Assembly (NCBI GenBank): GCA_000004695.1
Contig: CM000155.2
Span: forward strand, 3,538,380 to 3,602,379
Length of the DNA stretch: 64,000 nt
Reading direction: 5' to 3'
DNA from: Dictyostelium discoideum
Lineage: Eukaryota
How positions within the stretch are numbered: the first letter of the stretch is position 1; each line of letters begins with the position of its first letter. A program made the translations under genes and the position numbers. Positions 1 to 64,000 of the stretch are shown in pieces. The notes below the pieces were generated by a model. It saw only the letters and a program-made list of their open reading frames with translations, had not been told where the DNA came from and ran no database searches.

Positions 1-3000
1 TTATCAATTTCACCAATCCAACTTGATATAGTATCATCATCAAAACAATTCAATGGATTTGTTGACCAAGATGTTTCTTTAAAACCATTACGATAATCTT
101 GAATTTGTTTATCACCATCATGAGCAGTCTTTATAATTTTCATTAAATCTTTAATTAATTGTTTTTCTTGTTTTTTATCAATACTACCATCATGATGATT
201 ATGATTATTATTTGTATTATATTCAGCTGAATTGGAATTTGATAAAAGTGTAATAATTTGTTGATAAACTATACCTCTTTCTAATTCAGATAATGCAAAT
301 AGTACTGATTTTCTATTCCAATATTCTATTACACCAAATCTATCAACTTTTGTTTCTGGTAATAATAATAAAAGCTTATAGATGATTTGATAACGTTTTA
401 AACGATGATTTTTTAATTCTGGGAAATGTTTTTCAATTTCACCATCTAAAGAAAGGTCACGAAGTAAATTATTCTTTGATAATGATAGATAAAGTTTTTT
501 CATTTCAATATCAGTGAAACCTGTAATCTTTGAGGTATTTTCAATTTCTAAAGGATTTGAAAGTTTATCTTTTAAAATGTTAACAGAATCAATTAAAACT
601 TGAGAACCAAATGATTTCATAATTTGATGGGCCCAATGATAGATAACATCTACGGAATTATTGTGAATTGTTTTATTAGTGCCTTCAATTTGATCAACAA
701 TCCATTCTCTACCTTGTGGAGTTGTCAAACGTGGTATATGGGATTGTGCAACTACAATAACTATTTTTTCATTTGGAAACTTTAAAGATTTTATAAATCT
801 TTCTGGTATTGAACCAATGATTGAAATTTTACCTTTCTTTGAGAATAGCTGAGTGGTTTTATCAGAGGCACCACCTAATTTACCCAAGAAATATTCAGCG
901 AAATCAGTGTTTGCCATTTGTTCTTTTGTTAGATTCCAATGGAATAAACTATTTAAACAAAGTATACAAGCACCAGTTAATGCACTACTTGAACTAACAC
1001 CACCAGATATTGGTAACTTTAATAATCCATCACTTGAGAAATGAAGTAGAATTGATTGATCTTTTGATTTTAACTTTGTTAAATCATTTAAAACCGATTG
1101 TGGGTAACTTTCACATTTATGAATTAAATAAGCCAATAAACATTTGATATAACTATCCCAATGAATTTGAGACCAAAGTGGTTCTTTTGATTTTAAATCA
1201 TAAGATTGTTTCAATAGTTTAATGATATCATTATCTATTGAGATTTCAACAGTTGGGAATTGTTTACTATCTTGATTACTAATGATTACTTTTCCACCAT
1301 TACCACCATTGGATTTAATTAATTGACCAATACATAATATTTCATTCATTGAATTTGAATTTATAGTGAAACCACCTAATCCTAATAAATCACTATGTCC
1401 CATAAATACACGATCTCTACCATTTGAACAAACTACAACAACTCTTGAGAATGGATTAAATGAATGAGATTTAATTGATACATCTAATTGATTAATTAAA
1501 TTTTGTTTTCTTTCTTTTAATAATTTAAAATTATCAAAACTATTATTATCACCACTAAAACTTTGTTGATATTGTAATTGTGGTTGTAGTGGTGGTTGTT
1601 GATTATATCTATCCTTTAATAAATCAATTGAAATTAAATTTTTAATATCATTAATTGTTAAATGAGAATTTCTTTGAACTTGATACCACCAATTAATAGA
1701 GATTGGAGTTGTTGGAGTTGAATGATTAAATTGATTAGTTTCTTGATCAAAATGTAGTTTTTCAGCCATAATTAAACTACCTGGTCTAGCATTTGCTTCT
1801 AAGATAAAAGGTTGATATTGCTGATTAACTTGATCATATGTTAAAATCATATCAATACCAATCAATGGTAAATCAATTTCTTCAAGAATAGTTTGAGCGA
1901 TTTCACACCAAAGTAACCAATCTCTTTTTTTAATTGGTATTGGTAAATCATTTAAAATTGATTGAACCAATACCCATTTTGAATTTCTAACACCAGGGGA
2001 AATGATTAATTCATCAACAGTACCAGCTTTTACAATTGAAAGTGTAGTTTCATTGCCAATACATGCATTCAATCTAAAGATTAATCTTTTTTGATCAGAT
2101 TTTGTTCTAACAGAATCAATAACTTGTGAAATTAAATATTCATCACCATTTAAATGATCTTGAGTATCGATTTCATCAATTAATTCTAAAACTCTTGTCA
2201 CCAATTTCTTTGATGAATTTGGAGATTTAAAATATTCAACACCATTCGATTCGGTTGTATTTGATCTTGGTTGTAAAATTAAACCTCTTTCAATTTGATT
2301 TGAATTTGAATTTGTATTTAAATCTAATAATAACAATTGTGGTGACTGTTTTTCAATTGATAATAGTATATCTCTTTCATTTAATAAATTCAAAGTTAAA
2401 TTTAATATAGCAGTTGGTGGTGTTGATTTTAATTCACCATTTAAAAACCATTTTGATAATTGTGATTTTAACCAATACTTATCATCACAACGTTCTTTAC
2501 TCTTTTCAAATTCATTCATAACCAATACATCATGTGATTGTAATTGTTTTGATAATTGTCTATGTTGTGATAATTCTTGATCTTGATAATCACCATTTAA
2601 TAATTCTAAAATAAAACAACTTGAAAGTTTTAATTTTAATCCAAATAATAATGGTAAATTAAATTCATAAATTATTTCGTTATCATTATCATTATCATTA
2701 TCGTTATCGTTATCATCATCATCATTTGGAATAATTAATAATTGACATCTTTTAATAAATGCTGATGATGATTCATTATCAAATTCAATCCAATCTTTAT
2801 GACAACCAATTACATTTAATTTAAATTTCTCTTGATATTTATAAATTGTTGTTATATTTTGTTGAAAAGATTGAGTGAATGGATAATAATGATGATTCAT
2901 TAATGTAGTTTTACCAACAACCACTGAAAATGTATTATTACCACCTAATAATGAATCTGTTAATTTCTTTATAAGTTTACTTTGTTCTGAACCTGGTGGT

Positions 3001-3184
3001 ACCATCATAACTGGTGGTGTTAATTCAACACTTATCAATGAATCATAATATCTTTCACTAATTCTTGTTAAATATTCATTCATTTCTTTTTCTTTATCAA
3101 TGAATTCTCCAAATGAATATGGATTTAAAGATAAATATTCTTTACATTTTTCAATACATTTTTCAATAAATTCTTTTGGGTCAT
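1..3184 (-). CDS. 3' exon of the giant gene, runs off the left window edge; ATP-grasp-like and GHMP-kinase-like modules
   Basis: The minus-strand frame (codon high coordinate = 2 mod 3) is open from the left edge (…DDDTISSWIGEID at 2-41) up to 3184. No minus-strand ORF is listed in the track, which fits a frame that runs off the edge. The translation contains an ATP-grasp-like motif (…GIDMILTYDQVNQQYQPFILEANARPGSL…) and a GHMP-kinase motif-II-like P-loop (PISGGVSSSSALTGAC, about 998-1040), followed by KLGGASDK. It joins the upstream exon in frame through an AG acceptor at 3185-3186 (ttatttag|atgaccc). Confidence 0.6.
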
Positions 3185-3266
3185 CTAAATAATAAATAAT
3201 TTTTTTTTTCAATATTAATATTTTATTATTTATTTATATTATTATTTTTTAAAAAAAATTAATTAC
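3185..3266 (-). other. 82-nt intron of the giant gene (GTAATT…TTTAG)
   Basis: On the minus strand the donor is aat g|gtaattaa at 3266-3265. The intron is AT-rich and the acceptor is ttatttag| ending at 3185. Splicing replaces the apparent GN-stop with …N-D-D-P-K-E-F-I-E-K-C… and keeps both long frames open (phase 1; 9181-nt upstream exon = 3n+1). Confidence 0.6.
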
Positions 3267-3373
3267 CATTAAAAACAACTTTAAGATCTAAATTTGAATT
3301 TTTTAAATTATCTGTTAAATTCTTTGAAATATTATTATTATTATTATTTATAGATTTAAATTGTTTTAATTTA

Positions 3374-3408
<35 letters not shown>

Positions 3409-4493
3409 ATTATTATTATTATTAAAATTATTTATATTTTTAATATAATCAAATAATTGTTGTGGTATAGTTGTTAAGAATTGTTTACCAATAGTTAAAA
3501 AGTTTGATAATACAATACGATCATTTTGACCAATTTTAGACCAATCAATTGATTTACTACCATTAATTGGATTAATGATTGTATGTAATTCGATTTCTCT
3601 CTTCCAAGAGTTTGTCCATAAACCGACGCCAACATTAGGTTCAAGATGCCAAAATTTAATTGATTTAACTTCACCTTGAAATTCTTTACCTGTCTTTAAA
3701 TCTTTTAAAAGATAAATTGAACCACCATTATTATTATCAATTGATTTTTCATTTTCATCATTAATATCTAAAGTTGTTGGAGGTATAGTTATATCAATTA
3801 ATCTACAAGATTCAACAATTTCACCAGTTTCTTTATTTTTCCAAACTGGTTCAGGTATGAAATCTAACATTAAATAACGTGGCCACCAAATTGGAGTACC
3901 TAAAGCATCAAATTCTTTAATGGAAGGGAATCTTTCATGATAAGATTTGAATGAATGTTTATAGAGTTCAATTTGTTGATTCCAATAGATAGGACCAAAT
4001 TTAGAGATATCAGACATAACATTTCTACCAGCTTCTTCTAAACCATTTAAAAATTGTTGTCTTAATGATGATTTAATTAATTGAGGATTTAAAATTTCTA
4101 ATGAACCCTGTCTACCAACATTTGTTGCAATTTGTAAACTATTTAATGAAATTGGATGTGAAGTTTGCCAATTTAATGGATCATCTAAACAAAGTTGTTG
4201 ATTATCATTATCACTATCCTTGTTGTTTTGATGATTTGGTTTTGCACATTTTGAACTTGAAAGAATTAAACGAACTGAACCATAAATTGAATCCTTTGGG
4301 AATCTATTCAATTCAACTGCTATACCATAATCATTAATTTGTCTTTCAATCATTCTTTTAATTGATCTATGTGACATCCAAAATAATGGTGATGCAATGA
4401 TTGCACGTTGAATTACAACATTTTGAGATTTTGAAATATGTAATATAAATTCACATGCATTATTAATTGATTTACTACATAATTTTATACCAA

Positions 4494-4532
<39 letters not shown>

Positions 4533-7500
4533 CACTATTAATATTATTATAATCATCTTGATCGTCATTATCTTGTTGTAATAAACAATCAAATCTTGAT
4601 AAATTTCTAGCACCAGATTCTGCAGCACCTTTAACTATTATAATTGGATATTGTTTAATGAATGGTAATAATCTTGTTTCAATCTTTTTCATTAATTCTT
4701 GGTGAGTACCTTGATTTTGAGTAGTTTCAATTTGTAACCAATCAATTTCTTGTGGTAAATTAACTTTATGTGGATTTGAATTTGAATTAAATATTAATGG
4801 ATATAATGATTTATTATAGGTCATTTCATAAAGAAAAGGTGATTTATCAGTGGTTGGATAACCAGCATTTGAAATTTGTGATTCTAATCTATGATGATGT
4901 AATGTTACAATACTACCAATTACAATTGGATGAATGAATCTTGATGCTACCAATACACCTTTACCAACAATGATAACCTTTTCATTAATTTCTTTTTCAA
5001 TTCTTTCATTAATTTGTTGAGTTGATAATTTTGAATAATTTGATAGATAATATTTATATTGATTTAAATTAATCCAATAAAATGCATCATTAATTGTTAA
5101 AACTGATTTATCTGTATCACCACCACCATTTCCACCACCACCATCAGGTAATGAAATAAAATTACCATCTCTTGTAATAAACAAATTATCAGATAAAGTT
5201 GGACCTTCAGTCATTGAACTTGCATAATGTGTCCTTCCAATTGGTGATAAGAAACAATGATTAACTTTTTTTGAACAATTTAAAGTTTCCTCTAAATATG
5301 GATCGATGAAATCTTTGAATACTCTTGGTAATTGGAAACCATCATTCTTTATGAAAACAATCTCTCTAAGTTGATTATAAGATCTCCAAAGTAATTCATA
5401 TTTTGGTGGATTATTTTCATAATCATCTTTACCAACTGATGAACCAATTGCTTGAGTAATAATTGTATCTGATTCAATATTTGTATCACCTAATAATAAA
5501 TCAATTACTTTTTGATCATCATTACCCCCACTACCACCACCACCACCACCACCACCACCACTAGTATTATTTTCACCAACAACAATATCATTATATTTTA
5601 AAGAATTAATAATTGATGATTTATTAATTATTAAAGATCTAATGAATGGATAAAGATATTTATGTGATTTCCAATAGAGTTGATATTGTTGTTCACGATG
5701 TGATGATAACATAATACCGACTTGATCGAAATGACGATTGAATAATGGATAACGTTTGGGATCCATACTCCATGGAGTGAATTCTGAATAATGATCATCT
5801 ATTGTTTTTGCAAAGAATTCAGCCAATGATCTAATTAATGGTTGATCAGATTCTAGATCACCACTTTCTAATGATAAATAAATTGAACATTTCTCTAATA
5901 ATAATAAAGTACTAATCAATTCTGTAATGATTGAAACTATTATTTGATGATCATTTTGATTCATTGATTTATTTGAAATTTCATATAATGGTGTAATTAA
6001 ACCAAATGTTTCATAAGTACCAATTAATTGATCCCAAATCTTTAAATCAATTTCATTACCATTAATACATAATCTATCAAATAATGATAATAAATTCTCT
6101 TTTTCTTTTTTATCAATTTCTTGTTGATTTATATCTTGACTCTTTGAATTTGAATAAATTATATTTACAATTGATTCTAATGATAAAATTGATAATTTAA
6201 ATATTTTACCAATAATAATATTAATATCTTGAATACTTATTGTTGTTGTTGTTGTAGTGGTGGTTGTTGTTGTTGAAATATTACTTAATTTTAAAATATT
6301 TTGATGAATTTCATTTAAATGAATTTTCTTTACATTATCAATAGTTAAATCAATTGATGATTTTAAAGGTGAAATGATTGAATTGAAACCAATTGATCTT
6401 GATTTCATAATTTGATTTTTCTTTGATTGAATTAAAAGTTCTTTTCTTCTAGTTACACCAGATTCAACATGATCTTCACTTGCTTTAACACTAAACATTT
6501 TACCCTTTCTATCTTTAAATTGAGCTTTACTTGGTGCTAATTGTTGTGATAAATCTTTAAATATTAAATCATTCAATTGTTGATCACCAATGAAATTGGT
6601 TGTTTTCATTTCATTTTGATTTTCATTTTCATTTGTTGATAAAAGATTATTAATTTTCTCATAAGATGATTGAATTAATTTTAATATTCTATTTTGATAT
6701 TGAATGGTTGTACCATTTAATAATAAATAACCACCAATTGATAACCAATGTAATGGTGATAACATTTCAATTGAAGGATTATCTAATAACTCTTGTAAAT
6801 GTTCTCTAATTATAAAATCTCTTTTCTTTGATCTATTTGCTAATAATACACGTTGTTCATATTGAATTAATAAATCAATTTCAGTTTCTAAACTTGATAT
6901 AATTAAACCTTCATTTGAATATTGTAGTTGTTGTTGTTGTTTTTGAGTATGATCATTATTAAATTGATTTAATTTTTTACATTGTTTACCAAATAATTTA
7001 AAATTAAAATCATTAAGTAATGATAATAATTTTTGATTATCATTTTCATTATAAATTGATTGGAAATAATTGAAAGCTATTATTGAACGATTTTCTAATC
7101 TTAAAACTTCTTGACGTAAATCTGTACCTAGAATTGGTTGATATTGATCTTTACCAAAACCAAATGCTTTATAGATTGATCTTCTACCATTGGTATGACG
7201 TTGTTCCCAATCGGTAATTCTATTACCATTTTGATCTATTGCTAAACAAGCAGCATACCAAAGCATGATATCACGTTCAAACCAACATCTATGACGACCT
7301 TGACTAACTTGATCATGAATTGCCAATGAACTATTAGGTCTACCAATCAACATTAGATCACGAATTGTTGAAGGATTTAAAGAAAGTAATTGTGGATGAG
7401 TGATAGAGAATACAACTATATCTTGACCTTGTAAATCCTTTAAGAATTGATTACCTGGACCTCTTAATTTTAACATTAATGGATGAATTTTACCACCAAT

Positions 7501-10500
7501 TTCTTTCTTTATCGCATTACATTTCTCTTTTGAATAGGTTGTTGATAATGGTACCCATTCATCAATGAATTGACGATGTAGTTGTGCATTGGCTCTCATT
7601 TGATCCATTGAAATTCCATAACGTTTTAAGATTTCAGCAGCTTCATTTGCATCATCCTCTAATAGGGATAAACTTTCAGATGAGAAATTTAAAAGATCTG
7701 AACTATCGACACCTGGTACACTTGTGATAGTAATATCACCAACGGTTGAATGTGGAGGAAATCTTTCAATTAATTTATTTACAATCTCTTGATGTTCACG
7801 ATTATTAGTTTCATCAAAATCCAATACACCATTACCAATGAATTGTTGTGCTAAATATTTTCTAATTGCTATATCTTGATGATGTTTTGAATTTGGTTTG
7901 AAACCATTCCATGTTAATCTTGCAACCAATTGACCCTCTTCATCCAATGACATTGAAACCTCCTCCATATGACCTGATAAAATTAAGAAAGCTCTCATTA
8001 CCCAAGCAAAACGTACATCTGGTGGTGGTTTTTCATTATCATCACCTTTATAAACTCCAAACATATGTATACGTAATTCAGTTTCTTTTGGTAAATTCTT
8101 TACTAATGGATTTAATTTAATTGCTTCTTTTGCACTCTCTGGTATTTCAATTGTCATTGGAAAAACTACTGATCTATTAACTTGTTCACCACCTAATGTT
8201 ACTTTTTTCTCTGCCCAATTACTCCAAACTGTACTATGACATGATGAAGTTAATGTTGATAAATTTGATGACGATGATAATGATGATGGAATATTATTAA
8301 TATTAATACCACTACTACCACCACCACCTCTTCTCCAACCATTAATTAATGGTGAAGGTATACCAATTGTACCAAGAATTTGACACATTTTTGAAACATG
8401 TAAACAAACAATACCACCAGTAACTTGAATATATTGTTTCATATATTTTGAAAAATTATTTGAATGAGTTGAACCACAAAATTTATTTAATAAACTATTT
8501 GAATCATTTGGATCAGGATTTGTAAATTGATTTGCAGCCCAATTTTCCCATTCACCAATTGAAGGGAATTGCCATTGTTTATTTGAGATTTCAATCATCA
8601 TTTGAATGATTTGTTGATGAAGATGTGATGGTATACCAATCATTGAAAGTTTTCTTGAATCTTGATGAGTTACAACAAACAATTTGAATAACAAATCTTT
8701 TGGAATACAATAGCCAGCTGTTGGTCCAGCGGAAAAGGATTCGTTTTCTTTACCCAATGCAATTGAAAGACCACCACGTTGATTGAATTGATATGATAAA
8801 TCTTCTATATCCCCAACTGATAAACGTTCGACAAACAATGCTTGTACATTTCTAACTGATCTAATCAATGCAGTATTTTGATTTTCACTAACTTTTAAAT
8901 TCTCTGCAGTAGTGATAGTACGAATTATTGGATTATAATTAATTAAAGAATAGAAACGATAAGCATGTTTTGCACAAAGTGGATCAGTTACACCAAGAAA
9001 TTGAGGCCAAGTTTCAACTGATTTTCTTTCATCTTTACCAAGGTTAACTCTTGATGGACCATAAATGAAATGATAACGTTTTCTCATACCAGTTGGTCTA
9101 ATTTCACCACCATTTTCACCGTCACTACCTCCACCACCACCACCACCAATTACAGCACCACAACTAAAGGCAAACAATGGATTATTCAATTGATTTAATA
9201 AACCATTCTCAGATATTACTGATCTTCTTGCTGTTGTTAATGATAATACTGAATGATTTCTATAATATTTCTCTAAACGTTTTAATATAAATAACTCTGG
9301 TTTCTTTTTATCAATAATCTCTAATGCTCTATATCTTGCTTCCCATTGAATAAAATATTTTAATTCATTCCTATATGGTTGTTTTGATTTAATAATAATT
9401 GAAATTTCTTCTTTTGATAAATTTATAATATTACCACTACTACCACTACTACCACTACCAACACCATTTGGTGATAGAAAATCTTTTTCATTTTTATTTT
9501 GTTGATAAATTGTTTCAATACCTAAATCTTGAAATTCTTTATAATATTTTGAATTATTTAAAATTTCTAAAACAGTTTTTGGTTCAGATTTAAGTCTTTC
9601 TTCTAAATTAAAGTTTATAGAATTTTCAGATGATGATGATAATGAATCATCAATTTTTTCTAATTCAAATAAAATTAATAATAATGAAACTTGTTTTTGA
9701 ATTATTAAATGATCAGAAACAATTGAAGAGATTGCACGTTGATGAGATATTTTCAAATGATTTTGACGTTGTTCAACTATTGGTTGATAATTAAATTCAT
9801 TGATAACTTTACAACCAACTAAATAGAGATCATTTTGATATTGATTTAATTTCTTTTCAACCAATTGTGGTAGACCATTATAATGTTCAATGATATTATT
9901 TAAACACATTTCTTCCTCTAGTACAGCTTGAATAAAACTTTCAACCAAACCTGGTGCCTCGGTAGTTAATAAATGAAAACCTGGTAAATTTCTTTGCTTC
10001 TTTAATGAATAATATTGCAATTGTGATAATTTGATTGGATTGTTATCTTTTAATGATGATAAATTGAATTTCTTTGATTTTTCAATTATTTCCAATTCTT
10101 TTGATTGAATTAATTGTTTTAATGATTCAATACGTGTTATGAATTTAGATTGTTTCCAATTTTCAAAGATGTTTGATTCAACTTGTTCATAAAGATTGTT
10201 CTCTTGATATTCTTGTTCTAATTGGCATGCCAATTTAATGATATCATCTTTTTGATTGATTAATAGCTTTCTGTAGATTTGTTCAAATTCAAAGATTCCC
10301 AAATTGTCTTGATAGAGTTTAAATGATTGTTCCAATAGAGTTGTTGAATGTTTAACTAATAACTCCCTTGCCAATGATAAATGTTCAGTTAACATTGTGA
10401 TTTTAATATTCTTTGACCAAGGATCAGCCAAAGATCTTATAGTTTGTTCAAGACCTTCTTGATCGACTTCAAAAACCGTTTCACTTTTACCATCGTCAGT

Positions 10501-11895
10501 GATATGAGTTCTTTCATAGATGAATAAAGGTACTGCTTCAATTAGGTCTGTAGAATGTTCAACCCAACAATTTGAAGGAGACATATGAATATTTTCACCA
10601 CCAATTCTAATTAACTTTTGAAGTGATTCCTCTTGTTCTGGTTTTGGTTCAAGATCATTTGTTCTAAATCTTTCAGAACCTGATAAACTTGGACGTTGTA
10701 ATAGTACTGAATAACCAGTTGATTCCTTTCTAGCAGATAGTATCTCTTGTTCCAATAATTGAACATCTTTCCAAACTTTACCATAACCTCTAGCGAATAA
10801 ATCATCAACAATTCTATAAACCATTTGGTAATAGTAATAATAATGTTGTTGTTGTTGATTTGATTGTTGATTACTATGTGATGAAATTAATAATGATCTA
10901 GTTGAACCTTCACCATGAAAATTTATAAATTTTGAATAATGATCATCAATAATTTGATAACATTTACCATAAACAATAGTAATTGTTTCTTTTAATTGAA
11001 TGATTGCACCTTGAATTTGTGTGATTGAAATTACTTTTTTTGAAGAAATACTTTGAAATCTACCACTTGTTGCTAATAAATGTTTTAATGTTTCTGATAA
11101 TTTTAATTTTAATTCATTCATACTACTATTATTACTATTATTATTATTATTAATTTGTTGTTGTTGATCAAATTGTTTTAAAAAGTAATTTAAAGATATT
11201 AAATTTTTAATTTGAAAAATTAAAGTTTTAATTGATTGAGAAACTTTTATCATTGAAGAAGCCGCGAATAGAGTAGCTTGATTCGAGAATGCTCTTGATT
11301 CTCTACCACAAACTATTATCTTATCCCAATTATTTGGAAAACCTGGTGAATTTATTGAATCACGAATTTCATTTGCTAATTGAATTGAATTCCTTTCTTC
11401 AACTGATGAATTAAATCTTTTAATAACTTGATAAGTTGATTCTCTTCTTTCTGCAATATCTTCAATTAATAATGATCTCTTTAATGATTGTCTATCATAA
11501 CAATAATCAATCTTTAATGATTTTAAATACCAAGATACTCTTGAATCACGTTTATTTATAACATTTTCAATTAATTGATTAATTAATTTTTCATTATCAT
11601 CATTATTATTATTATCACTGTTATTATTATTTAAAAGTAACCATTCTTCTAATTCAATTGTATTTAATGTTTGAGAAATTTTTAATTTTTCAAATAATTC
11701 AATTGATTCTTGATTAATTGTTTTAATTGATTCAATATAATCGATGAATAAATTATTTGAATCTAATAATCCATTTGAAATTTGTAATGCTTTTATTAAA
11801 CAAAGGTAATCTTGTTGAGTCATTGATAAAACATAACTTGTTAATTTATGTAAAACAATTCTATGAATTATATTCTTTGGTTTAATTTCAACATC

Positions 11896-11970
<75 letters not shown>

Positions 11971-12447
11971 TGAAATTTCATTTGTAATTATTAACCAATA
12001 TAAAATTGAAACACTAAATAATATTGAAATTTGATATTCAATCACTTGTGAACTACTACCATCTTCTTTACATTTATTTATAAATAATTTTAATAAATCA
12101 TAATTTGTTATTAAATTATTTTCATTATTAATTTCATCAAAACTATTATTATTATTATTATTGGTAAAAGTAAATGATGATAAATAACCATGATTTTCAT
12201 TAAAATTAATTGTTAAATTATTTAAATGATTATATTTATTAAAAATTGTTGGATAATTATAATTTAAAAAGTTTATTGATTTTAATAATGCTTTGGTTAA
12301 TTGATGATTTTTATTTGATTCTTCCAAGATGTAATCAAAACTATTACTATTATGAATTGAATTAAAATCAATATCAGTTAAACATGTTGAATCTGATGAT
12401 TTTGTTAATTTAAATGGCGTTGAATTGGTATCAATGCTTAATTTCAA
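3267..12447 (-). CDS. main exon of the giant multidomain gene (3060 codons); true start codon unresolved
   Basis: This is the 3062-aa ORF from the track. Its reported M at 12447 is TTG (plus caa). The same frame stays open 150 nt further upstream with no ATG, so an upstream micro-exon is likely. Long poly-N and poly-G tracts are present. An internal segment resembles nucleotide-sugar (UDP-glucose/GDP-mannose) dehydrogenases: CGAVIGGGG…, …SAGPTAGYCIPKD… (compare GGSCFPKD), and …RLTWNGFKPNS… (compare LAFKPNTDD). Confidence 0.65.
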
Positions 12448-13281
12448 TTTAGTTTCACCATACGTTCTTTTGGTTATCTCAATACAATTTGATTTTTTAT
12501 TATCTTCATTTTGAACTATTAAATTATTTGAATAATCAACTATTCCAATAATACCAATTGATTGATTATAATAATATAAATCTTTTTCCTTATTATTTTA
12601 TTTTATTATATTAGTAAATAATTTTAAAAATGAATAATAATAAATTTTTACATATAAAAAACATTAAAGCTGACACCAGTGGTGTGACTGTGTCAGAAAA
12701 AAAAAAAATTTTAAAAAGTTCGCAACTCGCACAAAAAAAAAATAAAAAGAAATAACATTCACACACAAAAAAAAAGATCGGAGGAAACCATCTGCGAAAC
12801 TGTTTTTTATATGTACTTCTTTTTTAAGTAATCCTTGAAAAAATAGTAAAAAAAAAAATTTAAAAATGAAATAACACCTGTTTTTGAAATTTAAAAAAAA
12901 AAAACAAAAAACCATATAAAAACAGACCCAATTACTGCATTTTTCGAACAAATTTTTTTTTTGGTGAATTATAATTAAATCAACTATTCACAGAAAGGTC
13001 CAATAATAATAACTATTATTTAGTGAATCTTACATTCAAATCTAGGGATTTATAAATATTATTTGAATTTTCATTCTTGATCATCTTGGTTATTTATTTT
13101 TGTTTTTTTTAATTTTTTTTTATTTTTTTTTTTTATTTTTATTTTTTTTTTTATTTATTTTTTTTTTATTATCTAGAAGATAAAAAATTTAATATAATTA
13201 ATTTTATTTTTTTTAAAAATTTTATTTTTTTTTTTTAAATAAGATAGATAGAGAGAGAGAAAAAAAAAATATTTGTGAGAA

Positions 13282-13312
<31 letters not shown>

Positions 13313-13704
13313 ATTTTATTAAATTTTTTTTTTTATTAAAAATTTTTTTATTTTATTTTTTATTTTTTATTTTTTTTTTATTAAATTCATTCACACCACA
13401 CACTCTCACTCACATCTTTTAAAACATTTCATATGGTGTTTTATTTTTTTAATTTTTTTTTTTTTTTTTTTTTTTTTCGAAAGATATTTACAAAACAATT
13501 AAACAATCATTTTATAATTTTTTTATTTATTAATAGTAATAATTGGTCAAAATAAAAAAAAATTAATTTATTACAGAAGATAAAATTTTTTAGTTGTGCA
13601 ATCAAGAATTAAAATTTAAAATTTAAAATTTAGTCGTTTAATTATAAGATGGTAATTATTGTTTATCTTTTTCTTATTTAATTTATTAATACAAGATAAT
13701 TAAA

Positions 13705-13804
<100 letters not shown>

Positions 13805-13850
13805 TTGAAATAATAATAAAATGATGCAATTAATTAATTTGATTAAGTAA

Positions 13851-13902
<52 letters not shown>

Positions 13903-13947
13903 TTTTTTTGTTGGGCCATTTAAAAAAAATTTTTTTTATAAAAAAAA

Positions 13948-13978
<31 letters not shown>

Positions 13979-14925
13979 GTTTTTCAGAGGGTAAAAAAAA
14001 AAAAAAAATTTTAAAAACCCAAAAAATTAAATTTTTAAAAAAAAAAATAAACCCCTTTTATTAAAAAATTTTTTTTTTTTTTTTTTTTTTTTAAAAAATT
14101 TAATTTTTTTTTTATTATTTTTTAAAAAAATTTTTTTTTTTTTTTTTTTTTAAAATTCAAAAAAACTTGTTATTTTTTATATATATAAATTTCTTATATA
14201 ATATTATTAATATTAATAAGGAAAATTAAATCTCAAGATCATTCTAAAAATAAAACACACAAGGGTGATGTAGTATATTTAAAAAATATAAAAAAAAAAA
14301 AAAATGAAAATTATAAAAATAATAACTGGTGCAGGTGCCCCTAAAATCAAATAACAAAAAAAAAAAAAAAAAAGAAAAAAATGAATAAAAAAAAAAAAAA
14401 AGAAAAAAAATAAAAAAATAAAAAATTGAAAAAGAATTTGTTGGTGTGTGTGTGAATGTGTGTGTGTAGTTTTTAAATAAATATAAATTTTTTTCTTTTT
14501 TTTTATTTTTTTTTATTTTTTTTCTTTTTTTTTTTTTTTTCTTTATTTTTTTTTTTTTCTTTTTTTTTTTCTTTTTTTTTTTTTATATAATTAAATTTTA
14601 TTTTTTTATTTCCCATACATTAATTAAAAACACATAAAAAAAAAACAGTTTATTTATCACATAATTTTATTTATATAATTATTATTATTATTAATATAAT
14701 ATTGTTTGTTCAAATAATTTTTAAAAAAAAAAAAAGAGGGAATTTTTTTTATTATTTATTTTTTTTTTTTTTTTTTTTTTAAAAAAAATAATTTATTTTT
14801 ATTAAAAAAAAAAATTATTTATTTAAAAATAATAGATCAATAATAACCCAATCAAATTTTTTTTTAAAAAAAAAAAAAAATTAAAAAAATTAAAATTAAA
14901 AAAAAATAATTAAAAATAAAAAAAA

Positions 14926-15322
14926 ATGTCATCAACTAATAATAGCCCAACAAATGTCGGTAGTAAAGAATCTATAAATAATACTAGTAATTTATCATCA
15001 ATATCAAATACATCAAATATATCATATGATAAATTATTATTACTCTGTTCAACATGCCACCAAAAGATTAACCAAGATGTGAAAGAATTAAATGAAAAGG
15101 TATTGCCGGGATTCCATGATTTAAAATATTCATTTACATGTAAATCATGTAGTTCTTCAAAAAGTCCAATTCTATTTCACCTTGGTAAATCTTGGAAATG
15201 TGTAATTCACACTGCATTATATAATATGGAAAGACAAAGTAATCAAAGATTCTTTCACCATTCTGACGTAACTAACTATGTTACAAAATATCCAAATGTT
15301 TTTTTACATGATAAAAGTTTAG
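14926..15322 (+). CDS. exon 1 of the RS/poly-N protein with triple Cys4 + winged-helix modules
   Basis: ATG at 14926. The donor is tta g|gtaatatt at 15323. The exon length is 397 = 3n+1 (phase 1). It encodes the first CxxC…CxxC module and the KSWKCVIHTALYNM winged-helix-like motif. Confidence 0.7.
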
Positions 15323-15372
15323 GTAATATTTTATTTTTTAATATTAATTTTTTTTGATTATTATATTAATAT

Positions 15373-15406
<34 letters not shown>

Positions 15407-15423
15407 TATATATATATTTATAG

Positions 15424-19703
<4,280 letters not shown>

Positions 19704-19925
19704 AAAATAAAAAAATTGTAAATAAAAAAAAAATTGTAAATAAAAAAAAAAAAAATACATTAAACTATTTTTAGATTTTATTTTTCTTGATCTTTAGTGA
19801 AAACTACTTTTAATCTATCTAATAAACCCCATTTTTTAGATTTCATTTTTGATTGGTTTTTAGTTGATAATAAAATATTTGACTTTTCTACATAGTCTGG
19901 TATAATATTAATTGAACATGGATAC

Positions 19926-19957
<32 letters not shown>

Positions 19958-20013
19958 TAATAAAAAAAGTTAATAAGAATTTTATTATTTCTTTTTTTTT
20001 TTTTTTTTTTTTT

Positions 20014-20274
20014 TTAAACTAAACAAATTACTTTTAATAAATATTTATTTTCTAATAAATCTTTAAAGTTTGAATAAACTTTATCAGCATTGATATTTAA
20101 ATCTATAATCTTTTTATTATCTTTTAAATTTTTATTTTCTCTATATTTTTGTTGAATGCTTGATTTGAAATGACTTGAAATGCAACGATCTTTTCTAGAT
20201 TCATTTAAGAATAATTTACTTGCTCTTATTAAATTTCTATACATATGTATAGTTTTAATTTGTGTGCTATTCAT
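20014..20274 (-). CDS. LYR-motif protein, ISD11/LYRM4-like (Fe-S cluster assembly, NFS1 partner)
   Basis: 86 aa with an ATG start (cat at 20272-20274). It has the LYR signature HMYRNLIRASKLF and …YRENKNLKD…, close to the human LYRM4 segments LYRAMLRESKHF and FRENKNVKD. The size is typical for this family. Confidence 0.7.
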   Translation of the reverse strand: MNSTQIKTIHMYRNLIRASKLFLNESRKDRCISSHFKSSIQQKYRENKNLKDNKKIIDLNINADKVYSNFKDLLENKYLLKVICLV

Positions 20275-20347
20275 TTTATTATTAATATTTTAATTTCTTG
20301 AGAAAATGCTCGTTTTTTTTAATTTTTTTTTTTTTTTTTTTAATTTT

Positions 20348-20397
<50 letters not shown>

Positions 20398-20476
20398 TTA
20401 TTTTCATATTCATTTTTTTTTTATTTTTTATTTTCATATTCATTTTTTTTTTTTTTTTTACAAATAATTAAAATAA

Positions 20477-20902
20477 ATGTTTAAATCAATTAAACAAATT
20501 AAATCTTCAATTGGATTTATAACTACAAATACAACAAGAAGAAATTTTTGTTCAAATAAAATAGGTGGTTTTACAATTAAAAATGTTGAAGATGAATCAA
20601 AGATTAAAATAAATAATGAAATTTCAGAGATAGAGAAATTACGTAAAAAATTATTATATCAAAGTAAAGAAAGAGGAATGTTAGAAAATGATTTATTATT
20701 AGGTAGTTTTGCAACATTAAATATTCATAAACTTACAGAATCACAACTTAGAGATTATAATTTACTCTTACAACAACCAGATCCTGATATTTTTAATTGG
20801 ATTCTAAAAAAGGCTGAAGTCCCTGAAGAATTTGAAACTGAAGTTTTAAAATTAGTTCAACATCATTGTAAAAATGATCCATTGGGTTATACTAGAAAAT
20901 AA
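20477..20902 (+). CDS. sdhaf2: succinate dehydrogenase assembly factor 2 (SDHAF2/Sdh5 family)
   Basis: 141 aa. LLYQSKERGMLENDLLLGSFA…LRDYNLLLQQPDPDIFNWILKKAEVPEEFETEVL aligns with human [22 protein letters not shown]…[34 protein letters not shown]. The N-terminus looks like a mitochondrial presequence (basic, Ser/Thr-rich). Confidence 0.8.
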   Translation: MFKSIKQIKSSIGFITTNTTRRNFCSNKIGGFTIKNVEDESKIKINNEISEIEKLRKKLLYQSKERGMLENDLLLGSFATLNIHKLTESQLRDYNLLLQQPDPDIFNWILKKAEVPEEFETEVLKLVQHHCKNDPLGYTRK

Positions 20903-21312
20903 ATAAAAAAAAAAATTAAAAAAAAAAAATTAAAAAAAAAAAAATTAAAAAATAAAAGTTGTTGTAAAATATTTATTATTGTTTGGAAATACTTGGTGTT
21001 TTTTTTTTTTAATTCCCCAACAAATTATTCTTAACATTTGATTTTAATATTAAAATTCAGTTTTTTTTTTTTTTTTTTTTTGATAAAATTGGTTGTGCTG
21101 GAATAAATTAATGAAAATTAAAAAAATAAGTTTTTGTAAAAAATTAAGTTTTTTTTTTTTTTTTTTTGATAAAATAAATCTAAATCAAAATTTTTTTTTA
21201 TTTTTATTTATTTATTTTTATTTTTTTTTTGATATTTCAATAAAAAATTTCATAAACACTTTTTTTTTTTTTTTTTTTTTTTTATTTTTAAAAATCAAAT
21301 AAATAATATAAA

Positions 21313-22863
21313 ATGAATTATGAAGAAGAAATATTTTGGAAAGTTATAAAAAATAAATTATTATTTAAAATTATTATAAAATTTATAAATAATAAAGATT
21401 ATTCCATTAGTTATTTTCCAAAAAGTAATGAATTTCCACCCCAGCATTCAATTGAATGGTTAATATGTAATAATAAGAAATCAATATTAGAATATAAAAT
21501 TAAAAATCACCATTATTTAGCATTGGGTAAAAATCCAATTTATGGAAAATTTTATAAAATATTTTCAATTTTTTCAAATGATAAATATGATCCAATTTTA
21601 TATAGATCATTAATTTATATGTTTTCAGATTATTTCCATCCATTATCAAAAGATCTTCAAGATAGAATCAATGAAGCCATTGAATCAAATAATTTAAATG
21701 TTTTAAAAGTAATGTGTGATCCAAATGGTCAATGTAAACATCAACCAACTGTAAATGATTATATTCTTTCATTAAAGAATAATAAATTTGAAATTGCATT
21801 ATGGATTGGTGAAACATTTCCAGGTATTCACCATATTTTTGAATATAGTAAATTAAAGTCAACTCAATTATTTAAAACTCTATTTCAATTTATTGATAAT
21901 TATAAACATCGAAATGAAGTAGAATTTAATAGATTTACACTTTTTAAAATAATTAAAAATTTATTAAATAATTGTCAATTTAGTTATTCAGTTGAACAAG
22001 TTCATAATATGGAAATATTAAAACAAAATCTTTTCAATGTTTGCCCAATTAAAAATGGTTGGTCAATTGAAAATTTATTAAATTCTTGTGAATTAATTTT
22101 AAAATTTAATAATATTTTTATCAAATTAAAAGAAGAAAATGAAAATGAAAATGAAAATTTAGAAGATTTTGAACTTGAAAAACAACAAGAAGAAAAAGAA
22201 AAAAATGAAAAAAATGAACAAAAAGAAAAATTAAAAATCAAATTATTAAATATCAAATTTTCAAATTATCAAAAATCTTTATTATTAAATAATGAAATTA
22301 AGGAATTTTCTATTAAATTAAAAATTAGAAAATTATTAAAAATTTATTTATCTTCACTAGATACTATGATTTTAGATGCAATAATTTCAAATGAACCACT
22401 ATATAAGAGTTGGTATGCTATTTATGATAATAGTTTAGATGTTGGCAATAGTCAAGATGATGATGGTGTTGATTTCACTCCAAATGACCAAATTACTATA
22501 AAAAATGATAGTAATGAAAACTTTCATTGTAATTCACATTTAGAAGCATTAAAAAATGGTGATTTTTTATTATTAGAAAAATGGTTTAATGAAAATCAAG
22601 ATGAGATTCCACTTATTCAATTATTAAAAGATTTAAATACAATTTCAATTTTCTATAAAGAACCATTGTTAATCTTTTCAAATTGTAATGGAAATGATAG
22701 TGAAAGTAAAAGTAAAAGATTGGATTTTATAATTTATCTTTTATATGAATCGAATATTTTACAAGATCATTTATTAAATCCATGGTTATTATTTTGTTTG
22801 ATTTTAAAATTTAATGATTATGAATTAATTGAAATGGTTTTAATCATTTATCAGATGAATTAA
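21313..22863 (+). CDS. lineage-specific family protein, part 1 (N-terminal motif EEIFWKVIKNKLLFKIIIKFI)
   Basis: 516-aa ORF with an ATG start. No recognisable catalytic domain. The same N-terminal motif recurs in the degenerate copies at 55480-55626 and 55917-56051. Confidence 0.55.
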   Translation: MNYEEEIFWKVIKNKLLFKIIIKFINNKDYSISYFPKSNEFPPQHSIEWLICNNKKSILEYKIKNHHYLALGKNPIYGKFYKIFSIFSNDKYDPILYRSLIYMFSDYFHPLSKDLQDRINEAIESNNLNVLKVMCDPNGQCKHQPTVNDYILSLKNNKFEIALWIGETFPGIHHIFEYSKLKSTQLFKTLFQFIDNYKHRNEVEFNRFTLFKIIKNLLNNCQFSYSVEQVHNMEILKQNLFNVCPIKNGWSIENLLNSCELILKFNNIFIKLKEENENENENLEDFELEKQQEEKEKNEKNEQKEKLKIKLLNIKFSNYQKSLLLNNEIKEFSIKLKIRKLLKIYLSSLDTMILDAIISNEPLYKSWYAIYDNSLDVGNSQDDDGVDFTPNDQITIKNDSNENFHCNSHLEALKNGDFLLLEKWFNENQDEIPLIQLLKDLNTISIFYKEPLLIFSNCNGNDSESKSKRLDFIIYLLYESNILQDHLLNPWLLFCLILKFNDYELIEMVLIIYQMN

Positions 22864-23822
22864 TTAAAGAAGAAAAAAATTCAATTTTCAATCAATATAA
22901 AGATGAATATTTAGATCTTGGTAATTTGGTAAATAATGAAAATGCAATAAAATTAATTCACCCTTATTTCCCTTGGGGTTCAAATGAAATTGCTCAAAAT
23001 ACACCATACTGGAATTTCAAAGAATGGAGAAAAAATGGAAGAGTAGATTTATTTGAAGTTATTGAATCATTTGTTCCAAAAGATTTACGTATAGTTTATT
23101 CAACAAACACTGAAATTGGGTTCTATGGTAATGAATTATTATGTTTATTGAATTCACTTTCAAAACCTCATCTCTATGAAATTCCAACACCAAGAAAAAT
23201 TTTATTTAAAGTTGATGAAGAAACAACTACTGAAGATATTGGTTTTATAAAATTAATTATATTAGAAACTTCTGATCAATATGAATATTGTTTCACAAAC
23301 TTAAAGAAAGGAGGTTTTGAAATTATTGGAGAGAATTTTGTAGAATTTTTTGATTGGTTTTTTAGTAATAGACAAAATGATATTACCACCAATAAATTTG
23401 TTCATCCAAATAAAAAAACTTGGTTAATGACAATGAAATATATTTCTGGTGGTGAACATTTTAATGAATACTTTACAAATTTAAATTCAACTCAATTCTT
23501 TGAAAATGAAATAATTAAAAATCAAATTTTTGATTTGGTGGCAAAGTTTGGTGATATTCATTTTATTGATAAAATCATTAAGTACTATTTTAATGGTATC
23601 TTTCCATTAGTAGAGGTTGAAAATAATTCAATCACTGATTCTTTCTATAGATTAATTCTTTCAACAATATCAAATGGTCATTTAAAATTATTAGAATATT
23701 TTAATTTTAATTTTAAATCAACTTTTTTTAAATCATCATTATTTAATCAAATTAAATTAAATATTATTAATAATAATCAATTAGAATTCTCTCAATATAT
23801 TTTTAATTTAAAATTAAATTAA
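22833..23822 (+). CDS. part 2 of the same family gene, in the -1 frame relative to part 1 (possible frameshift, pseudogene or sequencing error)
   Basis: The second frame opens at 22833 and overlaps the end of frame 1 by 31 nt. The track's start at 22926 is TTG, not ATG. No canonical GT/AG pair can reconcile the two frames. Confidence 0.4.
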   Translation, partial: NGFNHLSDELIKEEKNSIFNQYKDEYLDLGNLVNNENAIKLIHPYFPWGSNEIAQNTPYWNFKEWRKNGRVDLFEVIESFVPKDLRIVYSTNTEIGFYGNELLCLLNSLSKPHLYEIPTPRKILFKVDEETTTEDIGFIKLIILETSDQYEYCFTNLKKGGFEIIGENFVEFFDWFFSNRQNDITTNKFVHPNKKTWLMTMKYISGGEHFNEYFTNLNSTQFFENEIIKNQIFDLVAKFGDIHFIDKIIKYYFNGIFPLVEVENNSITDSFYRLILSTISNGHLKLLEYFNFNFKSTFFKSSLFNQIKLNIINNNQLEFSQYIFNLKLN

Positions 23823-24022
23823 AAATAAAATAAAATAAAATAAAATAAAAATATAATAAAAATAAAAATAAAATAAAAATAAGATATAAATAAAATAAAA
23901 TAAAAATAAAAATAAGATTGTTTAAAAAAAAAAAAAAAAGAAACACAACAAATGTTAAATTAAATTTTTTACTTTTACCATATTAAAATTTCACATTTTT
24001 CGTGTTTAGGTGTCTGGTATCG

Positions 24023-24059
<37 letters not shown>

Positions 24060-24168
24060 AAATTAAAAAGATTTTTTGTAAATTGGGACTTTTTTTTTGA
24101 ATTGGTTTTTGTAAATTGGGACAAAAAAAAAAAAAAAAAAACGAACGGTCATTTTGTAAAAATTAAAA

Positions 24169-24247
24169 ATGAAAATTCAAACAACTATATTATTCATTTT
24201 TATTTATTGTTATTTTGTAAATGCAGACAATTTAGTTGCACTTGAAG
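24169..24247 (+). CDS. exon 1 (signal peptide) of a 3-exon secreted protein gene
   Basis: ATG at 24169. MKIQTTILFIFIYCYFVNADNLVALE is a classic signal peptide. The donor is gaag|gtaattaag at 24248. This exon is missing from the ORF track. Confidence 0.65.
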
Positions 24248-24336
24248 GTAATTAAGTTAATTTTAAATTAATTGAAAAAAAAAAAAAAAAAATTAACCAT
24301 GATTTTTTATTTTTTTATTTTTACTAAAAAAAACAG

Positions 24337-24587
24337 TTGATACAACATCAGTTTCAGTAAGAACTTTTCAATATAACGGGGCAGATGGGTCATCAATTTT
24401 CCCAGGTAAAAATTTAGTTAAAATAGCAGGAGCACAACCATTTAGAGTTTCGGCCTATGAAGAATCATATATAGTTTCAGCTATTAAAGGATGGGATTAT
24501 TATGTTATACTTGCAAATGGACAAGATACATTACTTTATGGAATTGATTTACAAACTGGTGAAATTTTTATTAATGGTTATTCACCA
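24337..24587 (+). CDS. exon 2 of the secreted protein gene
   Basis: The acceptor is aaaaaacag| at 24335-24336. The phase is consistent: 79 = 3n+1, then 251 = 2+3n. The donor is cca|gtatgt at 24588. It encodes …VDTTSVSVRTFQYNGADGSSIFPGKN…GYSP. Confidence 0.65.
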
Positions 24588-24673
24588 GTATGTTTTTTTT
24601 TTTTTAGTAAATAATTTTATTTTTAAAATTTATTATTTATTAATTTAAATTTATTTTTTATTTTATTTTTTAG

Positions 24674-25315
24674 AATAAACAAATTTTATATATTTATGGT
24701 TTAACATATGATTTAAAATCTAATCAATTAATAGCAGTTTCCTCAATGGAATATGAGGCAGGAGATCCATATTTTGATGTTGTTTTAGTTGACCCAAATA
24801 CAGGTGAAATTTCCCAAAATTTAACAATACAAAATTCATATCCAAATAATACATGGTATTCTGGTCTTTATACATCAAGTCAAAGTCAATCACAATTATA
24901 TATTTTATTCCAAAGTATGGATGAAAAAACCAATAATACAATTAGTGGCTTTACAACTATTAATACTATTGATGGTACATTTGTAAATAATGTTTGGATA
25001 AATTCAGATAATAATTTTATCTATAGTTTTGTATTTGATGAAACTAGTGGTATGATATTAGCAACAATGTCACAATATAATGGTAAAAATCTTGATTTTA
25101 TTTCAATCAATCCAACAAATGGTGATTATACAGTTATTAGTAGTGATCAAGTTTGTGCTGGCTCTGGTCCTGTTATTATTGATGGTGTTTTCTTAGCACC
25201 TGGTAAAGAACCTAAACCAAGTCATACAGTTTCTTTAGTTGATACTAATTCTGGTAAAATTATTAAAGAATATTTAGATATTTTTATTGATATTTCTTAT
25301 TTAAATTCTTATTAA
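24674..25315 (+). CDS. exon 3 of the secreted protein gene (about 330 aa total, function unknown)
   Basis: The acceptor is ttttttag| at 24672-24673. aat aaa caa… is in frame with the track ORF 24746-25315 (72 nt upstream of its ATG, a multiple of 3). Confidence 0.65.
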   Translation, partial: NKQILYIYGLTYDLKSNQLIAVSSMEYEAGDPYFDVVLVDPNTGEISQNLTIQNSYPNNTWYSGLYTSSQSQSQLYILFQSMDEKTNNTISGFTTINTIDGTFVNNVWINSDNNFIYSFVFDETSGMILATMSQYNGKNLDFISINPTNGDYTVISSDQVCAGSGPVIIDGVFLAPGKEPKPSHTVSLVDTNSGKIIKEYLDIFIDISYLNSY

Positions 25316-25385
25316 AAAAAAAAAAAAAAAAAATTAAATAAAATAAAAAAAAAAAATTAATTACAAAATAATAACAGTAGTTTAT

Positions 25386-26170
25386 TTATTCGCTAATATT
25401 ATCAAAACTACTACTATTTGAAGATTCAGAGTCAATGTCTGATTCAGATTCAGATTCAGATTGAGAAATAGCTTTTTTTAATCTTGAGGCTGGTTTCTTT
25501 TTACTTTGTTTTGGTTGAGGTTTCTTTGGAGGTTTTTTGGGAGTTATATCCATTCTATCTATATCACTAATTTCAGAAGATTGATCACTTTCTGATGATT
25601 GTTCACTTTCAGATGATTTTTTCTTTTGAACTGGTTGTCTTTTTCTTGATGGTACCATTGGTTTTGAGATTGGTTTTTTGGGTGTAATTATCATTCTATC
25701 TTCATCATCACCACTCTCTTCATCTTCCTCTTCACTACTTTCCTCACTTTCTTCTTCTTCACTACTTTGATATTTCTTTCTTGAAGGAGCTCTTTTTTTA
25801 GCAGGTGCTTTCTTTGAAGGTTTTAAAGGTGGTTTTTGAATTGATTGAGATGTAGTAGTAGTGGAAGAGGTACCACTACTATTACCATCTGTCTCTTGAA
25901 CTAATTGAACTGTTTCACCTAATGTTAATTGACTACGTGCAGTATTTATTTTTTTCTCAATTTCATCGACCAACTGTTTAATTTCAGAAGTTTTTGTAAG
26001 ATTTGGTTGTTTTTTTGTTTTACTAATTGATATCATTAAATTATTATAAATTTCATTATCATTTAATTTATCTTGATAAAGTTTAAAATGTTCTATTAAT
26101 TTCTTTAAACTTTTATCATTATAATTTAATAATTGTAAACAAAATGAAATATTTTGTGATTCACTAATAC
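25386..26170 (-). CDS. condensin complex subunit 1 (CND1/NCAPD2), C-terminal exon (basic/acidic tail)
   Basis: It is joined to the 1028-aa ORF by a 79-nt intron at 26171-26249, with a GTAAGT donor and a tttatttag acceptor. The phase-1 join gives …FKTSK-S-ISESQN…. The Lys/Ser/Glu-rich tail is typical for this subunit. Confidence 0.7.
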
Positions 26171-26249
26171 CTAAATAAAATAAATAAAATAAAATACAAT
26201 TAATTAATAATTTGATTTTTTTTTTTTTTTTTTTTTACACTAAACTTAC

Positions 26250-29200
26250 TTTTTGAAGTTTTAAATCTTTGTAATAATTTATCAATTAAAGTTTCAGATT
26301 GTTTATCTTTTTCAATAAAAGAGAATAAATATTTTAAAATATTTTTAATTGAATCTTTTGAAATATTATTTAAATTACTTGTAACGGTTGAAGCAGGAGT
26401 AATTTTACCAATGATATCAGGTAAAGAATTATAAAGGTTATTACCTTTTGAAGCTAAAGTTGAAAAGAATAACTTTGCAATATTTGAAATACGAATATCA
26501 GAATCTTCCAAACAAATTGCCATTTCGCTAATTTGACCTTTAACTTTAATCATATCATTTAAAATTAAATGAGTGAGAACCATTAAAGAATTTTTTCTAG
26601 CATCTGCATTTGGATCTCTTAATCTTGAATAAATTTTTGAAGTCCATGGTTCGACTAAATTTGGAAATCTAAAAGCTAAATCACCTAATCCAATGATAAT
26701 ATTTGATCTAATCACTTCAATTGATGACTTTTCCAAGAGAGTGAAAAGTAATTGAAGATTTGATTCACAAAAGTTTGAATCAACACACATAAATTTTGAT
26801 AAAGTTAAAACTGCACTTGTTTGTAATAATTGATTTGGGAATTGTTCATTTGAAAAGATTTCATTATAATTATAACAAATTGAAACAACCAATTGAGAAT
26901 ATTTTCCAATTAAATTATTTTCAGATAAAATATCAGATTCTGCTTGAATTTGAATTGCTTCAGATTCTGCTTCTGCTTCTGCTTGATCAGTACCTAATTC
27001 TTTTTCAATATCTGTTTTCTTTTTATTATTGTTATTATTATTTTTTGATTGTTTTGATTGTTCATATTGAATTCTTTTAATTTCAGATTGAATTTCTTCA
27101 ACATAAACCAATTGTTTAATTGCAATATGACCTAAAATAAATATTAATTTTGATAAACAATATTGATTAGTTTCACCATTTTCATCTAAAACTTGATCTG
27201 ATAATTTCTTTATAATTTCACTTGAAATTAAATCTGGTTGTTCAGCTAAAATATAAATTGTATTAATTACTTGTTCTGCAAACATAAACCATTTTGAATT
27301 TTTAATATCATTATCAATATTATCATTTGTTGTTGTTGTTGTTGTTGTTGTTGAACAAATATGATAAATTAAACGTTCAAATAATGATTGATTATTTTTA
27401 AAACGTGGTAAAATTTGATCAGTTTCTTTTAAACCTTTTGATCTTAATTTTTGAAGAGTTATACAAGTATAACGTGGTAAAAATTCATCATCTTGTTCTT
27501 CTAAACCAATTGAAACCAACAAATTAACTTTATCTTTAACAACGGAAGAATTATTATTTGAAATCATTGATAAGATAATTAAAGCTCCACGACTATCTTG
27601 TTTATTGAAATTTACAACCTTTCCAGAGAAAATATCCCAGAGTGCTTTTATTATATCTTGATCTATTAAATCTTTTTTAGTGAATTCAATCATTAATTCC
27701 TCTAAAGATGTAATTTCACCCAATGTTGCAGTTGTAGTTAAATCGATTAAATTCTTTGCAATATAATAACTTGATTTTAATGTTGATTTAACTTTTTCTC
27801 TTGTATCTTTAATTAATAGTTCATGAAATGATCTAATTGTACTCTCTTTAATTGATTGTTCTTTATTCCAAATTAATGCCAACATTTTAGTGATTGCTTC
27901 TTTTGATTTATCAATTTGATATTTATGTGCAACTTGAATGAAATGAACAGATTCTAAAATATCAGAAGGATTAACACTACCCATTAATTGACACATTGTA
28001 TCAATTGTACTGTTTATAATTTTTATAAATTTACAAGAACTATCTAAATATTTATTTAAATGCTCTAAATATAATGGTAATCTATGTGGTGAAAATTCTT
28101 TAATTCCTGAAAATGGTACTAACATTGATATTAAATCAAAAAATTGTTCTTTATTTAATTTAATATCTTCAAAAATTTGTTTTTCTGTAATTTCTTCTTC
28201 TTCTTCTTCTTCTTCTCCATCTTCCTCTTCTTTCTCTTTTTTCTCTTCTTCTTCTTTTTGTTGTTGTTGTTGTTGTTCAAATTCCATATTATCATCTGGT
28301 ACTTGTTGTGAATTTAATAAATCATCTTCATTATTATTATTATTATTATTTTTTAATTTTTTTGATTTTTTTAATAATTCTTTCTTTTTCTTTAAATTAT
28401 AAAATGATAATTTAATAAAAGAAGCTAATTTTTCTTTTTTATCTTTAAATAACAAAGTTGGTAAATGAGGTGAATATGGATTTGATTCTAAAATATCAGA
28501 TAATAAAAGAATTGCTCTTTTTCTAACCAAAGAATTTTTATCAGAAACACGTTCAATTGCAATCTTTGTTAATTGAATATAACTTTCTTTTGGTACCCAA
28601 TTATTATTTACCAATAATGATAAAGTTTTTAAAACACTACTTCTACAATAACCATTAATATCTCTACAACGTTCAAATAAAATATGTAATAATTCTGATT
28701 GATCTGATTCATTCTTTTTTTGATTTTCAACTTCTTCCTCTTCTTCTTGTTCAGATTTTTTATCTTTATTATTGCTTTCAACTTTATTTAAAGCTTTACC
28801 AATTAAAAAACCAATTGATTCAGTTACAGCATTACGCATTAAATATGATTCAGAATCTAAATGAGCCAATAATAAACTAACGAATGGTAAAACTATTTTT
28901 GGTAAACGATCAGTTAATTCTGATAAAAATTTTGCTAAATTTTTAAAACCACTTGTATCACGTTGTTCTTTTTGTTTACCAATTTCTCTAATAATATCTG
29001 AAATTAAAAATGTAGTTTGATTCTTTTGTTGTTGATTTGTTGATTGTGAATAAATATTTTGTTGTTGTTGTTGTTGCTGATGCTTTTGTTGTTGTTGTTG
29101 ATAATCATAAATAAATTCATAAAGGTCAGCACAATGTGAAGGCAAAGATTCATGATTATGTAAAAGATGAATAATTTTACTTGTGAAATTAAAGGAATGA

Positions 29201-29561
29201 TTATAACGTAAAATTAAAATTGATAAAACTTCAAAAATTAATTTCTTTACACCTTTACTACGTAAGTTTGCTGGTTGTTCAATCATTGCATAAATAATTT
29301 TTGAGAGTAAATTTATAAATTCTTCTTCTGGATAATCTAATCTCCAAAGTGTTGATAAATTTAATTCTAAACAATTTATAATTGATGTTAATATTGCTTC
29401 TTTTTGTTCTTCTTGTTCCCAAGTATCTAAAACTGAAGAATTTTTTTTTTTTGTTGATTTCTTTTTACTAGTTATTGATGCTGTTTCATTATTATTTTCT
29501 GATGTTGATTTTGATGATTCCTTTGTTGTTGATGATGAGTGTTGATATGATATATAATGTT
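26250..29561 (-). CDS. condensin complex subunit 1 (CND1/NCAPD2), main exon
   Basis: …IGLGDLAFRFPNLVEPWTSKIYSRLRDPNADARKNSLMVLTHLILNDMIKVKGQISEMAICLEDSDIRISNIAKLFFSTLASKGNNLYNSLPDIIGKI closely matches the conserved Cnd1 C-terminal domain of human NCAPD2. The frame stays open upstream of the track's M (29286) to an acceptor tttttttag| at 29562-29563 (…WRLDYPEEEFINLLSKIIYAMIEQPANL…). Confidence 0.8.
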
Positions 29562-29608
29562 CTAAAAAAATATATACATTTTTAATGAATTTCTATATAA
29601 TAAACATT

Positions 29609-29869
29609 TTAATTTAAAACTTTCATTATTTTGTGAATATTAATTTCTTCATCATCAATATCTTCATTGTTATCATTATCATTATCATTATCTTGTTGAC
29701 CCCTATTTTTATGATTTTTTATTTTATTTTGAAATTCTTTATTAATTGTTGATGTTAAATTGGTTATACCATATTTTAAAATTTTAATAATTTGATTCCT
29801 TTGATCTGCTGTTAATTTACTAATATTTAATAAATAAGAAAATAATAAATCAAAAAATTGAGTGATCAA
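29609..29869 (-). CDS. condensin subunit 1 N-terminal exon 2 (boundaries approximate)
   Basis: FDLLFSYLLNISKL…EINIHKIMKVLN aligns roughly with human FDTIYSILHHFRS…NAHLNALKMN. The track start is TTG, preceded by an atatag| acceptor at 29870. The 3' donor and the join to the main exon could not be made frame-consistent. Confidence 0.35.
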   Translation of the reverse strand: MITQFFDLLFSYLLNISKLTADQRNQIIKILKYGITNLTSTINKEFQNKIKNHKNRGQQDNDNDNDNNEDIDDEEINIHKIMKVLN

Positions 29870-30021
29870 CTATATCACTTGAATTTTTTTTAAATTTTTC
29901 ATAAATTACTATTTAAAAAAAAAAAATTTATTAATAAAAAACAAAATAAAATTAAATAAAGTAAAATAAAATAATTACAGTTTAAATTTGATAAAATTGT
30001 ATTTTCATTTTGTGAATTTAC

Positions 30022-30105
30022 ATCTATTATCTTTTTAATGGAATATTTATCACTTGATGATAGTGATATATCTTCAAAATGTATTGGTATTTGAAATTCT
30101 AACAT
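30022..30105 (-). CDS. condensin subunit 1 first exon (MLEFQIPIHFEDI…)
   Basis: ATG at 30105. MLEFQIPIHFEDISL resembles human MYEFHLPLSPEEL. A candidate donor gat|gtaaat would end the exon at 30022 and pair in phase 0 with the atatag| acceptor at 29870, giving a 152-nt intron. Confidence 0.4.
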
Positions 30106-30468
30106 TTACATATACACTTTATTGTGTTGGATTGAAATAATTGAAAAAAAAAAAAAAACTTTTTTTTCAAAAAAAAAAAAAAAAAAAAAAAACCAATGAC
30201 AATGAAAAAAAAAAAAAATTTTTAATTAATTTTTGTAAATGGCGCGATTTGGTGTTTTGTTTTTTTTTTTAATTTGAAAAAATTTGCCGCCAAAATTTTA
30301 AATGAATAATTTAATATATTTTTAAAAATGGGGGTGTTTTGTTTTTGTTTTAAAATAAAAATAAAAGTTAAAAATAAAAATTAGAAAAAATCTTTTTTTT
30401 TTTATTTTTTATTTTTTTATTTTTATTTTTTTTTTTGGTATGGGTTGGTTTTTTGATTAAAAAAAAAA

Positions 30469-31398
30469 ATGAAATATCTAAAAATATTAATAATTGTTAC
30501 AATTTTTTTTTTATTAATATCACAATTTGATCAACTCTATTGGGATATTGAATTGAATTCATTTAAAGATTTGGTGCAACTGATTCCGCTGTTCCTTGTT
30601 CAATGTTAATAGATTTATCAATTTCTTTACAATCTGAAATTAAAAAATCAAAAAGTAAATCTATTAATATATTTTTTAGTGTTTTATCTTTATCCATCCA
30701 TATTTTTTTTTTAATTATCCAATTTGGATATCCATCTTTTATAAAATTTTATTCAATTTTTTTTTAAAGCTATTGTTGGTGCGAAATGAAAGATATTTTT
30801 GTTTTTTTTTGTGTGAAGGTATTTAACAAATTTTTTAAAAAAAAAAAAAAAACAAAATAAAATAAAATAAAAAATAAAAAAAAAAATAATATAAAAAAAA
30901 AAATAAAAATTTGTGATAATAAAGATATTTTAAGGTTGGCCAATTATAGATTATTTTTAATTTTTCTATGCAATAAACCGAAATTGAGCTATTATTTAAA
31001 CTGAAAAATTTTGAGAAAATGAAAATATAAGGGGTCCCAAAAAAAAAATAAAAAAAAGAGGCGAGAAACTCACCAATAATAATAATAATAATTTTAGAAA
31101 AATTCTGATTATATTTTTTGATGGTGAAGAAGCATTTAAAGAATGGAGTGATACAGATTCATTATATGGTTCCAGACATTTAGCAAATTTATTATTGGAT
31201 AAAAAAGTAATTACCAAAGATAATGAGGATTTACCAATTAGTAGTAGCTTTTATAATACAGTTGAGGCTTTTATATCATTGGATTTATTGAGTACTCCAA
31301 ATCCAAGATTTTATATGTTTAATAAAAAAACTGAATCATTATTTAAAAAATTATCCAATATTGAAGATAAATTATCTTTAAAAAGATTGTAAGTGTTT

Positions 31399-31432
<34 letters not shown>

Positions 31433-31695
31433 CTAATTTTAATTTTCATATTTAAAAACAAAAAAAAAATAGTATAAGTCCAAAAGCAAATAAATACTTT
31501 CAAAATCATTTTATTGGTTCAGATATTCAATATGATCATATACCATTTTTAAACTATGTACCAACATTTATTATTCCTTACCCATTTCCAAATGTTTGGC
31601 ACACTGAAAAAGATGATGAACCTTATTTAGATAAAAATACAATCGAAGATTTATTAAAAATATTTGAAATATTTTTTGGTTCTTATTTGATATAA
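30469..31695 (+). pseudogene. glutaminyl-peptide cyclotransferase pseudogene (upstream tandem copy)
   Basis: Exons 2 and 3 (31098-31388, 31473-31695) are about 95-97% identical to the intact copy. Exon 1 (30469-30690) has lost two internal blocks relative to 33019-33583, including the HYDSK active-site region. It reads MKYLKILIIVTIFFLLISQFDQLYWDIELNSFKDLVQLIPLFLVQC-stop. The promoter-proximal element ttgaaaaaatttgccgccaaaattttaaa is conserved at 30270. Confidence 0.75.
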
Positions 31696-31807
31696 AAAAA
31701 ATAAAAAATAAAAAACAAAGGAATAAAAAATAGTAAATACATGTGTTTAAATATGTTTGAATGTTTTTTTTTTTTTTATTATTTTTTTTTTTATAATTAA
31801 CTAATTT

Positions 31808-32383
31808 TCAAACAGCACAAACATTATTAATATCAATTTTAACTTCATCTAACATCTTATCTATAACATTTAAATGTTTTGGTAAAGAGCCTTTATATTG
31901 TTGTACTATAACCACAATATCATTAATAGATGCCTCATCTTCACCATCATGTATTATAGTATTACGTTCATCTTTTAATTTTCTTATTTCCTCGAGATCT
32001 ATTTGGTGGTTTGTTTTGGCAAACTCAACAAACTTTGAGTGTTTATTGAACTCGTGTTTGAATCTGTTCCATTTGAACAATTTTGCGGTCTGTTCTGTTT
32101 TGAATTTCGATTTGAGTTGGGGTAATAATATATTTCCAAGATAATAATTTGCCATTAATGAAGAACGTGCATATGCAATTAATTGTTTTTCTTCTTCTGT
32201 TTTAGGTTTATTTTTATCATATAAATTATTTCTATAAAAAGGATTTCCTACTGTAAAAGCATTGATTTTGTCATGAAGTTTTTTCATCTCTTTGTCTCTT
32301 TCTTCTCCTTTAAACAATAAATCAGATACTGATGATTTTAACCCATCTATTTGTGTTTTTAAATTGGTATTTTCGGTTGTCAT
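31808..32383 (-). CDS. 191-aa protein with an ERNTIIH (Rx4H) motif, function unknown
   Basis: ATG at 32383. There is a patch of codons with C/G in the third position, a pattern typical of highly expressed genes in this organism. Its 3' end abuts the Y element shared with the 34465 gene; the X element lies upstream. Confidence 0.55.
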   Translation of the reverse strand: MTTENTNLKTQIDGLKSSVSDLLFKGEERDKEMKKLHDKINAFTVGNPFYRNNLYDKNKPKTEEEKQLIAYARSSLMANYYLGNILLPQLKSKFKTEQTAKLFKWNRFKHEFNKHSKFVEFAKTNHQIDLEEIRKLKDERNTIIHDGEDEASINDIVVIVQQYKGSLPKHLNVIDKMLDEVKIDINNVCAV

Positions 32384-33018
32384 TTTGTGTATATAAAATT
32401 AGTGTGTGAAAAAAAAAAAATAAAAAAAAAAAATAAAAAAAAATAATAAGAAAATCTAAAAAAAGTTACTTGTTTTTTTCTCAAAACTAATAAGAATTTA
32501 TTTATTTTTTAACCTATTTTTGTAATAATTTTTCATACAAAAAATAAACTATAATTTTTTTTTTTTTACTTTTAGATAAATCTCACTGCCAATTAGGAAC
32601 GTTCCAAATTCGAAAATGGGTTAGTTAATTTTAATGTTCATAAAAGGAAATTATAAAAATAAACTAAATTTAAAAATAATAAAATTTTTTTAAAATTAAA
32701 CAACCAATTTTACACCCTGTTTTGTTATTTATTTTGAACTAAATTTTTTTTTTTTTTTTAAGTTGAAAAAATTTGCCGCCAAAATTTTAAAGAATAATTA
32801 AATATATTTTTAAAGATGGGGTGTTATGGTGTTTTTTTTTTTTGTTTTAAAATAAAAGTTAAATAAACAATTAAAAAAAATCTTTTTTTACTTTCTTTTT
32901 TTTTTTTTATTTTTTTTTTATTTTTATTTTTTTTAATTTTTATTTTTTTTTTTTTTTTTATTTTTTAGTTTTTTTTTTTGGTTGGATTAGTTTTTGATTA
33001 AAAAAAAAAAAAAAAAAA

Positions 33019-33583
33019 ATGAAATATCTAAAAATATTAATAATTGTTACAATTTTTTTTTTTTTATTAATAAATGTGATTAATTGTATTGATAGAAAAG
33101 AGATAGTACAAAAAGAAGTGAAAATTAAATTTAAAAATTTAAAATCCACATTAATAAAGAAATATAGTGAATCAAATATGGAAAAAATTCAAAAACATTT
33201 AAAACATATATTGGTTGAAAGAGTTGCCGATACTCCAAACCATAAAAAAGTTAGAGAATATATAATATCACAATTTGATCAACTCTATTGGGATATTGAA
33301 TTGGATTCATTTAAAGATAATACTCCATTTGGTGAGAAAACTTTTACAAATATAATTGTAACATCAAAATTTGTTAATGATGATGATGAAGATGATATTG
33401 ACACAAAAGAAAGCAATGGTAACATATCAAGTGAACCACCAAAAACATTAGTACTATCAGCTCACTATGATTCTAAATATTTTAAAGAATTTAAATTCTT
33501 TGGTGCAACTGATTCCGCTGTTCCTTGTTCAATGTTAATAGATTTAGCAATTTCTTTACAATCTGAAATTAAAAAATCAAAGA
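33019..33583 (+). CDS. glutaminyl-peptide cyclotransferase (glutaminyl cyclase), exon 1
   Basis: A signal peptide (MKYLKILIIVTIFFFLLINVINC) is followed by …[36 protein letters not shown], matching human QPCT LVLACHYDSKYF…[21 protein letters not shown]. The donor is aag a|gtaaat at 33584. The exon length is 565 = 3n+1. Confidence 0.8.
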
Positions 33584-33649
33584 GTAAATATATTAATATA
33601 TATTTTTTTAAAAAAAAAATAAAATAATAATTAAAAAAAAACTTTTTAC

Positions 33650-33725
<76 letters not shown>

Positions 33726-33730
33726 TTTAG

Positions 33731-34022
33731 AAAAATTAATGATTATATTTTTTGATGGTGAAGAAGCATTTAAAGAATGGAGTGACACAGATTCATTATA
33801 TGGTTCCAGACATTTAGCAAATTTATTATTGGATAAAAAAGTAATTACCAAAGATAATGAAGATTTACCAATTAGTAGTAGTTTTTATAATACAGTTGAG
33901 GCTTTTATATTATTGGATTTATTGGGTACTCCAAATCCAAGATTTTATATGTTTAATAAAAAAACTGAATCATTATTTAAAAAATTATCTGATATTGAAG
34001 ATAAATTATCTTTAAAAAGATT
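33731..34022 (+). CDS. glutaminyl cyclase exon 2
   Basis: The acceptor is aattttag| at 33729-33730. [26 protein letters not shown] matches human [26 protein letters not shown]. The donor is tt|gtaagtg at 34023. Intron 1 contains an (AAT)23 microsatellite at 33655-33723. Confidence 0.8.
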
Positions 34023-34029
34023 GTAAGTG

Positions 34030-34097
<68 letters not shown>

Positions 34098-34129
34098 TAT
34101 AATAATAATATTTAAAACAAAAAAAATAG

Positions 34130-34355
34130 TATAAGTCCAAAAGCAAATAAATACTTTCAAAATCATTTTATTGGTTCAGATATTCAAGATGATCATATAC
34201 CATTTTTAAACTATGTACCAACATTACATATTATTCCTTACCCATTTCCAAATGTTTGGCACACTGAAAAAGATGATGAATCTTGTTTAGATAAAAATAC
34301 AATTGAAGATTTATCAAAAATATTTAAAATATTTGTTGGTTCTTATTTAATATAA
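34130..34355 (+). CDS. glutaminyl cyclase exon 3
   Basis: The acceptor is aaaatag| at 34128-34129. …[36 protein letters not shown] matches human [37 protein letters not shown]. The stop codon is at 34353-34355. Confidence 0.8.
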
Positions 34356-34408
34356 AATAAATAAAAAATTAAAAATTAAAAAAAGTAAATACATGTATTT
34401 AAATGTTG

Positions 34409-34445
<37 letters not shown>

Positions 34446-34464
34446 TTTTAATTTTATTTTATAA

Positions 34465-34818
34465 TTAACTAATTTTTAAACCATTTTCAATTTTTGAATC
34501 TGGTGATAATAAAATTACATCTCCTTCTTCTTTACCTAATGCACCTAATACTAAACATTCAGACATAAATTTTCTACCAATTTGTTTCTTTGGAAAATTT
34601 ACAACGGCAACAATTTGACGATTTACTAAATCTTCTTTATTATATCTCTTTGTAATTTGTGCCGAGGATTTACGAATTCCAATGGTTTCACCAAAATCAA
34701 TGGTTAATTGGTAGGCAGGTTTTCTTGCTTCTGGGAAATCATCAACTTGGATTATTGTTCCAACTCTCATATCCACTCTTTCAAATTCCTCCCATTTTAA
34801 ATCTCTTTTATCTTCCAT
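34465..34818 (-). CDS. stand-alone tRNA-binding domain protein (Myf/EMAP-II/CsaA/Trbp111-like OB fold)
   Basis: 117 aa with an ATG start. VDMRVGTIIQVDDFPEARKPAYQLTIDFGE…NRQIVAVVNFPKKQIGRKFMSECLVLGA follows the tRNA_bind pattern (compare [29 protein letters not shown]…). Confidence 0.65.
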   Translation of the reverse strand: MEDKRDLKWEEFERVDMRVGTIIQVDDFPEARKPAYQLTIDFGETIGIRKSSAQITKRYNKEDLVNRQIVAVVNFPKKQIGRKFMSECLVLGALGKEEGDVILLSPDSKIENGLKIS

Positions 34819-35320
34819 TGTTTTTTTTTTTTTTTTTTAAGTCTTTTTAAATTAAATGCCAAATTGGATTTTTAATTTTTAATTTTTTGTTTCGAAACTA
34901 AACAAAAAAAAAAATAAAAATAAAAAAATAAAAATAAAAAAAAAAAATAAAAAAAAAAAATAAAAATAAAAAAAAAAAAAAAATAAATTAATATTCTGGA
35001 ATAAGAAAATCTAAAAAAAGATACTTGTTTTTTTCTCAAATTAACGAATTTTTTAAAAAATTTATAATATAAAACCTACTATTTTTCTAATAATTTTTAC
35101 CTTTCATACCAAAAAAAAACAAACAATTTTAATTTATTTATGAATATGATTAATGAGATCTCATTTTATTTAATTCTAAGGTAGAAAGTTTAAAGCATTA
35201 TAATAAAAGTAAAGTGTTTAGTGTCGCTATGTATTACGTTACGTGTTTTTATTAAATTTGTTTTTAATGTTTAAGATTTTTGTCATCCTTCAAAAAATTA
35301 GCTTTAACTTAATTCGTTTT

Positions 35321-35687
35321 TTTTTTTTTTTGAATTGGATAACGCAATTATTAGTTGCTTCTCCTTGAGATGCTAGATCTCATTTTATTTTTATTTTTAT
35401 TTTTTTTTTTTACAGGGTCTCTAAAAGAGGGGTTAGTTTACTTTTTTTTTTTTTTTATTATTTTTTTTTTTTTTTTTTTTTTTTCGAATTTTGAATTGTA
35501 TTATTACTTTTGATTAAAATATGTCCAAGGAGATTTTTGCTTTAACCCATCAATATGAGCAGTGTATATTACTTCCTACTCTTGATCTAGGTCCTCTATG
35601 TATTTACGAGCCCTCAGGGTATCGGACCGTTGTCCTAGGGTGTGCAAGTCAATCTCTTAACCCTGCACTATCAGGGGCCCATTAACT
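35321..35687 (-). mobile_element. 5'-truncated poly(A)-terminated retroelement remnant (TRE5-like position) with a 13-bp target-site duplication, about 40 bp upstream of tRNA-Phe
   Basis: The direct repeat ttaacttaattcg occurs at 35308-35320 and 35688-35700. The insert begins with T15 (poly-A on the minus strand). It is GC-richer (about 40%) than its surroundings. It carries a 58-codon plus-strand ORF (35526-35702, uses ccc/ggg/cgg codons). Its 5' end faces the tRNA gene. Confidence 0.5.
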
Positions 35688-35726
35688 TAATTCGTATTAA
35701 AGTGTTAAAAATATAAATTTCACTAA

Positions 35727-35800
35727 GCCTTAGTAGCTCAGTTGGTATGAGCGTGAGACTGAAGATCTTAAGGTCGCTGGTTCGATCCCGGCCTGAGGCA
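35727..35800 (+). tRNA. tRNA-Phe (anticodon GAA)
   Basis: GCCTTAG|TA|GCTC|AGTTGGTAT|GAGC|G|TGAGA|CTGAAGA|TCTTA|AGGTC|GCTGG|TTCGATC|CCGGC|CTGAGGC|A folds as a canonical cloverleaf with 7/4/5/5-bp stems, U33, G37, a GTTCGATCC B box and an A box TAGCTCAGTTGG. It is very similar to yeast tRNA-Phe. No CCA is encoded. Confidence 0.9.
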
Positions 35801-35830
35801 ATAATTTCAAAAGAATAATCATCGGATCGT

Positions 35831-35845
35831 AAGTTCGATTCCTGA
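35831..35845 (+). promoter_or_regulatory. external B box (ex-B) downstream of tRNA-Phe
   Basis: aaGTTCGATTCCtg lies 34 nt past the tRNA 3' end. Dictyostelium tRNA genes frequently carry a second, extragenic B box 20-40 nt downstream; this is established knowledge for this genome. Confidence 0.6.
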
Positions 35846-36006
35846 TTAGGGATATAACAGTCACTGCAAAAATATAAAAAAGAAAAAGATTGAAAATTAA
35901 TTCTTTCAATTTTTAAGACCCAAACTATTCCTTAAACAAATAATCAAATTAAGAAAATTAACCTACAAAGTCAGAATTAGTACTACCAAATATTATACTG
36001 TAATGG

Positions 36007-39000
36007 AATGTCAGAGGTTGGGGCACTGACACCTCCTTCAAAAACAAAACAGACTTTATCAAATCCCAATCCCCCCCAAACTCATTGGCACTAACCATAG
36101 TCAATGAACTCAACGCCGACGCAACACAAGCACACCAGCTATTCCCTGGCTCCATCATTAGCGCAACCAAAAGAGGCAACGGAATAGGAATACTAAACCA
36201 CAACAACCAAAACATAAAACTCTCACCAATATTCATAATAGAAGGTAGACTAATAATATCAGACATTCTAATAAAAGATACCACAACGAGAATCTTGGCC
36301 ATATACGCCCCGGCCCAACCTGATAAAAGAAAAACACTAGCTTCAACACTAAACAAACACTTCAACAACCAATACCACAACCTAACGTCTAACCCTAAAA
36401 AAAACATNGACATCATAGCAGGCGACTTCAACTGTTTAGACTTCAATGACAATCACACATCAAATGATGACCAAGGCAACTTGACAACACAATCCCCAGA
36501 TGAGATGGCCACAGTAATCGAAGCCATCAGAATTTCAAATAACCTAATGGATATGGACCAACTAAATAAAAGACCCACCTTCTCAAGAACGATACACAAC
36601 ACAAACAATAACCTCACAAGAATCTTGGAAAGGAGACTAGACAGAATATACCTTAACAATAGCNTAATCAACTACAGCCAATTATACTTAAGGAACCTAA
36701 TCCCCCCAAAAATTAACGACATACCTCTATCAGATCACAACTTCCTATCAACCACTTTCACTCTACCCAACATACAGATGAACAAGCGCAGATGGAGATT
36801 AAAAAAATCCTCAATCCTCTCAAGCATAATGCTTAAGAAAATAGACTTCCTACTTAACGATTATTCAAGGGAGCTGTCATCCAACCATAACTCTATTTCC
36901 TTCTCTCAACTCAACAGCTTACTNAACAAAATAAAACAACTATACACNGAATTTCAAAAACAAAACGACTACAACAATAAGGCAAACATCAAAAATCTAA
37001 TCTCCCTACTAGAGACAGAATTTAAAGACCAAGCCTTCGCAACCCTTTCAGCAATAAATGAATCTAAAAAAAGAGAAGAACAACTTAAACAAGAATTGAA
37101 CAACTATTGCGAAGAAACCTCACTCAAGTACATCTCCGCGAGAATCAAGAAAAGACACAATGATTTCACCATCAACGCAGTAAAAGATGCACAAGGTAGA
37201 ACAATTAACAAACAGGAATTGATCGAAGAAGAATACGTAAAATATTACTCAAATCTTTATGACTACAAAGAAGATGACCCACTATCTCATTACGAAATGT
37301 TGGAAAATTGGACAGTGACCAGGGACTCAACATGGGACAACCTTGAAAATGAATTCACCTCACAAGAAATCCTAGAAGTAATAAAACAACTGAACCCACA
37401 CAAATCTCCAGGTCCAGATGGAATTCCAAACTTATTCTACATAACACACAAAGAAAAACTAGCTCCAATACTGGCCTCAGCATTCAACGACACTCTAAGA
37501 AATCCTCATCTAATTAGCAAAAATTACAAAGAAGGCCTCATTATCACGATACCTAAAAAGGGAGACCCCGAACTAATCAAAAACAGAAGACCAATTACAC
37601 TGGCTAACTGTATATATAAAATCCACTCAAAGCTAATAAACAATAGAATAATCCCAATACTAACGAAAGTGATCAACCACAATCAAAAAGGTTTCGTACC
37701 AGGCAGATTCATTCTAGATAATATCATATCAATGAACGAATTAATCAACTATTGTAATGATAAAAGAATTAACGGAATAATTACACTATATGATTTCGAA
37801 AAAGCTTTTGACTCGATCTCACACGGTTCAATACTTAGATCACTACAACACATCAACATTCCAACCAATATAATCAACCTGATAATGAATCTACTCACCA
37901 AATCTGAAGCAAGAATTGAAATTAATGGTAGAACTACTATACCCTTTGAGATCAAAAGAGGAGTTAAACAAGGAGATCCACTATCACCCACCCTGTTCGT
38001 CCTTGTAATAGAGGCTTTAGCTAGAAAAATTTTACAAGATGACCGAATTACTGGCCTTCCTCTAAACAACAGCAACCACAGAGAGAAATTCCAAAGCTTT
38101 GCAGACGACTCGGCTTCAATGGTCCCAGACTCTCAACAACTTGAATTAGTACTACAACACTTCAATTCATTTTGCAAAGCCACTTCCTCAAAACTAAACA
38201 TCGACAAATCTTCATCAATTCTTATAGGCAACCCAGACAATACCAACCAAAGAATTCCAATATCTACAAATCCAGAAAGATACTTGGGATACTTCTTCAC
38301 AGGCAAAGGGATAACAAGAAAAATGCCAGAAATATTAAACACAATAAGATCATCCTTAGTACTATGGAAAACCACTGACTCAACAATCAAAACCAAAACC
38401 AACATCCTCAAAGCATTCGCACTCTCTAAATTAACCTACTATTCATATGTAGAGAACTTTAAGGAAGAGGAATTAAACCAAATCAATAAATTAGTCGAAT
38501 GGTTTTTATCGGCACCAAACAACAAAAATGCTAGTGGATTTCAAGTTATTAATTTAATGAGAACCAAAAGAGCAAGATACCCACTAAAAGTAGGGGGCTG
38601 GAACATTTGGAATATAGAATTGAGACAACTGGCGCAGAAACTTTGGATCATAAACCAGTTCATCCTAGCACTAGAAACCAAACAAACAAACTCATCTCAT
38701 CACAAAAGCTGGGAATATCAGATCCAAAAAAACAAATTCACATCCAGATACCTAAAAGAAAACTTAGACGAATGGAACAAAATAAGAATAAAAAAAGCAA
38801 TCTTCAACAATAATCTCACATCCATAAAAAACGAAAATGGACAACCACTTTCACTGGCAGAATGGTATACCACAATTCAAGACCAAAATCCAACCATCCC
38901 TAAAACGGAATTCCAATCATCTCTAAACTTAAGAGGCTACAGCTATAATCAACTCTTCAACAACATACTGAAGATAAAAGACCCTAAAACAAGAGACACA

Positions 39001-39827
39001 ATGTTTAGATTCCATGCCAGATGCCTTCCAATAAACTACCTTCACAACAAACAATGCCCACTCTGCAAAGAAGATATGAGCAAAGACCCATACGGTCACC
39101 TGTTCTTCTCATGCAAGAAAACAAAACAATTCATAAAAATAAATAAACTCAAAAATTTCATCTATATTACCACAGGCAAAGGTAAAAACTGGCATCATAC
39201 AAGAATTAGGCAAAATAACAATTTCATTAATAGAATAACTCCAAAATTATCACCGACAGCCAAAAAAGATCAAGAAGTGAATGCAGATTACGCCAACCAC
39301 AGATTCCACAAAGAATACTTTGAATGGAACTATAAAGCAATAGACTATGATCTAACCAGATCATTCGCATATAGAAACCTAATGGCCCTTATCCTCCACA
39401 ACATTTGGATTTGGATTTGCAATCAAATATACAGTGAAGATCCTTTAACAAATGAATCACTATCATACAGCTCCCTTCTAAAGAAATGGCACAAATTGGC
39501 CACTCTAGAATACATCAAAAAAGCAAAAGATCTGAAAAACTTATCAGCAAAAGACCATAATAATTTCAAAGATCCTAAGATCCTTCTCACCTCAACGATC
39601 AAGCTAAGAAAAACAACAGCTAATTACTATTGTATTCCAGAATCATCTCTCCCAAATATTATATCTTTTGATCAATTCATATGATTAAAATAACCCTTCA
39701 GCTTAAATGATAAGCCTATAAATAAATATTAAATAAAAACTCGTATTAACACAGATGGACATATATCAATCTTGTTAATCCAATATTAAAAAAAAAAAAA
39801 TATTATACTGTTGATTTATACACCAGA
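36007..39827 (+). mobile_element. TRE3-like tRNA-gene-targeted non-LTR retrotransposon, 5'-truncated (no ORF1), same orientation as and downstream of tRNA-Phe
   Basis: Base composition jumps to GC-rich at 36007. It contains a single 1199-codon APE+RT ORF, a 3' A13 tract at 39781-39793, and is bounded by agaattagtactaccaaatattatactgt repeats. Ambiguous n bases at 36418, 36664, 36924 and 36958 indicate consensus assembly of a repeated element. The subfamily was assigned by position and orientation only. Confidence 0.6.
36085..39684 (+). CDS. retroelement ORF2: apurinic-like endonuclease + reverse transcriptase + C-terminal Cys-rich domain
   Basis: The N-terminal block …IAGDFNCLDFNDNH… is EEP/APE-like. 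The RT motifs are …PITLANCIYKIHSKLINNR…, …YDFEKAFDSISHGS…, and FADDSA (the YxDD box). The C-terminus CPLCKEDMSKDPYGHLFFSCKKT is a zinc-knuckle-like segment. Confidence 0.8.
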   Translation: MALTIVNELNADATQAHQLFPGSIISATKRGNGIGILNHNNQNIKLSPIFIIEGRLIISDILIKDTTTRILAIYAPAQPDKRKTLASTLNKHFNNQYHNLTSNPKKNXDIIAGDFNCLDFNDNHTSNDDQGNLTTQSPDEMATVIEAIRISNNLMDMDQLNKRPTFSRTIHNTNNNLTRILERRLDRIYLNNSXINYSQLYLRNLIPPKINDIPLSDHNFLSTTFTLPNIQMNKRRWRLKKSSILSSIMLKKIDFLLNDYSRELSSNHNSISFSQLNSLXNKIKQLYXEFQKQNDYNNKANIKNLISLLETEFKDQAFATLSAINESKKREEQLKQELNNYCEETSLKYISARIKKRHNDFTINAVKDAQGRTINKQELIEEEYVKYYSNLYDYKEDDPLSHYEMLENWTVTRDSTWDNLENEFTSQEILEVIKQLNPHKSPGPDGIPNLFYITHKEKLAPILASAFNDTLRNPHLISKNYKEGLIITIPKKGDPELIKNRRPITLANCIYKIHSKLINNRIIPILTKVINHNQKGFVPGRFILDNIISMNELINYCNDKRINGIITLYDFEKAFDSISHGSILRSLQHINIPTNIINLIMNLLTKSEARIEINGRTTIPFEIKRGVKQGDPLSPTLFVLVIEALARKILQDDRITGLPLNNSNHREKFQSFADDSASMVPDSQQLELVLQHFNSFCKATSSKLNIDKSSSILIGNPDNTNQRIPISTNPERYLGYFFTGKGITRKMPEILNTIRSSLVLWKTTDSTIKTKTNILKAFALSKLTYYSYVENFKEEELNQINKLVEWFLSAPNNKNASGFQVINLMRTKRARYPLKVGGWNIWNIELRQLAQKLWIINQFILALETKQTNSSHHKSWEYQIQKNKFTSRYLKENLDEWNKIRIKKAIFNNNLTSIKNENGQPLSLAEWYTTIQDQNPTIPKTEFQSSLNLRGYSYNQLFNNILKIKDPKTRDTMFRFHARCLPINYLHNKQCPLCKEDMSKDPYGHLFFSCKKTKQFIKINKLKNFIYITTGKGKNWHHTRIRQNNNFINRITPKLSPTAKKDQEVNADYANHRFHKEYFEWNYKAIDYDLTRSFAYRNLMALILHNIWIWICNQIYSEDPLTNESLSYSSLLKKWHKLATLEYIKKAKDLKNLSAKDHNNFKDPKILLTSTIKLRKTTANYYCIPESSLPNIISFDQFI

Positions 39828-39901
39828 ATTAGTACTACCAAATATTATACTGTTGATTTATTTATTAACTATCTTAATCTCAAAAAAATATTTACTCCAC
39901 A

Positions 39902-39953
<52 letters not shown>

Positions 39954-40454
39954 TTAAATTCATTAAACCTAATAATTACTGTTTATTTCCTTAATGGATA
40001 AACATTGATTAATCATTATAAAAATAAAAAAATAAAAAAAACTACAAAAAAAAGGTAGGAAATCTAACATATTGCCATAATAAATTTGAAATTAATTTAT
40101 CCCCAAATACTTTTTTATATAAATTATAAATGTCCTCCATTATAATTTAAAATGAATGATGATAAATAAAAAAAAATAAAATGTCTATTAATTATTTGTT
40201 TAAAGATTCGATAATATTATTTGATTAAAAAAAAAAAAATAAAAATATTTCATATGAAATTTACTTTTCTAAAAAAAAAAAAAAAAAAAAAAAAATATTT
40301 GTTTTCAAAAAAATTCTAAAAAAAAAAAGGTTATTTAGAATTGGATTTTTTTGGTTAATTTTAAATAAAATAATTATAAAAATTAATTTTAGGCGTCTCA
40401 TTTAATAGGTTATTTATATACTACAAGAATAAATTAAAATTTTATTGGTGATTA

Positions 40455-40634
40455 TATTTTATCTGATTGGTCGTCAGAATCTAAAAATGATTCAAGTTCT
40501 TCTTTGTTTGGATTTTCAATAACTATATTCTCTATTGTTACTTCTGAACCAGTATTTGATTCTGATATTGAATTATTTTGTATATTATTATTTATATTAT
40601 TATTTTTATTATTATTATTATTATTACTATTATA

Positions 40635-40667
<33 letters not shown>

Positions 40668-40851
40668 TTGATTATTTATATTATTATTTATATTATTATT
40701 ACTATTATTTAAATTTTTTGGTGGATTTGAAAATTTTCTTTCTTTTTCAGATAATAAATTTTCAAGATCTTTTCTTTCTTTTAATATTTTTTCTCTTTCA
40801 AACTTTTGATATTGTAATGATAAATCTTCTTGAAGTTTATTAAGTTCAAGT
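40455..40851 (-). CDS. coiled-coil protein, 3' exon (poly-N tract)
   Basis: The acceptor is ttttttaag| at 40852-40853. The phase-2 join gives …DSLKK-LELNKLQEDLSLQYQKFEREKILKERKDLENLLSEKERKF…SDDQSDKI-stop, with the stop at 40452-40454. The antisense Y-rich ORF 40535-40843 in the track is spurious. Confidence 0.5.
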
Positions 40852-40922
40852 CTTAAAAAAAAAAAAAATATATTAGTAAAAATAATAAAAAAAAAACAAA
40901 TAATGATGATAATAATAATTAC

Positions 40923-41557
40923 TTTTTTAAAGAATCAAATTTAATAATTTCAGATTCTTTTTTATCTTTCCATTTTGATAATTCACTATCTAAATAATTA
41001 TCAATATCTAAAGATAAATTAATTTCTAAAGATTCAATTTTTGAAATGATTGAATCTAAATTTAATTGAATGGTTTCAACCAAAGTGTTGAGTTCACCTA
41101 ATTTTGAAAATTCAGCATCAGCTTTCTTCCAAACATCATGTTGATAGGCACAAACTTTAATTAATTCTGGAAACTTTTTATCAACCTCTTCAGCATGTTC
41201 TGCAAGTATTTGACCATTGATTCTAATTTGTTTTAATTTTACTTCAAAGTTTCTTAATAATAAAGTACCATTATATAAATCTACCTCTTTTAAACTATCT
41301 TTTTGTTGTGAAACATTTGGTATTGATTGTGGATTCATATAGAGAGGGTTGGTAACAGATGATGTTAATGAGGAAACTGTAGATAATACTGATGCTGGTA
41401 CTTCAATATCTTTAATTGTATCCATCTCCAATCTTAATGAACTATTTAATGCTTGAACAACTGTTGATTCTTTAATTGCATCAACCATTGGTTGGTAATT
41501 TAAATTGGTTGGATTTAATGATTTTAATGTTTCTGTTAAATTTTCTGTAGTTGTCAA
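40923..41557 (-). CDS. coiled-coil protein, upstream exon (5' end incomplete: track start is TTG and the frame stays open through an (AAT)n tract)
   Basis: This is the 212-aa ORF. The donor is aaaaa|gtaatt at 40922, giving a 71-nt intron at 40852-40922. Upstream the frame reads …PQQQPQSQQLPQENNNN… after a candidate acceptor attttag| near 41800. Confidence 0.5.
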
Positions 41558-41582
41558 TGATTCATTTGTATTTAATGTTGAT

Positions 41583-41638
<56 letters not shown>

Positions 41639-41641
41639 AAT

Positions 41642-41749
<108 letters not shown>

Positions 41750-42373
41750 TTCTTGTGGTAATTGTTGAGATTGAGGTTGTTGTTGTGGTGATGATAAAAT
41801 TGTACTCTTTCTAATTGACTCTGTACTAAAATTTTTAATTTTAATTTTAATAAATTAATAAAAAAAATAAAAATTAAAATGAAAAAAATAATGAAAAATA
41901 AGATTTACGTTTCTTCAAATTTTTTTAAAAATGATTTAAACCTTTTTAAAATATATAGTGGCAATAACAAATAATTATTTGAATGTATAAAAAAAAAAAA
42001 ATATCAATGAAAAAAAAAATAAAATAAAATAAAATAAAAAAAAAAATGAAAAATCAAAAAAAAAAAAAAAAAAAAAAAAAAAAGATTTTTTTTTTTTTTT
42101 AAATTGCAGTTTTTATTTTTTTTTTTATTTGGAAACTAAATTTAAAAAGGTTTTTTTTTTTTTTTTTTTTTTTTAATCAGATTATTAACTTTAAAGTAAA
42201 TTTTTATAAAAAAAAAAAATGATTAAAGTTGGAAATTATCTTGATCAAAAAAATAAAAAAAAAAAAAAAAAACAAATAATATCTTTGAAATAATTTATCC
42301 ACACTTTATTTAGTTTTTTTATCCATTTATACAGTTTTTTGAAAAGTTTAATTATGAATCATAGAACCCCCTA

Positions 42374-42428
<55 letters not shown>

Positions 42429-42605
42429 GAATAAAAAAAAAATGAATATTTGTTTTATAATTATATTTTATTTTAAATCTTTATTTTAAAAGAAAATATT
42501 TTATTTTGTTTAATTGCAATTTTATTTATTTTTAATATAAATTTTTAACTTTTTAAAAAAAAACATATTTTTTTTGTTTTTTTTTATTTTTTTAAAATTT
42601 AAAAT

Positions 42606-44501
42606 TTAAAACCAAACATCTTTTTGATAACGTTTTTCTTTTTCTAATTTGTGAAGTAAAGCTTGAGCATCAGCTTCATCAATTGACATATGTTTAGTGA
42701 TGATGAGAGAAAGTGTTTCATGAACTTGTGGAGCCATTGATTTAGCATCACCACAAATGTAAATATGACCACCAGCATTGATGAGATCACAAATTTGTTG
42801 ACTATTTTCAAGGAGACGATTTTGAACGTAAACTTTTTGAGAGGTTTCACGAGAGAAAGCAGTGTAGAGTTTAATTAAACCATCGTTATGATATTGTTGT
42901 AACTCTTTGGAGTAAAGGAAATCTTCATCAGAACGACGACAACCAAAATAGAGATGATTTTCACCAGTATGACCGAGTGCTTTTCTTTCTTGAATGAAAC
43001 TAACGAATGGAGCAATACCAGTACCTGGACCAACCATGAGTATTGGAGTTGTTGGATCCTCTGGTAAACGGAAATCTGGATTATTGTTTATAAAGATTGA
43101 AACACGATCACCAACATTCATACGATCGGCCATATGAGTTGAAGCGATACCAACACGTTCACTACCATGAAGATCATATTTAACAACGGCAACACATAAG
43201 GAAACTGCCAATTTATTTTCACTCATTGAAGAAGCAATACTATAGTAACGTGGTAATAATTTTGCTAATTGAGCTAATAAATCATCGATTGGTGGACGAG
43301 CAGAAGAAAACATCTTTAAGATATCGATTAAATGATGATTTTCTAAAAATTCAACCAATTGTGTATTTGATTTACCAGTACCTTGAGCCAAGAGATTTGT
43401 TAATTTCTCTTTTTCTTGTTGATTTTTAACATTATCTTTAAGGAGTTGTAATAATTCTGGTTTACAATTATGAATATCAAAACATTTGGTTAAGATATGA
43501 GTAAGGGTGATTTGAGATGGATTTGGTTGTTCACCCTCTTGATAATGCCAACCTGGAGTTGAAACTTTGAAAGATGGTGATAATTTTAAGAGTGAGATAA
43601 TTGCAGAAACCTCGGATGCAGCATTATCTGGAAGGATAGCTAAAGCATCACCTGGCACGTACTTGAGTTCACTATCACCCAATTCAAACTCTAAATGAAT
43701 ACCAACTTTATCACCTTTAGTGAGTACACGTTTAACCAAGAGTTTACTAGAGTATGGTTTCTTTTTATTGTATTTACCTTGAGAGAGTGCGAAAAGTTTT
43801 GCCTTTTCATAGAGGTAATCTTGACCTTCACGTTTTTCAACTCCACCCAATGTTGGAACTAAACCACACACGGTATCAATATAACGATCGAAACAAGTCC
43901 AATCTTCTTGATCAACTTCAATACGATCTCTAAATCTCTTGGCACCCATCTCTTCAAATTGTTTATCCAAAGTTTTACCAGCTGCACAATAATGTGGATA
44001 AGAACGATCACCCAATGCTAAAACACTAAATTGAATATGTGAAAGATTTAAACGATTTGCTTCTAAATAATCAAAGAATGGACGGGCAGTGGTTGGTGGA
44101 ACACCATCACCATAGGTTGATGTAATAATGAGGACTATTTGTTCTTTTTCAAATTCAATAATCTCGTACTCTTCCATATCGATAATACGTGCCCAAAAAC
44201 CTTCTAATTTGCTATTGATTGATTCTTCCAATTTTTTGGCAACCTCTGCTGATAAACCATATTCAGTTCCATATAAAATTAAAATTGGACAAACATTATC
44301 TGATGGTTTTACAAATCTTTCTTTTTTCTCTTTAACAGCTGCTCTAGCTAAAGCTGCTGGATCTGGTGCATTAAATCCAAATTTATCACCTTCATCTTTT
44401 GAAACTGATGGTGCTGAAAAAAATTTATATAAATAATAAGTTGTTGTTACACCAGCACCTAATAATACTAAATTTTTTGGTTTTAAAATTACTGATTTCA
44501 T
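42606..44501 (-). CDS. NADPH-cytochrome P450 reductase-like diflavin oxidoreductase (flavodoxin/FMN + FAD + NADPH domains) with an N-terminal membrane anchor
   Basis: ATG at 44501. The N-terminal hydrophobic segment is LVLLGAGVTTTYYLY. The FMN domain includes ILILYGTEYGLSAEVAKKL and FSVLALGDRSYPHYC. The FAD/NADPH domain includes RYYSIASS, GPGTGIAPF and YICGDAKSMAPQV, ending …DVWF, the same C-terminal pattern as CPR's …DVWS. There is strong C/G third-position codon bias. Confidence 0.75.
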   Translation of the reverse strand: MKSVILKPKNLVLLGAGVTTTYYLYKFFSAPSVSKDEGDKFGFNAPDPAALARAAVKEKKERFVKPSDNVCPILILYGTEYGLSAEVAKKLEESINSKLEGFWARIIDMEEYEIIEFEKEQIVLIITSTYGDGVPPTTARPFFDYLEANRLNLSHIQFSVLALGDRSYPHYCAAGKTLDKQFEEMGAKRFRDRIEVDQEDWTCFDRYIDTVCGLVPTLGGVEKREGQDYLYEKAKLFALSQGKYNKKKPYSSKLLVKRVLTKGDKVGIHLEFELGDSELKYVPGDALAILPDNAASEVSAIISLLKLSPSFKVSTPGWHYQEGEQPNPSQITLTHILTKCFDIHNCKPELLQLLKDNVKNQQEKEKLTNLLAQGTGKSNTQLVEFLENHHLIDILKMFSSARPPIDDLLAQLAKLLPRYYSIASSMSENKLAVSLCVAVVKYDLHGSERVGIASTHMADRMNVGDRVSIFINNNPDFRLPEDPTTPILMVGPGTGIAPFVSFIQERKALGHTGENHLYFGCRRSDEDFLYSKELQQYHNDGLIKLYTAFSRETSQKVYVQNRLLENSQQICDLINAGGHIYICGDAKSMAPQVHETLSLIITKHMSIDEADAQALLHKLEKEKRYQKDVWF

Positions 44502-44631
44502 TTTATTTTAAAATTTACAAAAAAAAAAAAAAAAAAAAATTGATTAGATATTTTTTTTTTTATTTTTTTAAAAATACAACAACTAAAATTATTTATAAAT
44601 AATAGTTTTTTTTAAAAAACACAAAACGAAA

Positions 44632-44672
<41 letters not shown>

Positions 44673-44903
44673 TGGGATTCGTGATCACTTTTAGTGAAAA
44701 AAAAAAAAAAATTAAAATAAAATTAAAAATAAAATAAAATTTTTTTTTTCACAAAAATTTTATTTTATTTGGTTTTACAAAAATAATTAAAAAAAAAAAA
44801 AAAATATCCAATCAATTTTTTTTTTTGGCTCACAAATAATATTTAAAAATAGATTTTTATTTTTATTTATTTTTGTTTATTTTTTTTATTTTTTTATTTT
44901 TCT

Positions 44904-46465
44904 TTATTTTAAAATAAAAGGATGAATTGTATTTTTTGATTTATAATTTAAAGTATCATTTAATAAAAATGAAAGTGAAGAATTACAATCTTGAATGGTT
45001 TGACCGATTGTAGTTGAAGAAATGGTTGAATGAAATGAATCATTCTGAGGTTGTTGACAACTATATAGAGCAGCAGCAAAACTTGGATATTTTAATAAAG
45101 ATATTGATTCATTTGCACGTTGAATTACTTGAGGATCAAAATATTGTTGATAACCAATAATTTTCATTAAACATAAAACTACACGAGATGTTGCATCTGG
45201 CCAACGTGATGCTATCTTTGTAAGGGAACTAATTAAATTTAACATTATATTAATATTATATTGTTCTTGTAATTTTTCAAAATCATCATTATCAATAATA
45301 TTATTTAAATTAAAATTATTAATATTATTTAAAATATTAATATTTAAATTATAATTTAAATTATAATTATTTATAAAATTTTGATTTTGATCATTTTCAT
45401 TATCATTATTTTTTTTATCATTATTTAATTTTTCAATATCATTATCATTTTCATTATTTTCAATATTTTTAATATCATTATTATTATTATTGGATGATGA
45501 TGATTGTTCTTGTTGGTGTTGTTGTTGTTTTTGTTGTTGTTGTTGTTGTTGTTTCATTATTAAAGAAGATTGTTGTAATGATGATTGTGAAGAATTTGAT
45601 AATGATTCCATTTTAATTGTATTAATTTTTTCATAAGTTATTAATTCTAAAGCTTCATGATAATCTGAATAAACATCAGAAGTTATTGTTGGACAAACGT
45701 AAGGTGAACAATATTCACCAATTATAAAAGATAATGATAGAGTTACAATATCTTTATAGGTCATACGAGCTTCACTAATAACTGATAGAATTAATTCTTT
45801 TTCTGATTGAATTAATGTTGAATGTTTTTTAAATATTGATAATAGATGAGACATTAAATTCTCTCTAATACGTTTTTGATAAGGTTCATATGGAAATATT
45901 TGTTCCATACGTTCGAAAATCACTGGAAGTAAAGTTACAAAAGTATTTAATGAACCATATTCTAGTAAAACCTCGAAATAGATATCTAATAACAATGGCA
46001 CCAATTCACATGAACCAATTGATCTTGGAGTTACTGGATTCTTTTTACAAAATTGTTGAAGTAATGGTAGAGTTGTAGTTGACCAAAAATTAATATTAAC
46101 ACCAGATTCATTACGTAATAGATAGTTGTAAAGTACACGATATTCACTCCAAGCTGTATCAACACCAACATCATTATGTTCAATACCCATTGATGCATAT
46201 TTTCTTTGTTCAACCAATACACTTTCCATTGATAATGTTAATAATGGTAAATCTAATAATAAATGAAAAACTTCAATAAATGAATTTGGTGAAATAAATG
46301 ATGGTAATAACTCTGAAAATTCACCACTTAAACTATTTGGAAACCATGCTAAACATTTAAAAATTGGTGGAAAATATAAATTAAATACATTACTATTCTT
46401 TAATAATGTTTTTTTATTTTTTAAACAAAAATTAATTGTTTCAAATGAAACAAATGAATTCATAT
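44904..46465 (-). CDS. exon 5 (last) of a 5-exon, about 985-aa protein; armadillo/HEAT-like, unassigned
   Basis: The acceptor is taattag| at 46466-46467. t+at gives Tyr, then MNSFVSFETINF… (the 519-aa track ORF) follows in frame. The arithmetic is 1562 = 2+3n. Confidence 0.6.
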
Positions 46466-46504
46466 CTAATTAGATAAAAATAAAAAAAAATATTAATAAT
46501 TATT

Positions 46505-46538
<34 letters not shown>

Positions 46539-46550
46539 AAATAAACTTAC

Positions 46551-47044
46551 AAGTTCTTGGTAAATAAGTTTGAAAATAAACTTTAAATAATGGTTCAGGA
46601 TCATAAACTAAAGTATGACTATGATTTACAAAGAATTGTAATAATGCTAATAAGATATGACCAGAGGTGGCATTTGTATTTTTTGAAGATGGTAAATGAA
46701 GTTGATAAGCTTTTTGAACTGTTGGAAATATTTTTGCAATTAAATTTGAATCTAATAAACAAAGATAATCTAAAATTCTAATTGATTCAAGTAATGCCAT
46801 AACTGAAAGATCGTCACCACCACTTTCATCAATACCCAATGCTATAGCTGTTGCTGATTGTTGTTGAATTGGTTTATTATAAATCATACTACCACCACCA
46901 CTACTATTGCTATTACCACTATTACCACCATTTAGATTACTATTATTATTACCACTACCATCAATTGGTTTTAATTTACTTTGATCAATTAATCTTAAAC
47001 AATATGATACAATTGTATTTTGAAATGATTGATTTAATGTTCTA

Positions 47045-47132
<88 letters not shown>

Positions 47133-47333
47133 GCAGCAGTTGATCCTGTTGTTTTTCAATTAATTCTAATTGTTGTTCAATTTGTTGATCCAATTGTTCA
47201 ATTTGTTGATCAGTATTTGTTAAAGATTGTTGTTTATTAATTTTATATAAATTTATTAACCATGTATATAGAATTGAAAATGAATAAATATTAAAAGTCT
47301 GATCCTCTGTATAATTTGTTGAATTATTTAATA
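46551..47333 (-). CDS. exon 4 of the same gene (poly-Q tract)
   Basis: The GTAAGT donor is at 46550 (act t|gtaagt). The frame-consistent acceptor is ttttacag| at 47334-47335 (783 = 2+3n+1). An alternative upstream acceptor ttttcag| at 47405 leads to a stop at 47328-47330. The track start at 47193 is TTG. Confidence 0.55.
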
Positions 47334-47484
47334 CTGTAAAAAATTCAATTGAAACTGATCCATCTAATTCTGTTACTGGTGTTGCACTAGTATTACCAAT
47401 TTTACTGAAAACTTATAATAATAATAATAATAAATTAATACTCAATATATTTAATTTTATGTTATTTTTAAAAAATATACTTAC

Positions 47485-47768
47485 AACCAATTGAAGATTG
47501 TTTTTGATCAGAAATTAAACTTGCATGACTAAGGAATTGAATTAATTGAGTTTCAATTGGTTTTATATGTAAATTTGTTAAAGAATTTGAATGATATCTT
47601 GCAGAGATTGCTAATGATGGCATTGATGCAGATCTTGTTATTGGATCTTGTGAAGAGATTGTTTGAACTAAAAATGGTATACTTGATATATAAATTTGTG
47701 AATCTGTACCAGTTGATAGTAATAGTGATAATATTAAAGGTAATGTCTTTGGATCAAACGTTTTAAAA
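47485..47768 (-). CDS. exon 3 of the same gene
   Basis: The acceptor is taatag| at 47769-47770. The donor is ggt t|gtaagt at 47484 (284 = 1+3n+1). It reads FKTFDPKTLPLILSLLLSTGTDSQIYISSIPFLVQTISSQDP…. Confidence 0.55.
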
Positions 47769-47888
47769 CTATTAAAAAAAAAAAATAAAAATAAAAATAA
47801 AAATAAAAATAAAATAAAATAAAAAATGAAATTTGATTAATATAATATATTAATATTGAAATTGAAATATTAAAATAATATTACTTAC

Positions 47889-48121
47889 TTTTTATATAAA
47901 ATTTGATGTTCATTTTTTGAAAATTTTGAAAGTGTTGATAAAGTAAATAGTTTAATTTTATAAGGAGTATTTGGATCTAATAAAAGGGTTGTAAATTTCT
48001 CAATAAATGTTGAGTTTATTGAAAGTGATTTCTGATTTTTACCACTATAATTTAAACATATTTTATAAAATAGTTTCAATATATCAATACTCTCTTTATT
48101 CTTTGGGTTTTTTAAAACTAC
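47889..48121 (-). CDS. exon 2 of the same gene
   Basis: The acceptor is ttattag| at 48122-48123. The donor is aa|gtaagt at 47888 (233 = 3n+2). It contains the 64-aa track ORF (TTG start) and reads VVLKNPKNKESIDILKLFYKICLNYSGKNQ…. Confidence 0.55.
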
Positions 48122-48208
48122 CTAATAATTACCAAAATATGTTGAATATTAATATTAGTTTGTACAATATATTTTGTTTTAATTTATTTAATTTTATTTA
48201 TACAATAC

Positions 48209-48268
48209 ATTTTCAATTTTATTTAATAATTCTTCAATATTTACTGCTCCTGAGACATTTGTTTGCAT
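48209..48268 (-). CDS. exon 1 of the same gene (MQTNVSGAVNIEELLNKIEN)
   Basis: ATG at 48268-48266. The donor is aat|gtattg at 48208, giving an 87-nt intron to 48122. Confidence 0.45.
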
Positions 48269-48304
48269 ATTTTTTATTGTTTTATTTTTTAAAAAATTAA
48301 AAGG

Positions 48305-48361
<57 letters not shown>

Positions 48362-48621
48362 TTGGGGAATTTTTATTTTTATTTTTTTATTTTTTTGGGG
48401 GGATATTTTGAATTAATTATTTAAACCAAAAAAGAATAAATGTTTTCAAATTTACCCTACAATTAATATAGAATAACCTCAACATATCCTTAAATTTGGT
48501 CAAAAATAATGATTTTTTTTTATAGTCTTTTTTTTTTTTACCTAAAAGCGGGGTCTTTTTTTTTTTTTTTTTTTTTTAATAGTCAAAAATAATGAGAAAA
48601 ATAAATAATTTTAAAAAAATA

Positions 48622-48695
48622 TGTCATGGGCAGGACTCGAACCTGCATCTTATTCGTTAGGACCGAACCGCTTTATCCAATTAAGCCACCATGAC
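48622..48695 (-). tRNA. tRNA-Arg (anticodon CCT)
   Basis: The reverse complement GTCATGG|TG|GCTT|AATTGGATA|AAGC|G|GTTCG|GTCCTAA|CGAAT|AAGAT|GCAGG|TTCGAGT|CCTGC|CCATGAC|A forms a cloverleaf with U33-CCT-A37 and a B box GGTTCGAGTCC. Confidence 0.8.
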
Positions 48696-48744
48696 ATTTT
48701 CAACATCATTCATTATCATTTGATCGTACTTAATTTTTTTTTGA

Positions 48745-49014
48745 GTAAGAGAAAAAACATCAACAACAACACTTTTTTTATTTGATTATTTCATTTTTCA
48801 TATAAAAAAAAGACTTAAAAAAAATAAAATAAAATACACTTAGAGTAAACTTCTTTATTTCTTTATTTTATTGTAATTTATTTTTTTCTTTTTTTTGAAA
48901 ATTTTGCGAAGCAAAATTGAAAAAAAAAGGAAAAAATAATCAGTAAGAGAAAAAACATCAACAACAACACTTTTTTTATTTGATTATTTCATTTTTCATA
49001 TAAAAAAAAGACTT

Positions 49015-49018
<4 letters not shown>
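48745..49018. repeat. two copies of a roughly 75-bp direct repeat (48745-48820, 48943-49018) on the 5' side of tRNA-Arg, adjacent to an assembly gap
   Basis: agtaagagaaaaaacatcaacaacaacactttttttatttgattatttcatttttcatataaaaaaaagactt appears twice. An N100 gap at 49047-49146 follows immediately. Confidence 0.8.
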
Positions 49019-49046
<28 letters not shown>

Positions 49047-49146
49047 NNNNNNNNNNNNNNNNNNNNNNNNNNNNNNNNNNNNNNNNNNNNNNNNNNNNNN
49101 NNNNNNNNNNNNNNNNNNNNNNNNNNNNNNNNNNNNNNNNNNNNNN
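49047..49146. other. assembly gap (100 N)
   Basis: A run of n. Confidence 1.
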
Positions 49147-49163
49147 ATATAACACCAACTACT

Positions 49164-49208
<45 letters not shown>

Positions 49209-49331
49209 ATACCAATAATAATAATAATAATAATATAATAATAATAATAATATAATAATAATAATATAATAATAATAATAATTTAATAATAATAATAATA
49301 AAAAAAAAAATTAGGATTACCAGAAAAAAGG

Positions 49332-49365
<34 letters not shown>

Positions 49366-49420
49366 AAATAAACTCTCCTAGAACACACTCAAATTGAGTG
49401 ATGTTATTAAAAAAAAAAAA

Positions 49421-49468
<48 letters not shown>

Positions 49469-49953
49469 ATTTTACAATTTCATTAAACCAATAAATTAAA
49501 TCAACCAGGAAATTCTAATAAAATCTCTTACTTATTAAAATATCATCTCTCAAAAAAAAAGTAAAATAAAGAAATAATTAAAAAATATAATAAAAAATAT
49601 CAATCATCTTTCACTTTTTTTTTTTTTTTTTTTTTTTTTTGAGAAGATATTATTGGACCCAAGAATACAAGATAAACAAAATAAATTAAATTAAATTAAA
49701 AAAAAATAAAAAAATAAAATTTAAATTAAATTAAATAAAAAGAAAGAAATAAATAAGGAAATAAACAAACAAACAAATAAAAAAATAAAAAATAAATTAA
49801 TTAATAAAATGTTAAATATTTGATTTTTTTTTTGGGCAATCACATTTTCAGACTCCCGAAACTCTTAAACTTTCATTTTTTTTTTTTCAAAAAATATCTG
49901 ATTTTTGTGCTGATCGGAATTATTTGAAAAAAAAAAAAAAAATAAAAAAAAAA

Positions 49954-49984
<31 letters not shown>

Positions 49985-50052
49985 AAAAAGTAAAAAATTC
50001 AAATAAAAAAAGAAATTTTATATATAATAGAAAAAAAAGAAAAAAAAAAAGA

Positions 50053-50095
50053 ATGTCTTTAATGAACGATATAATAAATGAACAAACTAAACAAG
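50053..50095 (+). CDS. micro first exon (MSLMNDIINEQTKQ) of a small C2-domain protein gene
   Basis: ATG at 50053. The donor is caa g|gtaaaaat at 50096 (43 = 3n+1). Confidence 0.5.
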
Positions 50096-50169
50096 GTAAA
50101 AATAAAAAAAAAAAAAAAATAAATAAATAAATGGATATTAATATATTTTAATTTATTTTAAAAAAAAAG

Positions 50170-50603
50170 GTAACTTGGGTGGTAAAAATGGAACATTAGG
50201 TAAAAAATCATCATCTTCAGATAATATTGTTAATTTTTTTATTATTACTGGTGAAATTACAGATAGTTCATTTGATAATAGTGTAGATCCATATGTTAGA
50301 ATTGGTACAATAGATAATAAAGATAATATTAAATGGTTTTTAAAAACACCTGTTCGAAACAATACAAAGAAACCAAGTTGGAGTTATGAAATTAACCATG
50401 ACATTAAATTAGATCAAATAAAAAAATTGGCAATTGAAATGCATCACAAAACATTGTTATCATCAAAATCAATAGGAGAAGCAACCATTGATATTTCAAA
50501 TATTGAAAACCAATCAATGATTTATGAAACAATCCAAATTTTTGATCCAAAAGATAAATCAAAGTCAGTGGGATCTGTTTATTTGTCCATTGAAATCAAA
50601 TAA
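50170..50603 (+). CDS. C2-domain protein, exon 2
   Basis: The acceptor is aaaaaaaag| at 50168-50169. g+gt gives Gly, then NLGGKNGTLGKK…. The C2-like core is VDPYVRIGTIDNKDNIKWFLKTPVRNNTKKPSWSYEI…. The track start at 50175 is TTG. Confidence 0.55.
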
Positions 50604-50727
50604 AATAAATAATATATAGAATAATAATAGAGAATAATATTTATTTTATTTTATTTTATTTTATTTTATTTTAATTATTTTATTTAATTTTTATTTTATT
50701 TTATATTTATTTAATTTTATTTATTTT

Positions 50728-50735
<8 letters not shown>

Positions 50736-50822
<87 letters not shown>

Positions 50823-50828
50823 CCCCCC

Positions 50829-50916
<88 letters not shown>
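50736..50916. repeat. about 180-nt poly(T) homopolymer interrupted by ATC8A
   Basis: T runs at 50736-50820 and 50832-50916 are separated by atcccccccca. The tract lies immediately 3' of the 50918-53137 gene. The track ORF 50707-50967 (poly-K) is an artefact of this tract. Confidence 0.9.
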
Positions 50917-50917
50917 C

Positions 50918-52228
50918 CTATACATTTTGTTCCTTGAAAAATATTGGATTATTAAAATAATATTCATGTTTTTTTGAAAGTCCTAATTTTAAATTTTCAA
51001 ATAAACGATTTTTATGAAGAGCAGTGCAAGATGCAATTTTTGAGTTTAATATAAATTCTTTATCTAATTCCATTTCATTTTTAATAATTTCATCATTTTC
51101 ATCAGATATAATTGAGTTTGTTGTTTCTTTTAAAATGTTTCTAATTTCCAACCAAAAAATATCTTCATCAATATTAAAATCCTTTGATAAATTTATTACC
51201 AATTCACAGAAATTGGTAAGAGTCAAAATATGAATCAATTTTTTTCTATTTTCATACAGTGGTATAGATGTATAAATTGATTGAAAATGTTTTTTATTGG
51301 CTTTTGAAAATCTTTCAATTGAAATTGTTGCATCAGTAAAATCTCTAATAATTAATTTCTCAAGTTCACCACTATAACTATTTATTATCCATAAAGTGTT
51401 TTGTAAATGAGATTCAAACACTACACCATATTTTAAAAATAAAATTAATGTTACTCTTGAAATTATTGTTATATATTTCTTGAACCATTTCATTATTGAA
51501 AATGATAATGATAAATTATCACCACCACCACCACCACCACCACCACCACCACCACCACCAATAACAATGTTATGATTATGATATCTTTTAATAATTTCAG
51601 AACATATGGATTGATTTGGTGAAACAATTGATTTTGTAAATAAAGAAGCTGCAACCATTAAAAATTGTTGATCACCTTTTAAATATATATTTGGATTCTC
51701 TCTAAATATGGAATTTATACATCTTGATTTTTCTAAATCTTGAAAATTTAGTGAAATTGAAAATACTTCTTTTAAAAATTTAACATTTTCACAATACTTT
51801 TTTTCCTTTTTTTCTAATTCTTCAAAAAATAATGATTTTTCTATTCCTTCAATTGTACTTGCTCTTGAAACTCTTCTATAGTTTGATGTTATTAAAACTG
51901 TTAAAGAAGTTTTAATATGAGGTATAAAATGATTATTATTATTATTTATATTATCATTTGAAATTGGAAATAATGTTCTTGTTGAAAGACTTGGTGTAAA
52001 TTTTAATTTACTATTATTGAATAATGGTAATTTTAATATTAATTTCTTTTCAATTTCTTCTTTATAAATTTCATCCATTATAAAATTAAATTGAAATGGA
52101 TGAATTATTGAAATTTGATAATCATTTAAATTTAAATTTAATTCTTTAAAATAATTTTCACAATCTTCTTTTAAATTTTTGAAAATTTCAAATAGTTTAT
52201 AATTAATATTATTATAATTATAGTTATA

Positions 52229-52264
<36 letters not shown>

Positions 52265-53137
52265 TAAATTATCAATAGTTGAAGTTACTACTATTGATTT
52301 ATGAATTGCAATAATTCTCATTTCAAAATTATTTGAAAATTCAGAACTATACATTACAACTTGATTTGGATTAAAACCAATTTTTGATTTTGTAAAAGGA
52401 AAAAAGAAGTGACCAAAATTTATTAATTGCTCAAAAAAAATATTTGTATCAAAATATTTACCATTTAACTCTTTGATTTTGTAAAATATATAATCAAATG
52501 TATCTTTAAAGTTATTATTATTTGCTTCAATTTGGTATGATTTAAATCTTTTATTTGAAAGTAAAAATGATAATGCTAAATTTGTAACTGAACTTTGAAT
52601 TTCTTTTTTAAAATTTTCAGAATATTCTTTATTAAATTGGGTACCATATTTAAAAATAAAATCTAATAGTTGAATCGGACATGTTATTGATTTTTTATTA
52701 CCATTTTTGTTTGAAATTTTATAAGGAAATTCATCTAATTCTATTCTATTAATTTTATTTATATATTTTATTTTTATTACAAAATGAAAAAATGATTTTT
52801 TATTTGAATTGTTATTATTATTAATATTATAGTTGGGTTTTTTTATTTTTAAAATATTTTCATTATTATTATTTAAAAAAAAATTAATTTGATTTTCTGA
52901 ATTTTCATTAATATTTAAAGTATTGAATTGATTATTATTAATTTCAATTATATTTAATAATTGTTCTATGATTATAAATGTAATGATTCTATTTATAATA
53001 ATTTTGCAAGAATTTATATATTGATTTTCAAATTCAATTAAAATCTCTTTATCTTCACTAAAACTTTCTTTTAAAAATATTATTGTATTATTAAAAAAAT
53101 CATTATTTTTTATATTATTGTTTGAATTTAAATACAT
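50918..53137 (-). CDS. 739-aa Asn-rich protein of unknown function (contains a G13 tract)
   Basis: ATG at 53137 and TAG stop at 50918-50920. A long uninterrupted ORF with ordinary coding composition. No recognisable motifs. Confidence 0.55.
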
Positions 53138-53239
53138 GTTTTTAGTTATAATAAAAAAAATTATAAGTAAAAAAAAAAAATTTATTTGGGGTAAAAAATA
53201 TTATTTTAACAATTTTTTTTTTTTTTTAAATAATTATTA

Positions 53240-53294
<55 letters not shown>

Positions 53295-54076
53295 GTAAAA
53301 AATAATAAAAAAAAAAAAAATTTGTAAATACAATCTACCAAATCTTTTTAAAAAGAAGGTGGTGTTGGAATATATGTATCTAAAAAAATACTAATGAATT
53401 ATCTAATTTTTTTTTATCCACTTTTTTATTATTTTTATTTTTATTACTTTTATTATTTTTTTTATTTTTTTTAAACTATTTTATTAATTTATTCTAATTA
53501 AACTTTATTTTTGACCTTCATTAAAAAAAAAACCCATTTGACATGTAAATTAATATTTATTATTAATTTTTTGTTTTTTTTTTTTTTTTTGGTTTTGTTC
53601 AATCTGTTTTTTTTTTTTTTTTTTACTTAAAAATTAAAATTATTTTTTAAAGGGGTATTAAGTGATTTATTTTATTTAAATTAAAAAATATATTTTATGA
53701 AGAAATTATTATTATTGTTGTTGCTGTTGTTGTCAATAAGATAAAAACAATAATAATTGAATGAATGTTTGGAATTAATTTTATAGAATTTTATTCGTAC
53801 TACTAGTAATTCTTTTACTATCACAAATTGAATTGAAATCAACAATTACATGATTACAGTCAGCACAAGTATAAAATAGATTAAAATTTATTGAATTGAT
53901 AATGTAACATTGGATGAGAACAGCCAATACTAGTGTAATAATTACCAAAGGTACAACTATCAAATAAAATAGTAGAGTTTGATTATAATTTTGATAACCA
54001 ATTTACTTGATCTTCAATAAAATTAATTAGTGTTGAATTTGTAACAATTAAGAATGAGTCATAAATACTGAAAAAT

Positions 54077-54159
<83 letters not shown>

Positions 54160-54175
54160 GTTACTACTACTACTA
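54077..54175. repeat. (CTA)n/(TAC)n microsatellite, about 30 units
   Basis: ctactactact… with one variant unit. The poly-Ser track ORF 53983-54198 is its antisense artefact. Confidence 0.9.
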
Positions 54176-54201
54176 TCATTTGTTTGTGCTAGTACCAAAG
54201 G

Positions 54202-54238
<37 letters not shown>

Positions 54239-55037
54239 ATTTATTTACAAGTAATAAATACTATTACTACTACTATCATTTGTTGATGCTAGTACGAATA
54301 AACAATCTCCATAAAATTTAAAAATACTTTCACTATATTCAAATTGAATTTTCTATGTCATGCATACTTTAGTATAGGTAATAATTAATTTTTATATTAA
54401 AATATGGTGATTATTGTCTTAGTATTTTTTTTTTTATTTTTTTTTATTTTTTTTTTTGTTTTTTTTTTTTTTGGATAGTTTTTTTTTTATTTTTTTTTTT
54501 TTTTATTAAATTCAAATCACTTGAAAAATTACCACCAACAACATTAACATCAGTAATAAAATCAACAAATAATGACAACAATTCAATTTTAATAAACCAA
54601 AACCAAATTCTACACCACCACAACCACCAATACAACCACATCATTGGATTGTAGTAACGGAATAGCTATTCCATTGGCACTCTGCATATACCACCAGTAG
54701 GTAGTAGTTCCCTCAATGGGTATACCTAATGGTAGTTCAACTATGAAACCATCATTATTGAATTATTTTTATTAAATTATTTAAACAATAAAGGGTGATT
54801 GGGGTTAATAAATTTAAATTTAATAGAATAAAAAAAAATATAAAAAAAAAAAAATTTAAAATAATTTAAACATCACCACCAAAGGGGTTTTTTTTTTATT
54901 ATAATCAAAATAAAAATAATTATAGATAGCATTCATTTATTTTTATTATATTATTATTATATTATTATTATCATCATATTTTTTAAAAAAAAAAAAAAAA
55001 AAAAAAAGAAAATGAAATATAGCAAAAATCAAATAGT

Positions 55038-55626
55038 TTATGTAATATTTTTTATTATAATACTAATTGTTGTTAAACCAATAGAATCAGTAGAATGGAG
55101 TGATTGTAGTGATCCAAGTGATTCATTTAAAAATAAAGAATTTGAATTTATTACCACCCATTCCAAAGATGATTGAAATATTTGAAAAGAGTAAAGTTCA
55201 GAAGTTAAAAATTTAATAACATTTAAATTTAAACATTTAATACCAATATCAACTAAATCGAATGGTACTAATTCTCTTTTTCTATATTTTAATAAAAAAA
55301 TTAAAATTTCATTTAATTTTTCATCGGTTGCCGATGTTTGAAAACCAAAATTAGAAAATAATAATTTTAATGAATTTTCAGTAATTTTGATAAATTCATC
55401 ATTTATTTTAATTTTATATTTTAATAATTCTAATTGATTATTATTTATCATCCATTTTAGGGAATTAATATTTTAAATTTTATTCTATTTCAATATGTAA
55501 TTGGTTGTAATCATCATAATTAACCCATTCTAAACATTGAATATAATTAATTATTCTATCGAATAAATATTTATTATGAATAACTTTCCAAAATGAAATT
55601 TCAAATTCATTATTATCTATTTCCAT
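55038..55626 (-). pseudogene. degenerate paralog of the 21313 family, split by stop codons
   Basis: 55480-55626 encodes MEIDNNEFEISFWKVIHNKYLFDRIINYIQCLEWVNYDDYNQLHIEIE-stop (compare EEIFWKVIKNKLLFKIIIKFI at 21313). The 137-aa ORF 55038-55451 follows 26 nt later (…NNQLELLKYKIKINDEF… versus …NNKKSILEYKIKNHHY…). Confidence 0.45.
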
Positions 55627-55693
55627 TTTTTTTTTTAATTTTTCTAATATTAATATAAGAATGAAGTTTAAAAAAAAAAAAATATAAAAAAAA

Positions 55694-55728
<35 letters not shown>

Positions 55729-55916
55729 AAAAATAGTTTTTTTAGATATTTATTTACCCATTGGTGTTAAAAAAAAATCTAATTTTTTTTTTTTTTTTTC
55801 TAACTTCATTACTTCTCTGAATTTTTTTCTTTTTTTTTCTTTTTTTTTTTTTTTATTTTCATTTTTGGCAAGAAAAAAAAAAAAAAAAAATAATAATATT
55901 AAATTAAAAAAAAAAA

Positions 55917-56051
55917 ATGAATAATGACGAATTATTTTTTAAAATTTTTAAAAATAAATATCTAAATAAAATAATATTTAAATTTATAAAAGTACAAAAT
56001 AAAAAATTAAAATATACAAGATATAATTATTATGATGTTCATCTGAATTTA
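55917..56051 (+). pseudogene. second degenerate family fragment (MNNDELFFKIFKNKYLNKIIFKFIKVQ…)
   Basis: A 44-codon ORF with the same N-terminal signature, followed by AT-rich sequence full of stops. The 128-aa ORF 56550-56936 downstream may be a further piece. Confidence 0.35.
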
Positions 56052-58307
56052 TAGTAAAAATAAAAAATCTAGAATTACTATCAAACAAATTAAATGATTA
56101 TTTAAATCTAAAATCAAAGTCAATAACAAGCATTCAAGATCATTTTAATAATCATTTTGATTTTGGTGACTATATATTTTTTGAAATTTTATTATGGAAA
56201 GAATTAAATTATAAATTATTTAAAAAAATTATTAAAACATTTAAAAAATGAAATTAAATCATATTCAATTAATAATAAAATTTTAATATATTTAACATTT
56301 ATAATGGTAGTTGTATTAAAAAATTAAAATTTATTATTAAACATATAATATTTAATAATAATGAAAATAATAATATTAATAATGAAGAAAATAATCAAAA
56401 TAAATATATTTTAAAATTATTAAATGAAATTTTAAAAAATAAAAATGAAATAATAATAATAATGTATTATCAAGTACAATTAATAATTTACCAATTGATT
56501 TCGTTTAATTGAAATTCCAAATAATTCAAAATTAAAATCATTATTTTTTTTGATAAAAAATGTTGGAAAATTAAAAGAAGTTTGTAGAGAAAAGGATGAT
56601 TTAAAAATTTTAAAAAATTTTATTAAAAGTTTGGATAATTTTATTGGTGATAATAATGAAATTCAACAAGATTTCAGTATTTTCAATTGTCAAACGGCAT
56701 TATCATTTTGCAAAAATAAATTAAATGTAGTGAAGGGTGCAGCCTTAATAGATAAATTAGAGAATTTAAAAACAAATTTAATTTATATTAAATACATTCT
56801 TTCAACTCAATGGATAATATGTCAACCTCGTCATCAGCAACTTTTGATTGGTTATCATCTCTTTCTTCTCCTCTATCCAACACAACAATCAACAACATTC
56901 CTTACATTTCGTCCACATCAACCACCACAACTTTGAAATAATAATAATAATAATAATATTTCAAACAAACAACCAGCATCACCTTAAAATAAAAATTCTT
57001 TCAAACTTGAAATTGTTGGATGATAAGAGTAATAATAATAGTAATAATAATAATTATTAAAAAAAAAAACTAAAAATAATGTATTATTAAAGTTTTATGA
57101 CTACCTTTTTATAATATATTTTTTAAATATATTTAAACTCAAAAAAAAAATAAAAATAAAAATAAAAATAAAAATAAATAAAAAAAAAAGAATTAAAATT
57201 TAATTTTTTGTTTGTAATTTTATTCCAATGCATAAACACTTTATATTTTTTATTTATACAAATAATCAAAAAAAAAAAAAAAAAAAATAACCCCAAAAAA
57301 TTTTTTAATTATAATAAAATAACATATTTATCTAGATATTTTTAAAAATTATTTAATTATGAAAAAATACTATTTGTTTATTTTAAAATTATATTAGTCA
57401 AAAAAAAAATGAGAAAAAAAAGAAAATAATAAATACATAAATAGTAATTAATAATCTATATATTTATTGTTGTGTTTTAAAAAATTATTGTTTTCTTTTT
57501 ATATTATAGTTTTACACTTTTTCTAATCGGCATTAAAAATTCACCACGTGGGTGAGAAAAATCTAATTTAATATTTTTGAGTAAACACAATTTAATAACA
57601 ATCGAAGTATTCTGAACGTAATGTAACAGGATACATAATTATATTGCAAAAAATTAAAAAAGGAATAATTTAATTAATAAAAATAAAAATTCTTATTTTT
57701 TTTTATTTAAATATTTATAATATACCCACAGCCAATGAGCAAAACCACTACACTAAAAATAATATCCCGAATATTTTTTGTCATTTATAATGATTTTTAA
57801 AAATATGTGATATTTTATTTATTATAAATTAATTTGTTTTATTAATTAATAGTTTTATGTTTTAAAAAATGAGAATTTATAATAGTTTTATTTCCTATTA
57901 GTTGTATTTTATATTATTAAATTATAGTAATACGTTTTAAAAAAAAAGAAATTACAATAGTAAAATTTCAAACAATATGGCAAACCGATTCATTTTTTAT
58001 AATTAAATGACAAATTAATTATTCAAATTTAATGAATGATATTAGATTTTTTCAATTTTAATTAATATTAAATTATATTTATTTTGGCCAATGATTGTTA
58101 AGGGTATCAGGAAAGAAAATAAAGTTTGTCGGATATTTTTTTTTTTTTTTTTAATTTTGGTAATTATAAATTAAATTTTTTTTTTTAATTTTAAAAAAAA
58201 GAAAACCATTAATTATTTTTTTCATTATTAAAAAAAATAAAAATTTTTATTAATTATAAAAAAAAAGAAATTAAAAATCATTTTATTCATTATTAAAAAA
58301 ATTAAAA

Positions 58308-58452
58308 ATGAACCCAAATAAATTATTATTATTATTAATAATTGTCTTGTTGTCTATTAGCTATTCATTAGCAATAACGATGATTAAGTGCACTATTGAA
58401 AAAGCTGGAGATATTCCAAATTATGCTGGCCATAATGTTACTAAGGAATCGG
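58308..58452 (+). CDS. exon 1 (signal peptide) of a small secreted protein gene inside the TIR element
   Basis: ATG at 58308. MNPNKLLLLLIIVLLSISYSLA is a signal peptide. The donor is tcg g|gtaatttg at 58453 (145 = 3n+1). Confidence 0.55.
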
Positions 58453-58583
58453 GTAATTTGTTTAATAATAAAAACCAAAATAATATATATAATTAATAAA
58501 AATAATTTATTTATTTATTTATTTATTTATTAATTTATTTATTTTTTTTTTTTTTTTTTTTTCCATTCATATTTATTAAAAAG

Positions 58584-58897
58584 ATTTTAAAGAAGCATTA
58601 GATGCACTAAATTATGATAATGTTTATAATAAGGAAGGTACAATAAAAGAAATAGGAAATGTTAGAATTGAAAGAACTGGTTTTGCCATAGTAAGTCGTA
58701 GAAAATGGAAAACCGTAGAAGGCCACGTGATCGGCGTCAAAGGAAATTCATTAATTTCACAAGTTGCATTTCCTAATGATTTAAAAGATCCATTTGGTGA
58801 TATTTCTAGTCAATTGAATCTTGTCAATTGTATGGATAATGCTTTGTATGAATCATATATATCTGGAAAAGTCTACAAGGTTGTCCGTAAATATTAG
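58584..58897 (+). CDS. exon 2 of the small secreted protein (153 aa total)
   Basis: The acceptor is ttattaaaaag| at 58582-58583. It reads DFKEALDALNYDNVYNKEGTIKEIGNVRIERTGFAIVSRRKWKTVEGHVIGVKGNSL…VYKVVRKY-stop. This region has a higher GC content. Confidence 0.55.
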
Positions 58898-59084
58898 AGG
58901 AATTCGTGGAAACGAAGGAATAAGATGAAAAATTTTAATTTCCTCCATTTCCTTATAATTTCCTCACAAATTCCTCTTTTTCCTCTATTTCTCCTTTGAA
59001 ATCCAATAATTTTTGAGGGAAAAGGAGGAAATGGAGGGAAAAAATTAAATTCCTTTATTTCCTTTATTTCCTCAAAAAAAAAAT

Positions 59085-59240
59085 AAAATTCCTCTTTTTT
59101 CCTTTATTTCCTCAAAAAAAAAAAAAAAACAAAATTCCTCTTTTTCCCTTTATTTCCTCAAAAAAAAAAAAAAATTCCTTTTTTTCCTTTATTTCCCTCA
59201 AAAAAAAAAAAAAAAAAAAATTCCTCTATTTCCTCTTTTT
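59085..59240. repeat. minisatellite, 5 tandem units of about 32-40 bp (aaaattcctctttttcctttatttcctcaaaaaaaaaa)
   Basis: Direct tandem copies with variable A-run lengths. They are preceded at 58940-59050 by inverted TTCCTC/GAGGAA-rich sequence (cctccatttcc / ggaaatggagg). Confidence 0.8.
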
Positions 59241-59919
59241 TTTCTAATTAAAAAAAAAAAATAAAAATAAATAAAATTTTTAATATTAGATTAATAATAA
59301 TTTTTAAAAAACTATATTTAATAAATATACTTGGATTATCTTCTCTAAATTGAAAAAAAAAAAAAAAAAATTTTATCTGTTGATTGAATCACCACAATTG
59401 TTTTTATTTTTATTTTTTTTATAATTATTTAGTTACAATACGATTCAGAATACTCGGATTGTTATAAAATTATGTTTCCTCAAAAATATTAAAATTAGAT
59501 TTTTCTCACCCATGTGGTGAATTTTTAATGTGGGTTAGAAAATGTGTAAAAAACTTATATATCGAAAACCAAATCAAACCAAAATTTTTAAAAAATGAGA
59601 AAGAGATTATAATATTATTTTTTTTTATTTTATTTTATTTTATTTTATTTTATTTTATTTTATTTAATTTTTTTTTTTTTTTTCTTTTTTTTTTTTTCTT
59701 TTTTCTTTTTTCTTTTTTCTTTTTTCTTTTTTCTTTTTTCTTTTTTCTTTTTTCTTTTTTCTTTTTTTTTGTCTTCACCAATTCCCAGAAAAAAAAATTC
59801 AAATTATTGTGGAAAATGGAAAATGGAAGATCATTATATTTATAAAAATGGAAATAATTGGAAAAAAGATTAAAATAATTAAGAAAAAAAAAAAAAAAAA
59901 AAAAATCAAATCAAATCAA

Positions 59920-60270
59920 ATCAATTTTCATAAAATTGAAAAATTAGAATTTTCACCAGAACAACCAATTGCAGGGAAAGATTTAATAGTTTCAGTATCA
60001 GGATATTTAAATAAAGAAATTACAAAAGGTGAAGCATATTTAGCAATTACATTTGATAGAATACCAATTTTAAAATTAAAAGGTAATTTATGTAATGGTA
60101 TGGGTGTTACTTGTCCAACTCCACAAGGTAATTATTCAACAACAACTATTAATCAAGAAATACCTGAAAATGTTCCACAAGGCTATTACTATGTTAATTT
60201 TGTATTATATGATCAAGATGATCTGCAAATCACTTGTGTTGATGTCCAAATGAATATTACACAATCATAA
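59920..60270 (+). CDS. ML (MD-2-related lipid-recognition, Npc2/Der p 2-like) domain coding segment; the 5' exon with a signal peptide was not found
   Basis: FSPEQPIAGKDLIVSVSGYLNKEITKGEAYLAITFDRIPILKLKGNLCNGMGVTCPTPQGNYSTTTINQEIPENVPQGYYYVNFVLYDQDDLQITCVDVQMNI has the spaced Cys and Pro/Tyr pattern of ML domains. The N-terminal part of the track ORF (…KKKKKKKIK…) is AT-rich filler. Confidence 0.4.
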   Translation: MNFHKIEKLEFSPEQPIAGKDLIVSVSGYLNKEITKGEAYLAITFDRIPILKLKGNLCNGMGVTCPTPQGNYSTTTINQEIPENVPQGYYYVNFVLYDQDDLQITCVDVQMNITQS

Positions 60271-60406
60271 AAACAAAATTAATATAAAAAAAAATAATTA
60301 TTAAAAATAATAAATAATAAATAAATAATAAATATAATCAAAATATTTAATAATAATAAAAATAAAAATTAATTAAATAAAATGATAAACCAAGTTTGNG
60401 GTTTTT

Positions 60407-60445
<39 letters not shown>

Positions 60446-60647
60446 ATAGAATGATAATTCTTTATTTTATTTTAAATGTTTTATTTATTTAATTTTTTTT
60501 TTTGTCGTTTTCTTTATTTTGTGGTCACAGCTGACATTTAACGATTTTTTGAGATGAAAAATAAAATTTAAAATAAAATAAAATAAAACCCAATGCATAT
60601 GAAACACATATTTTTTGTAAAAGTCACTCACCACAGCGAAGAAAAAT

Positions 60648-60712
60648 GCACCTTTAAAGCCAATTTAAAGCAAATTCAATTTAAATTTGCTTTAAATTGG
60701 CTTTAATGGTGC
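60648..60712. repeat. near-perfect 29-bp-arm inverted repeat (hairpin) with a 7-nt loop
   Basis: gcacctttaaagccaatttaaagcaaatt | caattta | aatttgctttaaattggctttaatggtgc has one mismatch in 29. It lies about 50 nt 3' of the minus-strand ORF ending at 60763. Confidence 0.85.
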
Positions 60713-60762
60713 TTTTTAAAAAGGTAATTTTAAAGATATTTTTAAGGTCACTTAAAATTACA

Positions 60763-62377
60763 TTAAAAATGACCTTTTAAATTTATTATAAAGCTGTTTA
60801 AATCATTTTCATCAAAAGAGTCACTATATAATTTAAAACATATAGTTACTAATTGTTCCATAATTAAAAAATCTTCATTTGATATTTGATTTTTAATTGA
60901 TATTAAAAGGTAATATAATATTGATCTATTCTCTCTTCCTTTCCTTGTTTTATTTGAAAATAGTGAAATTGATGGTTTTGGTTTGTTATCTATTATTTTT
61001 GCATTTTTTAAATTATTTAAAAAATTTGCAATTTTATTTTTATATTTATCAAAAATGTAATTTAAACATCTTTGTGCGACACCTAATAAAATATTATGTA
61101 AAATGTCTGGTTGAGTTTTTAAATAATTTAAGGGTTCGACCCACCCTCTGTCCACACCTTTGATACCAATATCTTTTGCTTTTTTTTCCCATACTTTTTT
61201 TAATTCTATATCAGCATTTAATTCAGCATAATTTGGTTTGGTGGAGTGAAAATTTGTAATATCTTCTTGTTTTCTTAATGTACCTGATTTGCAAATAAAT
61301 AAACCATCTCTTGGTTTGTCACATGTGTGACATGAATATTCATTTGAACTATGTCCATTAAGTTTACACGATGCTCTAAATTCCGGAATATCCATTGTCA
61401 GTCCAAACGGTACAACATCTATTTGTTCATTTTCAATAATTAAATTAAAGCCATTACCAATAAAAGATGAAAACAATGCCCTAATTGTTTGATGAAAATT
61501 AAGTAACCAATCATTTGGTACTACAAATAATAATAATTTATTATTTTTAAATTCATTTCCAATATAATTTTCTATATCCAGCATTATAGTATAATCTTTC
61601 TTGTTTTGACACTGCATACTATCAGTGAATATTCTAAGTAAAACAATTTTATTTTTATTTTTATGATATATTATTGCTTTTTATTTAATAAAGTTTCTAA
61701 TACTTCTTTAATTTCAAAATCTTCCATAAATAATTTATCCATATATTGAGGTGTGTATCTTATTTGATTTAAATTGGTTTTATTTTTGTCATTAAAACTT
61801 TTAAATTTTTCAAGTAGCTTTAAACTTATTGAGTTTTCAATTCCCAACATTAAAAATTCAATTTCAGTTTCATTTAATTTTTTTTTTGATTTTTCAATAT
61901 CTATATTATTATTTTGATTATTATTTATTGGTTCATTTTGACAATTTTCATTTTCATTATTTTCATTATTTTCATTATTAATGTTTGCTTCATTTTGATC
62001 CATTATAATTTCATTGTTTTCATCTTCACTATGTACCAACCCAATTGTATCATGATTTTCTTCATTATCAATTGTTTGATTATTTTCATTATTTTCATTA
62101 TTTTCTTGATAAAAAATTTTCTGCCTTCTTTTTCTTCCAAGTTTTTAATTTCTATTTGTTCTAGGTGATTTATTGCCATTACTCCTTTTCCTCTTGCTTC
62201 TTTTCCTTTTCCTCCTGTTGAGTAATGGTTTTTGATTTGCGCTAGATTTTGATCCTTTTTTAGATTTGTTTCTGTTAGTATTGATATATCAGGTTTTATT
62301 AGGTTAATTGTATTTTTTGTCTGATTCATGCTTTTGATTGTTGAGCAACCTTGGCAATTCCAGGTCATTATTTTTAT

Positions 62378-62380
<3 letters not shown>
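60763..62380 (-). mobile_element. degenerate non-LTR retroelement ORF2 region (APE endonuclease N-terminus, then frameshifted fragments)
   Basis: 62003-62380 encodes MTWNCQGCSTIKSMNQTKNTINLIKPDISILTETNLKKDQ…GGKGKEARGKGVMAI, which matches the L1/RTE-type endonuclease start MTWNCRGL…KPD…L.ET. ORFs 61671-62039 and 60763-61617 follow on the same strand but lack RT motifs; the latter has a CHTC-containing Cys/His segment. Confidence 0.5.
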
Positions 62381-62424
<44 letters not shown>

Positions 62425-62451
62425 GTTTTTTTTTTTTTTTTTTTTTTTTTT

Positions 62452-62482
<31 letters not shown>
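62381..62482. repeat. about 100-nt poly(T) tract (poly-A on the element strand) between the ORF1-like and endonuclease ORFs
   Basis: A T run interrupted by single G residues. Confidence 0.9.
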
Positions 62483-62488
<6 letters not shown>

Positions 62489-63847
62489 AAATGAGACAAA
62501 TGGGAGTATGTCTTGGAGTTCTTTGGGCAATTTGGCTTTTAGTGCTGCTTCCATTAGATCTGATTCTTCCTTTGTTATTTTAGTTGGAGTTTTGTAAGGT
62601 GTTGATATTTCTTGGTGATTAGTTGTTGGGTTTGGAGATGAGTTGGATCTTTTTCTTTTTACTGTCTCTGGGGTTGCTGGAGATTCTGGATTTTGGATAG
62701 GTGACATTGTTTGTCTTTTTTTGATTGAGGCTAACCTTGGGGTTTCCTTCTTTTTTTGGTTATTTATTTTTTCTTCAAAAATTCTGTTCTCTTCTTCATT
62801 TTCGAACATCTTTCTTACCACTTCTAATGCTTCTTCATCTTCAGTTAACTCCATTTTCCTTTTCTCTTTGCTGTCAACACTATATGTTACTGTTATTGGT
62901 GGGACACGAAGTACTTTTCTCTTTTCAATATTGTTTATTGTGTTTGTCGTTTCTGTCGTTGTGGTTGTTGTAGTTGCTCTAATTGTTGTGGGTTTTTTAT
63001 TTTCAATTTCGTTTTCCTTTTCTTTTTCGTTTTTGCTCTTGTCTTTGATGTTGTCATTATTGATTTCTTTATTATTTTCTTTTCTGTTTTCTATTTTGTT
63101 TTTGTTGTTATTTTTTGATTCGCTAGTGTTTTTATGATTGGATTCTTCTTTTGATTTTATGTTTATTCTTGTGTTTTCCTTTATCTCGGGATTTGGTAGT
63201 TCCGTGATTTTTGAATTTTCTGAGATTTCGTCTTCGATTTCCTTATTTGTTTTTCTTTGATTTTTTGTTTCTTCTGTTGTAGTGAGGAATAGTATTGTTA
63301 TGTGTTTACAATGTATTAGCTGGTCTTTGTGCTCTGGACTGATAATTGAGTTGAATGAGTGTATTATCAGGTTTTCACCTAAATTATCTAATTTGATTAT
63401 TTCCAGTCCTTCTTCATGCAATGTTTTTTCTACTATGTCCATTGATTTTTCCCAGTTGAATGTTTTGAAGATCTTTTTTGGTTTTATTATTGCTCTGTGA
63501 ACTCCTTTTAGTACTCCGTTGAAAACGTTAGAGTACTTGATTACTTGAGTTCTGCAGTCAGTGAGGATTTTGAATTTATTCTTACTTATTATTATCTTAT
63601 CATCTCCTTGTAAATGAATTTCCAATTCTGCTTTTAAGTTGTTGGAAATCTCATCTGGGATATTGATCATGAATTTATATTGTTTTAGTTCAATTTGAGT
63701 GTGGTATATTGCTTCGCTTATTTTATCAAGTGTTCTGTACGTATTTTTTAAATATTTGAACTTTGTTCTGAGTTCATTTGATTTCTTGATTTTATCTGCC
63801 AATGTTTCTGTTGATTCTGTCATTATTGTATTTGCCAATTTATTCAT
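62483..63847 (-). CDS. retroelement ORF1-like protein (454 aa, coiled-coil N-terminus, very basic Lys/Asn/Glu-rich middle, poly-Thr)
   Basis: It sits on the same strand, immediately 5' of the endonuclease fragment. Its composition differs from neighbouring host genes (many g/c-ending codons). The element runs into the N100 gap at 63901-64000. Confidence 0.45.
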
Positions 63848-63900
63848 TTCTTTTTTTTTCTTTAAAATCTTTATTCGACTTTAAAAATTTAAAGTTCTGG

Positions 63901-64000
63901 NNNNNNNNNNNNNNNNNNNNNNNNNNNNNNNNNNNNNNNNNNNNNNNNNNNNNNNNNNNNNNNNNNNNNNNNNNNNNNNNNNNNNNNNNNNNNNNNNNNN
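63901..64000. other. assembly gap (100 N) at the window end
   Basis: A run of n. Confidence 1.

Follow-up and report, generated by a model that had tools for sequence, protein, structure and literature searches.

A frame scan of the window, that is, the whole stretch of 64,000 nucleotides of Dictyostelium discoideum DNA that was analysed, revealed two long open frames on the minus strand: one of 3,112 codons (12597..3262), and a second of 1,077 codons (3233..3) which continues off the window edge. Both frames lie in DNA with a GC content of about 22-27%. It was shown, judging by the sequence, that they are to be read as one spliced minus-strand gene with three predicted exons (Table 1); the splice sites are based on sequence logic and on the gene models of orthologues, and the latter may be computational. 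The gene covers 1..13084, continues beyond the window on the left and has a total length of about 13.5 kb, hence the limits of 1-12447 proposed in a previous sequence-only reading had to be extended. That reading had also suggested an extension to the left to find the stop codon, and it was reached there: the Logan contig L001 (99% identical) and the protein P0001 supply 152 further residues after the window edge, ending at a TAA. The full protein, assembled from the window sequence and the L001/P0001 extension, has about 4,337 residues. No convincing transmembrane segments were found in it, and the analysis showed it as a presumably soluble protein.

Table 1. Coordinates of the predicted gene, its modules and its motifs in the window
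Feature	Position	Strand	Remarks
Exon 0	13034..13084	-	ATG (13084) and 16 codons, 17 codons in all, MIKNENSNNIYKSLDLN; phase 0; read from sequence
Intron 1	12589..13033	-	445 nt, GTAAGA...AATAAG
Exon 1	3267..12588	-	9,322 nt; residues 18-3124 and first base of codon 3125; no stop
Intron 2	3185..3266	-	82 nt, GTAATT...TTATTTAG, 3.7% GC; in linker between universal core and C-terminal add-on
Exon 2	1..3184	-	Residues 3125-4185 in window; onward 152 residues to TAA (L001, P0001)
Conserved N-terminal region	9670..11577	-	Residues ~355-990, ~640 aa; in every member including the short bacterial clade
UDP-sugar-6-dehydrogenase-like module	7030..9375	-	Residues 1089-1870
CGAVIGGGGGGG	9127..9162	-	Poly-Gly insertion, not dinucleotide-binding; D. 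citrinum has only 'GG'
AENLKVSEN	8881-8907	-	Dehydrogenase-like module
GYCIPKD	8695-8715	-	Dehydrogenase-like module; invariant Cys (codon 8707-8709)
MFGVYKGDD	8038-8064	-	Dehydrogenase-like module; putative match to dehydrogenase C-terminal domain
Helical region and ATP-grasp module 1	3448..6072	-	Residues 2190-3064; ATP-grasp part roughly 3448-5325
IIIVKGAAESGARN	4603-4644	-	ATP-grasp module 1
HLEPNVGVGLW	3616-3648	-	ATP-grasp module 1; E-x-N motif
ATP-grasp module 2	1593..2645, approximate	-	Profile matches and motifs
LILQPRSNTTES	2247-2282	-	ATP-grasp module 2
GIDMILTYD	1833-1859	-	ATP-grasp module 2
FILEANARPGS	1776-1808	-	ATP-grasp module 2
Galactokinase-like GHMP kinase	1..1445, C-terminal end outside window	-	PF00288, PDB profile, motifs
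GRDRVFMGHSDLLGLGG	1371-1421	-	GHMP kinase module
PISGGVSSSSALTGAC	966-1013	-	GHMP kinase module; motif II
LGGASDKT	855-878	-	GHMP kinase module

Exon junctions and alternative gene models

In order to choose the donor and acceptor of intron 2, all GT..AG pairs that restore the frame were enumerated. The GT at 3266 was the sole usable frame-compatible donor and the AG at 3186-3185 the first acceptor; later acceptors would remove conserved residues. Excision of 3266..3185 fuses both frames as ...VVFN|DDPKEF, free of stops. The annotated D. citrinum protein P0027 (87% identical) reads ...LDLKVVFNDDPKEFIEKC... and has the same VVFN|DDPKEF junction, and in the D. citrinum genomic locus both donor and acceptor are at the same positions. 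Divergence between the two species is concentrated inside the intron, and the codons just 3' of the acceptor carry synonymous changes only (GAT GAC CCA versus GAC GAT CCA). Additionally, the junction is aligned on both sides within one protein in seven homologues, and the region is one uninterrupted frame in the bacterial P0003, P0015 and P0022 and in the metagenomic ORFs P0004, P0005 and P0006. An 82-nt intron connecting a 3062-aa ORF (our 3,112-codon frame) to the next frame had been suggested earlier, and the unique donor and the identical D. citrinum junction confirm it.

The expectation that the true ATG would be on an upstream micro-exon also proved right, since an ATG is present at 13084. 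The N-terminus encoded by exon 0 agrees with those of D. citrinum P0027 (MIKNENSNDIYKSLDLNEKDLYYY) and of D. purpureum P0026, and at exactly the codon position of intron 1 the D. citrinum genomic DNA is likewise interrupted, by an intron of about 66 nt. Exon 1 is homologous over its length to P0002-P0051.

Two further gene models were weighed. According to one, the two frames are genes in their own right: the 3,062/3,112-codon ORF stops at the TAA (3261-3259), and downstream of it lies an independent gene with the ATP-grasp and GHMP parts. P0002, a complete transcript ORF, and the bacterial clade of short forms (about 2,400-2,660 aa) do stop at the point up to which exon 1 is conserved, and shorter proteins with the ATP-grasp and GHMP part alone exist, of which some may be fragments. 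Nevertheless, the exon-2 frame has no ATG in its first ~50 codons, and D. citrinum and D. purpureum both conserve the residues preceding it (DDPKEFIEKC...); the frames are only 82 nt apart (3.7% GC) with GT..AG ends position-conserved in D. citrinum, the annotation of each dictyostelid orthologue is one protein (3,844-4,232 aa), and the bacterial homologues are single ORFs. We consider two genes highly improbable. The other model is that retention of intron 2 gives a shorter, core-only isoform (...VVFNGN*) similar to the short bacterial architecture, while splicing gives the full-length form. This would be in line with the position of the intron exactly on the boundary of core and add-on, and with the stop two codons after the donor, an arrangement kept in D. 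citrinum; however, chance stops are expected in an intron of 3.7% GC, and such an isoform, deduced purely from sequence, seems improbable, if somewhat less so than two genes. One giant gene, as already preferred by the sequence-only reading, is the model with which the D. citrinum and D. purpureum orthologue models and the seven junction-spanning homologues agree.

A conserved family and its modules

It was shown by sequence comparison that the predicted protein belongs to a conserved family, already present in databases, without functional characterisation. Members were found in Amoebozoa and, among the bacteria, in Omnitrophica, Gemmatimonadetes, Armatimonadota and Latescibacterota, at least four phyla. 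Common to all of them is a core of about 2,700 residues which consists, in this order, of the N-terminal region, the dehydrogenase-like module, the helical region and an ATP-grasp domain; in the dictyostelids and the long bacterial forms it is followed by a linker and an add-on with a second ATP-grasp and a galactokinase-type GHMP kinase. Bacteria and slime moulds share 25-40% identity over about 2,700 residues. The same collinear architecture was observed in D. citrinum ACTFIV_006895 (87% identity), D. purpureum DICPUDRAFT_47540 (55-57%), Heterostelium album PPL_02104, Polysphondylium violaceum CYY_001894, Acytostelium SAMD00019534_117090, Pelomyxa Pelo_14398 and Candidatus Omnitrophica NC910_03795; the long bacterial forms are collinear as well, with 36-41% identity over the main core alignment. 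The architecture had been called non-standard, and the combination is indeed unusual, but it is not unique to D. discoideum, being conserved across Amoebozoa and bacteria. All orthologues are named 'hypothetical protein' or after a single domain, and a full-text literature search, including four orthologue locus tags, found no functional study of any member.

The N-terminal region contains invariant motifs including GRESRAF.NQA, LLQRPS..GSERF and HLLTTEAPGL, and gave no Pfam match, no PDB profile match and no known fold. This region was absent from the earlier reading.

The dehydrogenase-like module was shown to be a putative homologue of UDP-sugar 6-dehydrogenases in their central and C-terminal domains, and it keeps the Lys, Asn, Cys and Asp positions of these enzymes. 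The family profile aligns the central-domain motifs to 4a7p (E 1.3e-5) and 3vtf (E 5.2e-5), PF00984 is over the gathering cutoff in the homologues P0033 and P0041, and the residues K, N, C, K and D do not vary across the family. Thus at the family level the central domain PF00984 is present with its GGxCxPKD Cys and the upstream Lys/Asn (E..K...N); the D. discoideum protein itself has no Pfam match to dehydrogenase domains. The N-terminal Rossmann NAD-binding domain (PF03721, GxGxxG) had no match in any member. The TIGR03026 alignment is restricted to profile positions 135-276 of 413 (50.6 bits in P0033 versus a whole-protein cutoff of 189.8), and the PDB profile alignment covers the central domain only. 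In the AF2 model helices stand where strands β1-β4 are expected, with low to moderate confidence there, and the pLDDT is below 50 around the catalytic-type Cys; Foldseek gave no significant E-values for this model. Compared to the UDP-glucose, UDP-ManNAc and GDP-mannose 6-dehydrogenases, the module has large insertions, lacks a detectable GxGxxG half and is embedded in a protein of 4,337 aa. Furthermore, the PEFLREG of UDP-glucose dehydrogenases is replaced by PSRVNLG, with two glutamates apparently lost (alignment read by eye). The missing NAD half, PSRVNLG and the low model confidence at the Cys imply that the module may bind but not oxidise. The sequence-only reading had named this relationship, but two of its motifs did not hold: CGAVIGGGG is not conserved and is no Rossmann motif, the Gly-rich stretch being a lineage-specific poly-Gly insertion absent from all 30 aligned homologues, and TWNGFKPNS is not the dehydrogenase motif. 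The candidate match to the C-terminal UDP-binding domain (PF03720, GLxFK..TDD.R.S) is MFGVYKGDD instead.

No domain assignment was obtained for the region 1870-2440. The AF2 model of residues 2190-3064 reached a pLDDT of 83.5 and a pTM of 0.86, and in Foldseek against the PDB its best match was D-Ala-D-Ala ligase (1.1e-4, probability 1.00, target-normalised TM 0.56), followed by glutathione synthetase, RimK, synapsin and TTL. Invariant positions are K, E, S, G, R and E-P-N, in VKGAAESGARN and LEPNVG. Module 1 was shown in this way to be a predicted ATP-grasp domain with an intact Lys...E-x-N signature. It shares the fold, the invariant K, the Gly/Ser-rich loop and E-x-N with known ATP-grasp ligases and differs from them in large insertions of its own. 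It had been overlooked in the sequence-only reading.

The second ATP-grasp, which had been proposed before, is supported by weak but consistent profile matches, all on the claimed motif. Profile A9 against the PDB found cyanophycin synthetase (3e-4), falling exactly on GIDMIL...LEANARPG; TIGR02291 gave 0.043 in the D. discoideum protein, and ATPgrasp_YheCD, ATPgrasp_ST and RimK gave 2e-4 to 1e-3 in homologues, below the curated cutoffs, which no profile match to module 2 reached. E-x-N-x-R-P-G is invariant, and it is this C-terminal signature, together with the weak profile matches, that places module 2 among the ATP-grasp proteins. The signature ...GID......LE.NARPG is shared with ATP-grasp carboxylate-amine ligases, a group that includes the G domain of cyanophycin synthetase and the sugar-associated ATPgrasp_ST, but there is Q-P-R/S where ATP-grasp enzymes usually carry the canonical Lys-Pro. 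Both modules have only 5-9% sequence identity to any solved ATP-grasp, and kinship between the two was not detectable (hhalign E 0.19).

The GHMP kinase assignment held: Pfam GHMP_kinases_N (PF00288) scores 26.1 bits in the D. discoideum protein (cutoff 22.3) and is present in 11 of the 13 family members, and PDB profile matches were galactokinase 1pie (3e-7) and GalNAc kinase (3e-6). The motifs GR..GH.D, PxGGxSSS, GGxxD and AAGLGG are conserved in 13 members, motif III (AAGLGGTVCV) being beyond the window edge and read from L001/P0001; motif II (PxGSGLxSSAA-like), motif III (GAGxGG-like) and the galactokinase N-terminal signature, as expected of the galactokinase branch of the GHMP kinases, are all present. 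At the galactokinase equivalog level (TIGR00131) the score was 24.7 bits, far from the cutoff of 226.65, and the module is a divergent relative, not a galactokinase orthologue. GR.....GH.D..G, motif II, GGxxD (the catalytic Asp position) and motif III are common with galactokinase and GalNAc kinase; what sets the module apart is its place as a fused C-terminal part of a giant protein, together with its long insertions.

Possible role of the protein

A role in sugar activation and amide addition might be proposed. The GHMP module would place a phosphate on the anomeric carbon of a sugar, the dehydrogenase-like module would bind a nucleotide-sugar or uronate and may oxidise or merely hold it, and the ATP-grasp modules would activate a carboxylate with ATP, as an acyl-phosphate, and then join it to an amine. 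A possible parallel is the ATP-grasp amidoligase amidating glucuronate in the Campylobacter jejuni capsule: the C-terminal domain of Cj1438 (TupA-like Cj1438C) is an ATP-grasp that amidates the C6 carboxylate of glucuronate (PMC11800379). The pathway as proposed is incomplete, because the Dictyostelium protein has no nucleotidyltransferase domain. P0059 has PGM/PMM domains in place of the kinase, Hexapep, Inositol_P or ROK domains occur in some members, and the giant ORFs on either side of the gene in an Omnitrophica genome contain SIS and DUF4954, and Hexapep, GHMP and PGM_PMM. The PGM/PMM, Hexapep, Inositol_P, ROK, SIS and second GHMP kinase domains of the bacterial relatives and neighbours point to a sugar theme.

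It is also conceivable that, given a correct gene model, the protein serves mainly as a scaffold built from domains of enzyme origin, with a binding or regulatory dehydrogenase-like module and no fused pathway. The undetected GxGxxG (N-terminal Rossmann) half, the by-eye replacement of PEFLREG, the low model confidence near the Cys motif and about 1,300 residues without enzymatic assignment would fit this. However, catalytic-type residues (in the kinase GR, D and those of motifs II/III) are invariant in all four modules over a very wide phylogenetic span, which is expected of active sites and not of scaffolds, and we regard a scaffold as rather unlikely. The account as a whole, one three-exon gene of a conserved family coding for a multi-step enzyme of sugar chemistry, has in our judgement slightly better than an even chance of being correct. 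More tentatively, and with appreciably less confidence, the family could be an undescribed molecular machine of Amoebozoa and at least four bacterial phyla which makes an amidated or peptidyl sugar acid, as metabolite or polymer, the amoebozoan copy possibly deriving from one ancient bacterial transfer.

For annotation, a single gene should replace the two ORFs; its first exon has 17 codons, and its 3' end falls beyond the window. The product is a very large, strongly conserved protein with invariant active-site-like residues. All modules that could be recognised come from enzyme classes that are well understood. Their combination and the domains of the bacterial relatives and neighbours point to the activation of sugars and the ATP-dependent ligation of amides, and the protein is thus tractable both biochemically and by a knockout in Dictyostelium. 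Lacking a detectable NAD domain, the dehydrogenase-like module may represent an enzyme fold turned to a new use.

One spliced gene on the minus strand

On the minus strand of the window, whose DNA is very rich in A and T (15-37% GC), two frames remain open, one of 3,112 codons from 12597 to 3262 and one of 1,077 codons from 3233 up to the window edge. Open frames of such length are not expected to arise by chance in DNA of this composition. The mechanical ORF list contains just a TTG-started, 3,062-codon version of the longer one. This frame ends in ...AAT GGT AAT TAA; when it is cut at AAT G/GTAATTAA, with the donor G at 3266, and rejoined after TTATTTAG at 3185, an intron of 82 nt and 3.7% GC is removed and the product, ...VVFN-D-DPKEF, is free of stops. 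Enumeration of all frame-restoring GT..AG pairs near the junction left 3266 as the sole usable donor and 3185 as the nearest acceptor. The splice is supported by the junction sequences of the annotated Dictyostelium citrinum orthologue (LDLKVVFNDDPKEFIEKC in P0027; 4,232 aa, 87% identical) and of the D. purpureum protein P0026 (...KDNPEEFI...), by identical donor and acceptor positions in D. citrinum genomic DNA, and by seven homologues that match both sides of the junction inside one protein. Furthermore, in three bacterial proteins (P0003, from a bacterial contig of 55% GC, P0015 and P0022) and three metagenomic ORFs (P0004, P0005 and P0006) the junction lies within one unbroken reading frame. 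Between D. citrinum and D. discoideum the exon flanks of this intron are near-identical, substitutions are mostly intronic, and the changes immediately past the acceptor are synonymous. It was thus confirmed that the two frames belong to one gene, as the sequence-only reading had claimed. The gene model is not new: sister species carry the gene in databases as 'hypothetical protein'. The D. discoideum reference protein itself was absent from the homology search matches.

The long frame lacks a Met for about 250 codons, and an upstream start micro-exon had been predicted. An exon reading ATG ATC AAG ... TTG AAT/GTAAGA was found upstream at 13084-13034, and the acceptor AATAAG at 12589 links it in phase to EKDLYYY.... 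The prediction proved to be right, since this in-phase exon corresponds to the N-termini of the orthologues (MIKNENSNDIYKSLDLNEKDLYYY in D. citrinum, MIKNEDNS...SLDLNEID in D. purpureum) and intron 1 has a counterpart at this codon in D. citrinum, about 66 nt long versus 445 nt here. At the other end, the frame can be followed 152 residues beyond the window edge, as far as a TAA stop, on a genomic contig of 99% identity (L001, encoding P0001; from a public run). This extension includes the GHMP motif III, AAGLGGTVCV, and the assembled protein has 4,337 residues, in which no transmembrane segments were found.

The extra length of intron 1 relative to D. citrinum includes GC-richer patches, and the intron contains a perfect hairpin with a 7-bp stem (CTGACAC...GTGTCAG) found nowhere else in the window. 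The additional sequence may represent an insertion or else an intronic RNA; the Rfam search gave no RNA gene in the two introns or elsewhere in the gene, and nothing significant for the hairpin. Upstream of the gene start a long (ATT)n microsatellite stands amid poly-A/T-rich promoter DNA.

Other features of the window

The window also holds two tRNA genes, two ordinary eukaryotic neighbours and two further ORFs. The ORF with the reverse-transcriptase domain, around which GC is 32-37% and the strand skew is strong, resembles a TRE-type non-LTR retrotransposon of Dictyostelium, targeted to tRNA genes. The ORF with IucA/IucC is of the siderophore-synthetase type, a gene bacterial in character within an amoeba genome.

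Coordinates of the giant gene and of other features in the window
Feature	Position	Strand	Remark
Exon 0	13084-13034	-	start micro-exon
Intron 1	12589-13033	-	
Exon 1	12588-3267	-	
Intron 2	3266-3185	-	
Exon 2	3184-1 and beyond	-	runs past left edge
95-codon ORF	12664-12951		within intron 1
Hairpin	12670-12696		within intron 1
(ATT)n microsatellite	about 13715-13800	-	
Condensin Cnd1-domain protein	26200-29286	-	ordinary eukaryotic neighbour
tRNA-Phe gene	35727-35800	+	
1,199-codon ORF	36085-39684	+	reverse-transcriptase domain (RVT_1, 1e-33); starts about 285 bp downstream of tRNA-Phe
NADPH-cytochrome P450 reductase-like flavoprotein	42606-44501	-	Flavodoxin_1, FAD_binding_1, NAD_binding_1; ordinary eukaryotic neighbour
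tRNA-Arg (CCT) gene	48621-48696	-	second tRNA gene
739-codon ORF	50918-53137	-	IucA/IucC (1e-50) and FhuF-like domains

Modules of the giant protein

The kinase module encoded in exon 2 was recognized directly in the D. discoideum protein by Pfam GHMP_kinases_N (26.1 bits, cutoff 22.3), which exceeds its cutoff in 11 of 13 family members. The single-sequence PDB search of the C-terminal part matched GHMP kinases weakly (best E 0.013), family profiles matched GalNAc kinase (3e-6) and galactokinase (3e-7), and TIGR00131 gal_kin matched the bacterial homologue P0016 (2e-10). The galactokinase-type signature GR..F.GH.D..G.GG, motif II, GGxxD and motif III are all conserved in the family, and their residues presumably have the roles known from galactokinases.

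The other exon-2 module is likely, though not proven, to be an ATP-grasp domain. The family profile matched the ATP-grasp domain of cyanophycin synthase (3e-4), with RimK and ITPK1 marginally below threshold, and all three matches fall on TILEEIDLPLIGIDMILTYD...FILEANARPG, the very motif from which this module had been proposed; homologues show weak matches to ATPgrasp_YheCD, ATPgrasp_ST and RimK, and no profile match attains a curated cutoff. Only 19 relatives, nearly all of them family members or their fragments, were returned when 1.84 billion representative proteins were searched exhaustively with this module. Where the new relatives had a second Pfam domain it was usually a GHMP kinase (4 of 9), and in one of them PGM/PMM domains take its place.

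The module list of the sequence-only reading is supported for the kinase, the exon-2 ATP-grasp and the dehydrogenase-like homology but incomplete, as an ATP-grasp in exon 1 had not been noticed. Residues 2190-3064 gave a confident AF2 model (pLDDT 83.5, pTM 0.86), whose matches in the PDB are mostly ATP-grasp enzymes: D-Ala-D-Ala ligase is the best (1.1e-4), accompanied by glutathione synthetase, DcsG, synapsin, PsnB, RimK and TTL. The motifs VKGAAESGARN and LEPNVGxGLW of this module are invariant in the family. An internal duplication as the source of the two ATP-grasp modules was rejected, hhalign giving no detectable relation between them (E 0.19).

Pfam and NCBIfam searches of the window protein produced no match for the dehydrogenase-like or either ATP-grasp module, and single-sequence PDB searches produced none for the dehydrogenase-like and ATP-grasp 1 regions. 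The first family profile, built from 14 close sequences, also missed the dehydrogenase; the match was gained only when the distant bacterial clade, in which PF00984 (32.5 bits, cutoff 25.4) and TIGR03026 (1.2e-13) are detected, was added. All 21 PDB sequences matched by the extended profile are UDP-sugar dehydrogenases (best 1.3e-5), with E..K...N and GGxCxPKD aligned, and the positions corresponding to the Lys, Asn, Cys and Asp of UDP-glucose dehydrogenase are invariant in the family. Thus the proposed homology stands, and two of the motifs that had been cited for it fall: CGAVIGGGG is no Rossmann motif, as CGAVIGGGGGGG is a poly-G insertion specific to D. discoideum, and for the GLxFK motif MFGVYKGDD is preferred to TWNGFKPNS. 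No NAD-binding GxGxxG half was detected in the module, the equivalent of PEFLREG appears, in our reading of the alignments, to be PSRVNLG, and the structure model is poor around the Cys; therefore we consider the module homologous to these enzymes but do not class the protein among them.

Residues of about 355-990 had no match in Pfam or PDB profile searches and contain the invariant motifs GRESRAF.NQA, LLQRPS..GSERF and HLLTTEAPGL; residues 1870-2440 form a helical region that likewise has no assigned domain.

The family and a possible sugar-nucleotide pathway

A homology search with low-complexity runs removed gave relatives at 40-54% identity, and the profile search that followed matched 46. 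They comprise single giant proteins of D. citrinum, D. purpureum, Heterostelium, Polysphondylium and Acytostelium, a Pelomyxa protein plus several EukProt entries, long forms from bacteria (4,000-4,760 aa; e.g. Candidatus Omnitrophica), and, more distantly related, a clade from Gemmatimonadetes, Latescibacterota and Armatimonadota with proteins of about 2,400-2,660 aa. Mapped onto the D. discoideum protein, the relatives share a universal core (residues about 355-3058); only the long bacterial forms and the dictyostelids have an add-on (about 3160-4337). Proteins of the short clade, like the complete transcript ORF P0002, terminate at the end of the conserved exon-1 part, which places intron 2 within the linker that connects the core to the add-on. 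In a rough neighbour-joining tree, which is only indicative, the eukaryotic sequences form one group adjoining the long bacterial forms.

In AT-rich metagenomic eukaryotes the orthologue is split (L004 511-4809 and 4868-12847; proteins P0007-P0014 with P0004-P0006) by a gap of ~58 nt at ...LR/(I/V)H(M)FGVYKGDD, probably a short intron within the dehydrogenase-like module, placed differently from the Dictyostelium introns.

Full-text literature searches, including those on locus tags, the domain combination and 'AbGHMP', gave nothing relevant and no functional study of the family; known enzyme folds are combined here in an arrangement that we did not find described. Downstream of P0003 lies a protein of 1,260 aa that has weak hexapeptide-repeat matches and whose hydrophobic N-terminus resembles a signal peptide. 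In an Omnitrophica genome (L008) P0016 stands between two further giant ORFs (1-9885 and 22497-32483), one of over 3,294 aa with SIS and DUF4954 and one of over 3,329 aa with Hexapep, GHMP_kinases_N and PGM_PMM_I, and the arrangement resembles a cluster of giant genes with sugar-phosphate enzyme domains. Additionally, some family members carry C-terminal Hexapep, inositol-monophosphatase-like or ROK domains. All these domains of neighbours and relatives belong to sugar-phosphate or sugar-nucleotide enzyme classes, and in the Campylobacter jejuni capsule an ATP-grasp domain amidates the C6 carboxylate of glucuronate (PMC11800379). No nucleotidyltransferase was found in the Dictyostelium protein.

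With these corrections of motifs and modules, the overall interpretation as one fused multi-module gene is supported. On the basis of the domain context and the C. jejuni precedent, the GHMP kinase would form a sugar-1-phosphate, the dehydrogenase-like module would bind, and perhaps oxidise, a nucleotide-sugar, and the ATP-grasp modules might join amines to a carboxylate.

Follow-up and report, generated by a model that had tools for sequence, protein, structure and literature searches.

Which two mitochondrial factors are encoded head to head in a compact locus of Dictyostelium discoideum, and does the short AT-rich DNA between them couple their expression? The initial annotation of this locus proposed that the minus-strand gene encodes the NFS1-stabilising LYR protein ISD11/LYRM4, and that a promoter shared with SDHAF2 couples the Fe-S and FAD maturation steps of succinate dehydrogenase. 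We examined the locus within a 64-kb window, which is the whole stretch of DNA (64,000 nucleotides) that was analysed. The account that we favour, and consider likely, is that of a compact divergent pair of unrelated genes, SDHAF2 and an orthologue of UQCC2/Cbp6, whose adjacency came from the joining of two blocks and is most likely incidental.

Gene models and intergenic spacer

The start codons of the LYR-type gene (20274, minus strand) and of SDHAF2 (20477, plus strand) stand head to head with 202 bp between them (20275..20476). With 5.9% G+C (94% A+T), this spacer agrees with the divergent, AT-rich arrangement first described. Runs of T, 19, 46 and 17 nt long, lie within it, and it must contain both 5′ UTRs and both promoters. 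A repeat search of the spacer detected no direct-repeat families, its inverted matches being all low-complexity A/T, and scanning the neighbourhood with Rfam and for tRNAs gave nothing over threshold. A match to mir-598 falls within coding repeats of low complexity; at 28.9 bits vs a gathering score of 69, it was set aside as due to chance.

The plus-strand gene had been correctly named SDHAF2. Its single exon, an ATG ORF at 20477..20902, encodes 141 amino acids that match Pfam Sdh5 (PF03937) over the entire profile (positions 1-76 of 76) with 87.0 bits vs a cutoff of 27 (7.9e-25), and its best PDB matches are human (1e-14) and yeast (2.9e-13) SDHAF2. The hallmark motif of the SDHAF2/Sdh5/SdhE family, RGxxE, is present as RGMLE at residues 66-70 and aligns with the RGMLE of human SDHAF2. 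The window gene thus has in common with SDHAF2, Sdh5 and bacterial SdhE both the full-length Sdh5 domain and this motif. Like mitochondrial SDHAF2 members, it also carries a basic N-terminal extension, the residue counts of the first 37 positions (7 K+R, 0 D+E, 9 S+T) being consistent with a presequence. SDHAF2 orthologues were found in all nine dictyostelids examined, and the Dictyostelium protein is an ordinary one, with nothing notable when compared with known members.

The minus-strand gene called for a different model, as its end had been placed at 20014 and a second exon overlooked. Indeed, the ATG ORF of 86 amino acids at 20014..20274 is exon 1 read on into the intron, its final five residues and stop being intron read-through. 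From the ORF and the splice model, exon 1 (20032..20274, minus strand) comprises 81 codons for a three-helix LYR-like domain with a MYR motif at residues 11-13 and F22. It is followed by a phase 0 intron of 107 nt (19925..20031, minus strand; GTAATT...AAAAAG, GT..AG, 93% A+T) and by exon 2 (19778..19924, minus strand), with 48 codons and the stop at 19778-19780. The intron is required by the annotated 129-aa D. discoideum protein (P0001), with which the spliced product, also of 129 aa, shows 99% identity at 100% coverage. Three other dictyostelids have orthologues of 127-128 aa, the residues spanning the exon junction are invariant among dictyostelid orthologues, and the intron position is common to D. 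discoideum, D. purpureum, D. firmibasis, D. dimigraforme and T. lacteum. Exon 2 encodes a conserved C-terminal extension, YPCS...P...LLS..Q..K.KKWG..DR, that aligns with the C-terminal half of UQCC2-type proteins. Because of this exon, the pair extends over 19778-20902 and not 20014-20902.

Subfamily of the LYR-type protein

Pfam Complex1_LYR matches the minus-strand ORF (6.3e-09), in line with its initial placement in the LYR superfamily. The initial annotation had itself cautioned that the ISD11 call should be verified, and rightly, as the protein groups with UQCC2/Cbp6 and outside the LYRM4 and SDHAF clades. Judged from its sequence, the 129-aa protein is the orthologue of UQCC2 (yeast Cbp6), a complex III factor by homology. 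Pfam PF20180 (UQCC2_CBP6) matches all four dictyostelid orthologues. Two of the four score above the 27.9-bit cutoff (37.4 bits for P0003 and 34.3 bits for P0004 from T. lacteum) and two below it (24.0 bits, 5.5e-05, for D. discoideum and 24.2 bits for D. purpureum). When the dictyostelid profile was searched against 1.84e9 representatives, we obtained 50 matches, most of them of 115-190 aa and aligned end to end, in one continuous family grading into strong PF20180 members (26/33, best 1.2e-26). One match is named Mitochondrial nucleoid factor 1, a synonym of UQCC2, a protein reported to be conserved in Amoebozoa (PMC3873243). No second, better dictyostelid UQCC2 candidate surfaced in this profile search.

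Direct comparisons of profiles point the same way. In hhalign, the dictyostelid family aligns with UQCC2-type proteins over 113 columns (columns 3-117 of 127) with 99.4% probability (E = 5.7e-21), and with LYRM4 over 61 columns with 96.1% probability (E = 3.3e-9). The window protein scores 67.3 bits on a UQCC2-type HMM, built from sequences of which 8/9 pass the PF20180 cutoff, vs 21.0 on the LYRM4 HMM, and exon 1 alone scores 47.5 vs 22.4 bits. Human UQCC2 was ranked first by the UQCC2-type HMM and aligns to positions 22-119 of the dictyostelid profile. As the intermediate sequences were recovered with the dictyostelid profile itself, these comparisons are partially circular, which is offset by the independent Pfam scores and the one source name. 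The sequences being short and divergent, the subfamily placement is one by HMM and profile-profile scores.

The architecture of the protein is also that of UQCC2. An AF2 model of the 129 residues (pLDDT 87.2) consists of a LYR bundle (helices 3-21, 32-47 and 53-74) and a structured C-terminal extension (helices 77-81, 91-99, 102-109 and 115-126), and a divergent LYR three-helix bundle with a structured C-terminal region has been described for UQCC2 (bioRxiv 10.1101/2021.09.14.460228). Human UQCC2 (MNF1/M19/C6orf125) and yeast Cbp6, both of PF20180, are alike in size (about 125-135 aa) and likewise combine an LYR-like three-helix bundle at the N-terminus with a conserved extension at the C-terminus. 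The family lacks an N-terminal presequence (PMC3873243), and the dictyostelid LYR helix likewise starts at residue 3. There are differences as well: human UQCC2 has RYR...W at the place of the canonical [L/M]YR...F retained by dictyostelids, and dictyostelids show F-L where the family has W-P, D. discoideum having F and most members W-P.

What, then, speaks for ISD11/LYRM4? LYRM4 is the top solved structure by sequence (E = 0.06 with the single sequence, 5.8e-05 with the profile) and also the nearest when folds are compared, with target-normalised TM values of 0.74-0.79. The window protein has the motifs LYR..LR.SK.F and FRENKN.KD in common with it, and UniRef gives the T. lacteum orthologue the name LYRM4. 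However, LYRM4 comes first in PDB by default because PDB contains no UQCC2/Cbp6 structure, as established with sequence, profile and fold searches; the fold search returned generic LYR proteins only (ISD11, NDUFA6/B9 and L0R8F8), all with E > 0.08. The LYR three-helix fold is indeed shared with LYRM4/ISD11, the partner of NFS1 and acyl-ACP, but the likeness does not extend past the first 60-68 residues, where identity is 26% and the alignment has a gap of 5 residues. Counted over the 61-66 N-terminal columns that align, 26% identity with 20% gaps is under the level of an orthologue. LYRM4 has about 90 aa and ends without the YP...LLS..Q..KWG extension, whereas the 48-residue C-terminal extension of the window protein is conserved and has no counterpart in LYRM4, and the UQCC2-type profile is ahead by 46 bits, its hhalign E-value being 12 orders of magnitude lower.

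Furthermore, D. discoideum possesses a closer ISD11, DDB_G0290725 (XP_635573), which shows 43.9% identity to human LYRM4 over 89% coverage (1e-23) and is, according to that study, the best LYRM4 match of the organism (PMC7554988, Table 1). In our own search with human LYRM4, the best 120 matches listed were all vertebrate. The identification of the window protein as ISD11 is thus refuted as far as in silico work allows, and we regard it as extremely improbable. With it falls the proposed coupling of Fe-S synthesis and flavinylation for succinate dehydrogenase, which does not apply to a LYR-type gene that is UQCC2/Cbp6.

The assignment to UQCC2 rests on the intermediate sequences and on the C-terminal half of the protein, because scores against human sequences alone, like the nearest solved structures, favour LYRM4/ISD11. 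Indeed, among human sequences, the dictyostelid HMM gives 26.1 bits to LYRM4 and 20.2 bits to UQCC2, a slight advantage that comes from the degenerate LYR motif of human UQCC2. Human LYRMs other than LYRM4 score at most 16.6 bits on this HMM. SDHAF1 (LYRM8) and SDHAF3 (ACN9/LYRM10), LYR-type complex II factors that had been put forward as alternative identities, score near zero (2.7 and 1.4 bits, to be taken as a lead more than as a formal test) and have LYR superfamily membership alone in common with the window protein. Pfam Complex1_LYR_2 remains below its cutoff on the D. discoideum protein (20.6-21.3 vs 22.3).

One could also consider the 129-aa protein as a divergent LYRM paralogue, LYRM1-like or lineage-specific, with a client other than cytochrome b or complex III. 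This would fit the D. discoideum and D. purpureum scores under the PF20180 cutoff, a LYR motif more canonical than that of human UQCC2, and the finding that five close amoebozoan or metagenomic relatives (P0009, P0011, P0012, P0015 and P0016) match generic Complex1_LYR or nothing. Yet the alignment with UQCC2-type proteins is collinear and full-length, the columns specific to the family (R..R, N..Y, P and LLS..Q..KWG..R-L) being part of it. Also, as reported above, the profile search drew out a single family continuous with PF20180 and no better UQCC2 candidate among dictyostelids. We therefore hold a divergent paralogue to be unlikely, and UQCC2/Cbp6 to be the better identity. LYRM1 itself, which we tried as a candidate because its tail, YK-IPYPRP, resembles the YLLKYPCS of the window protein, reaches 16.6 bits over the N-terminus only.

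Origin of the head-to-head arrangement

Synteny had been proposed as a check on the pairing, and its outcome is divided. The two genes are adjacent in four group-4 species (D. discoideum, D. firmibasis, D. dimigraforme and D. purpureum), with spacers of 160-238 bp in the three others, but they are not adjacent in P. violaceum, T. lacteum, C. fasciculata, H. album and A. subglobosum, a result with which tblastn agrees. In T. lacteum, the UQCC2-like gene and SDHAF2 lie about 330 kb apart. In group 2, SDHAF2 stands head to head with ELP6, whereas its upstream neighbour in P. violaceum, T. lacteum and C. fasciculata is a gene in tandem on the same strand. A large N/Q-rich gene is the conserved neighbour of the UQCC2-like gene, T. 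lacteum included. Two older synteny blocks meet at the spacer.

These blocks, one with the UQCC2-like gene and the large N/Q-rich gene and the other with SDHAF2, were joined in the ancestor of group-4 Dictyostelium, giving rise to the adjacency. The restriction of the arrangement to group 4 and its absence from five other dictyostelids speak against a coupling that is both ancient and selected. Most likely, the two genes became neighbours as an incidental by-product of the gene density of the genome and, we infer, do not form a selected regulatory unit. Two observations sit less easily with an incidental origin: two OXPHOS assembly factors are uncommon a priori as divergent neighbours, and two short islands of the spacer that are not poly(A/T) are conserved among some group-4 species.

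Short conserved islands and a possible shared promoter

The first of these islands, GAGAAAATGCTCG (20300..20312), is the sole G+C-containing island of the spacer and is located 26-38 nt upstream of the UQCC2-like ATG. It occurs once in the window (0 expected). D. firmibasis and D. dimigraforme preserve it but for 1-2 changes, while in D. purpureum it is not clearly conserved. The second, TTTTCATATTCA, is present twice on the plus strand, at 20401-20412 and 20431-20442 (span 20401..20442), 35-76 nt upstream of the SDHAF2 ATG. This 12-mer duplicate was spotted by eye and then confirmed by a DNA pattern search, with 2 matches vs 0.21 expected, two being reached in 2/100 shuffles. The D. purpureum spacer has one copy of it and that of D. 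dimigraforme a TTTTCA-repeat variant.

With the same gene identities, the spacer of 160-238 bp might be a selected bidirectional promoter that co-regulates a complex II and a complex III factor in group-4 Dictyostelium. Indeed, 202 bp including both 5′ UTRs are too short for fully independent promoters, the arrangement is held in four species, D. purpureum among them, and both islands are conserved amid near-pure A/T. Such a pairing is also rare a priori: if about 55 of some 12,500 genes encode factors of this kind and the genome has about 3,000 divergent pairs, a rough estimate gives about 0.06 such pairs genome-wide. On the other hand, the pair was chosen post hoc, and divergent junctions are common in the window, where they make up roughly 5 of the approximately 21 junctions between genes. 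Each island is near one gene and neither is common to all four species. The junction position of the spacer and the other upstream neighbours of SDHAF2 in the five species without the arrangement also count against this proposal, and general local synteny already predicts conservation within group 4; no conservation beyond local synteny was found, the arrangement being confined to four group-4 species at a block junction.

In D. discoideum, divergent lncRNA-gene neighbours show a median expression correlation near zero (PMC5295588), and our literature search found no expression or annotation report specific to these two Dictyostelium genes. Altogether, we consider selection for a shared promoter rather unlikely, and the incidental adjacency remains our preferred account. 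As a lesser reading, the spacer created in the group-4 ancestor may now serve as a true bidirectional promoter for the two factors, with putative co-regulation. Head-to-head gene pairs of other compact eukaryotic genomes likewise have spacers of about 200 bp that hold both promoters, but here the arrangement is restricted to one dictyostelid group and located at a synteny-block junction.

Cellular implications

The pair appears to link a complex II factor with a complex III factor, and the initial description of both products as small nuclear-encoded mitochondrial assembly factors holds for SDHAF2 (complex II) as for UQCC2/Cbp6 (complex III); both are presumably targeted to mitochondria. By homology, SDHAF2 would promote the covalent attachment of FAD to the complex II flavoprotein. 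From its yeast and human homologues, UQCC2 is expected to act as the partner of UQCC1/Cbp3 on cytochrome b, a product of the mitochondrial genome, stabilising the newly synthesised protein and passing it on to an early complex III intermediate.

The finding is ordinary, since the LYR-type gene is UQCC2/Cbp6 and its pairing with SDHAF2 comes from a rearrangement limited to one dictyostelid lineage; its main value is a correction of annotation. The D. discoideum gene is currently carried as 'hypothetical protein' or as generic Complex1_LYR, and exon 1 read alone invites the same ISD11 error as the UniRef name of the T. lacteum orthologue. Recognised as UQCC2/Cbp6, it becomes a candidate for the early, cytochrome b stage of complex III assembly in Dictyostelium, an established model of mitochondrial disease. 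The inventory of the Fe-S pathway stays correct because ISD11 is DDB_G0290725. The head-to-head arrangement by itself does not reveal a new regulatory principle; it illustrates that rearrangement in a gene-dense genome can bring genes that look functionally related onto one 200-bp spacer.

Finally, the UQCC2/Cbp6 family might ancestrally have been a canonical LYR protein with putative acyl-ACP binding, a suggestion that we make tentatively and think somewhat improbable. If acylated mitochondrial ACP were bound, the biogenesis of cytochrome b, the first step of complex III assembly, could be gated by mitochondrial fatty-acid synthesis. Such gating is known for LYRM-dependent steps in complexes I and II, late complex III and Fe-S synthesis. 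A literature search retrieved no primary report of a UQCC2-ACP interaction. The L-Y-[RK] ... aromatic ... [FY]-[RK]-x-N signature is kept in dictyostelids and most protists (Y in 25/33, R/K in 26/33 and the aromatic residue in 33/33), and the closest solved structural neighbours of the dictyostelid protein are ACP-bound ISD11 chains.

Results

The window is D. discoideum nuclear DNA, rich in A+T and dense in genes, and its encoded proteins match annotated D. discoideum proteins at 99% identity. From the ORF listing we recovered both an 86-aa ATG ORF on the minus strand (20014..20274) and a 141-aa ATG ORF, SDHAF2, on the plus strand (20477..20902), with 202 bp between the two start codons; thus, the coordinates and divergent geometry proposed in the initial annotation are correct as ORFs. 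As a gene extent, 20014-20274 holds at its start only, the ORF being cut short by intron read-through. Indeed, past codon 81 the minus strand reads GTAATT..., then ...AAAAAG 107 nt on, after which the frame resumes for 48 further codons up to a stop at 19778-19780. The A+T content of this intron (20031..19925) is 93%, against 78-82% in the two exons. The spliced product of 129 aa covers 100% of a D. discoideum protein annotated at the same length, with 99% identity; proteins of 127-128 aa in D. purpureum, T. lacteum and a EukProt dictyostelid also match it (55-74% identity). In the orthologue alignment, the residues on either side of the splice junction (ENKY-x-x-K and YPCS) and a large part of exon 2 are invariant, the intron lies at the identical codon in D. 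purpureum, D. firmibasis, D. dimigraforme and T. lacteum, and two wild D. discoideum assemblies, annotated independently, give the same 129-aa product. From the splice signals, the orthologue matches and the conserved intron position, the gene therefore extends over 19778-20274, and VICLV, the final five residues of the 86-aa ORF, is intron read-through.

The length of this intron varies, from ~415 nt in D. dimigraforme (L009 4183-4597) to 107 nt in D. discoideum and ~64 nt in D. firmibasis. Residue 4 of the protein (window 20265) is Thr in the window and Ile in the annotated protein of a wild isolate (P0001); as this is the only difference between the two, it is presumably a strain polymorphism.

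Assignment of the plus-strand gene to SDHAF2 is straightforward from its sequence and upholds the earlier reading. Pfam Sdh5 scores 87 bits on the 141-aa product (cutoff 27) with the entire model covered, and the nearest solved relatives are human SDHAF2 (1e-14), yeast SDHAF2 (2.9e-13) and then bacterial SdhE. The RGxxE motif is RGMLE, at residues 66-70. Residues 1-37 are basic and devoid of acidic residues, a composition that by itself is as expected for a putative presequence. Orthologues were recovered in nine of nine dictyostelid genomes or transcriptomes.

For the LYR protein, several independent lines of evidence from full-length orthologues point to UQCC2/Cbp6 and not to ISD11. First, the Pfam family UQCC2_CBP6 (PF20180, complex III assembly factor) matches all four full-length dictyostelid orthologues, with matches extending into exon 2. 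Against a curated cutoff of 27.9 bits, two orthologues pass (37.4 and 34.3), while D. discoideum (24.0) and D. purpureum (24.2) score just under it; the D. discoideum protein differs from the family in having F-L in place of W-P. Second, a profile of the four orthologues, searched against 1.84 billion representatives, returned 50 matches, most of them 115-190 aa long, with alignments running from about position 3 to ~120. PF20180 members make up 26 of the 33 aligned matches (best E 1.2e-26), and the Capsaspora match carries the name 'Mitochondrial nucleoid factor 1', MNF1 being the former name of UQCC2 (PMC3873243). Third, profile-profile comparison with an opisthokont UQCC2-type alignment gave 99.4% probability (E = 5.7e-21, 113 columns), against 96.1% (E = 3.3e-9, 61 columns) with a LYRM4 alignment. 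Finally, the AlphaFold2 model (pLDDT 87.2) shows a LYR three-helix bundle (3-21, 32-47, 53-74) followed by a structured C-terminal extension. UQCC2 is described as having this architecture, with predicted UQCC1 contacts in both its LYR domain and its C-terminal region (bioRxiv 10.1101/2021.09.14.460228), and Amoebozoa were reported by Tucker et al. to conserve both UQCC2/Cbp6 and UQCC1/Cbp3 (PMC3873243).

The initial annotation had read this protein as ISD11/LYRM4, and some comparisons do lean that way. Among solved structures, exon 1 alone has its best match in LYRM4, weakly (E = 0.06 with the single sequence), and the four-sequence profile reaches E = 5.8e-05 against the LYRM4 structure; every match to LYRM4 structures ends at residue 68 and includes a 5-residue gap. 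In BLASTP, identity to a primate LYRM4 is 26%, with gaps at 20%. A fold search returned ISD11 with a TM of 0.5 on the query over ~75-80 residues, by default, because the PDB holds no UQCC2 structure. Among human proteins, the dictyostelid HMM places LYRM4 (26.1 bits) slightly over UQCC2 (20.2) because the LYR motif of human UQCC2 is degenerate. Conversely, the UQCC2-type HMM ranks human UQCC2 top (65.4 bits), above LYRM4 at 47.6. For the window protein, the UQCC2-type HMM gives 67.3 bits and the LYRM4 HMM 21.0; for the 86-aa ORF alone, the figures are 47.5 and 22.4. Moreover, the bona fide D. discoideum ISD11 is a separate gene, DDB_G0290725 / XP_635573, which is 43.9% identical to human LYRM4 over 89% coverage (1e-23) and matches CDD's LYRM4-specific model at 1.4e-25 (PMC7554988, Table 1). 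On these UQCC2-type scores and this separate gene, the ISD11 identity was abandoned. Other LYR proteins score low on the dictyostelid HMM: 16.6 bits for LYRM1, 2.7 for SDHAF1 and 1.4 for SDHAF3. Any error in the human reference sequences used in these HMM comparisons could only have lowered the scores.

Synteny in other dictyostelids, to which the initial annotation had looked, holds in part: the UQCC2-like/SDHAF2 pair is kept in four group-4 species and absent in five others. The two genes are head to head in D. discoideum (202 bp in the window; 190 and 202 bp in two wild isolates), D. firmibasis (177 bp), D. dimigraforme (160 bp) and D. purpureum (238 bp). They are not adjacent in Polysphondylium violaceum or Cavenderia fasciculata, and lie ~330 kb apart on one contig in Tieghemostelium lacteum; in Heterostelium album and Acytostelium subglobosum, SDHAF2 is instead head to head with ELP6. 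By tblastn, the absent adjacencies are not gene-calling artefacts. The pairing with ELP6 in group 2 shows that SDHAF2 readily gains unrelated divergent partners. This SDHAF2-ELP6 (Elongator subunit) pair occupies L007 6772-8414 and L008 6845-8393, with spacers of 218 bp in H. album and only 52 bp in A. subglobosum.

Each gene also has a convergent neighbour conserved in several species. An N/Q-rich large gene (15447-19703) converges on the UQCC2-like gene and adjoins it in T. lacteum and group 4. Just downstream of SDHAF2 and convergent with it, a small uncharacterised gene is kept from C. fasciculata through D. purpureum, and is therefore its most conserved neighbour (L006 8608-8936, L007 8529-8868, L008 8583-8983, L003 10465-10815 and L001 4788-5149; 81-116 aa). 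Its product carries the motif ...KYPRLNW.LYG...HG.Y.L and belongs to no Pfam family, and the D. discoideum window shows no recognisable homologue. The spacer therefore marks where two older synteny blocks were joined in the group-4 Dictyostelium ancestor, and ordinary local synteny predicts the retention of the pair within group 4.

The large ORF (plus strand, 1418 aa; 1505-1560 aa in wild-isolate annotations) is extremely abundant in N/Q/S homopolymer runs, with conserved blocks at residues 316-746 and 1078-1250 and no Pfam family on record. Its stop codon lies only 74 bp from that of the UQCC2-like gene.

The spacer (20275-20476) has a G+C content of 5.9% and is nearly pure A/T, with plus-strand T runs of 19, 46 and 17 nt. 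The 46-T run is uninterrupted (20350-20395), and all three are in poly-T orientation upstream of SDHAF2. GAGAAAATGCTCG (20300-20312) precedes the UQCC2-like ATG by 26-38 nt and occurs nowhere else in the window (0 expected); D. firmibasis and D. dimigraforme conserve it with 1-2 changes. TTTTCATATTCA is present in two copies (20401 and 20431) against 0.21 expected, two being reached in 2 of 100 shuffles, and once in the D. purpureum spacer. Each motif is near one gene and neither is common to all four species; both could be elements of a UTR or core promoter and do not demonstrate a shared regulatory element.

Discussion

The initial annotation had proposed a coupling of Fe-S supply (ISD11) to flavinylation (SDHAF2) for succinate dehydrogenase through a shared promoter, a proposal left without basis since the LYR gene is not ISD11. 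Judging from sequence, the pair would instead unite a factor for complex II flavinylation with one acting early in complex III (cytochrome b) assembly. As UQCC2 homologues in yeast and human work with UQCC1/Cbp3 (PMC3873243; PMC7312649), the UQCC2-like protein would, by homology, partner UQCC1/Cbp3; together they would stabilise newly made cytochrome b at the mitoribosome exit and pass it to the first complex III intermediate. Protist UQCC2, which keeps a canonical LYR signature, may also bind acyl-ACP; in the literature on UQCC2 and acyl-ACP binding, we found no report for or against.

Divergent junctions are common in the window (roughly 5 of ~21 gene junctions). With ~12,500 genes, D. discoideum would have ~3,000 divergent pairs by rough arithmetic. 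Chance would give ~19 mito-mito divergent pairs if ~8% of genes code for mitochondrial proteins, and ~0.06 pairs of two OXPHOS assembly factors if there are ~55 such factors. The pairing of two OXPHOS assembly factors is thus a mild coincidence, under a description picked after the fact. Each gene is an ordinary member of a known family, and the adjacency of the two is lineage-restricted and most likely incidental.

The main value of this analysis lies in correcting an easily mistaken annotation, one that UniRef already carries for the T. lacteum orthologue. This protein (P0004, L002 6001-6472) is named 'LYR motif-containing protein 4' and yet scores 34.3 bits on PF20180; since it passes the UQCC2_CBP6 cutoff, its name is a probable database misannotation.

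In the neighbourhood of the pair, Rfam and tRNA scans detected no ncRNA and no tRNA. An Rfam mir-598 match at 17730-17827, on both strands, scores 28.9 bits against a gathering score of 69 and falls within the low-complexity coding repeats of the large ORF; it is almost certainly due to chance. Elsewhere in the window lie genes for tRNA-Phe(GAA) (35727-35800, plus strand) and tRNA-Arg(CCT) (48621-48696, minus strand).

Follow-up and report, generated by a model that had tools for sequence, protein, structure and literature searches.

How do two unrelated genes come to occupy the same position in the two copies of a duplicated unit? The window analysed here is a 64-kb stretch of DNA from Dictyostelium discoideum AX4. 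It contains two adjacent glutaminyl-cyclase (QC) copies, A and B, each followed by a different minus-strand gene: a gene for a 191-aa protein after copy A and a gene for a tRNA-binding-domain protein after copy B. Both minus-strand genes lie between the same two flanking sequences, Y at the 3′ end of the QC copy and X on the far side. An earlier note on this DNA read the arrangement as a sign that, once the unit had been duplicated, a gene was replaced, converted or inserted between conserved flanks. Here, we describe the duplicated unit, its flanks and the gene in the slot, and weigh the histories that could have produced them.

The duplicated unit and its ancestral order

Alignment by blastn and by global alignment resolves collinear, head-to-tail QC duplicates in D. 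discoideum AX4, with copy A at 30255-31813 and copy B at 32744-34481. The homology falls into blocks: 30255-30436 aligns with 32744-32925 at 86%, 30512-30570 with 33259-33318 at 97%, 30561-30677 with 33489-33607 at 94%, 31075-31797 with 33708-34443 at 90% with gaps (exon 2 at 97%, ungapped), and 31789-31813 with 34457-34481 at 24/25 positions. What is repeated, in the same orientation, is a multi-feature block that is collinear from promoter to Y and then again at X.

Copy B (33019..34355, plus strand; exons 33019-33583, 33731-34022 and 34130-34355) is intact and encodes 360 aa with a full-length Peptidase_M28 domain (PF04389, 7e-31). Its product is ~40-45% identical to animal glutaminyl-peptide cyclotransferases across 86-100% of length and 98% identical to P0007, and is a homologue of the glutaminyl-peptide cyclotransferases of Peptidase_M28 type, with predicted enzyme activity. 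Copy A (30469..31695, plus strand) is a pseudogene with disabling lesions relative to copy B. Its exon 1 has lost ~195 and ~181 bp (copy B ~33071-33262 and ~33319-33498) and reads MKYLK...LVQC*, with a premature TAA at 30607-30609 that ends the frame at codon 47. Intron 1 holds ~300 bp extra, exon 2 lacks 1 bp at its start (a frameshift), and exon 3 carries a 3-bp deletion and a QDDH>QYDH change. The collinear alignment and these lesions confirm what the earlier note had claimed for this part of the locus, namely a tandem QC duplication with one dead copy whose exon 1 carries two deletions and a premature stop. Copy A has been annotated elsewhere as a 200-aa fragment (P0013); this ‘protein’, predicted in one annotation, is a pseudogene product.

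The D. discoideum-group assemblies compared are AX4, L002, L003 and that of ‘cf. discoideum’ (L004). As an aside, the assemblies labelled D. discoideum are structurally different at this locus, and their synonymous-site divergence in a neighbouring gene nearly matches that of D. citrinum.

Both exon-1 deletions of copy A are common to AX4, L002 and L003. In L004, exon 1 of copy A is open throughout and its exons 2 and 3 are free of gaps, and copy B is reduced to an exon-3 remnant. The QC genes have thus been lost reciprocally, cyclase A in AX4, L002 and L003 and cyclase B in ‘cf. discoideum’. The A copies are orthologous to one another across these assemblies, as are the B copies: in a tree built from exon 3 and the flank the pseudogene copies form a cluster, and the 3′ flank has A-specific and B-specific states that are common across strains. 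The junction between Y and the 191-aa gene, or a variant of it, is present in 4/4 D. discoideum-group assemblies. The event is old and single, predating the split of the four assemblies, and not a recurrent cassette exchange.

A single unit is found in 3/3 outgroups, D. firmibasis, D. citrinum and D. dimigraforme (L006, L007 and L008), in the order condensin gene (minus strand), QC (plus), tRNA-binding gene (minus). Here the tRNA-binding gene lies 80-125 bp past the sole QC, and the 191-aa gene is absent. Comparison with the orthologous locus, which the earlier note had proposed as a way to tell which gene came first, thus identifies the tRNA-binding gene as the ancestral occupant of the slot.

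Flanks, promoters and the genes in the slot

Flank Y spans 31696..31813 at copy A (Y_A) and 34356..34481 at copy B (Y_B), both on the plus strand, and the live tRNA-binding gene has its 3′ end within Y_B. Within the 64 kb the Y pieces occur at the two copies only (0 expected from shuffles). Both minus-strand stop codons lie inside Y, as had been claimed: TGA at 31808-31810 for the 191-aa gene and TAA at 34465-34467 for the tRNA-binding gene. Y ends in 17 bp that belong to the tRNA-binding gene, namely its closing codons and its stop; TTAACTAATTTTTAAAC codes for ...GLKIS*, is conserved in every outgroup, and is present at Y_A of AX4, L002 and L003. The end of Y_A (31797-31813, TTAACTAATTTTCAAAC) is a relic of the tRNA-binding gene, and the TGA of the 191-aa gene falls within it. 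In L004, copy A retains a longer relic beside the 191-aa gene, TTATCACTAGATTCAAAAATTGAAAATGCTTTAAAA, corresponding to codons ~99-114 of the tRNA-binding gene, which comes after ~45 bp resembling the native 3′ flank of D. firmibasis 191-family genes. The 3′ relic is present in 4/4 D. discoideum-group assemblies, with the longest stretch in L004; none of the A copies yielded a relic of the gene's 5′ coding part.

Element X lies upstream of the tRNA-binding gene (X_B, 35000..35164, plus strand) and recurs upstream of the 191-aa gene as a relic of that promoter-side element (X_A, 32445..32585, plus strand). The homology extends over ~141 bp, and the core is 40/41 identical between the copies. The core 40-mer (32445-32484 and 35000-35039) has its sole occurrences in the 64 kb at these two places (0 expected from shuffles). 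Beyond the core, the similarity is weaker and collinear (local score 53 vs a null of 25 ± 6.6, p ~0.001). X_A scores 118 against X_B, with a null maximum of 50, far above the score of real AT-rich segments of the window. The frequency of X and Y was searched in the 64-kb window and nine related loci. The earlier note was right about a duplicate element and too short in its extent, since it gave ~100 bp and the homology runs to 32585 and 35164. X_B is conserved in L002, L003, L004 and D. citrinum, with partial conservation in D. dimigraforme; the core precedes the tRNA-binding gene with 36/40 matching positions in D. citrinum and 39/40 in L004, and its 3′ half is present in D. dimigraforme. X is thus an element that lay upstream of the tRNA-binding gene already in the ancestral state. 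X_A is 87.7% identical to X_B of AX4 and 91.6% to X_B of L004, and the X_B orthologues are mutually 92-97% identical. Because X_A is no nearer to X_B of AX4 than to that of L004 and is without the changes specific to the AX4 B copy, it is old and not a recent copy. We looked for X_A and the spacer next to it (J) at the A position of L002, L003 and L004, and both are absent; among the four assemblies, AX4 alone has them.

The promoter and leader of copy A (P_A, 30255..30468, plus strand) lie within a ~360-bp divergent intergenic region common to the condensin Cnd1 gene. P_A contains a 29-mer (30274-30302) with a conserved GC island, GCCGCCAAAATTT, which is kept in D. citrinum, D. firmibasis and L004. 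The promoter-like element that the earlier note saw at both copies is this 29-mer, exact at 30274 and 32763 and nowhere else in the 64 kb (0 expected from shuffles). The promoter and leader of copy B (P_B, 32744..33018, plus strand) have a derived A-type 5′ part and a B-type 3′ part. P_B of AX4 is an A/B chimera, and AX4 shows a lineage-specific transfer of sequence from A to B adjoining J. The left edge of the A/B homology in AX4 is secondary, as it includes sequence whose state in copy A of the AX4 clade is derived. J (32586..32743) separates X_A from the copy-B promoter, and just its last ~25-60 bp are loosely similar to DNA upstream of P_A. Compared with both unit flanks and the outgroup sequences, J gave no match, and no point was found where the end of one original unit meets the start of the next. 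The spacer between the 191-aa gene and copy B is different in each lineage.

The 191-aa gene, DDB_G0293954 (31808..32383, minus strand), encodes an N-terminal coiled coil and a conserved C-terminal region, and its product has no Pfam match. On its upstream side (32384..32444, minus strand) it has a leader of ~25 bp, also present in L002, L003 and L004, and beyond this an A-rich tract at which the homology with DNA upstream of the tRNA-binding gene restarts. The tRNA-binding gene (34465..34818, minus strand) encodes 117 aa with a tRNA_bind domain (PF01588, 1.7e-15). Compared with each other, the two proteins give a BLASTP E of 13 and are unrelated; together with the domain found in one only, this bears out the claim that the two genes are non-homologous. 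The tRNA-binding gene has a dN/dS of <= 0.1 (strong purifying selection), and DDB_G0293954 has one of ~1 or more. In ‘cf. discoideum’ the 191-aa gene is frameshifted. Its ORF is intact in L002 and L003, where X_A is missing, and X_A is therefore dispensable for keeping the ORF open. The family is dictyostelid-only, with members in P. violaceum, T. lacteum and D. purpureum. What is left of the displaced gene lies on both sides of the 191-aa gene (on the 5′, upstream side as X_A, in AX4 only), and the gene is missing from the outgroup slot, with the D. firmibasis family members sitting at other loci. No donor locus for the fragment was found in D. discoideum. DDB_G0293954 is a young arrival at its present locus.

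Proposed history and its rivals

We consider it probable, if well short of certain, that the whole unit was duplicated in tandem and that the main part of the spare tRNA-binding copy was afterwards exchanged for a fragment with the 191-aa gene. The ancestor of the D. discoideum complex carried the single unit of condensin (minus), QC (plus) and tRNA-binding gene (minus). After the split from D. citrinum, a ~2.4-kb block, from the QC promoter to ~165 bp past the start of X, would have been duplicated in tandem with breakpoints in or near A/T tracts, giving two QC and two tRNA-binding genes. In the left-hand, redundant unit, a fragment of the coiled-coil family (the 191-aa gene with flanks of its own, a few tens of bp in length) would have replaced the tRNA-binding copy from ~codon 98 to the A-rich tract just before X, with orientation unchanged. 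This would have left over the 3′ end inside Y_A and the upstream element X_A. In the clade of AX4, L002 and L003, a deletion of ~75 bp, bounded by two GTTTAAAA(A)TTA microhomologies (10-11 bp), would have joined the stop of the 191-aa gene to the last codons of the relic. The QC redundancy was resolved in opposite ways, with copy A killed by the two exon-1 deletions in the AX4 clade and copy B reduced by deletion to a stub of exon 3 in ‘cf. discoideum’. Later remodelling of the spacer between the 191-aa gene and copy B would have been independent in each lineage, in AX4 including the A-to-B promoter transfer.

The outgroup order, the relic in Y and the position of X upstream of the tRNA-binding gene support the earlier reading of replacement between conserved flanks after duplication. 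We infer the order of the two steps, the mechanism of capture and a role of X_A as promoter for the 191-aa gene. The weak point of the whole-unit model is the survival of X_A and J in AX4 only: since X_A is gone from L002, L003 and L004, the model needs at least two independent losses of it.

An origin in a single step avoids this cost and, although unlikely, carries appreciable weight. Here, a replication-based or break-repair event would have duplicated ~1.75 kb (QC promoter to ~codon 99 of the tRNA-binding gene), with the 191 fragment as templated filler at the junction. A full spare tRNA-binding copy would never have existed, and X_A would come from later patchwork repair that also made P_B chimeric. 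One founding event would suffice, and the missing X_A of three assemblies and the missing 5′ coding relic would be directly accounted for; the lineage-specific A-to-B transfer adjoining J in AX4 also fits. X_A itself argues the other way, as it is equally diverged from the X_B of AX4 and of L004, has the correct order and orientation relative to the slot gene, and is without AX4_B-specific changes, which is unexpected if it was copied after AX4 split from L002 and L003.

We regard as improbable a bolder reading, a natural ORF swap in which a nearly flank-less ORF came under the resident promoter and terminator of the redundant copy. This would have given a mobile, fast-evolving coiled-coil family expression at a new locus, with the dN/dS >1 of the 191-aa gene reflecting positive selection (e.g. 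conflict or kin recognition) and not decay.

Also improbable is that a hAT-type DNA transposon brought the 191-aa gene in by inserting into the spare tRNA-binding copy, and has since decayed. The location of the family does differ between species, and in D. firmibasis (L005) a gene with a hAT dimerisation domain has one of the paralogues 150 bp downstream of it on the same strand. However, no terminal inverted repeats surround this pair, the other D. firmibasis copy is flanked by ordinary host genes, and the surroundings of the insert in AX4 and in L004 show no transposase remnant, terminal inverted repeat or target-site duplication. In AX4 the insert is essentially the ORF plus ~25 bp.

It is very improbable that each strain duplicated the unit independently, or that ongoing concerted evolution, and not one old event, lies behind the two copies. 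The identity of the A and B copies of AX4 (97% in exon 2, complete in the promoter 29-mer) and the A-to-B transfer in the copy-B promoter would suit such a process. Over most of the unit it is contradicted by the shared deletions and clustering of the pseudogene copies of three strains, by the A-type and B-type flank states common across strains and by the one relic junction in all strains; conversion in limited patches may have occurred. That X and Y are generic low-complexity sequence or common regulatory motifs, their sharing a coincidence, is hardly credible even for surroundings of ~20% G+C with many cross-matching poly-A/T tracts, and for a search space of just 64 kb and nine related loci, as it is already contradicted by the confinement of the X core, both Y pieces and the 29-mer to two copies, by the score of X against real AT-rich segments, and by the end of Y being tRNA-binding coding sequence kept across species.

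Comparison with known systems

The locus resembles known cases of tandem duplication and pseudogenisation with divergent resolution, in that the units are head to tail, one QC is disabled, and a different copy is lost per lineage. Unlike in those cases, the copies are just 2.5 kb apart at one locus, so that reciprocal loss leaves the map position unchanged and hybrid incompatibility is not expected.

The presumed replacement is akin to the capture of ectopic DNA at breaks (filler or templated insertion, microhomology repair): an unrelated fragment with tens of bp of its own flank sits inside a former tRNA-binding copy, and the later deletion would have used a 10-11-bp microhomology. The capture differs from such cases in being a reconstruction, as donor locus, original junction sequences and right-hand junction were not recovered. 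It also recalls promoter capture or ORF replacement, as the 191 ORF of AX4 is oriented like the old gene and lies 61 bp downstream of X. This likeness is putative, and it does not extend to L002 and L003, where X_A is missing despite an intact ORF.

To integron-type and other site-specific cassette systems the likeness is superficial, in that different genes lie between the same flanks. In contrast to such systems, there are two slots, one old event common to all strains and no repeated attachment sites. The locus holds no recombinase gene, and X and Y, which occur only twice, are ordinary gene-end and promoter DNA. Nothing here points to cassette exchange as a recurrent mechanism.

The locus is thus a well-documented case of ordinary genome turnover, neither a new mechanism nor a new kind of system. 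Its value lies in an unusually complete, base-level record of gene turnover in a small eukaryotic genome, in which redundancy arose by duplication, one spare was probably overwritten by an unrelated gene, and the other pair was resolved oppositely in sister lineages.

The tandem glutaminyl-cyclase units

The DNA of the window has about 20% G+C, with intergenic poly-A/T tracts and short introns (gtaagt...ag). To the left of the glutaminyl-cyclase (QC) units lies the gene for condensin subunit Cnd1 (26200-29286, minus strand), and to the right a tRNA-Phe gene (35727-35800) that is kept beside the QC locus in other Dictyostelium assemblies. About 285 bp downstream of this tRNA gene starts a 1199-aa non-LTR retrotransposon ORF (36085-39684; RVT_1, 1e-33; ambiguous bases within), and the element looks like a non-LTR retroelement targeting tRNA genes.

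The tandem QC duplication described in the earlier note was confirmed by blastn and global alignment, with the left copy A (30255-31813) collinear with the right copy B (32744-34481). The shared promoter 29-mer, both pieces of Y (the 3′ flank of each QC copy) and the 40-nt core of X (the element upstream of each minus-strand gene) occur in two copies only in the 64 kb, with 0 expected in shuffles. Copy B encodes an intact protein of 360 aa (exons 33019-33583, 33731-34022 and 34130-34355) with a Peptidase_M28 domain (7e-31) and 40-45% identity to annotated animal glutaminyl-peptide cyclotransferases. Copy A is indeed dead: besides two exon-1 losses (~195 and 181 bp) and a stop at codon 47 (TAA, 30607-30609), exon 2 has lost 1 bp at its start and exon 3 has lost 3 bp.

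Intron 1 of copy A carries ~300 bp of extra sequence (30678-31074), found neither in copy B nor in the intact copy A of L004 (an assembly labelled 'cf. discoideum'); in L002 and L003, both labelled D. discoideum, the whole intron 1 region is deleted (window 30624-31348). In the live QC gene, intron 1 includes a long (AAT)n tract (33652-33725) that is far shorter at the matching place in copy A. In another annotation, a 200-aa protein (P0013, ACTFIT_003051) is predicted from the pseudogene (30603-31695); it starts just past the position of the zinc-ligand Asp, lacks a signal peptide, has QYDH in place of QDDH, and is most likely an annotation artefact. Some 190-230 bp before the start codon of QC, a GC island with the sequence (T)GCCGCCAAAATTT(Y)AAAGA (30274-30302 and 32763-32791) stands out from otherwise unalignable AT-rich DNA, as D. 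citrinum, D. firmibasis and L004 all keep it. The divergent QC/Cnd1 promoter thus probably has a genuine cis element here.

The original occupant of the slot and its relics

Between Y and X of each unit is a slot holding a minus-strand gene: a 191-aa ORF (31808-32383), 100% identical to DDB_G0293954 of D. discoideum AX4, and a tRNA-binding gene (34465-34818). As the earlier note had it, both stop codons fall within Y and the two occupants are non-homologous; a BLASTP E value of 13 between the proteins rules out divergent homologues. Pfam finds a tRNA_bind domain in the tRNA-binding protein and no family in the 191-aa protein.

QC orthologues were found and their loci fetched for comparison of gene order. 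In D. firmibasis (L006), D. citrinum (L007) and D. dimigraforme (L008), Cnd1 (minus) is followed by a single QC gene (plus) and the tRNA-binding gene (minus), with no 191-aa gene at the QC locus. The D. purpureum locus has Cnd1 and QC, then a different gene. Both D. firmibasis members of the 191 family sit at other loci, and together with the outgroup gene order this indicates which gene was ancestral: on gene order, the tRNA-binding gene is the original occupant of the slot. A protein search for the AX4 counterpart of one of these loci (L001), using its neighbouring RhoGEF-like ORF as query, gave no match.

The flanks themselves derive from this gene. The last 17 bp of Y, TTAACTAATTTTTAAAC, code for the end and stop of the tRNA-binding gene (...GLKIS*) and are kept in all outgroups. 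The same sequence adjoins the 191-aa gene (31797-31813) and is there a relic of a tRNA-binding gene copy. In L004 the relic is longer (TTATCACTAGATTCAAAAATTGAAAATGCTTTAAAA, codons ~99-114) and is separated from the stop of the 191 homologue by ~45 bp that look like the 3′ flank native to the family's genes in D. firmibasis. In AX4, L002 and L003 it is joined directly to the 191 stop at a GTTTAAAA(A)TTA microhomology, which implies that ~75 bp were deleted later.

Beyond the 40-nt core, the X elements match more weakly yet stay collinear (score 53; null 25 ± 6.6), and homology runs to 32585 in A and 35164 in B. The live tRNA-binding gene is also preceded by the core in D. citrinum (36/40) and L004 (39/40), and by part of it in D. 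dimigraforme, so X is the ancestral upstream element of that gene.

Lineage history and the incoming family

The same overall arrangement is found in three further D. discoideum-group assemblies. The two exon-1 deletions of AX4 copy A are also present in L002 and L003, which carry an extra 725-bp deletion. L004 shows the opposite outcome: its copy A is intact (exon 1 open, exons 2-3 gap-free), copy B is an exon-3 stub only, and the 191 homologue is frameshifted. A-specific and B-specific states of the non-coding 3′ flank are common across strains, and the pseudogene A copies group together in the tree. The unit was thus duplicated, and the 191 gene arrived, before these lineages split, and the copies have evolved mostly independently since. 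For the tRNA-binding gene, dS is 0.14-0.15 among the D. discoideum-group assemblies and 0.19 to D. citrinum (~71 synonymous sites), so the event belongs to a short span following the divergence from D. citrinum. The dS of ~0.14-0.15 separating L002, L003 and L004 from AX4, nearly that of D. citrinum, suggests, on only ~71 synonymous sites, deep cryptic lineages under the D. discoideum label.

Members of the 191 family occur in the D. discoideum group, D. firmibasis, D. purpureum, Polysphondylium violaceum and Tieghemostelium lacteum. Searching 1.8 billion representatives with a profile yielded nine matches, six of them at E ≤ 1e-10; among the three weakest are non-dictyostelid proteins (one from the green alga Tetraselmis striata and one ENA sequence) whose match covers the coiled-coil part only. 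By this search, the family is restricted to dictyostelids. The protein combines a coiled coil at the N-terminus with a conserved, helical region at the C-terminus; its AlphaFold model (mean pLDDT 48) is too poor for use. A HEPN-like R-x4-H motif was discarded, as it is not conserved in the family and Pfam is blank. The homologues in L002 (10001-10840) and L003 (10001-10915) have a coiled-coil N-terminus 88-113 residues longer than in AX4; that of L004 spans 10001-10478. Between AX4 and L002 or L003, dN/dS is 1.2-1.4 for the 191-aa gene and ≤ 0.1 for the tRNA-binding gene. In D. firmibasis, a gene with a hAT dimerisation domain (PF05699, 2.8e-11) is followed after 150 bp by one paralogue on the same strand (L005 7433-10612), but a hAT transposon as carrier was rejected, since no terminal inverted repeats flank the pair.

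How the slot was filled

Gene replacement between conserved flanks after duplication, as first proposed, is supported by the outgroup order and sharpened by the tRNA-binding relics beside the 191-aa gene. Probably, the entire unit was first duplicated in tandem, after which a 191-aa gene fragment would have taken over the spare tRNA-binding gene body. X_A, the X element of unit A, would then be an old relic lost in other lineages. Alternatively, though we consider this unlikely, only the segment from the promoter to codon 99 was duplicated, the 191 fragment being caught at the junction and X_A added later as an AX4-specific patch.

The spacer between the 191-aa gene and copy B bears on both. 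X_A and J (32586-32743) are present in AX4 only, as a patch would predict, and X_A gives nothing above background in L002, L003 or L004 (the alignment to the L004 spacer is collinear, p = 0.22). However, X_A is as far from X_B of AX4 (87.7%) as from that of L004 (91.6%), with X_B orthologues mutually at 92-97%, and it lacks the changes specific to AX4 copy B. X_A thus seems old, which favours duplication of the whole unit. J has no match in the upstream or downstream flanks of the unit or in the outgroup flanks (all z < 1.5). The L003 spacer consists of ~250 bp of other sequence; that of L002 is of the L003 type with a ~530-bp insertion (~9340-9870), missing from L003, that includes non-repetitive sequence; and L004 has ~180 bp, then the copy-B stub. 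In AX4 the promoter of copy B is a chimera: sequence that is derived in the AX4-clade A copy makes up the 5′ part, and the 3′ part is B-type, so the left edge that A/B homology now has in AX4 is secondary.

DDB_G0293954 is not mentioned in any paper found, and none treats the slot locus. A site-specific cassette system, where a recombinase would be expected, is rejected: the locus lacks a recombinase and has just two slots and one old shared event, and the flanks are ordinary gene ends and promoter DNA. As read from its sequence, the locus is instead a tandem segmental duplication with pseudogenisation and reciprocal resolution between lineages, in which a redundant tRNA-binding gene was probably replaced by captured ectopic DNA: a well-resolved instance of an already known kind of event.

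Follow-up and report, generated by a model that had tools for sequence, protein, structure and literature searches.

How did a tRNA-Phe gene of D. discoideum come to stand between two retroelements, and what is the element upstream of it? The window (the whole stretch of DNA that was analysed, 64 kb) has at this place an overall layout that is textbook for the organism: about 61% of D. discoideum tRNA genes carry a TRE, 13% both a TRE5 and a TRE3 (PMC5006619), and a tRNA gene with a downstream TRE3-A is routine. The upstream element, headed by a sequence called here module S, is not routine. The features of the gene itself are as follows.

35727..35800, + strand: tRNA-Phe(GAA) gene (ARAGORN; Rfam RF00005, 63.6 bits, E=2e-12)
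35779-35789, + strand: internal B box of the tRNA-Phe(GAA) gene, GGTTCGATCCC
35832..35842, + strand: external B box aGTTCGATTCC, 32 bp 3' of the tRNA end, read directly

The gene yields a cloverleaf with internal A and B boxes and has a second B box downstream, the two marks of a Dictyostelium tRNA gene with an external B box. The external box differs from GGTTCGANNCC by one mismatch, and the perfect GGTTCGATCCC occupies the matching place in the orthologous loci of two D. discoideum-labelled strains, L002 and L004; a syntenic tRNA-Phe was found in seven related genomes. ARAGORN, Rfam and the sequence itself thus agree with the preliminary description on the gene and its external B box, placed there at 35834-43. 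The overall arrangement given in that description also stands, although its coordinates are 1–6 nt off. Since the same structure is present in L003, an independent assembly of the same lineage (99.3% identical), an assembly artefact is excluded.

The downstream element is the simpler of the two.

36002..39787, + strand: 5'-truncated TRE3-A, 99.6% identical to positions 2498-6282 of L001
39788..39800, + strand: A13 tail of this copy, from the sequence; its final 1-3 A's are possibly part of the target-site duplication (TSD)
36004..39684, + strand: ORF2 frame, open except for four N's, without a start codon
~36160-36738, 37549-38292 and 39055-39114, + strand: APE domain, RT domain and CCHC knuckle of ORF2

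The order APE–RT–zinc finger in ORF2, together with the oligo(A) tail, is that of a non-LTR retrotransposon: RVT_1 is matched at E=1e-33, Exo_endo_phos weakly (0.004, below the cut-off), and the CCHC knuckle was read directly. The copy lies 201 bp downstream of the tRNA in the orientation of the latter, as is usual for TRE3. It is most likely TRE3-A, an assignment based on length, on the number of copies and on its being distinct from another TRE3 family. The full-length relative in L001 measures 5221-5233 bp and has a 416-aa ORF1, and the published lengths are 5229 bp for TRE3-A, 5279 bp for TRE3-B and 4734 bp for TRE3-C (PMC5006619). The ORF2 protein falls into the largest cluster found (79 members), with top matches in D. 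discoideum at 100% and 99% identity, and is only 40% identical to the TRE3 family containing GenBank AAD43057 'pol'. TRE3-A (formerly Tdd-3), a tRNA-gene-targeted non-LTR element of the L1 clade, shares with our copy the site, the orientation, the APE, RT and zinc knuckle of ORF2, the oligo(A) tail, 5' truncation, a short TSD and, in the full-length relative, a length of ~5.23 kb, and there is no essential difference between them. The copy is without ORF1 and the frameshift region, and is situated towards the upper limit of the distances published for TRE3-A, 14–228 bp from the tRNA (PMC5006619). Much of its distance is made up by an AX4-specific segment of ~90-100 bp (35848-35950). In the alleles that lack the element the homologous target site is ~110 bp downstream of the tRNA, and other TRE3-A copies, four in D. 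citrinum and one in ACTFIT, stand ~85–145 bp downstream of tRNAs.

The preliminary description was right in calling this element TRE3-like; its orientation is canonical and its distance lies within the range. It started the element at 36007, whereas the true start is 36002, and it gave a complete APE–RT ORF2 without ORF1, of which the absence of ORF1 holds but the completeness does not, as the entry region and the start codon of ORF2 are missing. The copy begins at the WNVRG motif, 22 nt past the ORF1 stop, so that the first ~1436 nt (the 5' UTR, all of ORF1 and the ORF1/ORF2 overlap) are lacking. It is immobile on its own.

The repeats around the TRE3-A copy are more complicated.

35972..36001, no strand: 30-bp repeat CAGAATTAGTACTACCAAATATTATACTGT, left flank of the TRE3-A copy
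35988-36001, no strand: favoured TSD, left copy, (AA)ATATTATACTGT, the last 11-14 nt of the 30-bp repeat
39800..39811, no strand: favoured TSD, right copy, ATATTATACTGT, directly after the A13 tail
39812..39861, no strand: rest of the target tandem duplication, TGATTTAT-ACACC-AGAATTAGTACTACCAAATATTATACTGT-TGATTTAT (repeat families D5 and D8; also in L003)

The 30-mer CAGAATTAGTACTACCAAATATTATACTGT occurs at 35972-36001 and again at 39824-39853, about 4-5 nt away from where it had been placed before, and the 12-mer ATATTATACTGT occurs three times, at 35990, 39800 and 39842, with 0.06 occurrences expected. The comparison with empty sites that the preliminary description had proposed could be made in L002 and L004. 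Both strains lack both elements, and each target sequence is single-copy in them, at the TRE3-A site as AGAATTAGTAC(TAC)CAAATATTATACGATTGGATTAC. These alleles are ~9-10% diverged from the window in the flanks. In the more distant orthologous loci L005–L008 the flanks are unalignable and give no information on the TSD. The flanking repeats are not element termini, as had been correctly proposed: the other TRE3-A copies examined end in ...CCAATATT(A)n and those of D. citrinum in ...CCAATATTT(A)n, which, together with the single-copy state of the empty alleles, rules the opposite out.

Two readings of the duplication had been offered, an unusually long TSD and a TSD of about 12-13 bp in a target with a tandem repeat, and the second fits the evidence better. 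We favour a true TSD of 11-14 bp, (AA)ATATTATACTGT, in a target already holding a ~42-bp tandem duplication, because in five other TRE3-A copies the TSDs are 7–17 bp long and each starts in or next to an A-run. That the ~42-bp duplication pre-dates the TRE3-A insertion is something that we infer, since L002 and L004, diverged by ~9-10% in the flanks, are without it. The long TSD seems rather unlikely. In that case TRE3-A would have made a 30-bp TSD, CAGAATTAGTACTACCAAATATTATACTGT, and the 24-25 nt after the poly(A), TATTATACTGTTGATTTATACAC, would be filler that arose at integration by copying of nearby target plus four untemplated nucleotides; an AX4-related allele would then have had a single pre-insertion copy of AGAATTAGTACTACCAAATATTATACTGTTGATTTAT. 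The perfect 30-bp repeat on both sides of the element speaks for such an event, as does the single-copy state of the sequence labelled W-X-Y in the outgroup alleles L002 and L004. However, the duplication would start here with a C after ...AAAGT, unlike the A-run starts and the 7–17 bp of the five other copies, and a 12-mer identical to the left junction stands directly after the tail, like a normal TSD. Filler would moreover be unusual at a 3' junction, as PMC5391098 (its S2 Table gives de novo integration counts only) reports additional nucleotides for 5' junctions, and the region is prone to slippage, L004 having a W-like duplication of its own.

The upstream element lies on the other strand and is bounded by a TSD of its own.

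35304..35316, no strand: 13-bp TSD TTAACTTAATTCG, left copy, one of two exact copies in the window
35317..35331, - strand: A15 tail (T15 on the + strand), from the sequence
35332..35485, - strand: TRE5-A C-module with the terminal three-stem hairpin region, by match to L010-L016
35486..35522, - strand: final 37 nt of the TRE5-A B-module, 94.6% identical to the 5' and 3' B-module copies of L010-L016
35523..35527, - strand: zone where module S joins the TRE5-A tail; ambiguous homology, GGACA microhomology
35528..35681, - strand: module S, the 5' end of the composite element; 45% GC, extra T at 35681
35682..35694, no strand: 13-bp TSD TTAACTTAATTCG, right copy

The 13-mer TTAACTTAATTCG occurs in the 64 kb exactly twice, at 35304-16 and 35682-94 (0.00 expected), and its homologue TTTACTTTATTTG is single-copy in the empty-site allele L004. 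The insertion thus spans 35317-35681, T15 plus a 350-nt body (35332-35681) with no sense-strand ORF; it had been put at 35321-35687. It stands head-to-head with the tRNA at a distance of 45 bp, and its TSD has 13 bp, which agrees with published TRE5-A integrations (47±3 bp upstream, TSD of 10–16 bp, 5' end facing the tRNA). The earlier estimate of 30-40 nt was too short, the distance being 45 nt, or 32 nt if counted from the end of the TSD.

The 3' part of the element, ~190 nt, is that of TRE5-A, the end of a B-module followed by a C-module with the three-stem hairpin. The seven copies used for comparison, L010-L016, were validated as TRE5-A.1 by an ORF1 of 444 aa with I10 and a duplicated B-module; of the published primers, Rep-75 matches them exactly, Rep-176 and Rep-109 with one mismatch each. 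To these copies 54 of the last 55 nt are matched, and the whole 206-nt tail shows 87-90% BLAST identity, the alignment differences with L010 and L014 being A-run lengths. The hairpin has nucleotides T15, C26, A35 and C38 and stems I–III as published for TRE5-A.1 (PMC3159450). On the other hand, nothing in L009-L016, a set with whole TRE5-A elements in it, matches nt 1–159 of the element. Hence the TRE5 class assigned in the preliminary description is borne out by position, orientation, TSD length and the B/C tail, but a simple 5' truncation is not, as the 5' ~155 nt are not TRE5-A.

Among known elements TRE5-A (DRE), especially the non-autonomous TRE5-A.2 (AB-ORF1-BC), is similar in its position 45 bp upstream, its head-to-head orientation and 13-bp TSD, and in a 3' end that consists of the B-module's end plus the C-module, whose hairpin retrotransposition requires. 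It differs in the 5' part, which in the window is the unrelated module S and not an A- or B-module or ORF1, and in that our element has 350 nt and no TRE5-A coding sequence. TRE5-C also has a 3' C-module and a target upstream of tRNA genes, and is present in AX4 as partial 879-bp copies only. Its type of C-module has a hairpin 3 nt shorter (GAGATCTATCTC in L023), and the reported identity with that of TRE5-A is only 78%; the tail in the window is of TRE5-A type, with the end of the B-module included.

Module S recurs outside the window. A phmmer search with a 54-aa antisense ORF (35521-35685), which belongs to no Pfam family, retrieved P0274 and P0275, and the loci of both show S at the 5' end of TRE5-tailed composites. 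Over nt 1-155 of the 568-nt S that begins the composite in L022 (D. cf. discoideum), the window copy shows 90% identity, and S is also present in L021. Elements of ~1.25 kb in D. cf. discoideum have the layout S–ORF2 remnant–B–C–poly(A), with the 568-nt S as their 5' end, in L022 within the TSD ATTGTAGTGGTATA; a clean TSD was not found around the L021 composite. The 5' terminus GGGCCCC is common to the window and L022, with one extra T before it in the window.

The two parts could in principle have arrived separately, a 5'-truncated TRE5-A first and a fragment of another repeat (S) later, exactly at its 5' end. TE nests are indeed common at Dictyostelium tRNA genes (L001, L016, L022). However, one perfect 13-bp TSD pair encloses both parts, a second TSD or poly(A) is absent, both parts are missing together at the empty site, and S is joined to a TRE5 tail inside one TSD in L022 too, which makes two events very improbable.

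As to the nature of S, it is absent from TRE5-A.1, TRE3-A and L023. A TRE5-A A-module or an inverted (twin-priming) TRE5-A piece was rejected, as S has no match on either strand of eight full TRE5-A loci. So was, as far as testable, the 5' part of TRE5-C: the autonomous, TRE5-C-like ACTFIZ element in L023, which bears a C-module, is without S. Known RNAs (tRNA, snRNA, SRP, rRNA) were rejected on Rfam, with no match at E<=5-10 and a negative tRNA model at E<=10, and on relaxed ARAGORN, also negative; the fold z-score of S is -1.2. Comparison of S with 19 Pal-series primers from part 1 of S1 Table gave no match, which within that set argues against the A/B-box loci of the rDNA palindrome. Bacterial or plasmid DNA found no support in BLAST, and exact-pattern scans of JGI metagenomes for S were negative. 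S might come from one of the catalogued repeats of Dictyostelium, for instance DDT-B, for which an A/B-box motif is reported.

Motifs of this kind are seen in S itself.

35660-35670, - strand: A-box-like TAGTGCAGGGT in module S
35618-35628, - strand: B-box-like GGTCCGATACC in module S

Their 43-nt spacing is tRNA-like. L021 and L022 have a perfect B box and an A box with a single mismatch; in the window copy the boxes are degenerate. The S head of L021 has a second TRE5 copy ~47 bp upstream, in head-to-head orientation, an arrangement like that at Pol III genes.

The S-headed, TRE5-tailed elements suggest, at the level of sequence, a non-autonomous and possibly SINE-like family. With tRNA-derived SINEs carrying LINE tails, and with U6/L1 chimeras, the upstream element has in common a 5' head with A/B-box-like motifs, a short body, a 3' tail also found in an autonomous partner of LINE type, poly(A) and a TSD. 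The tail is as in SINEs: it is shared with autonomous TRE5-A, and the element is non-coding, has 350 nt, an A15 and a 13-bp TSD. The head is not recognisably tRNA, having neither cloverleaf nor tRNA homology but only the A-box-like and B-box motifs; three copies were seen, and the 1.25-kb composites of the sister lineage are long for a SINE. A full-text literature search gave no description of a Dictyostelium SINE, and to our knowledge there is none.

The three S-bearing copies have three different S/TRE5 junctions: in the window S is joined at ~nt 155 to the B-module end, in L022 and L021 at nt 568 to ORF2 sites 40 nt apart. With only three copies and all junctions different, repeated formation of chimeras fits as well as a family with deletions. 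In mammals U6/L1 chimeras arise by template switching. The upstream element might likewise be a one-off chimeric retrocopy, for which the TRE5-A reverse transcriptase copied ~200 nt of TRE5-A RNA in target-primed reverse transcription (TPRT) and then switched to S, an RNA of unrelated origin, cellular or derived from a transposon, continuing to its 5' end. Besides the junctions, the GGACA microhomology is consistent with a switch, and the constant 5' end of S and its constant 3' end in L021 and L022 would suit a discrete RNA; the Pol III-type boxes of S also speak for this reading. Nevertheless, we think this improbable: the same order and orientation, S followed by the TRE5 B/C tail, is found in two lineages, the whole layout S–ORF2 remnant–B–C common to L021 and L022 suggests descent from a master copy, there is no oligo-U tract at the 3' boundary of S, and TRE5-A is reported to have no processed pseudogenes (PMC3159450).

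The explanation that we consider probable, taken as a whole, is that the tRNA-Phe(GAA) gene was hit twice by tRNA-gene-targeted non-LTR retrotransposition (TPRT), both times after the AX4 lineage had split from the two other sequenced D. discoideum-labelled strains, and that the window copy upstream, with an internal deletion, belongs to a non-autonomous composite family which depends on TRE5-A and whose RNA has a defined 5' end. Downstream, a nick in an A-rich site would have been the starting point for reverse transcription of TRE3-A RNA, an early stop of cDNA synthesis would have left a copy without the first ~1436 nt, and a second nick 11-14 bp away would have produced the TSD (AA)ATATTATACTGT; the 30-bp repeat and the third partial copy would be there because the target already held the presumed ~42-bp tandem duplication. 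Upstream, a 350-nt RNA with a TRE5-A 3' end would have integrated head-to-head with the tRNA, 45 bp away, giving a 13-bp TSD; TRE5-A ORF1 and ORF2 proteins docked on TFIIIB presumably acted on it in trans. The C-module hairpin is needed by TRE5-A for retrotransposition.

A more specific version, possible but doubtful, is that S and the TRE5-A B/C tail together make up a SINE-like family of the D. discoideum species complex, in which the Pol III-type A/B-box head drives its own transcription and serves as a TRE5 landing pad, while the tail borrows the C-module hairpin for the TRE5-A machinery.

The empty-site alleles show that both insertions are young and make the question of the TSD answerable. 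TRE5-A has been described as highly specific for its own RNA, and it is reported to produce no processed pseudogenes (PMC3159450). From the upstream element we infer that the TRE5-A machinery has mobilised RNAs with a foreign 5' part. A family needing only the B/C tail, if true, would show what minimum is required in cis under natural conditions. Should the S head be a functional Pol III promoter, the family would be a SINE-type parasite of TRE5-A and, at the same time, a new class of TRE5 target.

The window has a G+C content of 22% and encodes the same proteins as Dictyostelium discoideum AX4, e.g. DDB_G0293956. In an independent assembly (GCA_054883475.1) from the same lineage, the region 34000-42000 is matched at 99.3% with identical architecture, hence the structures at the locus are real and not assembly artefacts. 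The four N's within the downstream element read C, T, G, C in that assembly. The two tRNA genes considered here and the B boxes are as follows.

tRNA genes and B boxes (window positions)
35727-35800, forward strand: tRNA-Phe(GAA) gene, on which ARAGORN and Rfam agree
35779-89: internal B box of the tRNA-Phe gene
35832-42: external B box aGTTCGATTCC, 32 bp beyond the tRNA-Phe gene, one mismatch in the window
48621-48696, reverse strand: tRNA-Arg(CCT), the second tRNA gene

Two other strains have a perfect external B box (GGTTCGATCCC) at their orthologous loci, and the syntenic position holds tRNA-Phe in all seven related genomes fetched. In loci from other species (L006, L007), TRE5-type C-module fragments of their own are present upstream of the orthologous gene, e.g. 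L006 2295-2474, 73% identical to the tail of the upstream insertion in the window. Thus the same tRNA-Phe gene has been targeted independently in several lineages.

The preliminary description placed a TRE3-like element without ORF1 downstream of the tRNA gene. Indeed, 36002-39800 can be aligned over its whole length, at 99.6%, with a part of a longer copy (L001), which extends about 1436 nt further in the 5' direction, encodes an ORF1 of 416 aa, and is 5221-5233 bp long depending on the count of terminal A's. For comparison, TRE3-A is published as 5229 bp long, TRE3-B as 5279 bp, and TRE3-C as 4734 bp (PMC5006619). The ORF2 protein cluster of the element has 79 members; GenBank "pol" AAD43057 belongs to a cluster with only 40% identity to it. 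By length, abundance, and difference from the latter cluster, the copy is most likely TRE3-A. It starts at the endonuclease WNVRG motif, 22 nt past the ORF1 stop, and hence has neither ORF1 nor the ORF1/ORF2 overlap, both present in the full-length copy. The "complete APE-RT ORF2" attributed to it is thus not supported. The frame is open through 39684 and contains RVT_1 (E=1e-33), a weak endonuclease match, and a CCHC knuckle.

Empty-site alleles come from two strains labelled D. discoideum (L002 from GCA_054859385.1, L004 from GCA_054859355.1). Each of them lacks both insertions, encodes an identical neighbouring protein of 117 aa, and has flanks with about 88-96% identity to the window. The TRE3-A copy is situated 201 bp downstream of tRNA-Phe, in the same orientation as the latter, which falls within the range of 14-228 bp published for TRE3-A (PMC5006619). 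The homologous site of the empty alleles lies closer to the tRNA, at only about 110 bp, since AX4 has additional 90-100 bp or so at 35848-35950. This segment, which separates the external B box from the target of TRE3-A, was either inserted in the AX4 lineage or deleted from the other strains.

Other TRE3-A copies terminate with ...CCAATATT(A)n, and those of D. citrinum with ...CCAATATTT(A)n; hence all sequence past A13 is target DNA. The downstream sequence of L002 and L004, ...AGAATTAGTAC(TAC)CAAATATTATACGATTGGATTAC..., contains W-X-Y once, while the order in the window is P-C-W-X-[TRE3-A, A13]-X-Y-ACAC-C-W-X-Y, where P stands for the upstream flank of the repeat (...AACCTACAAAGT) and C for a lone C separating P from W. 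Thus the flanking repeats are duplicated target, as had been proposed, and not element termini. The target-site duplications (TSDs) of five other TRE3-A copies are 7-10, 9-11, 9-10, 15-17, and at most 12 bp long, and all five begin within or beside an A-run. We favour a TSD of 11-14 bp, (AA)ATATTATACTGT, as it follows the same A-run pattern and directly adjoins the tail. A 30-bp TSD is less favoured, as it would begin with C and require a 24-25-nt filler at the 3' junction. Of the two options considered initially, we thus prefer the second, a short TSD in a repeated target; the target would have held a tandem duplication of about 42 bp before the TRE3-A insertion. L004 has its own W-like duplication, GAATTACATACC, and hence the region is slippage-prone.

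To the right of the target, 39862-40075 is not alignable with L002 or L004 until 40076, and contains an A46 run (39906-39951). Possible explanations are a local rearrangement or what is left of an older poly(A) element after extreme truncation. Tandem nests elsewhere illustrate how a single landing site is used repeatedly: a pair of consecutive short TRE5-A C-module fragments (L001 6959-7203), and two TRE3-A copies (L016 640-1090), the second beginning directly after the TSD of the first and 9 extra nt.

The upstream insertion is flanked by the TSD TTAACTTAATTCG, observed exactly twice in the window (0.00 expected) and having one homologous copy in L004. The insert consists of T15 and 350 nt. 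As T15 is on the forward strand, the sense strand is the minus one, and the 5' end faces tRNA-Phe, 45 bp away. This distance, the 13-bp TSD, and the head-to-head orientation resemble those published for TRE5-A integration (47+/-3 bp, TSDs of 10-16 bp, head-to-head), in agreement with the TRE5-class position and orientation suggested earlier. As a reference we used seven validated TRE5-A.1 copies (L010-L016): their ORF1 has 444 aa, beginning with MKITNNTTNI, with I10 as published (PMC3159450); primer Rep-75 matches exactly, Rep-176 and Rep-109 with one mismatch each; and the B-module is duplicated. The 3' 206 nt of the insert are the last 37 nt of the B-module, the C-module, and an A15 tail; in the alignment with L010 and L014, the differences seen are in the A-run lengths. 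Folding of the last 54 nt gives three stems; T15, C26, A35, and C38 occupy exactly the positions given in the mutagenesis paper (PMC3159450). TRE5-C was rejected as the source of the tail: its type of C-module hairpin is 3 nt shorter, and hence the tail is of the TRE5-A type.

The 5' 155-159 nt of the insert (module S, 45% GC) have no match in the TRE5-A, TRE3-A, and TRE5-C-like loci, Rfam families, E. coli and plasmid DNA, or JGI metagenome contigs. The antisense strand of S is an open frame of 54 codons. To trace relatives, we searched 1.8 billion proteins with it, using phmmer; it yielded two weak hits, both gene-caller artefacts in D. cf. discoideum. In the D. cf. discoideum locus L022, a 568-nt GC-rich S forms the 5' end of an S-[~130 nt ORF2 3' end]-B-C-poly(A) unit enclosed in a 14-bp TSD, ATTGTAGTGGTATA; L021 contains a second copy of the composite, with the ORF2 part 40 nt longer. 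Compared with S nt 1-155, the window S shows 90% identity; it also has the GGGCCCC 5' terminus in common with the L022 copy, one extra T preceding it in the window. Hence the element, described initially as 5'-truncated, is not truncated at this end, and its 5' part is not TRE5-A. Either it is a composite that has undergone internal deletion, or it is a chimera that formed independently.

In L021 and L022, S carries an A box with one mismatch (TAGTGCAGTGG, nt 10-20) and a perfect B box (GGTTCGATACC, nt 53-63), both degenerate in the window copy. S was rejected as a tRNA, Rfam and ARAGORN being negative. In L021, the S head has another 5'-truncated TRE5 about 47 bp upstream of it, in head-to-head orientation, which suggests that the S head is bound by Pol III factors. 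The S-bearing elements may be a non-autonomous, perhaps SINE-like, family. The second of three readings is that the S/TRE5-A elements are recurrent template-switch chimeras. Finally, S may be a fragment of a catalogued repeat; a candidate is DDT-B, reported to hold an A/B-box motif targeted by TRE5-A.

Several other features deserve mention. DDB_G0293956 (34465-34818, reverse strand) is a single-exon gene encoding a 117-aa tRNA-binding-domain protein (CsaA-like, PF01588), 85-87% identical to Flavobacterium tRNA-binding proteins and 89-97% identical to the orthologues in D. citrinum, D. dimigraforme, and D. firmibasis. By these identities, it looks like a bacterium-to-dictyostelid gene transfer; with GC of 30%, the gene is already adapted to the host genome. 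Directly upstream of tRNA-Arg(CCT) is a ~73-bp direct repeat (GAGTAAGAGAAAAAACATCAACAACAACAC...AAGACTT; 48743-48816 and 48945-49016, about 200 bp apart), followed by a long A-run and a 100-N gap (49047-49146); the arrangement probably reflects one more repeat or insertion, unresolved in the assembly, at the TRE5 position. An apparently autonomous TRE5 of D. cf. discoideum (L023 7471-7616), in which a 1568-aa gene model fuses ORF1 and ORF2, resembles the reported TRE5-C fragments of AX4 in having a 3-nt shorter C-module hairpin and no 3' B-module. Thus this sister lineage may still hold full-length TRE5-C.

Both TRE types are found at 13% of D. discoideum tRNA genes (PMC5006619), and the locus taken as a whole is ordinary for this species. 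The exception is the TRE5-A-tailed element, whose 5' module is foreign and carries promoter-like motifs.
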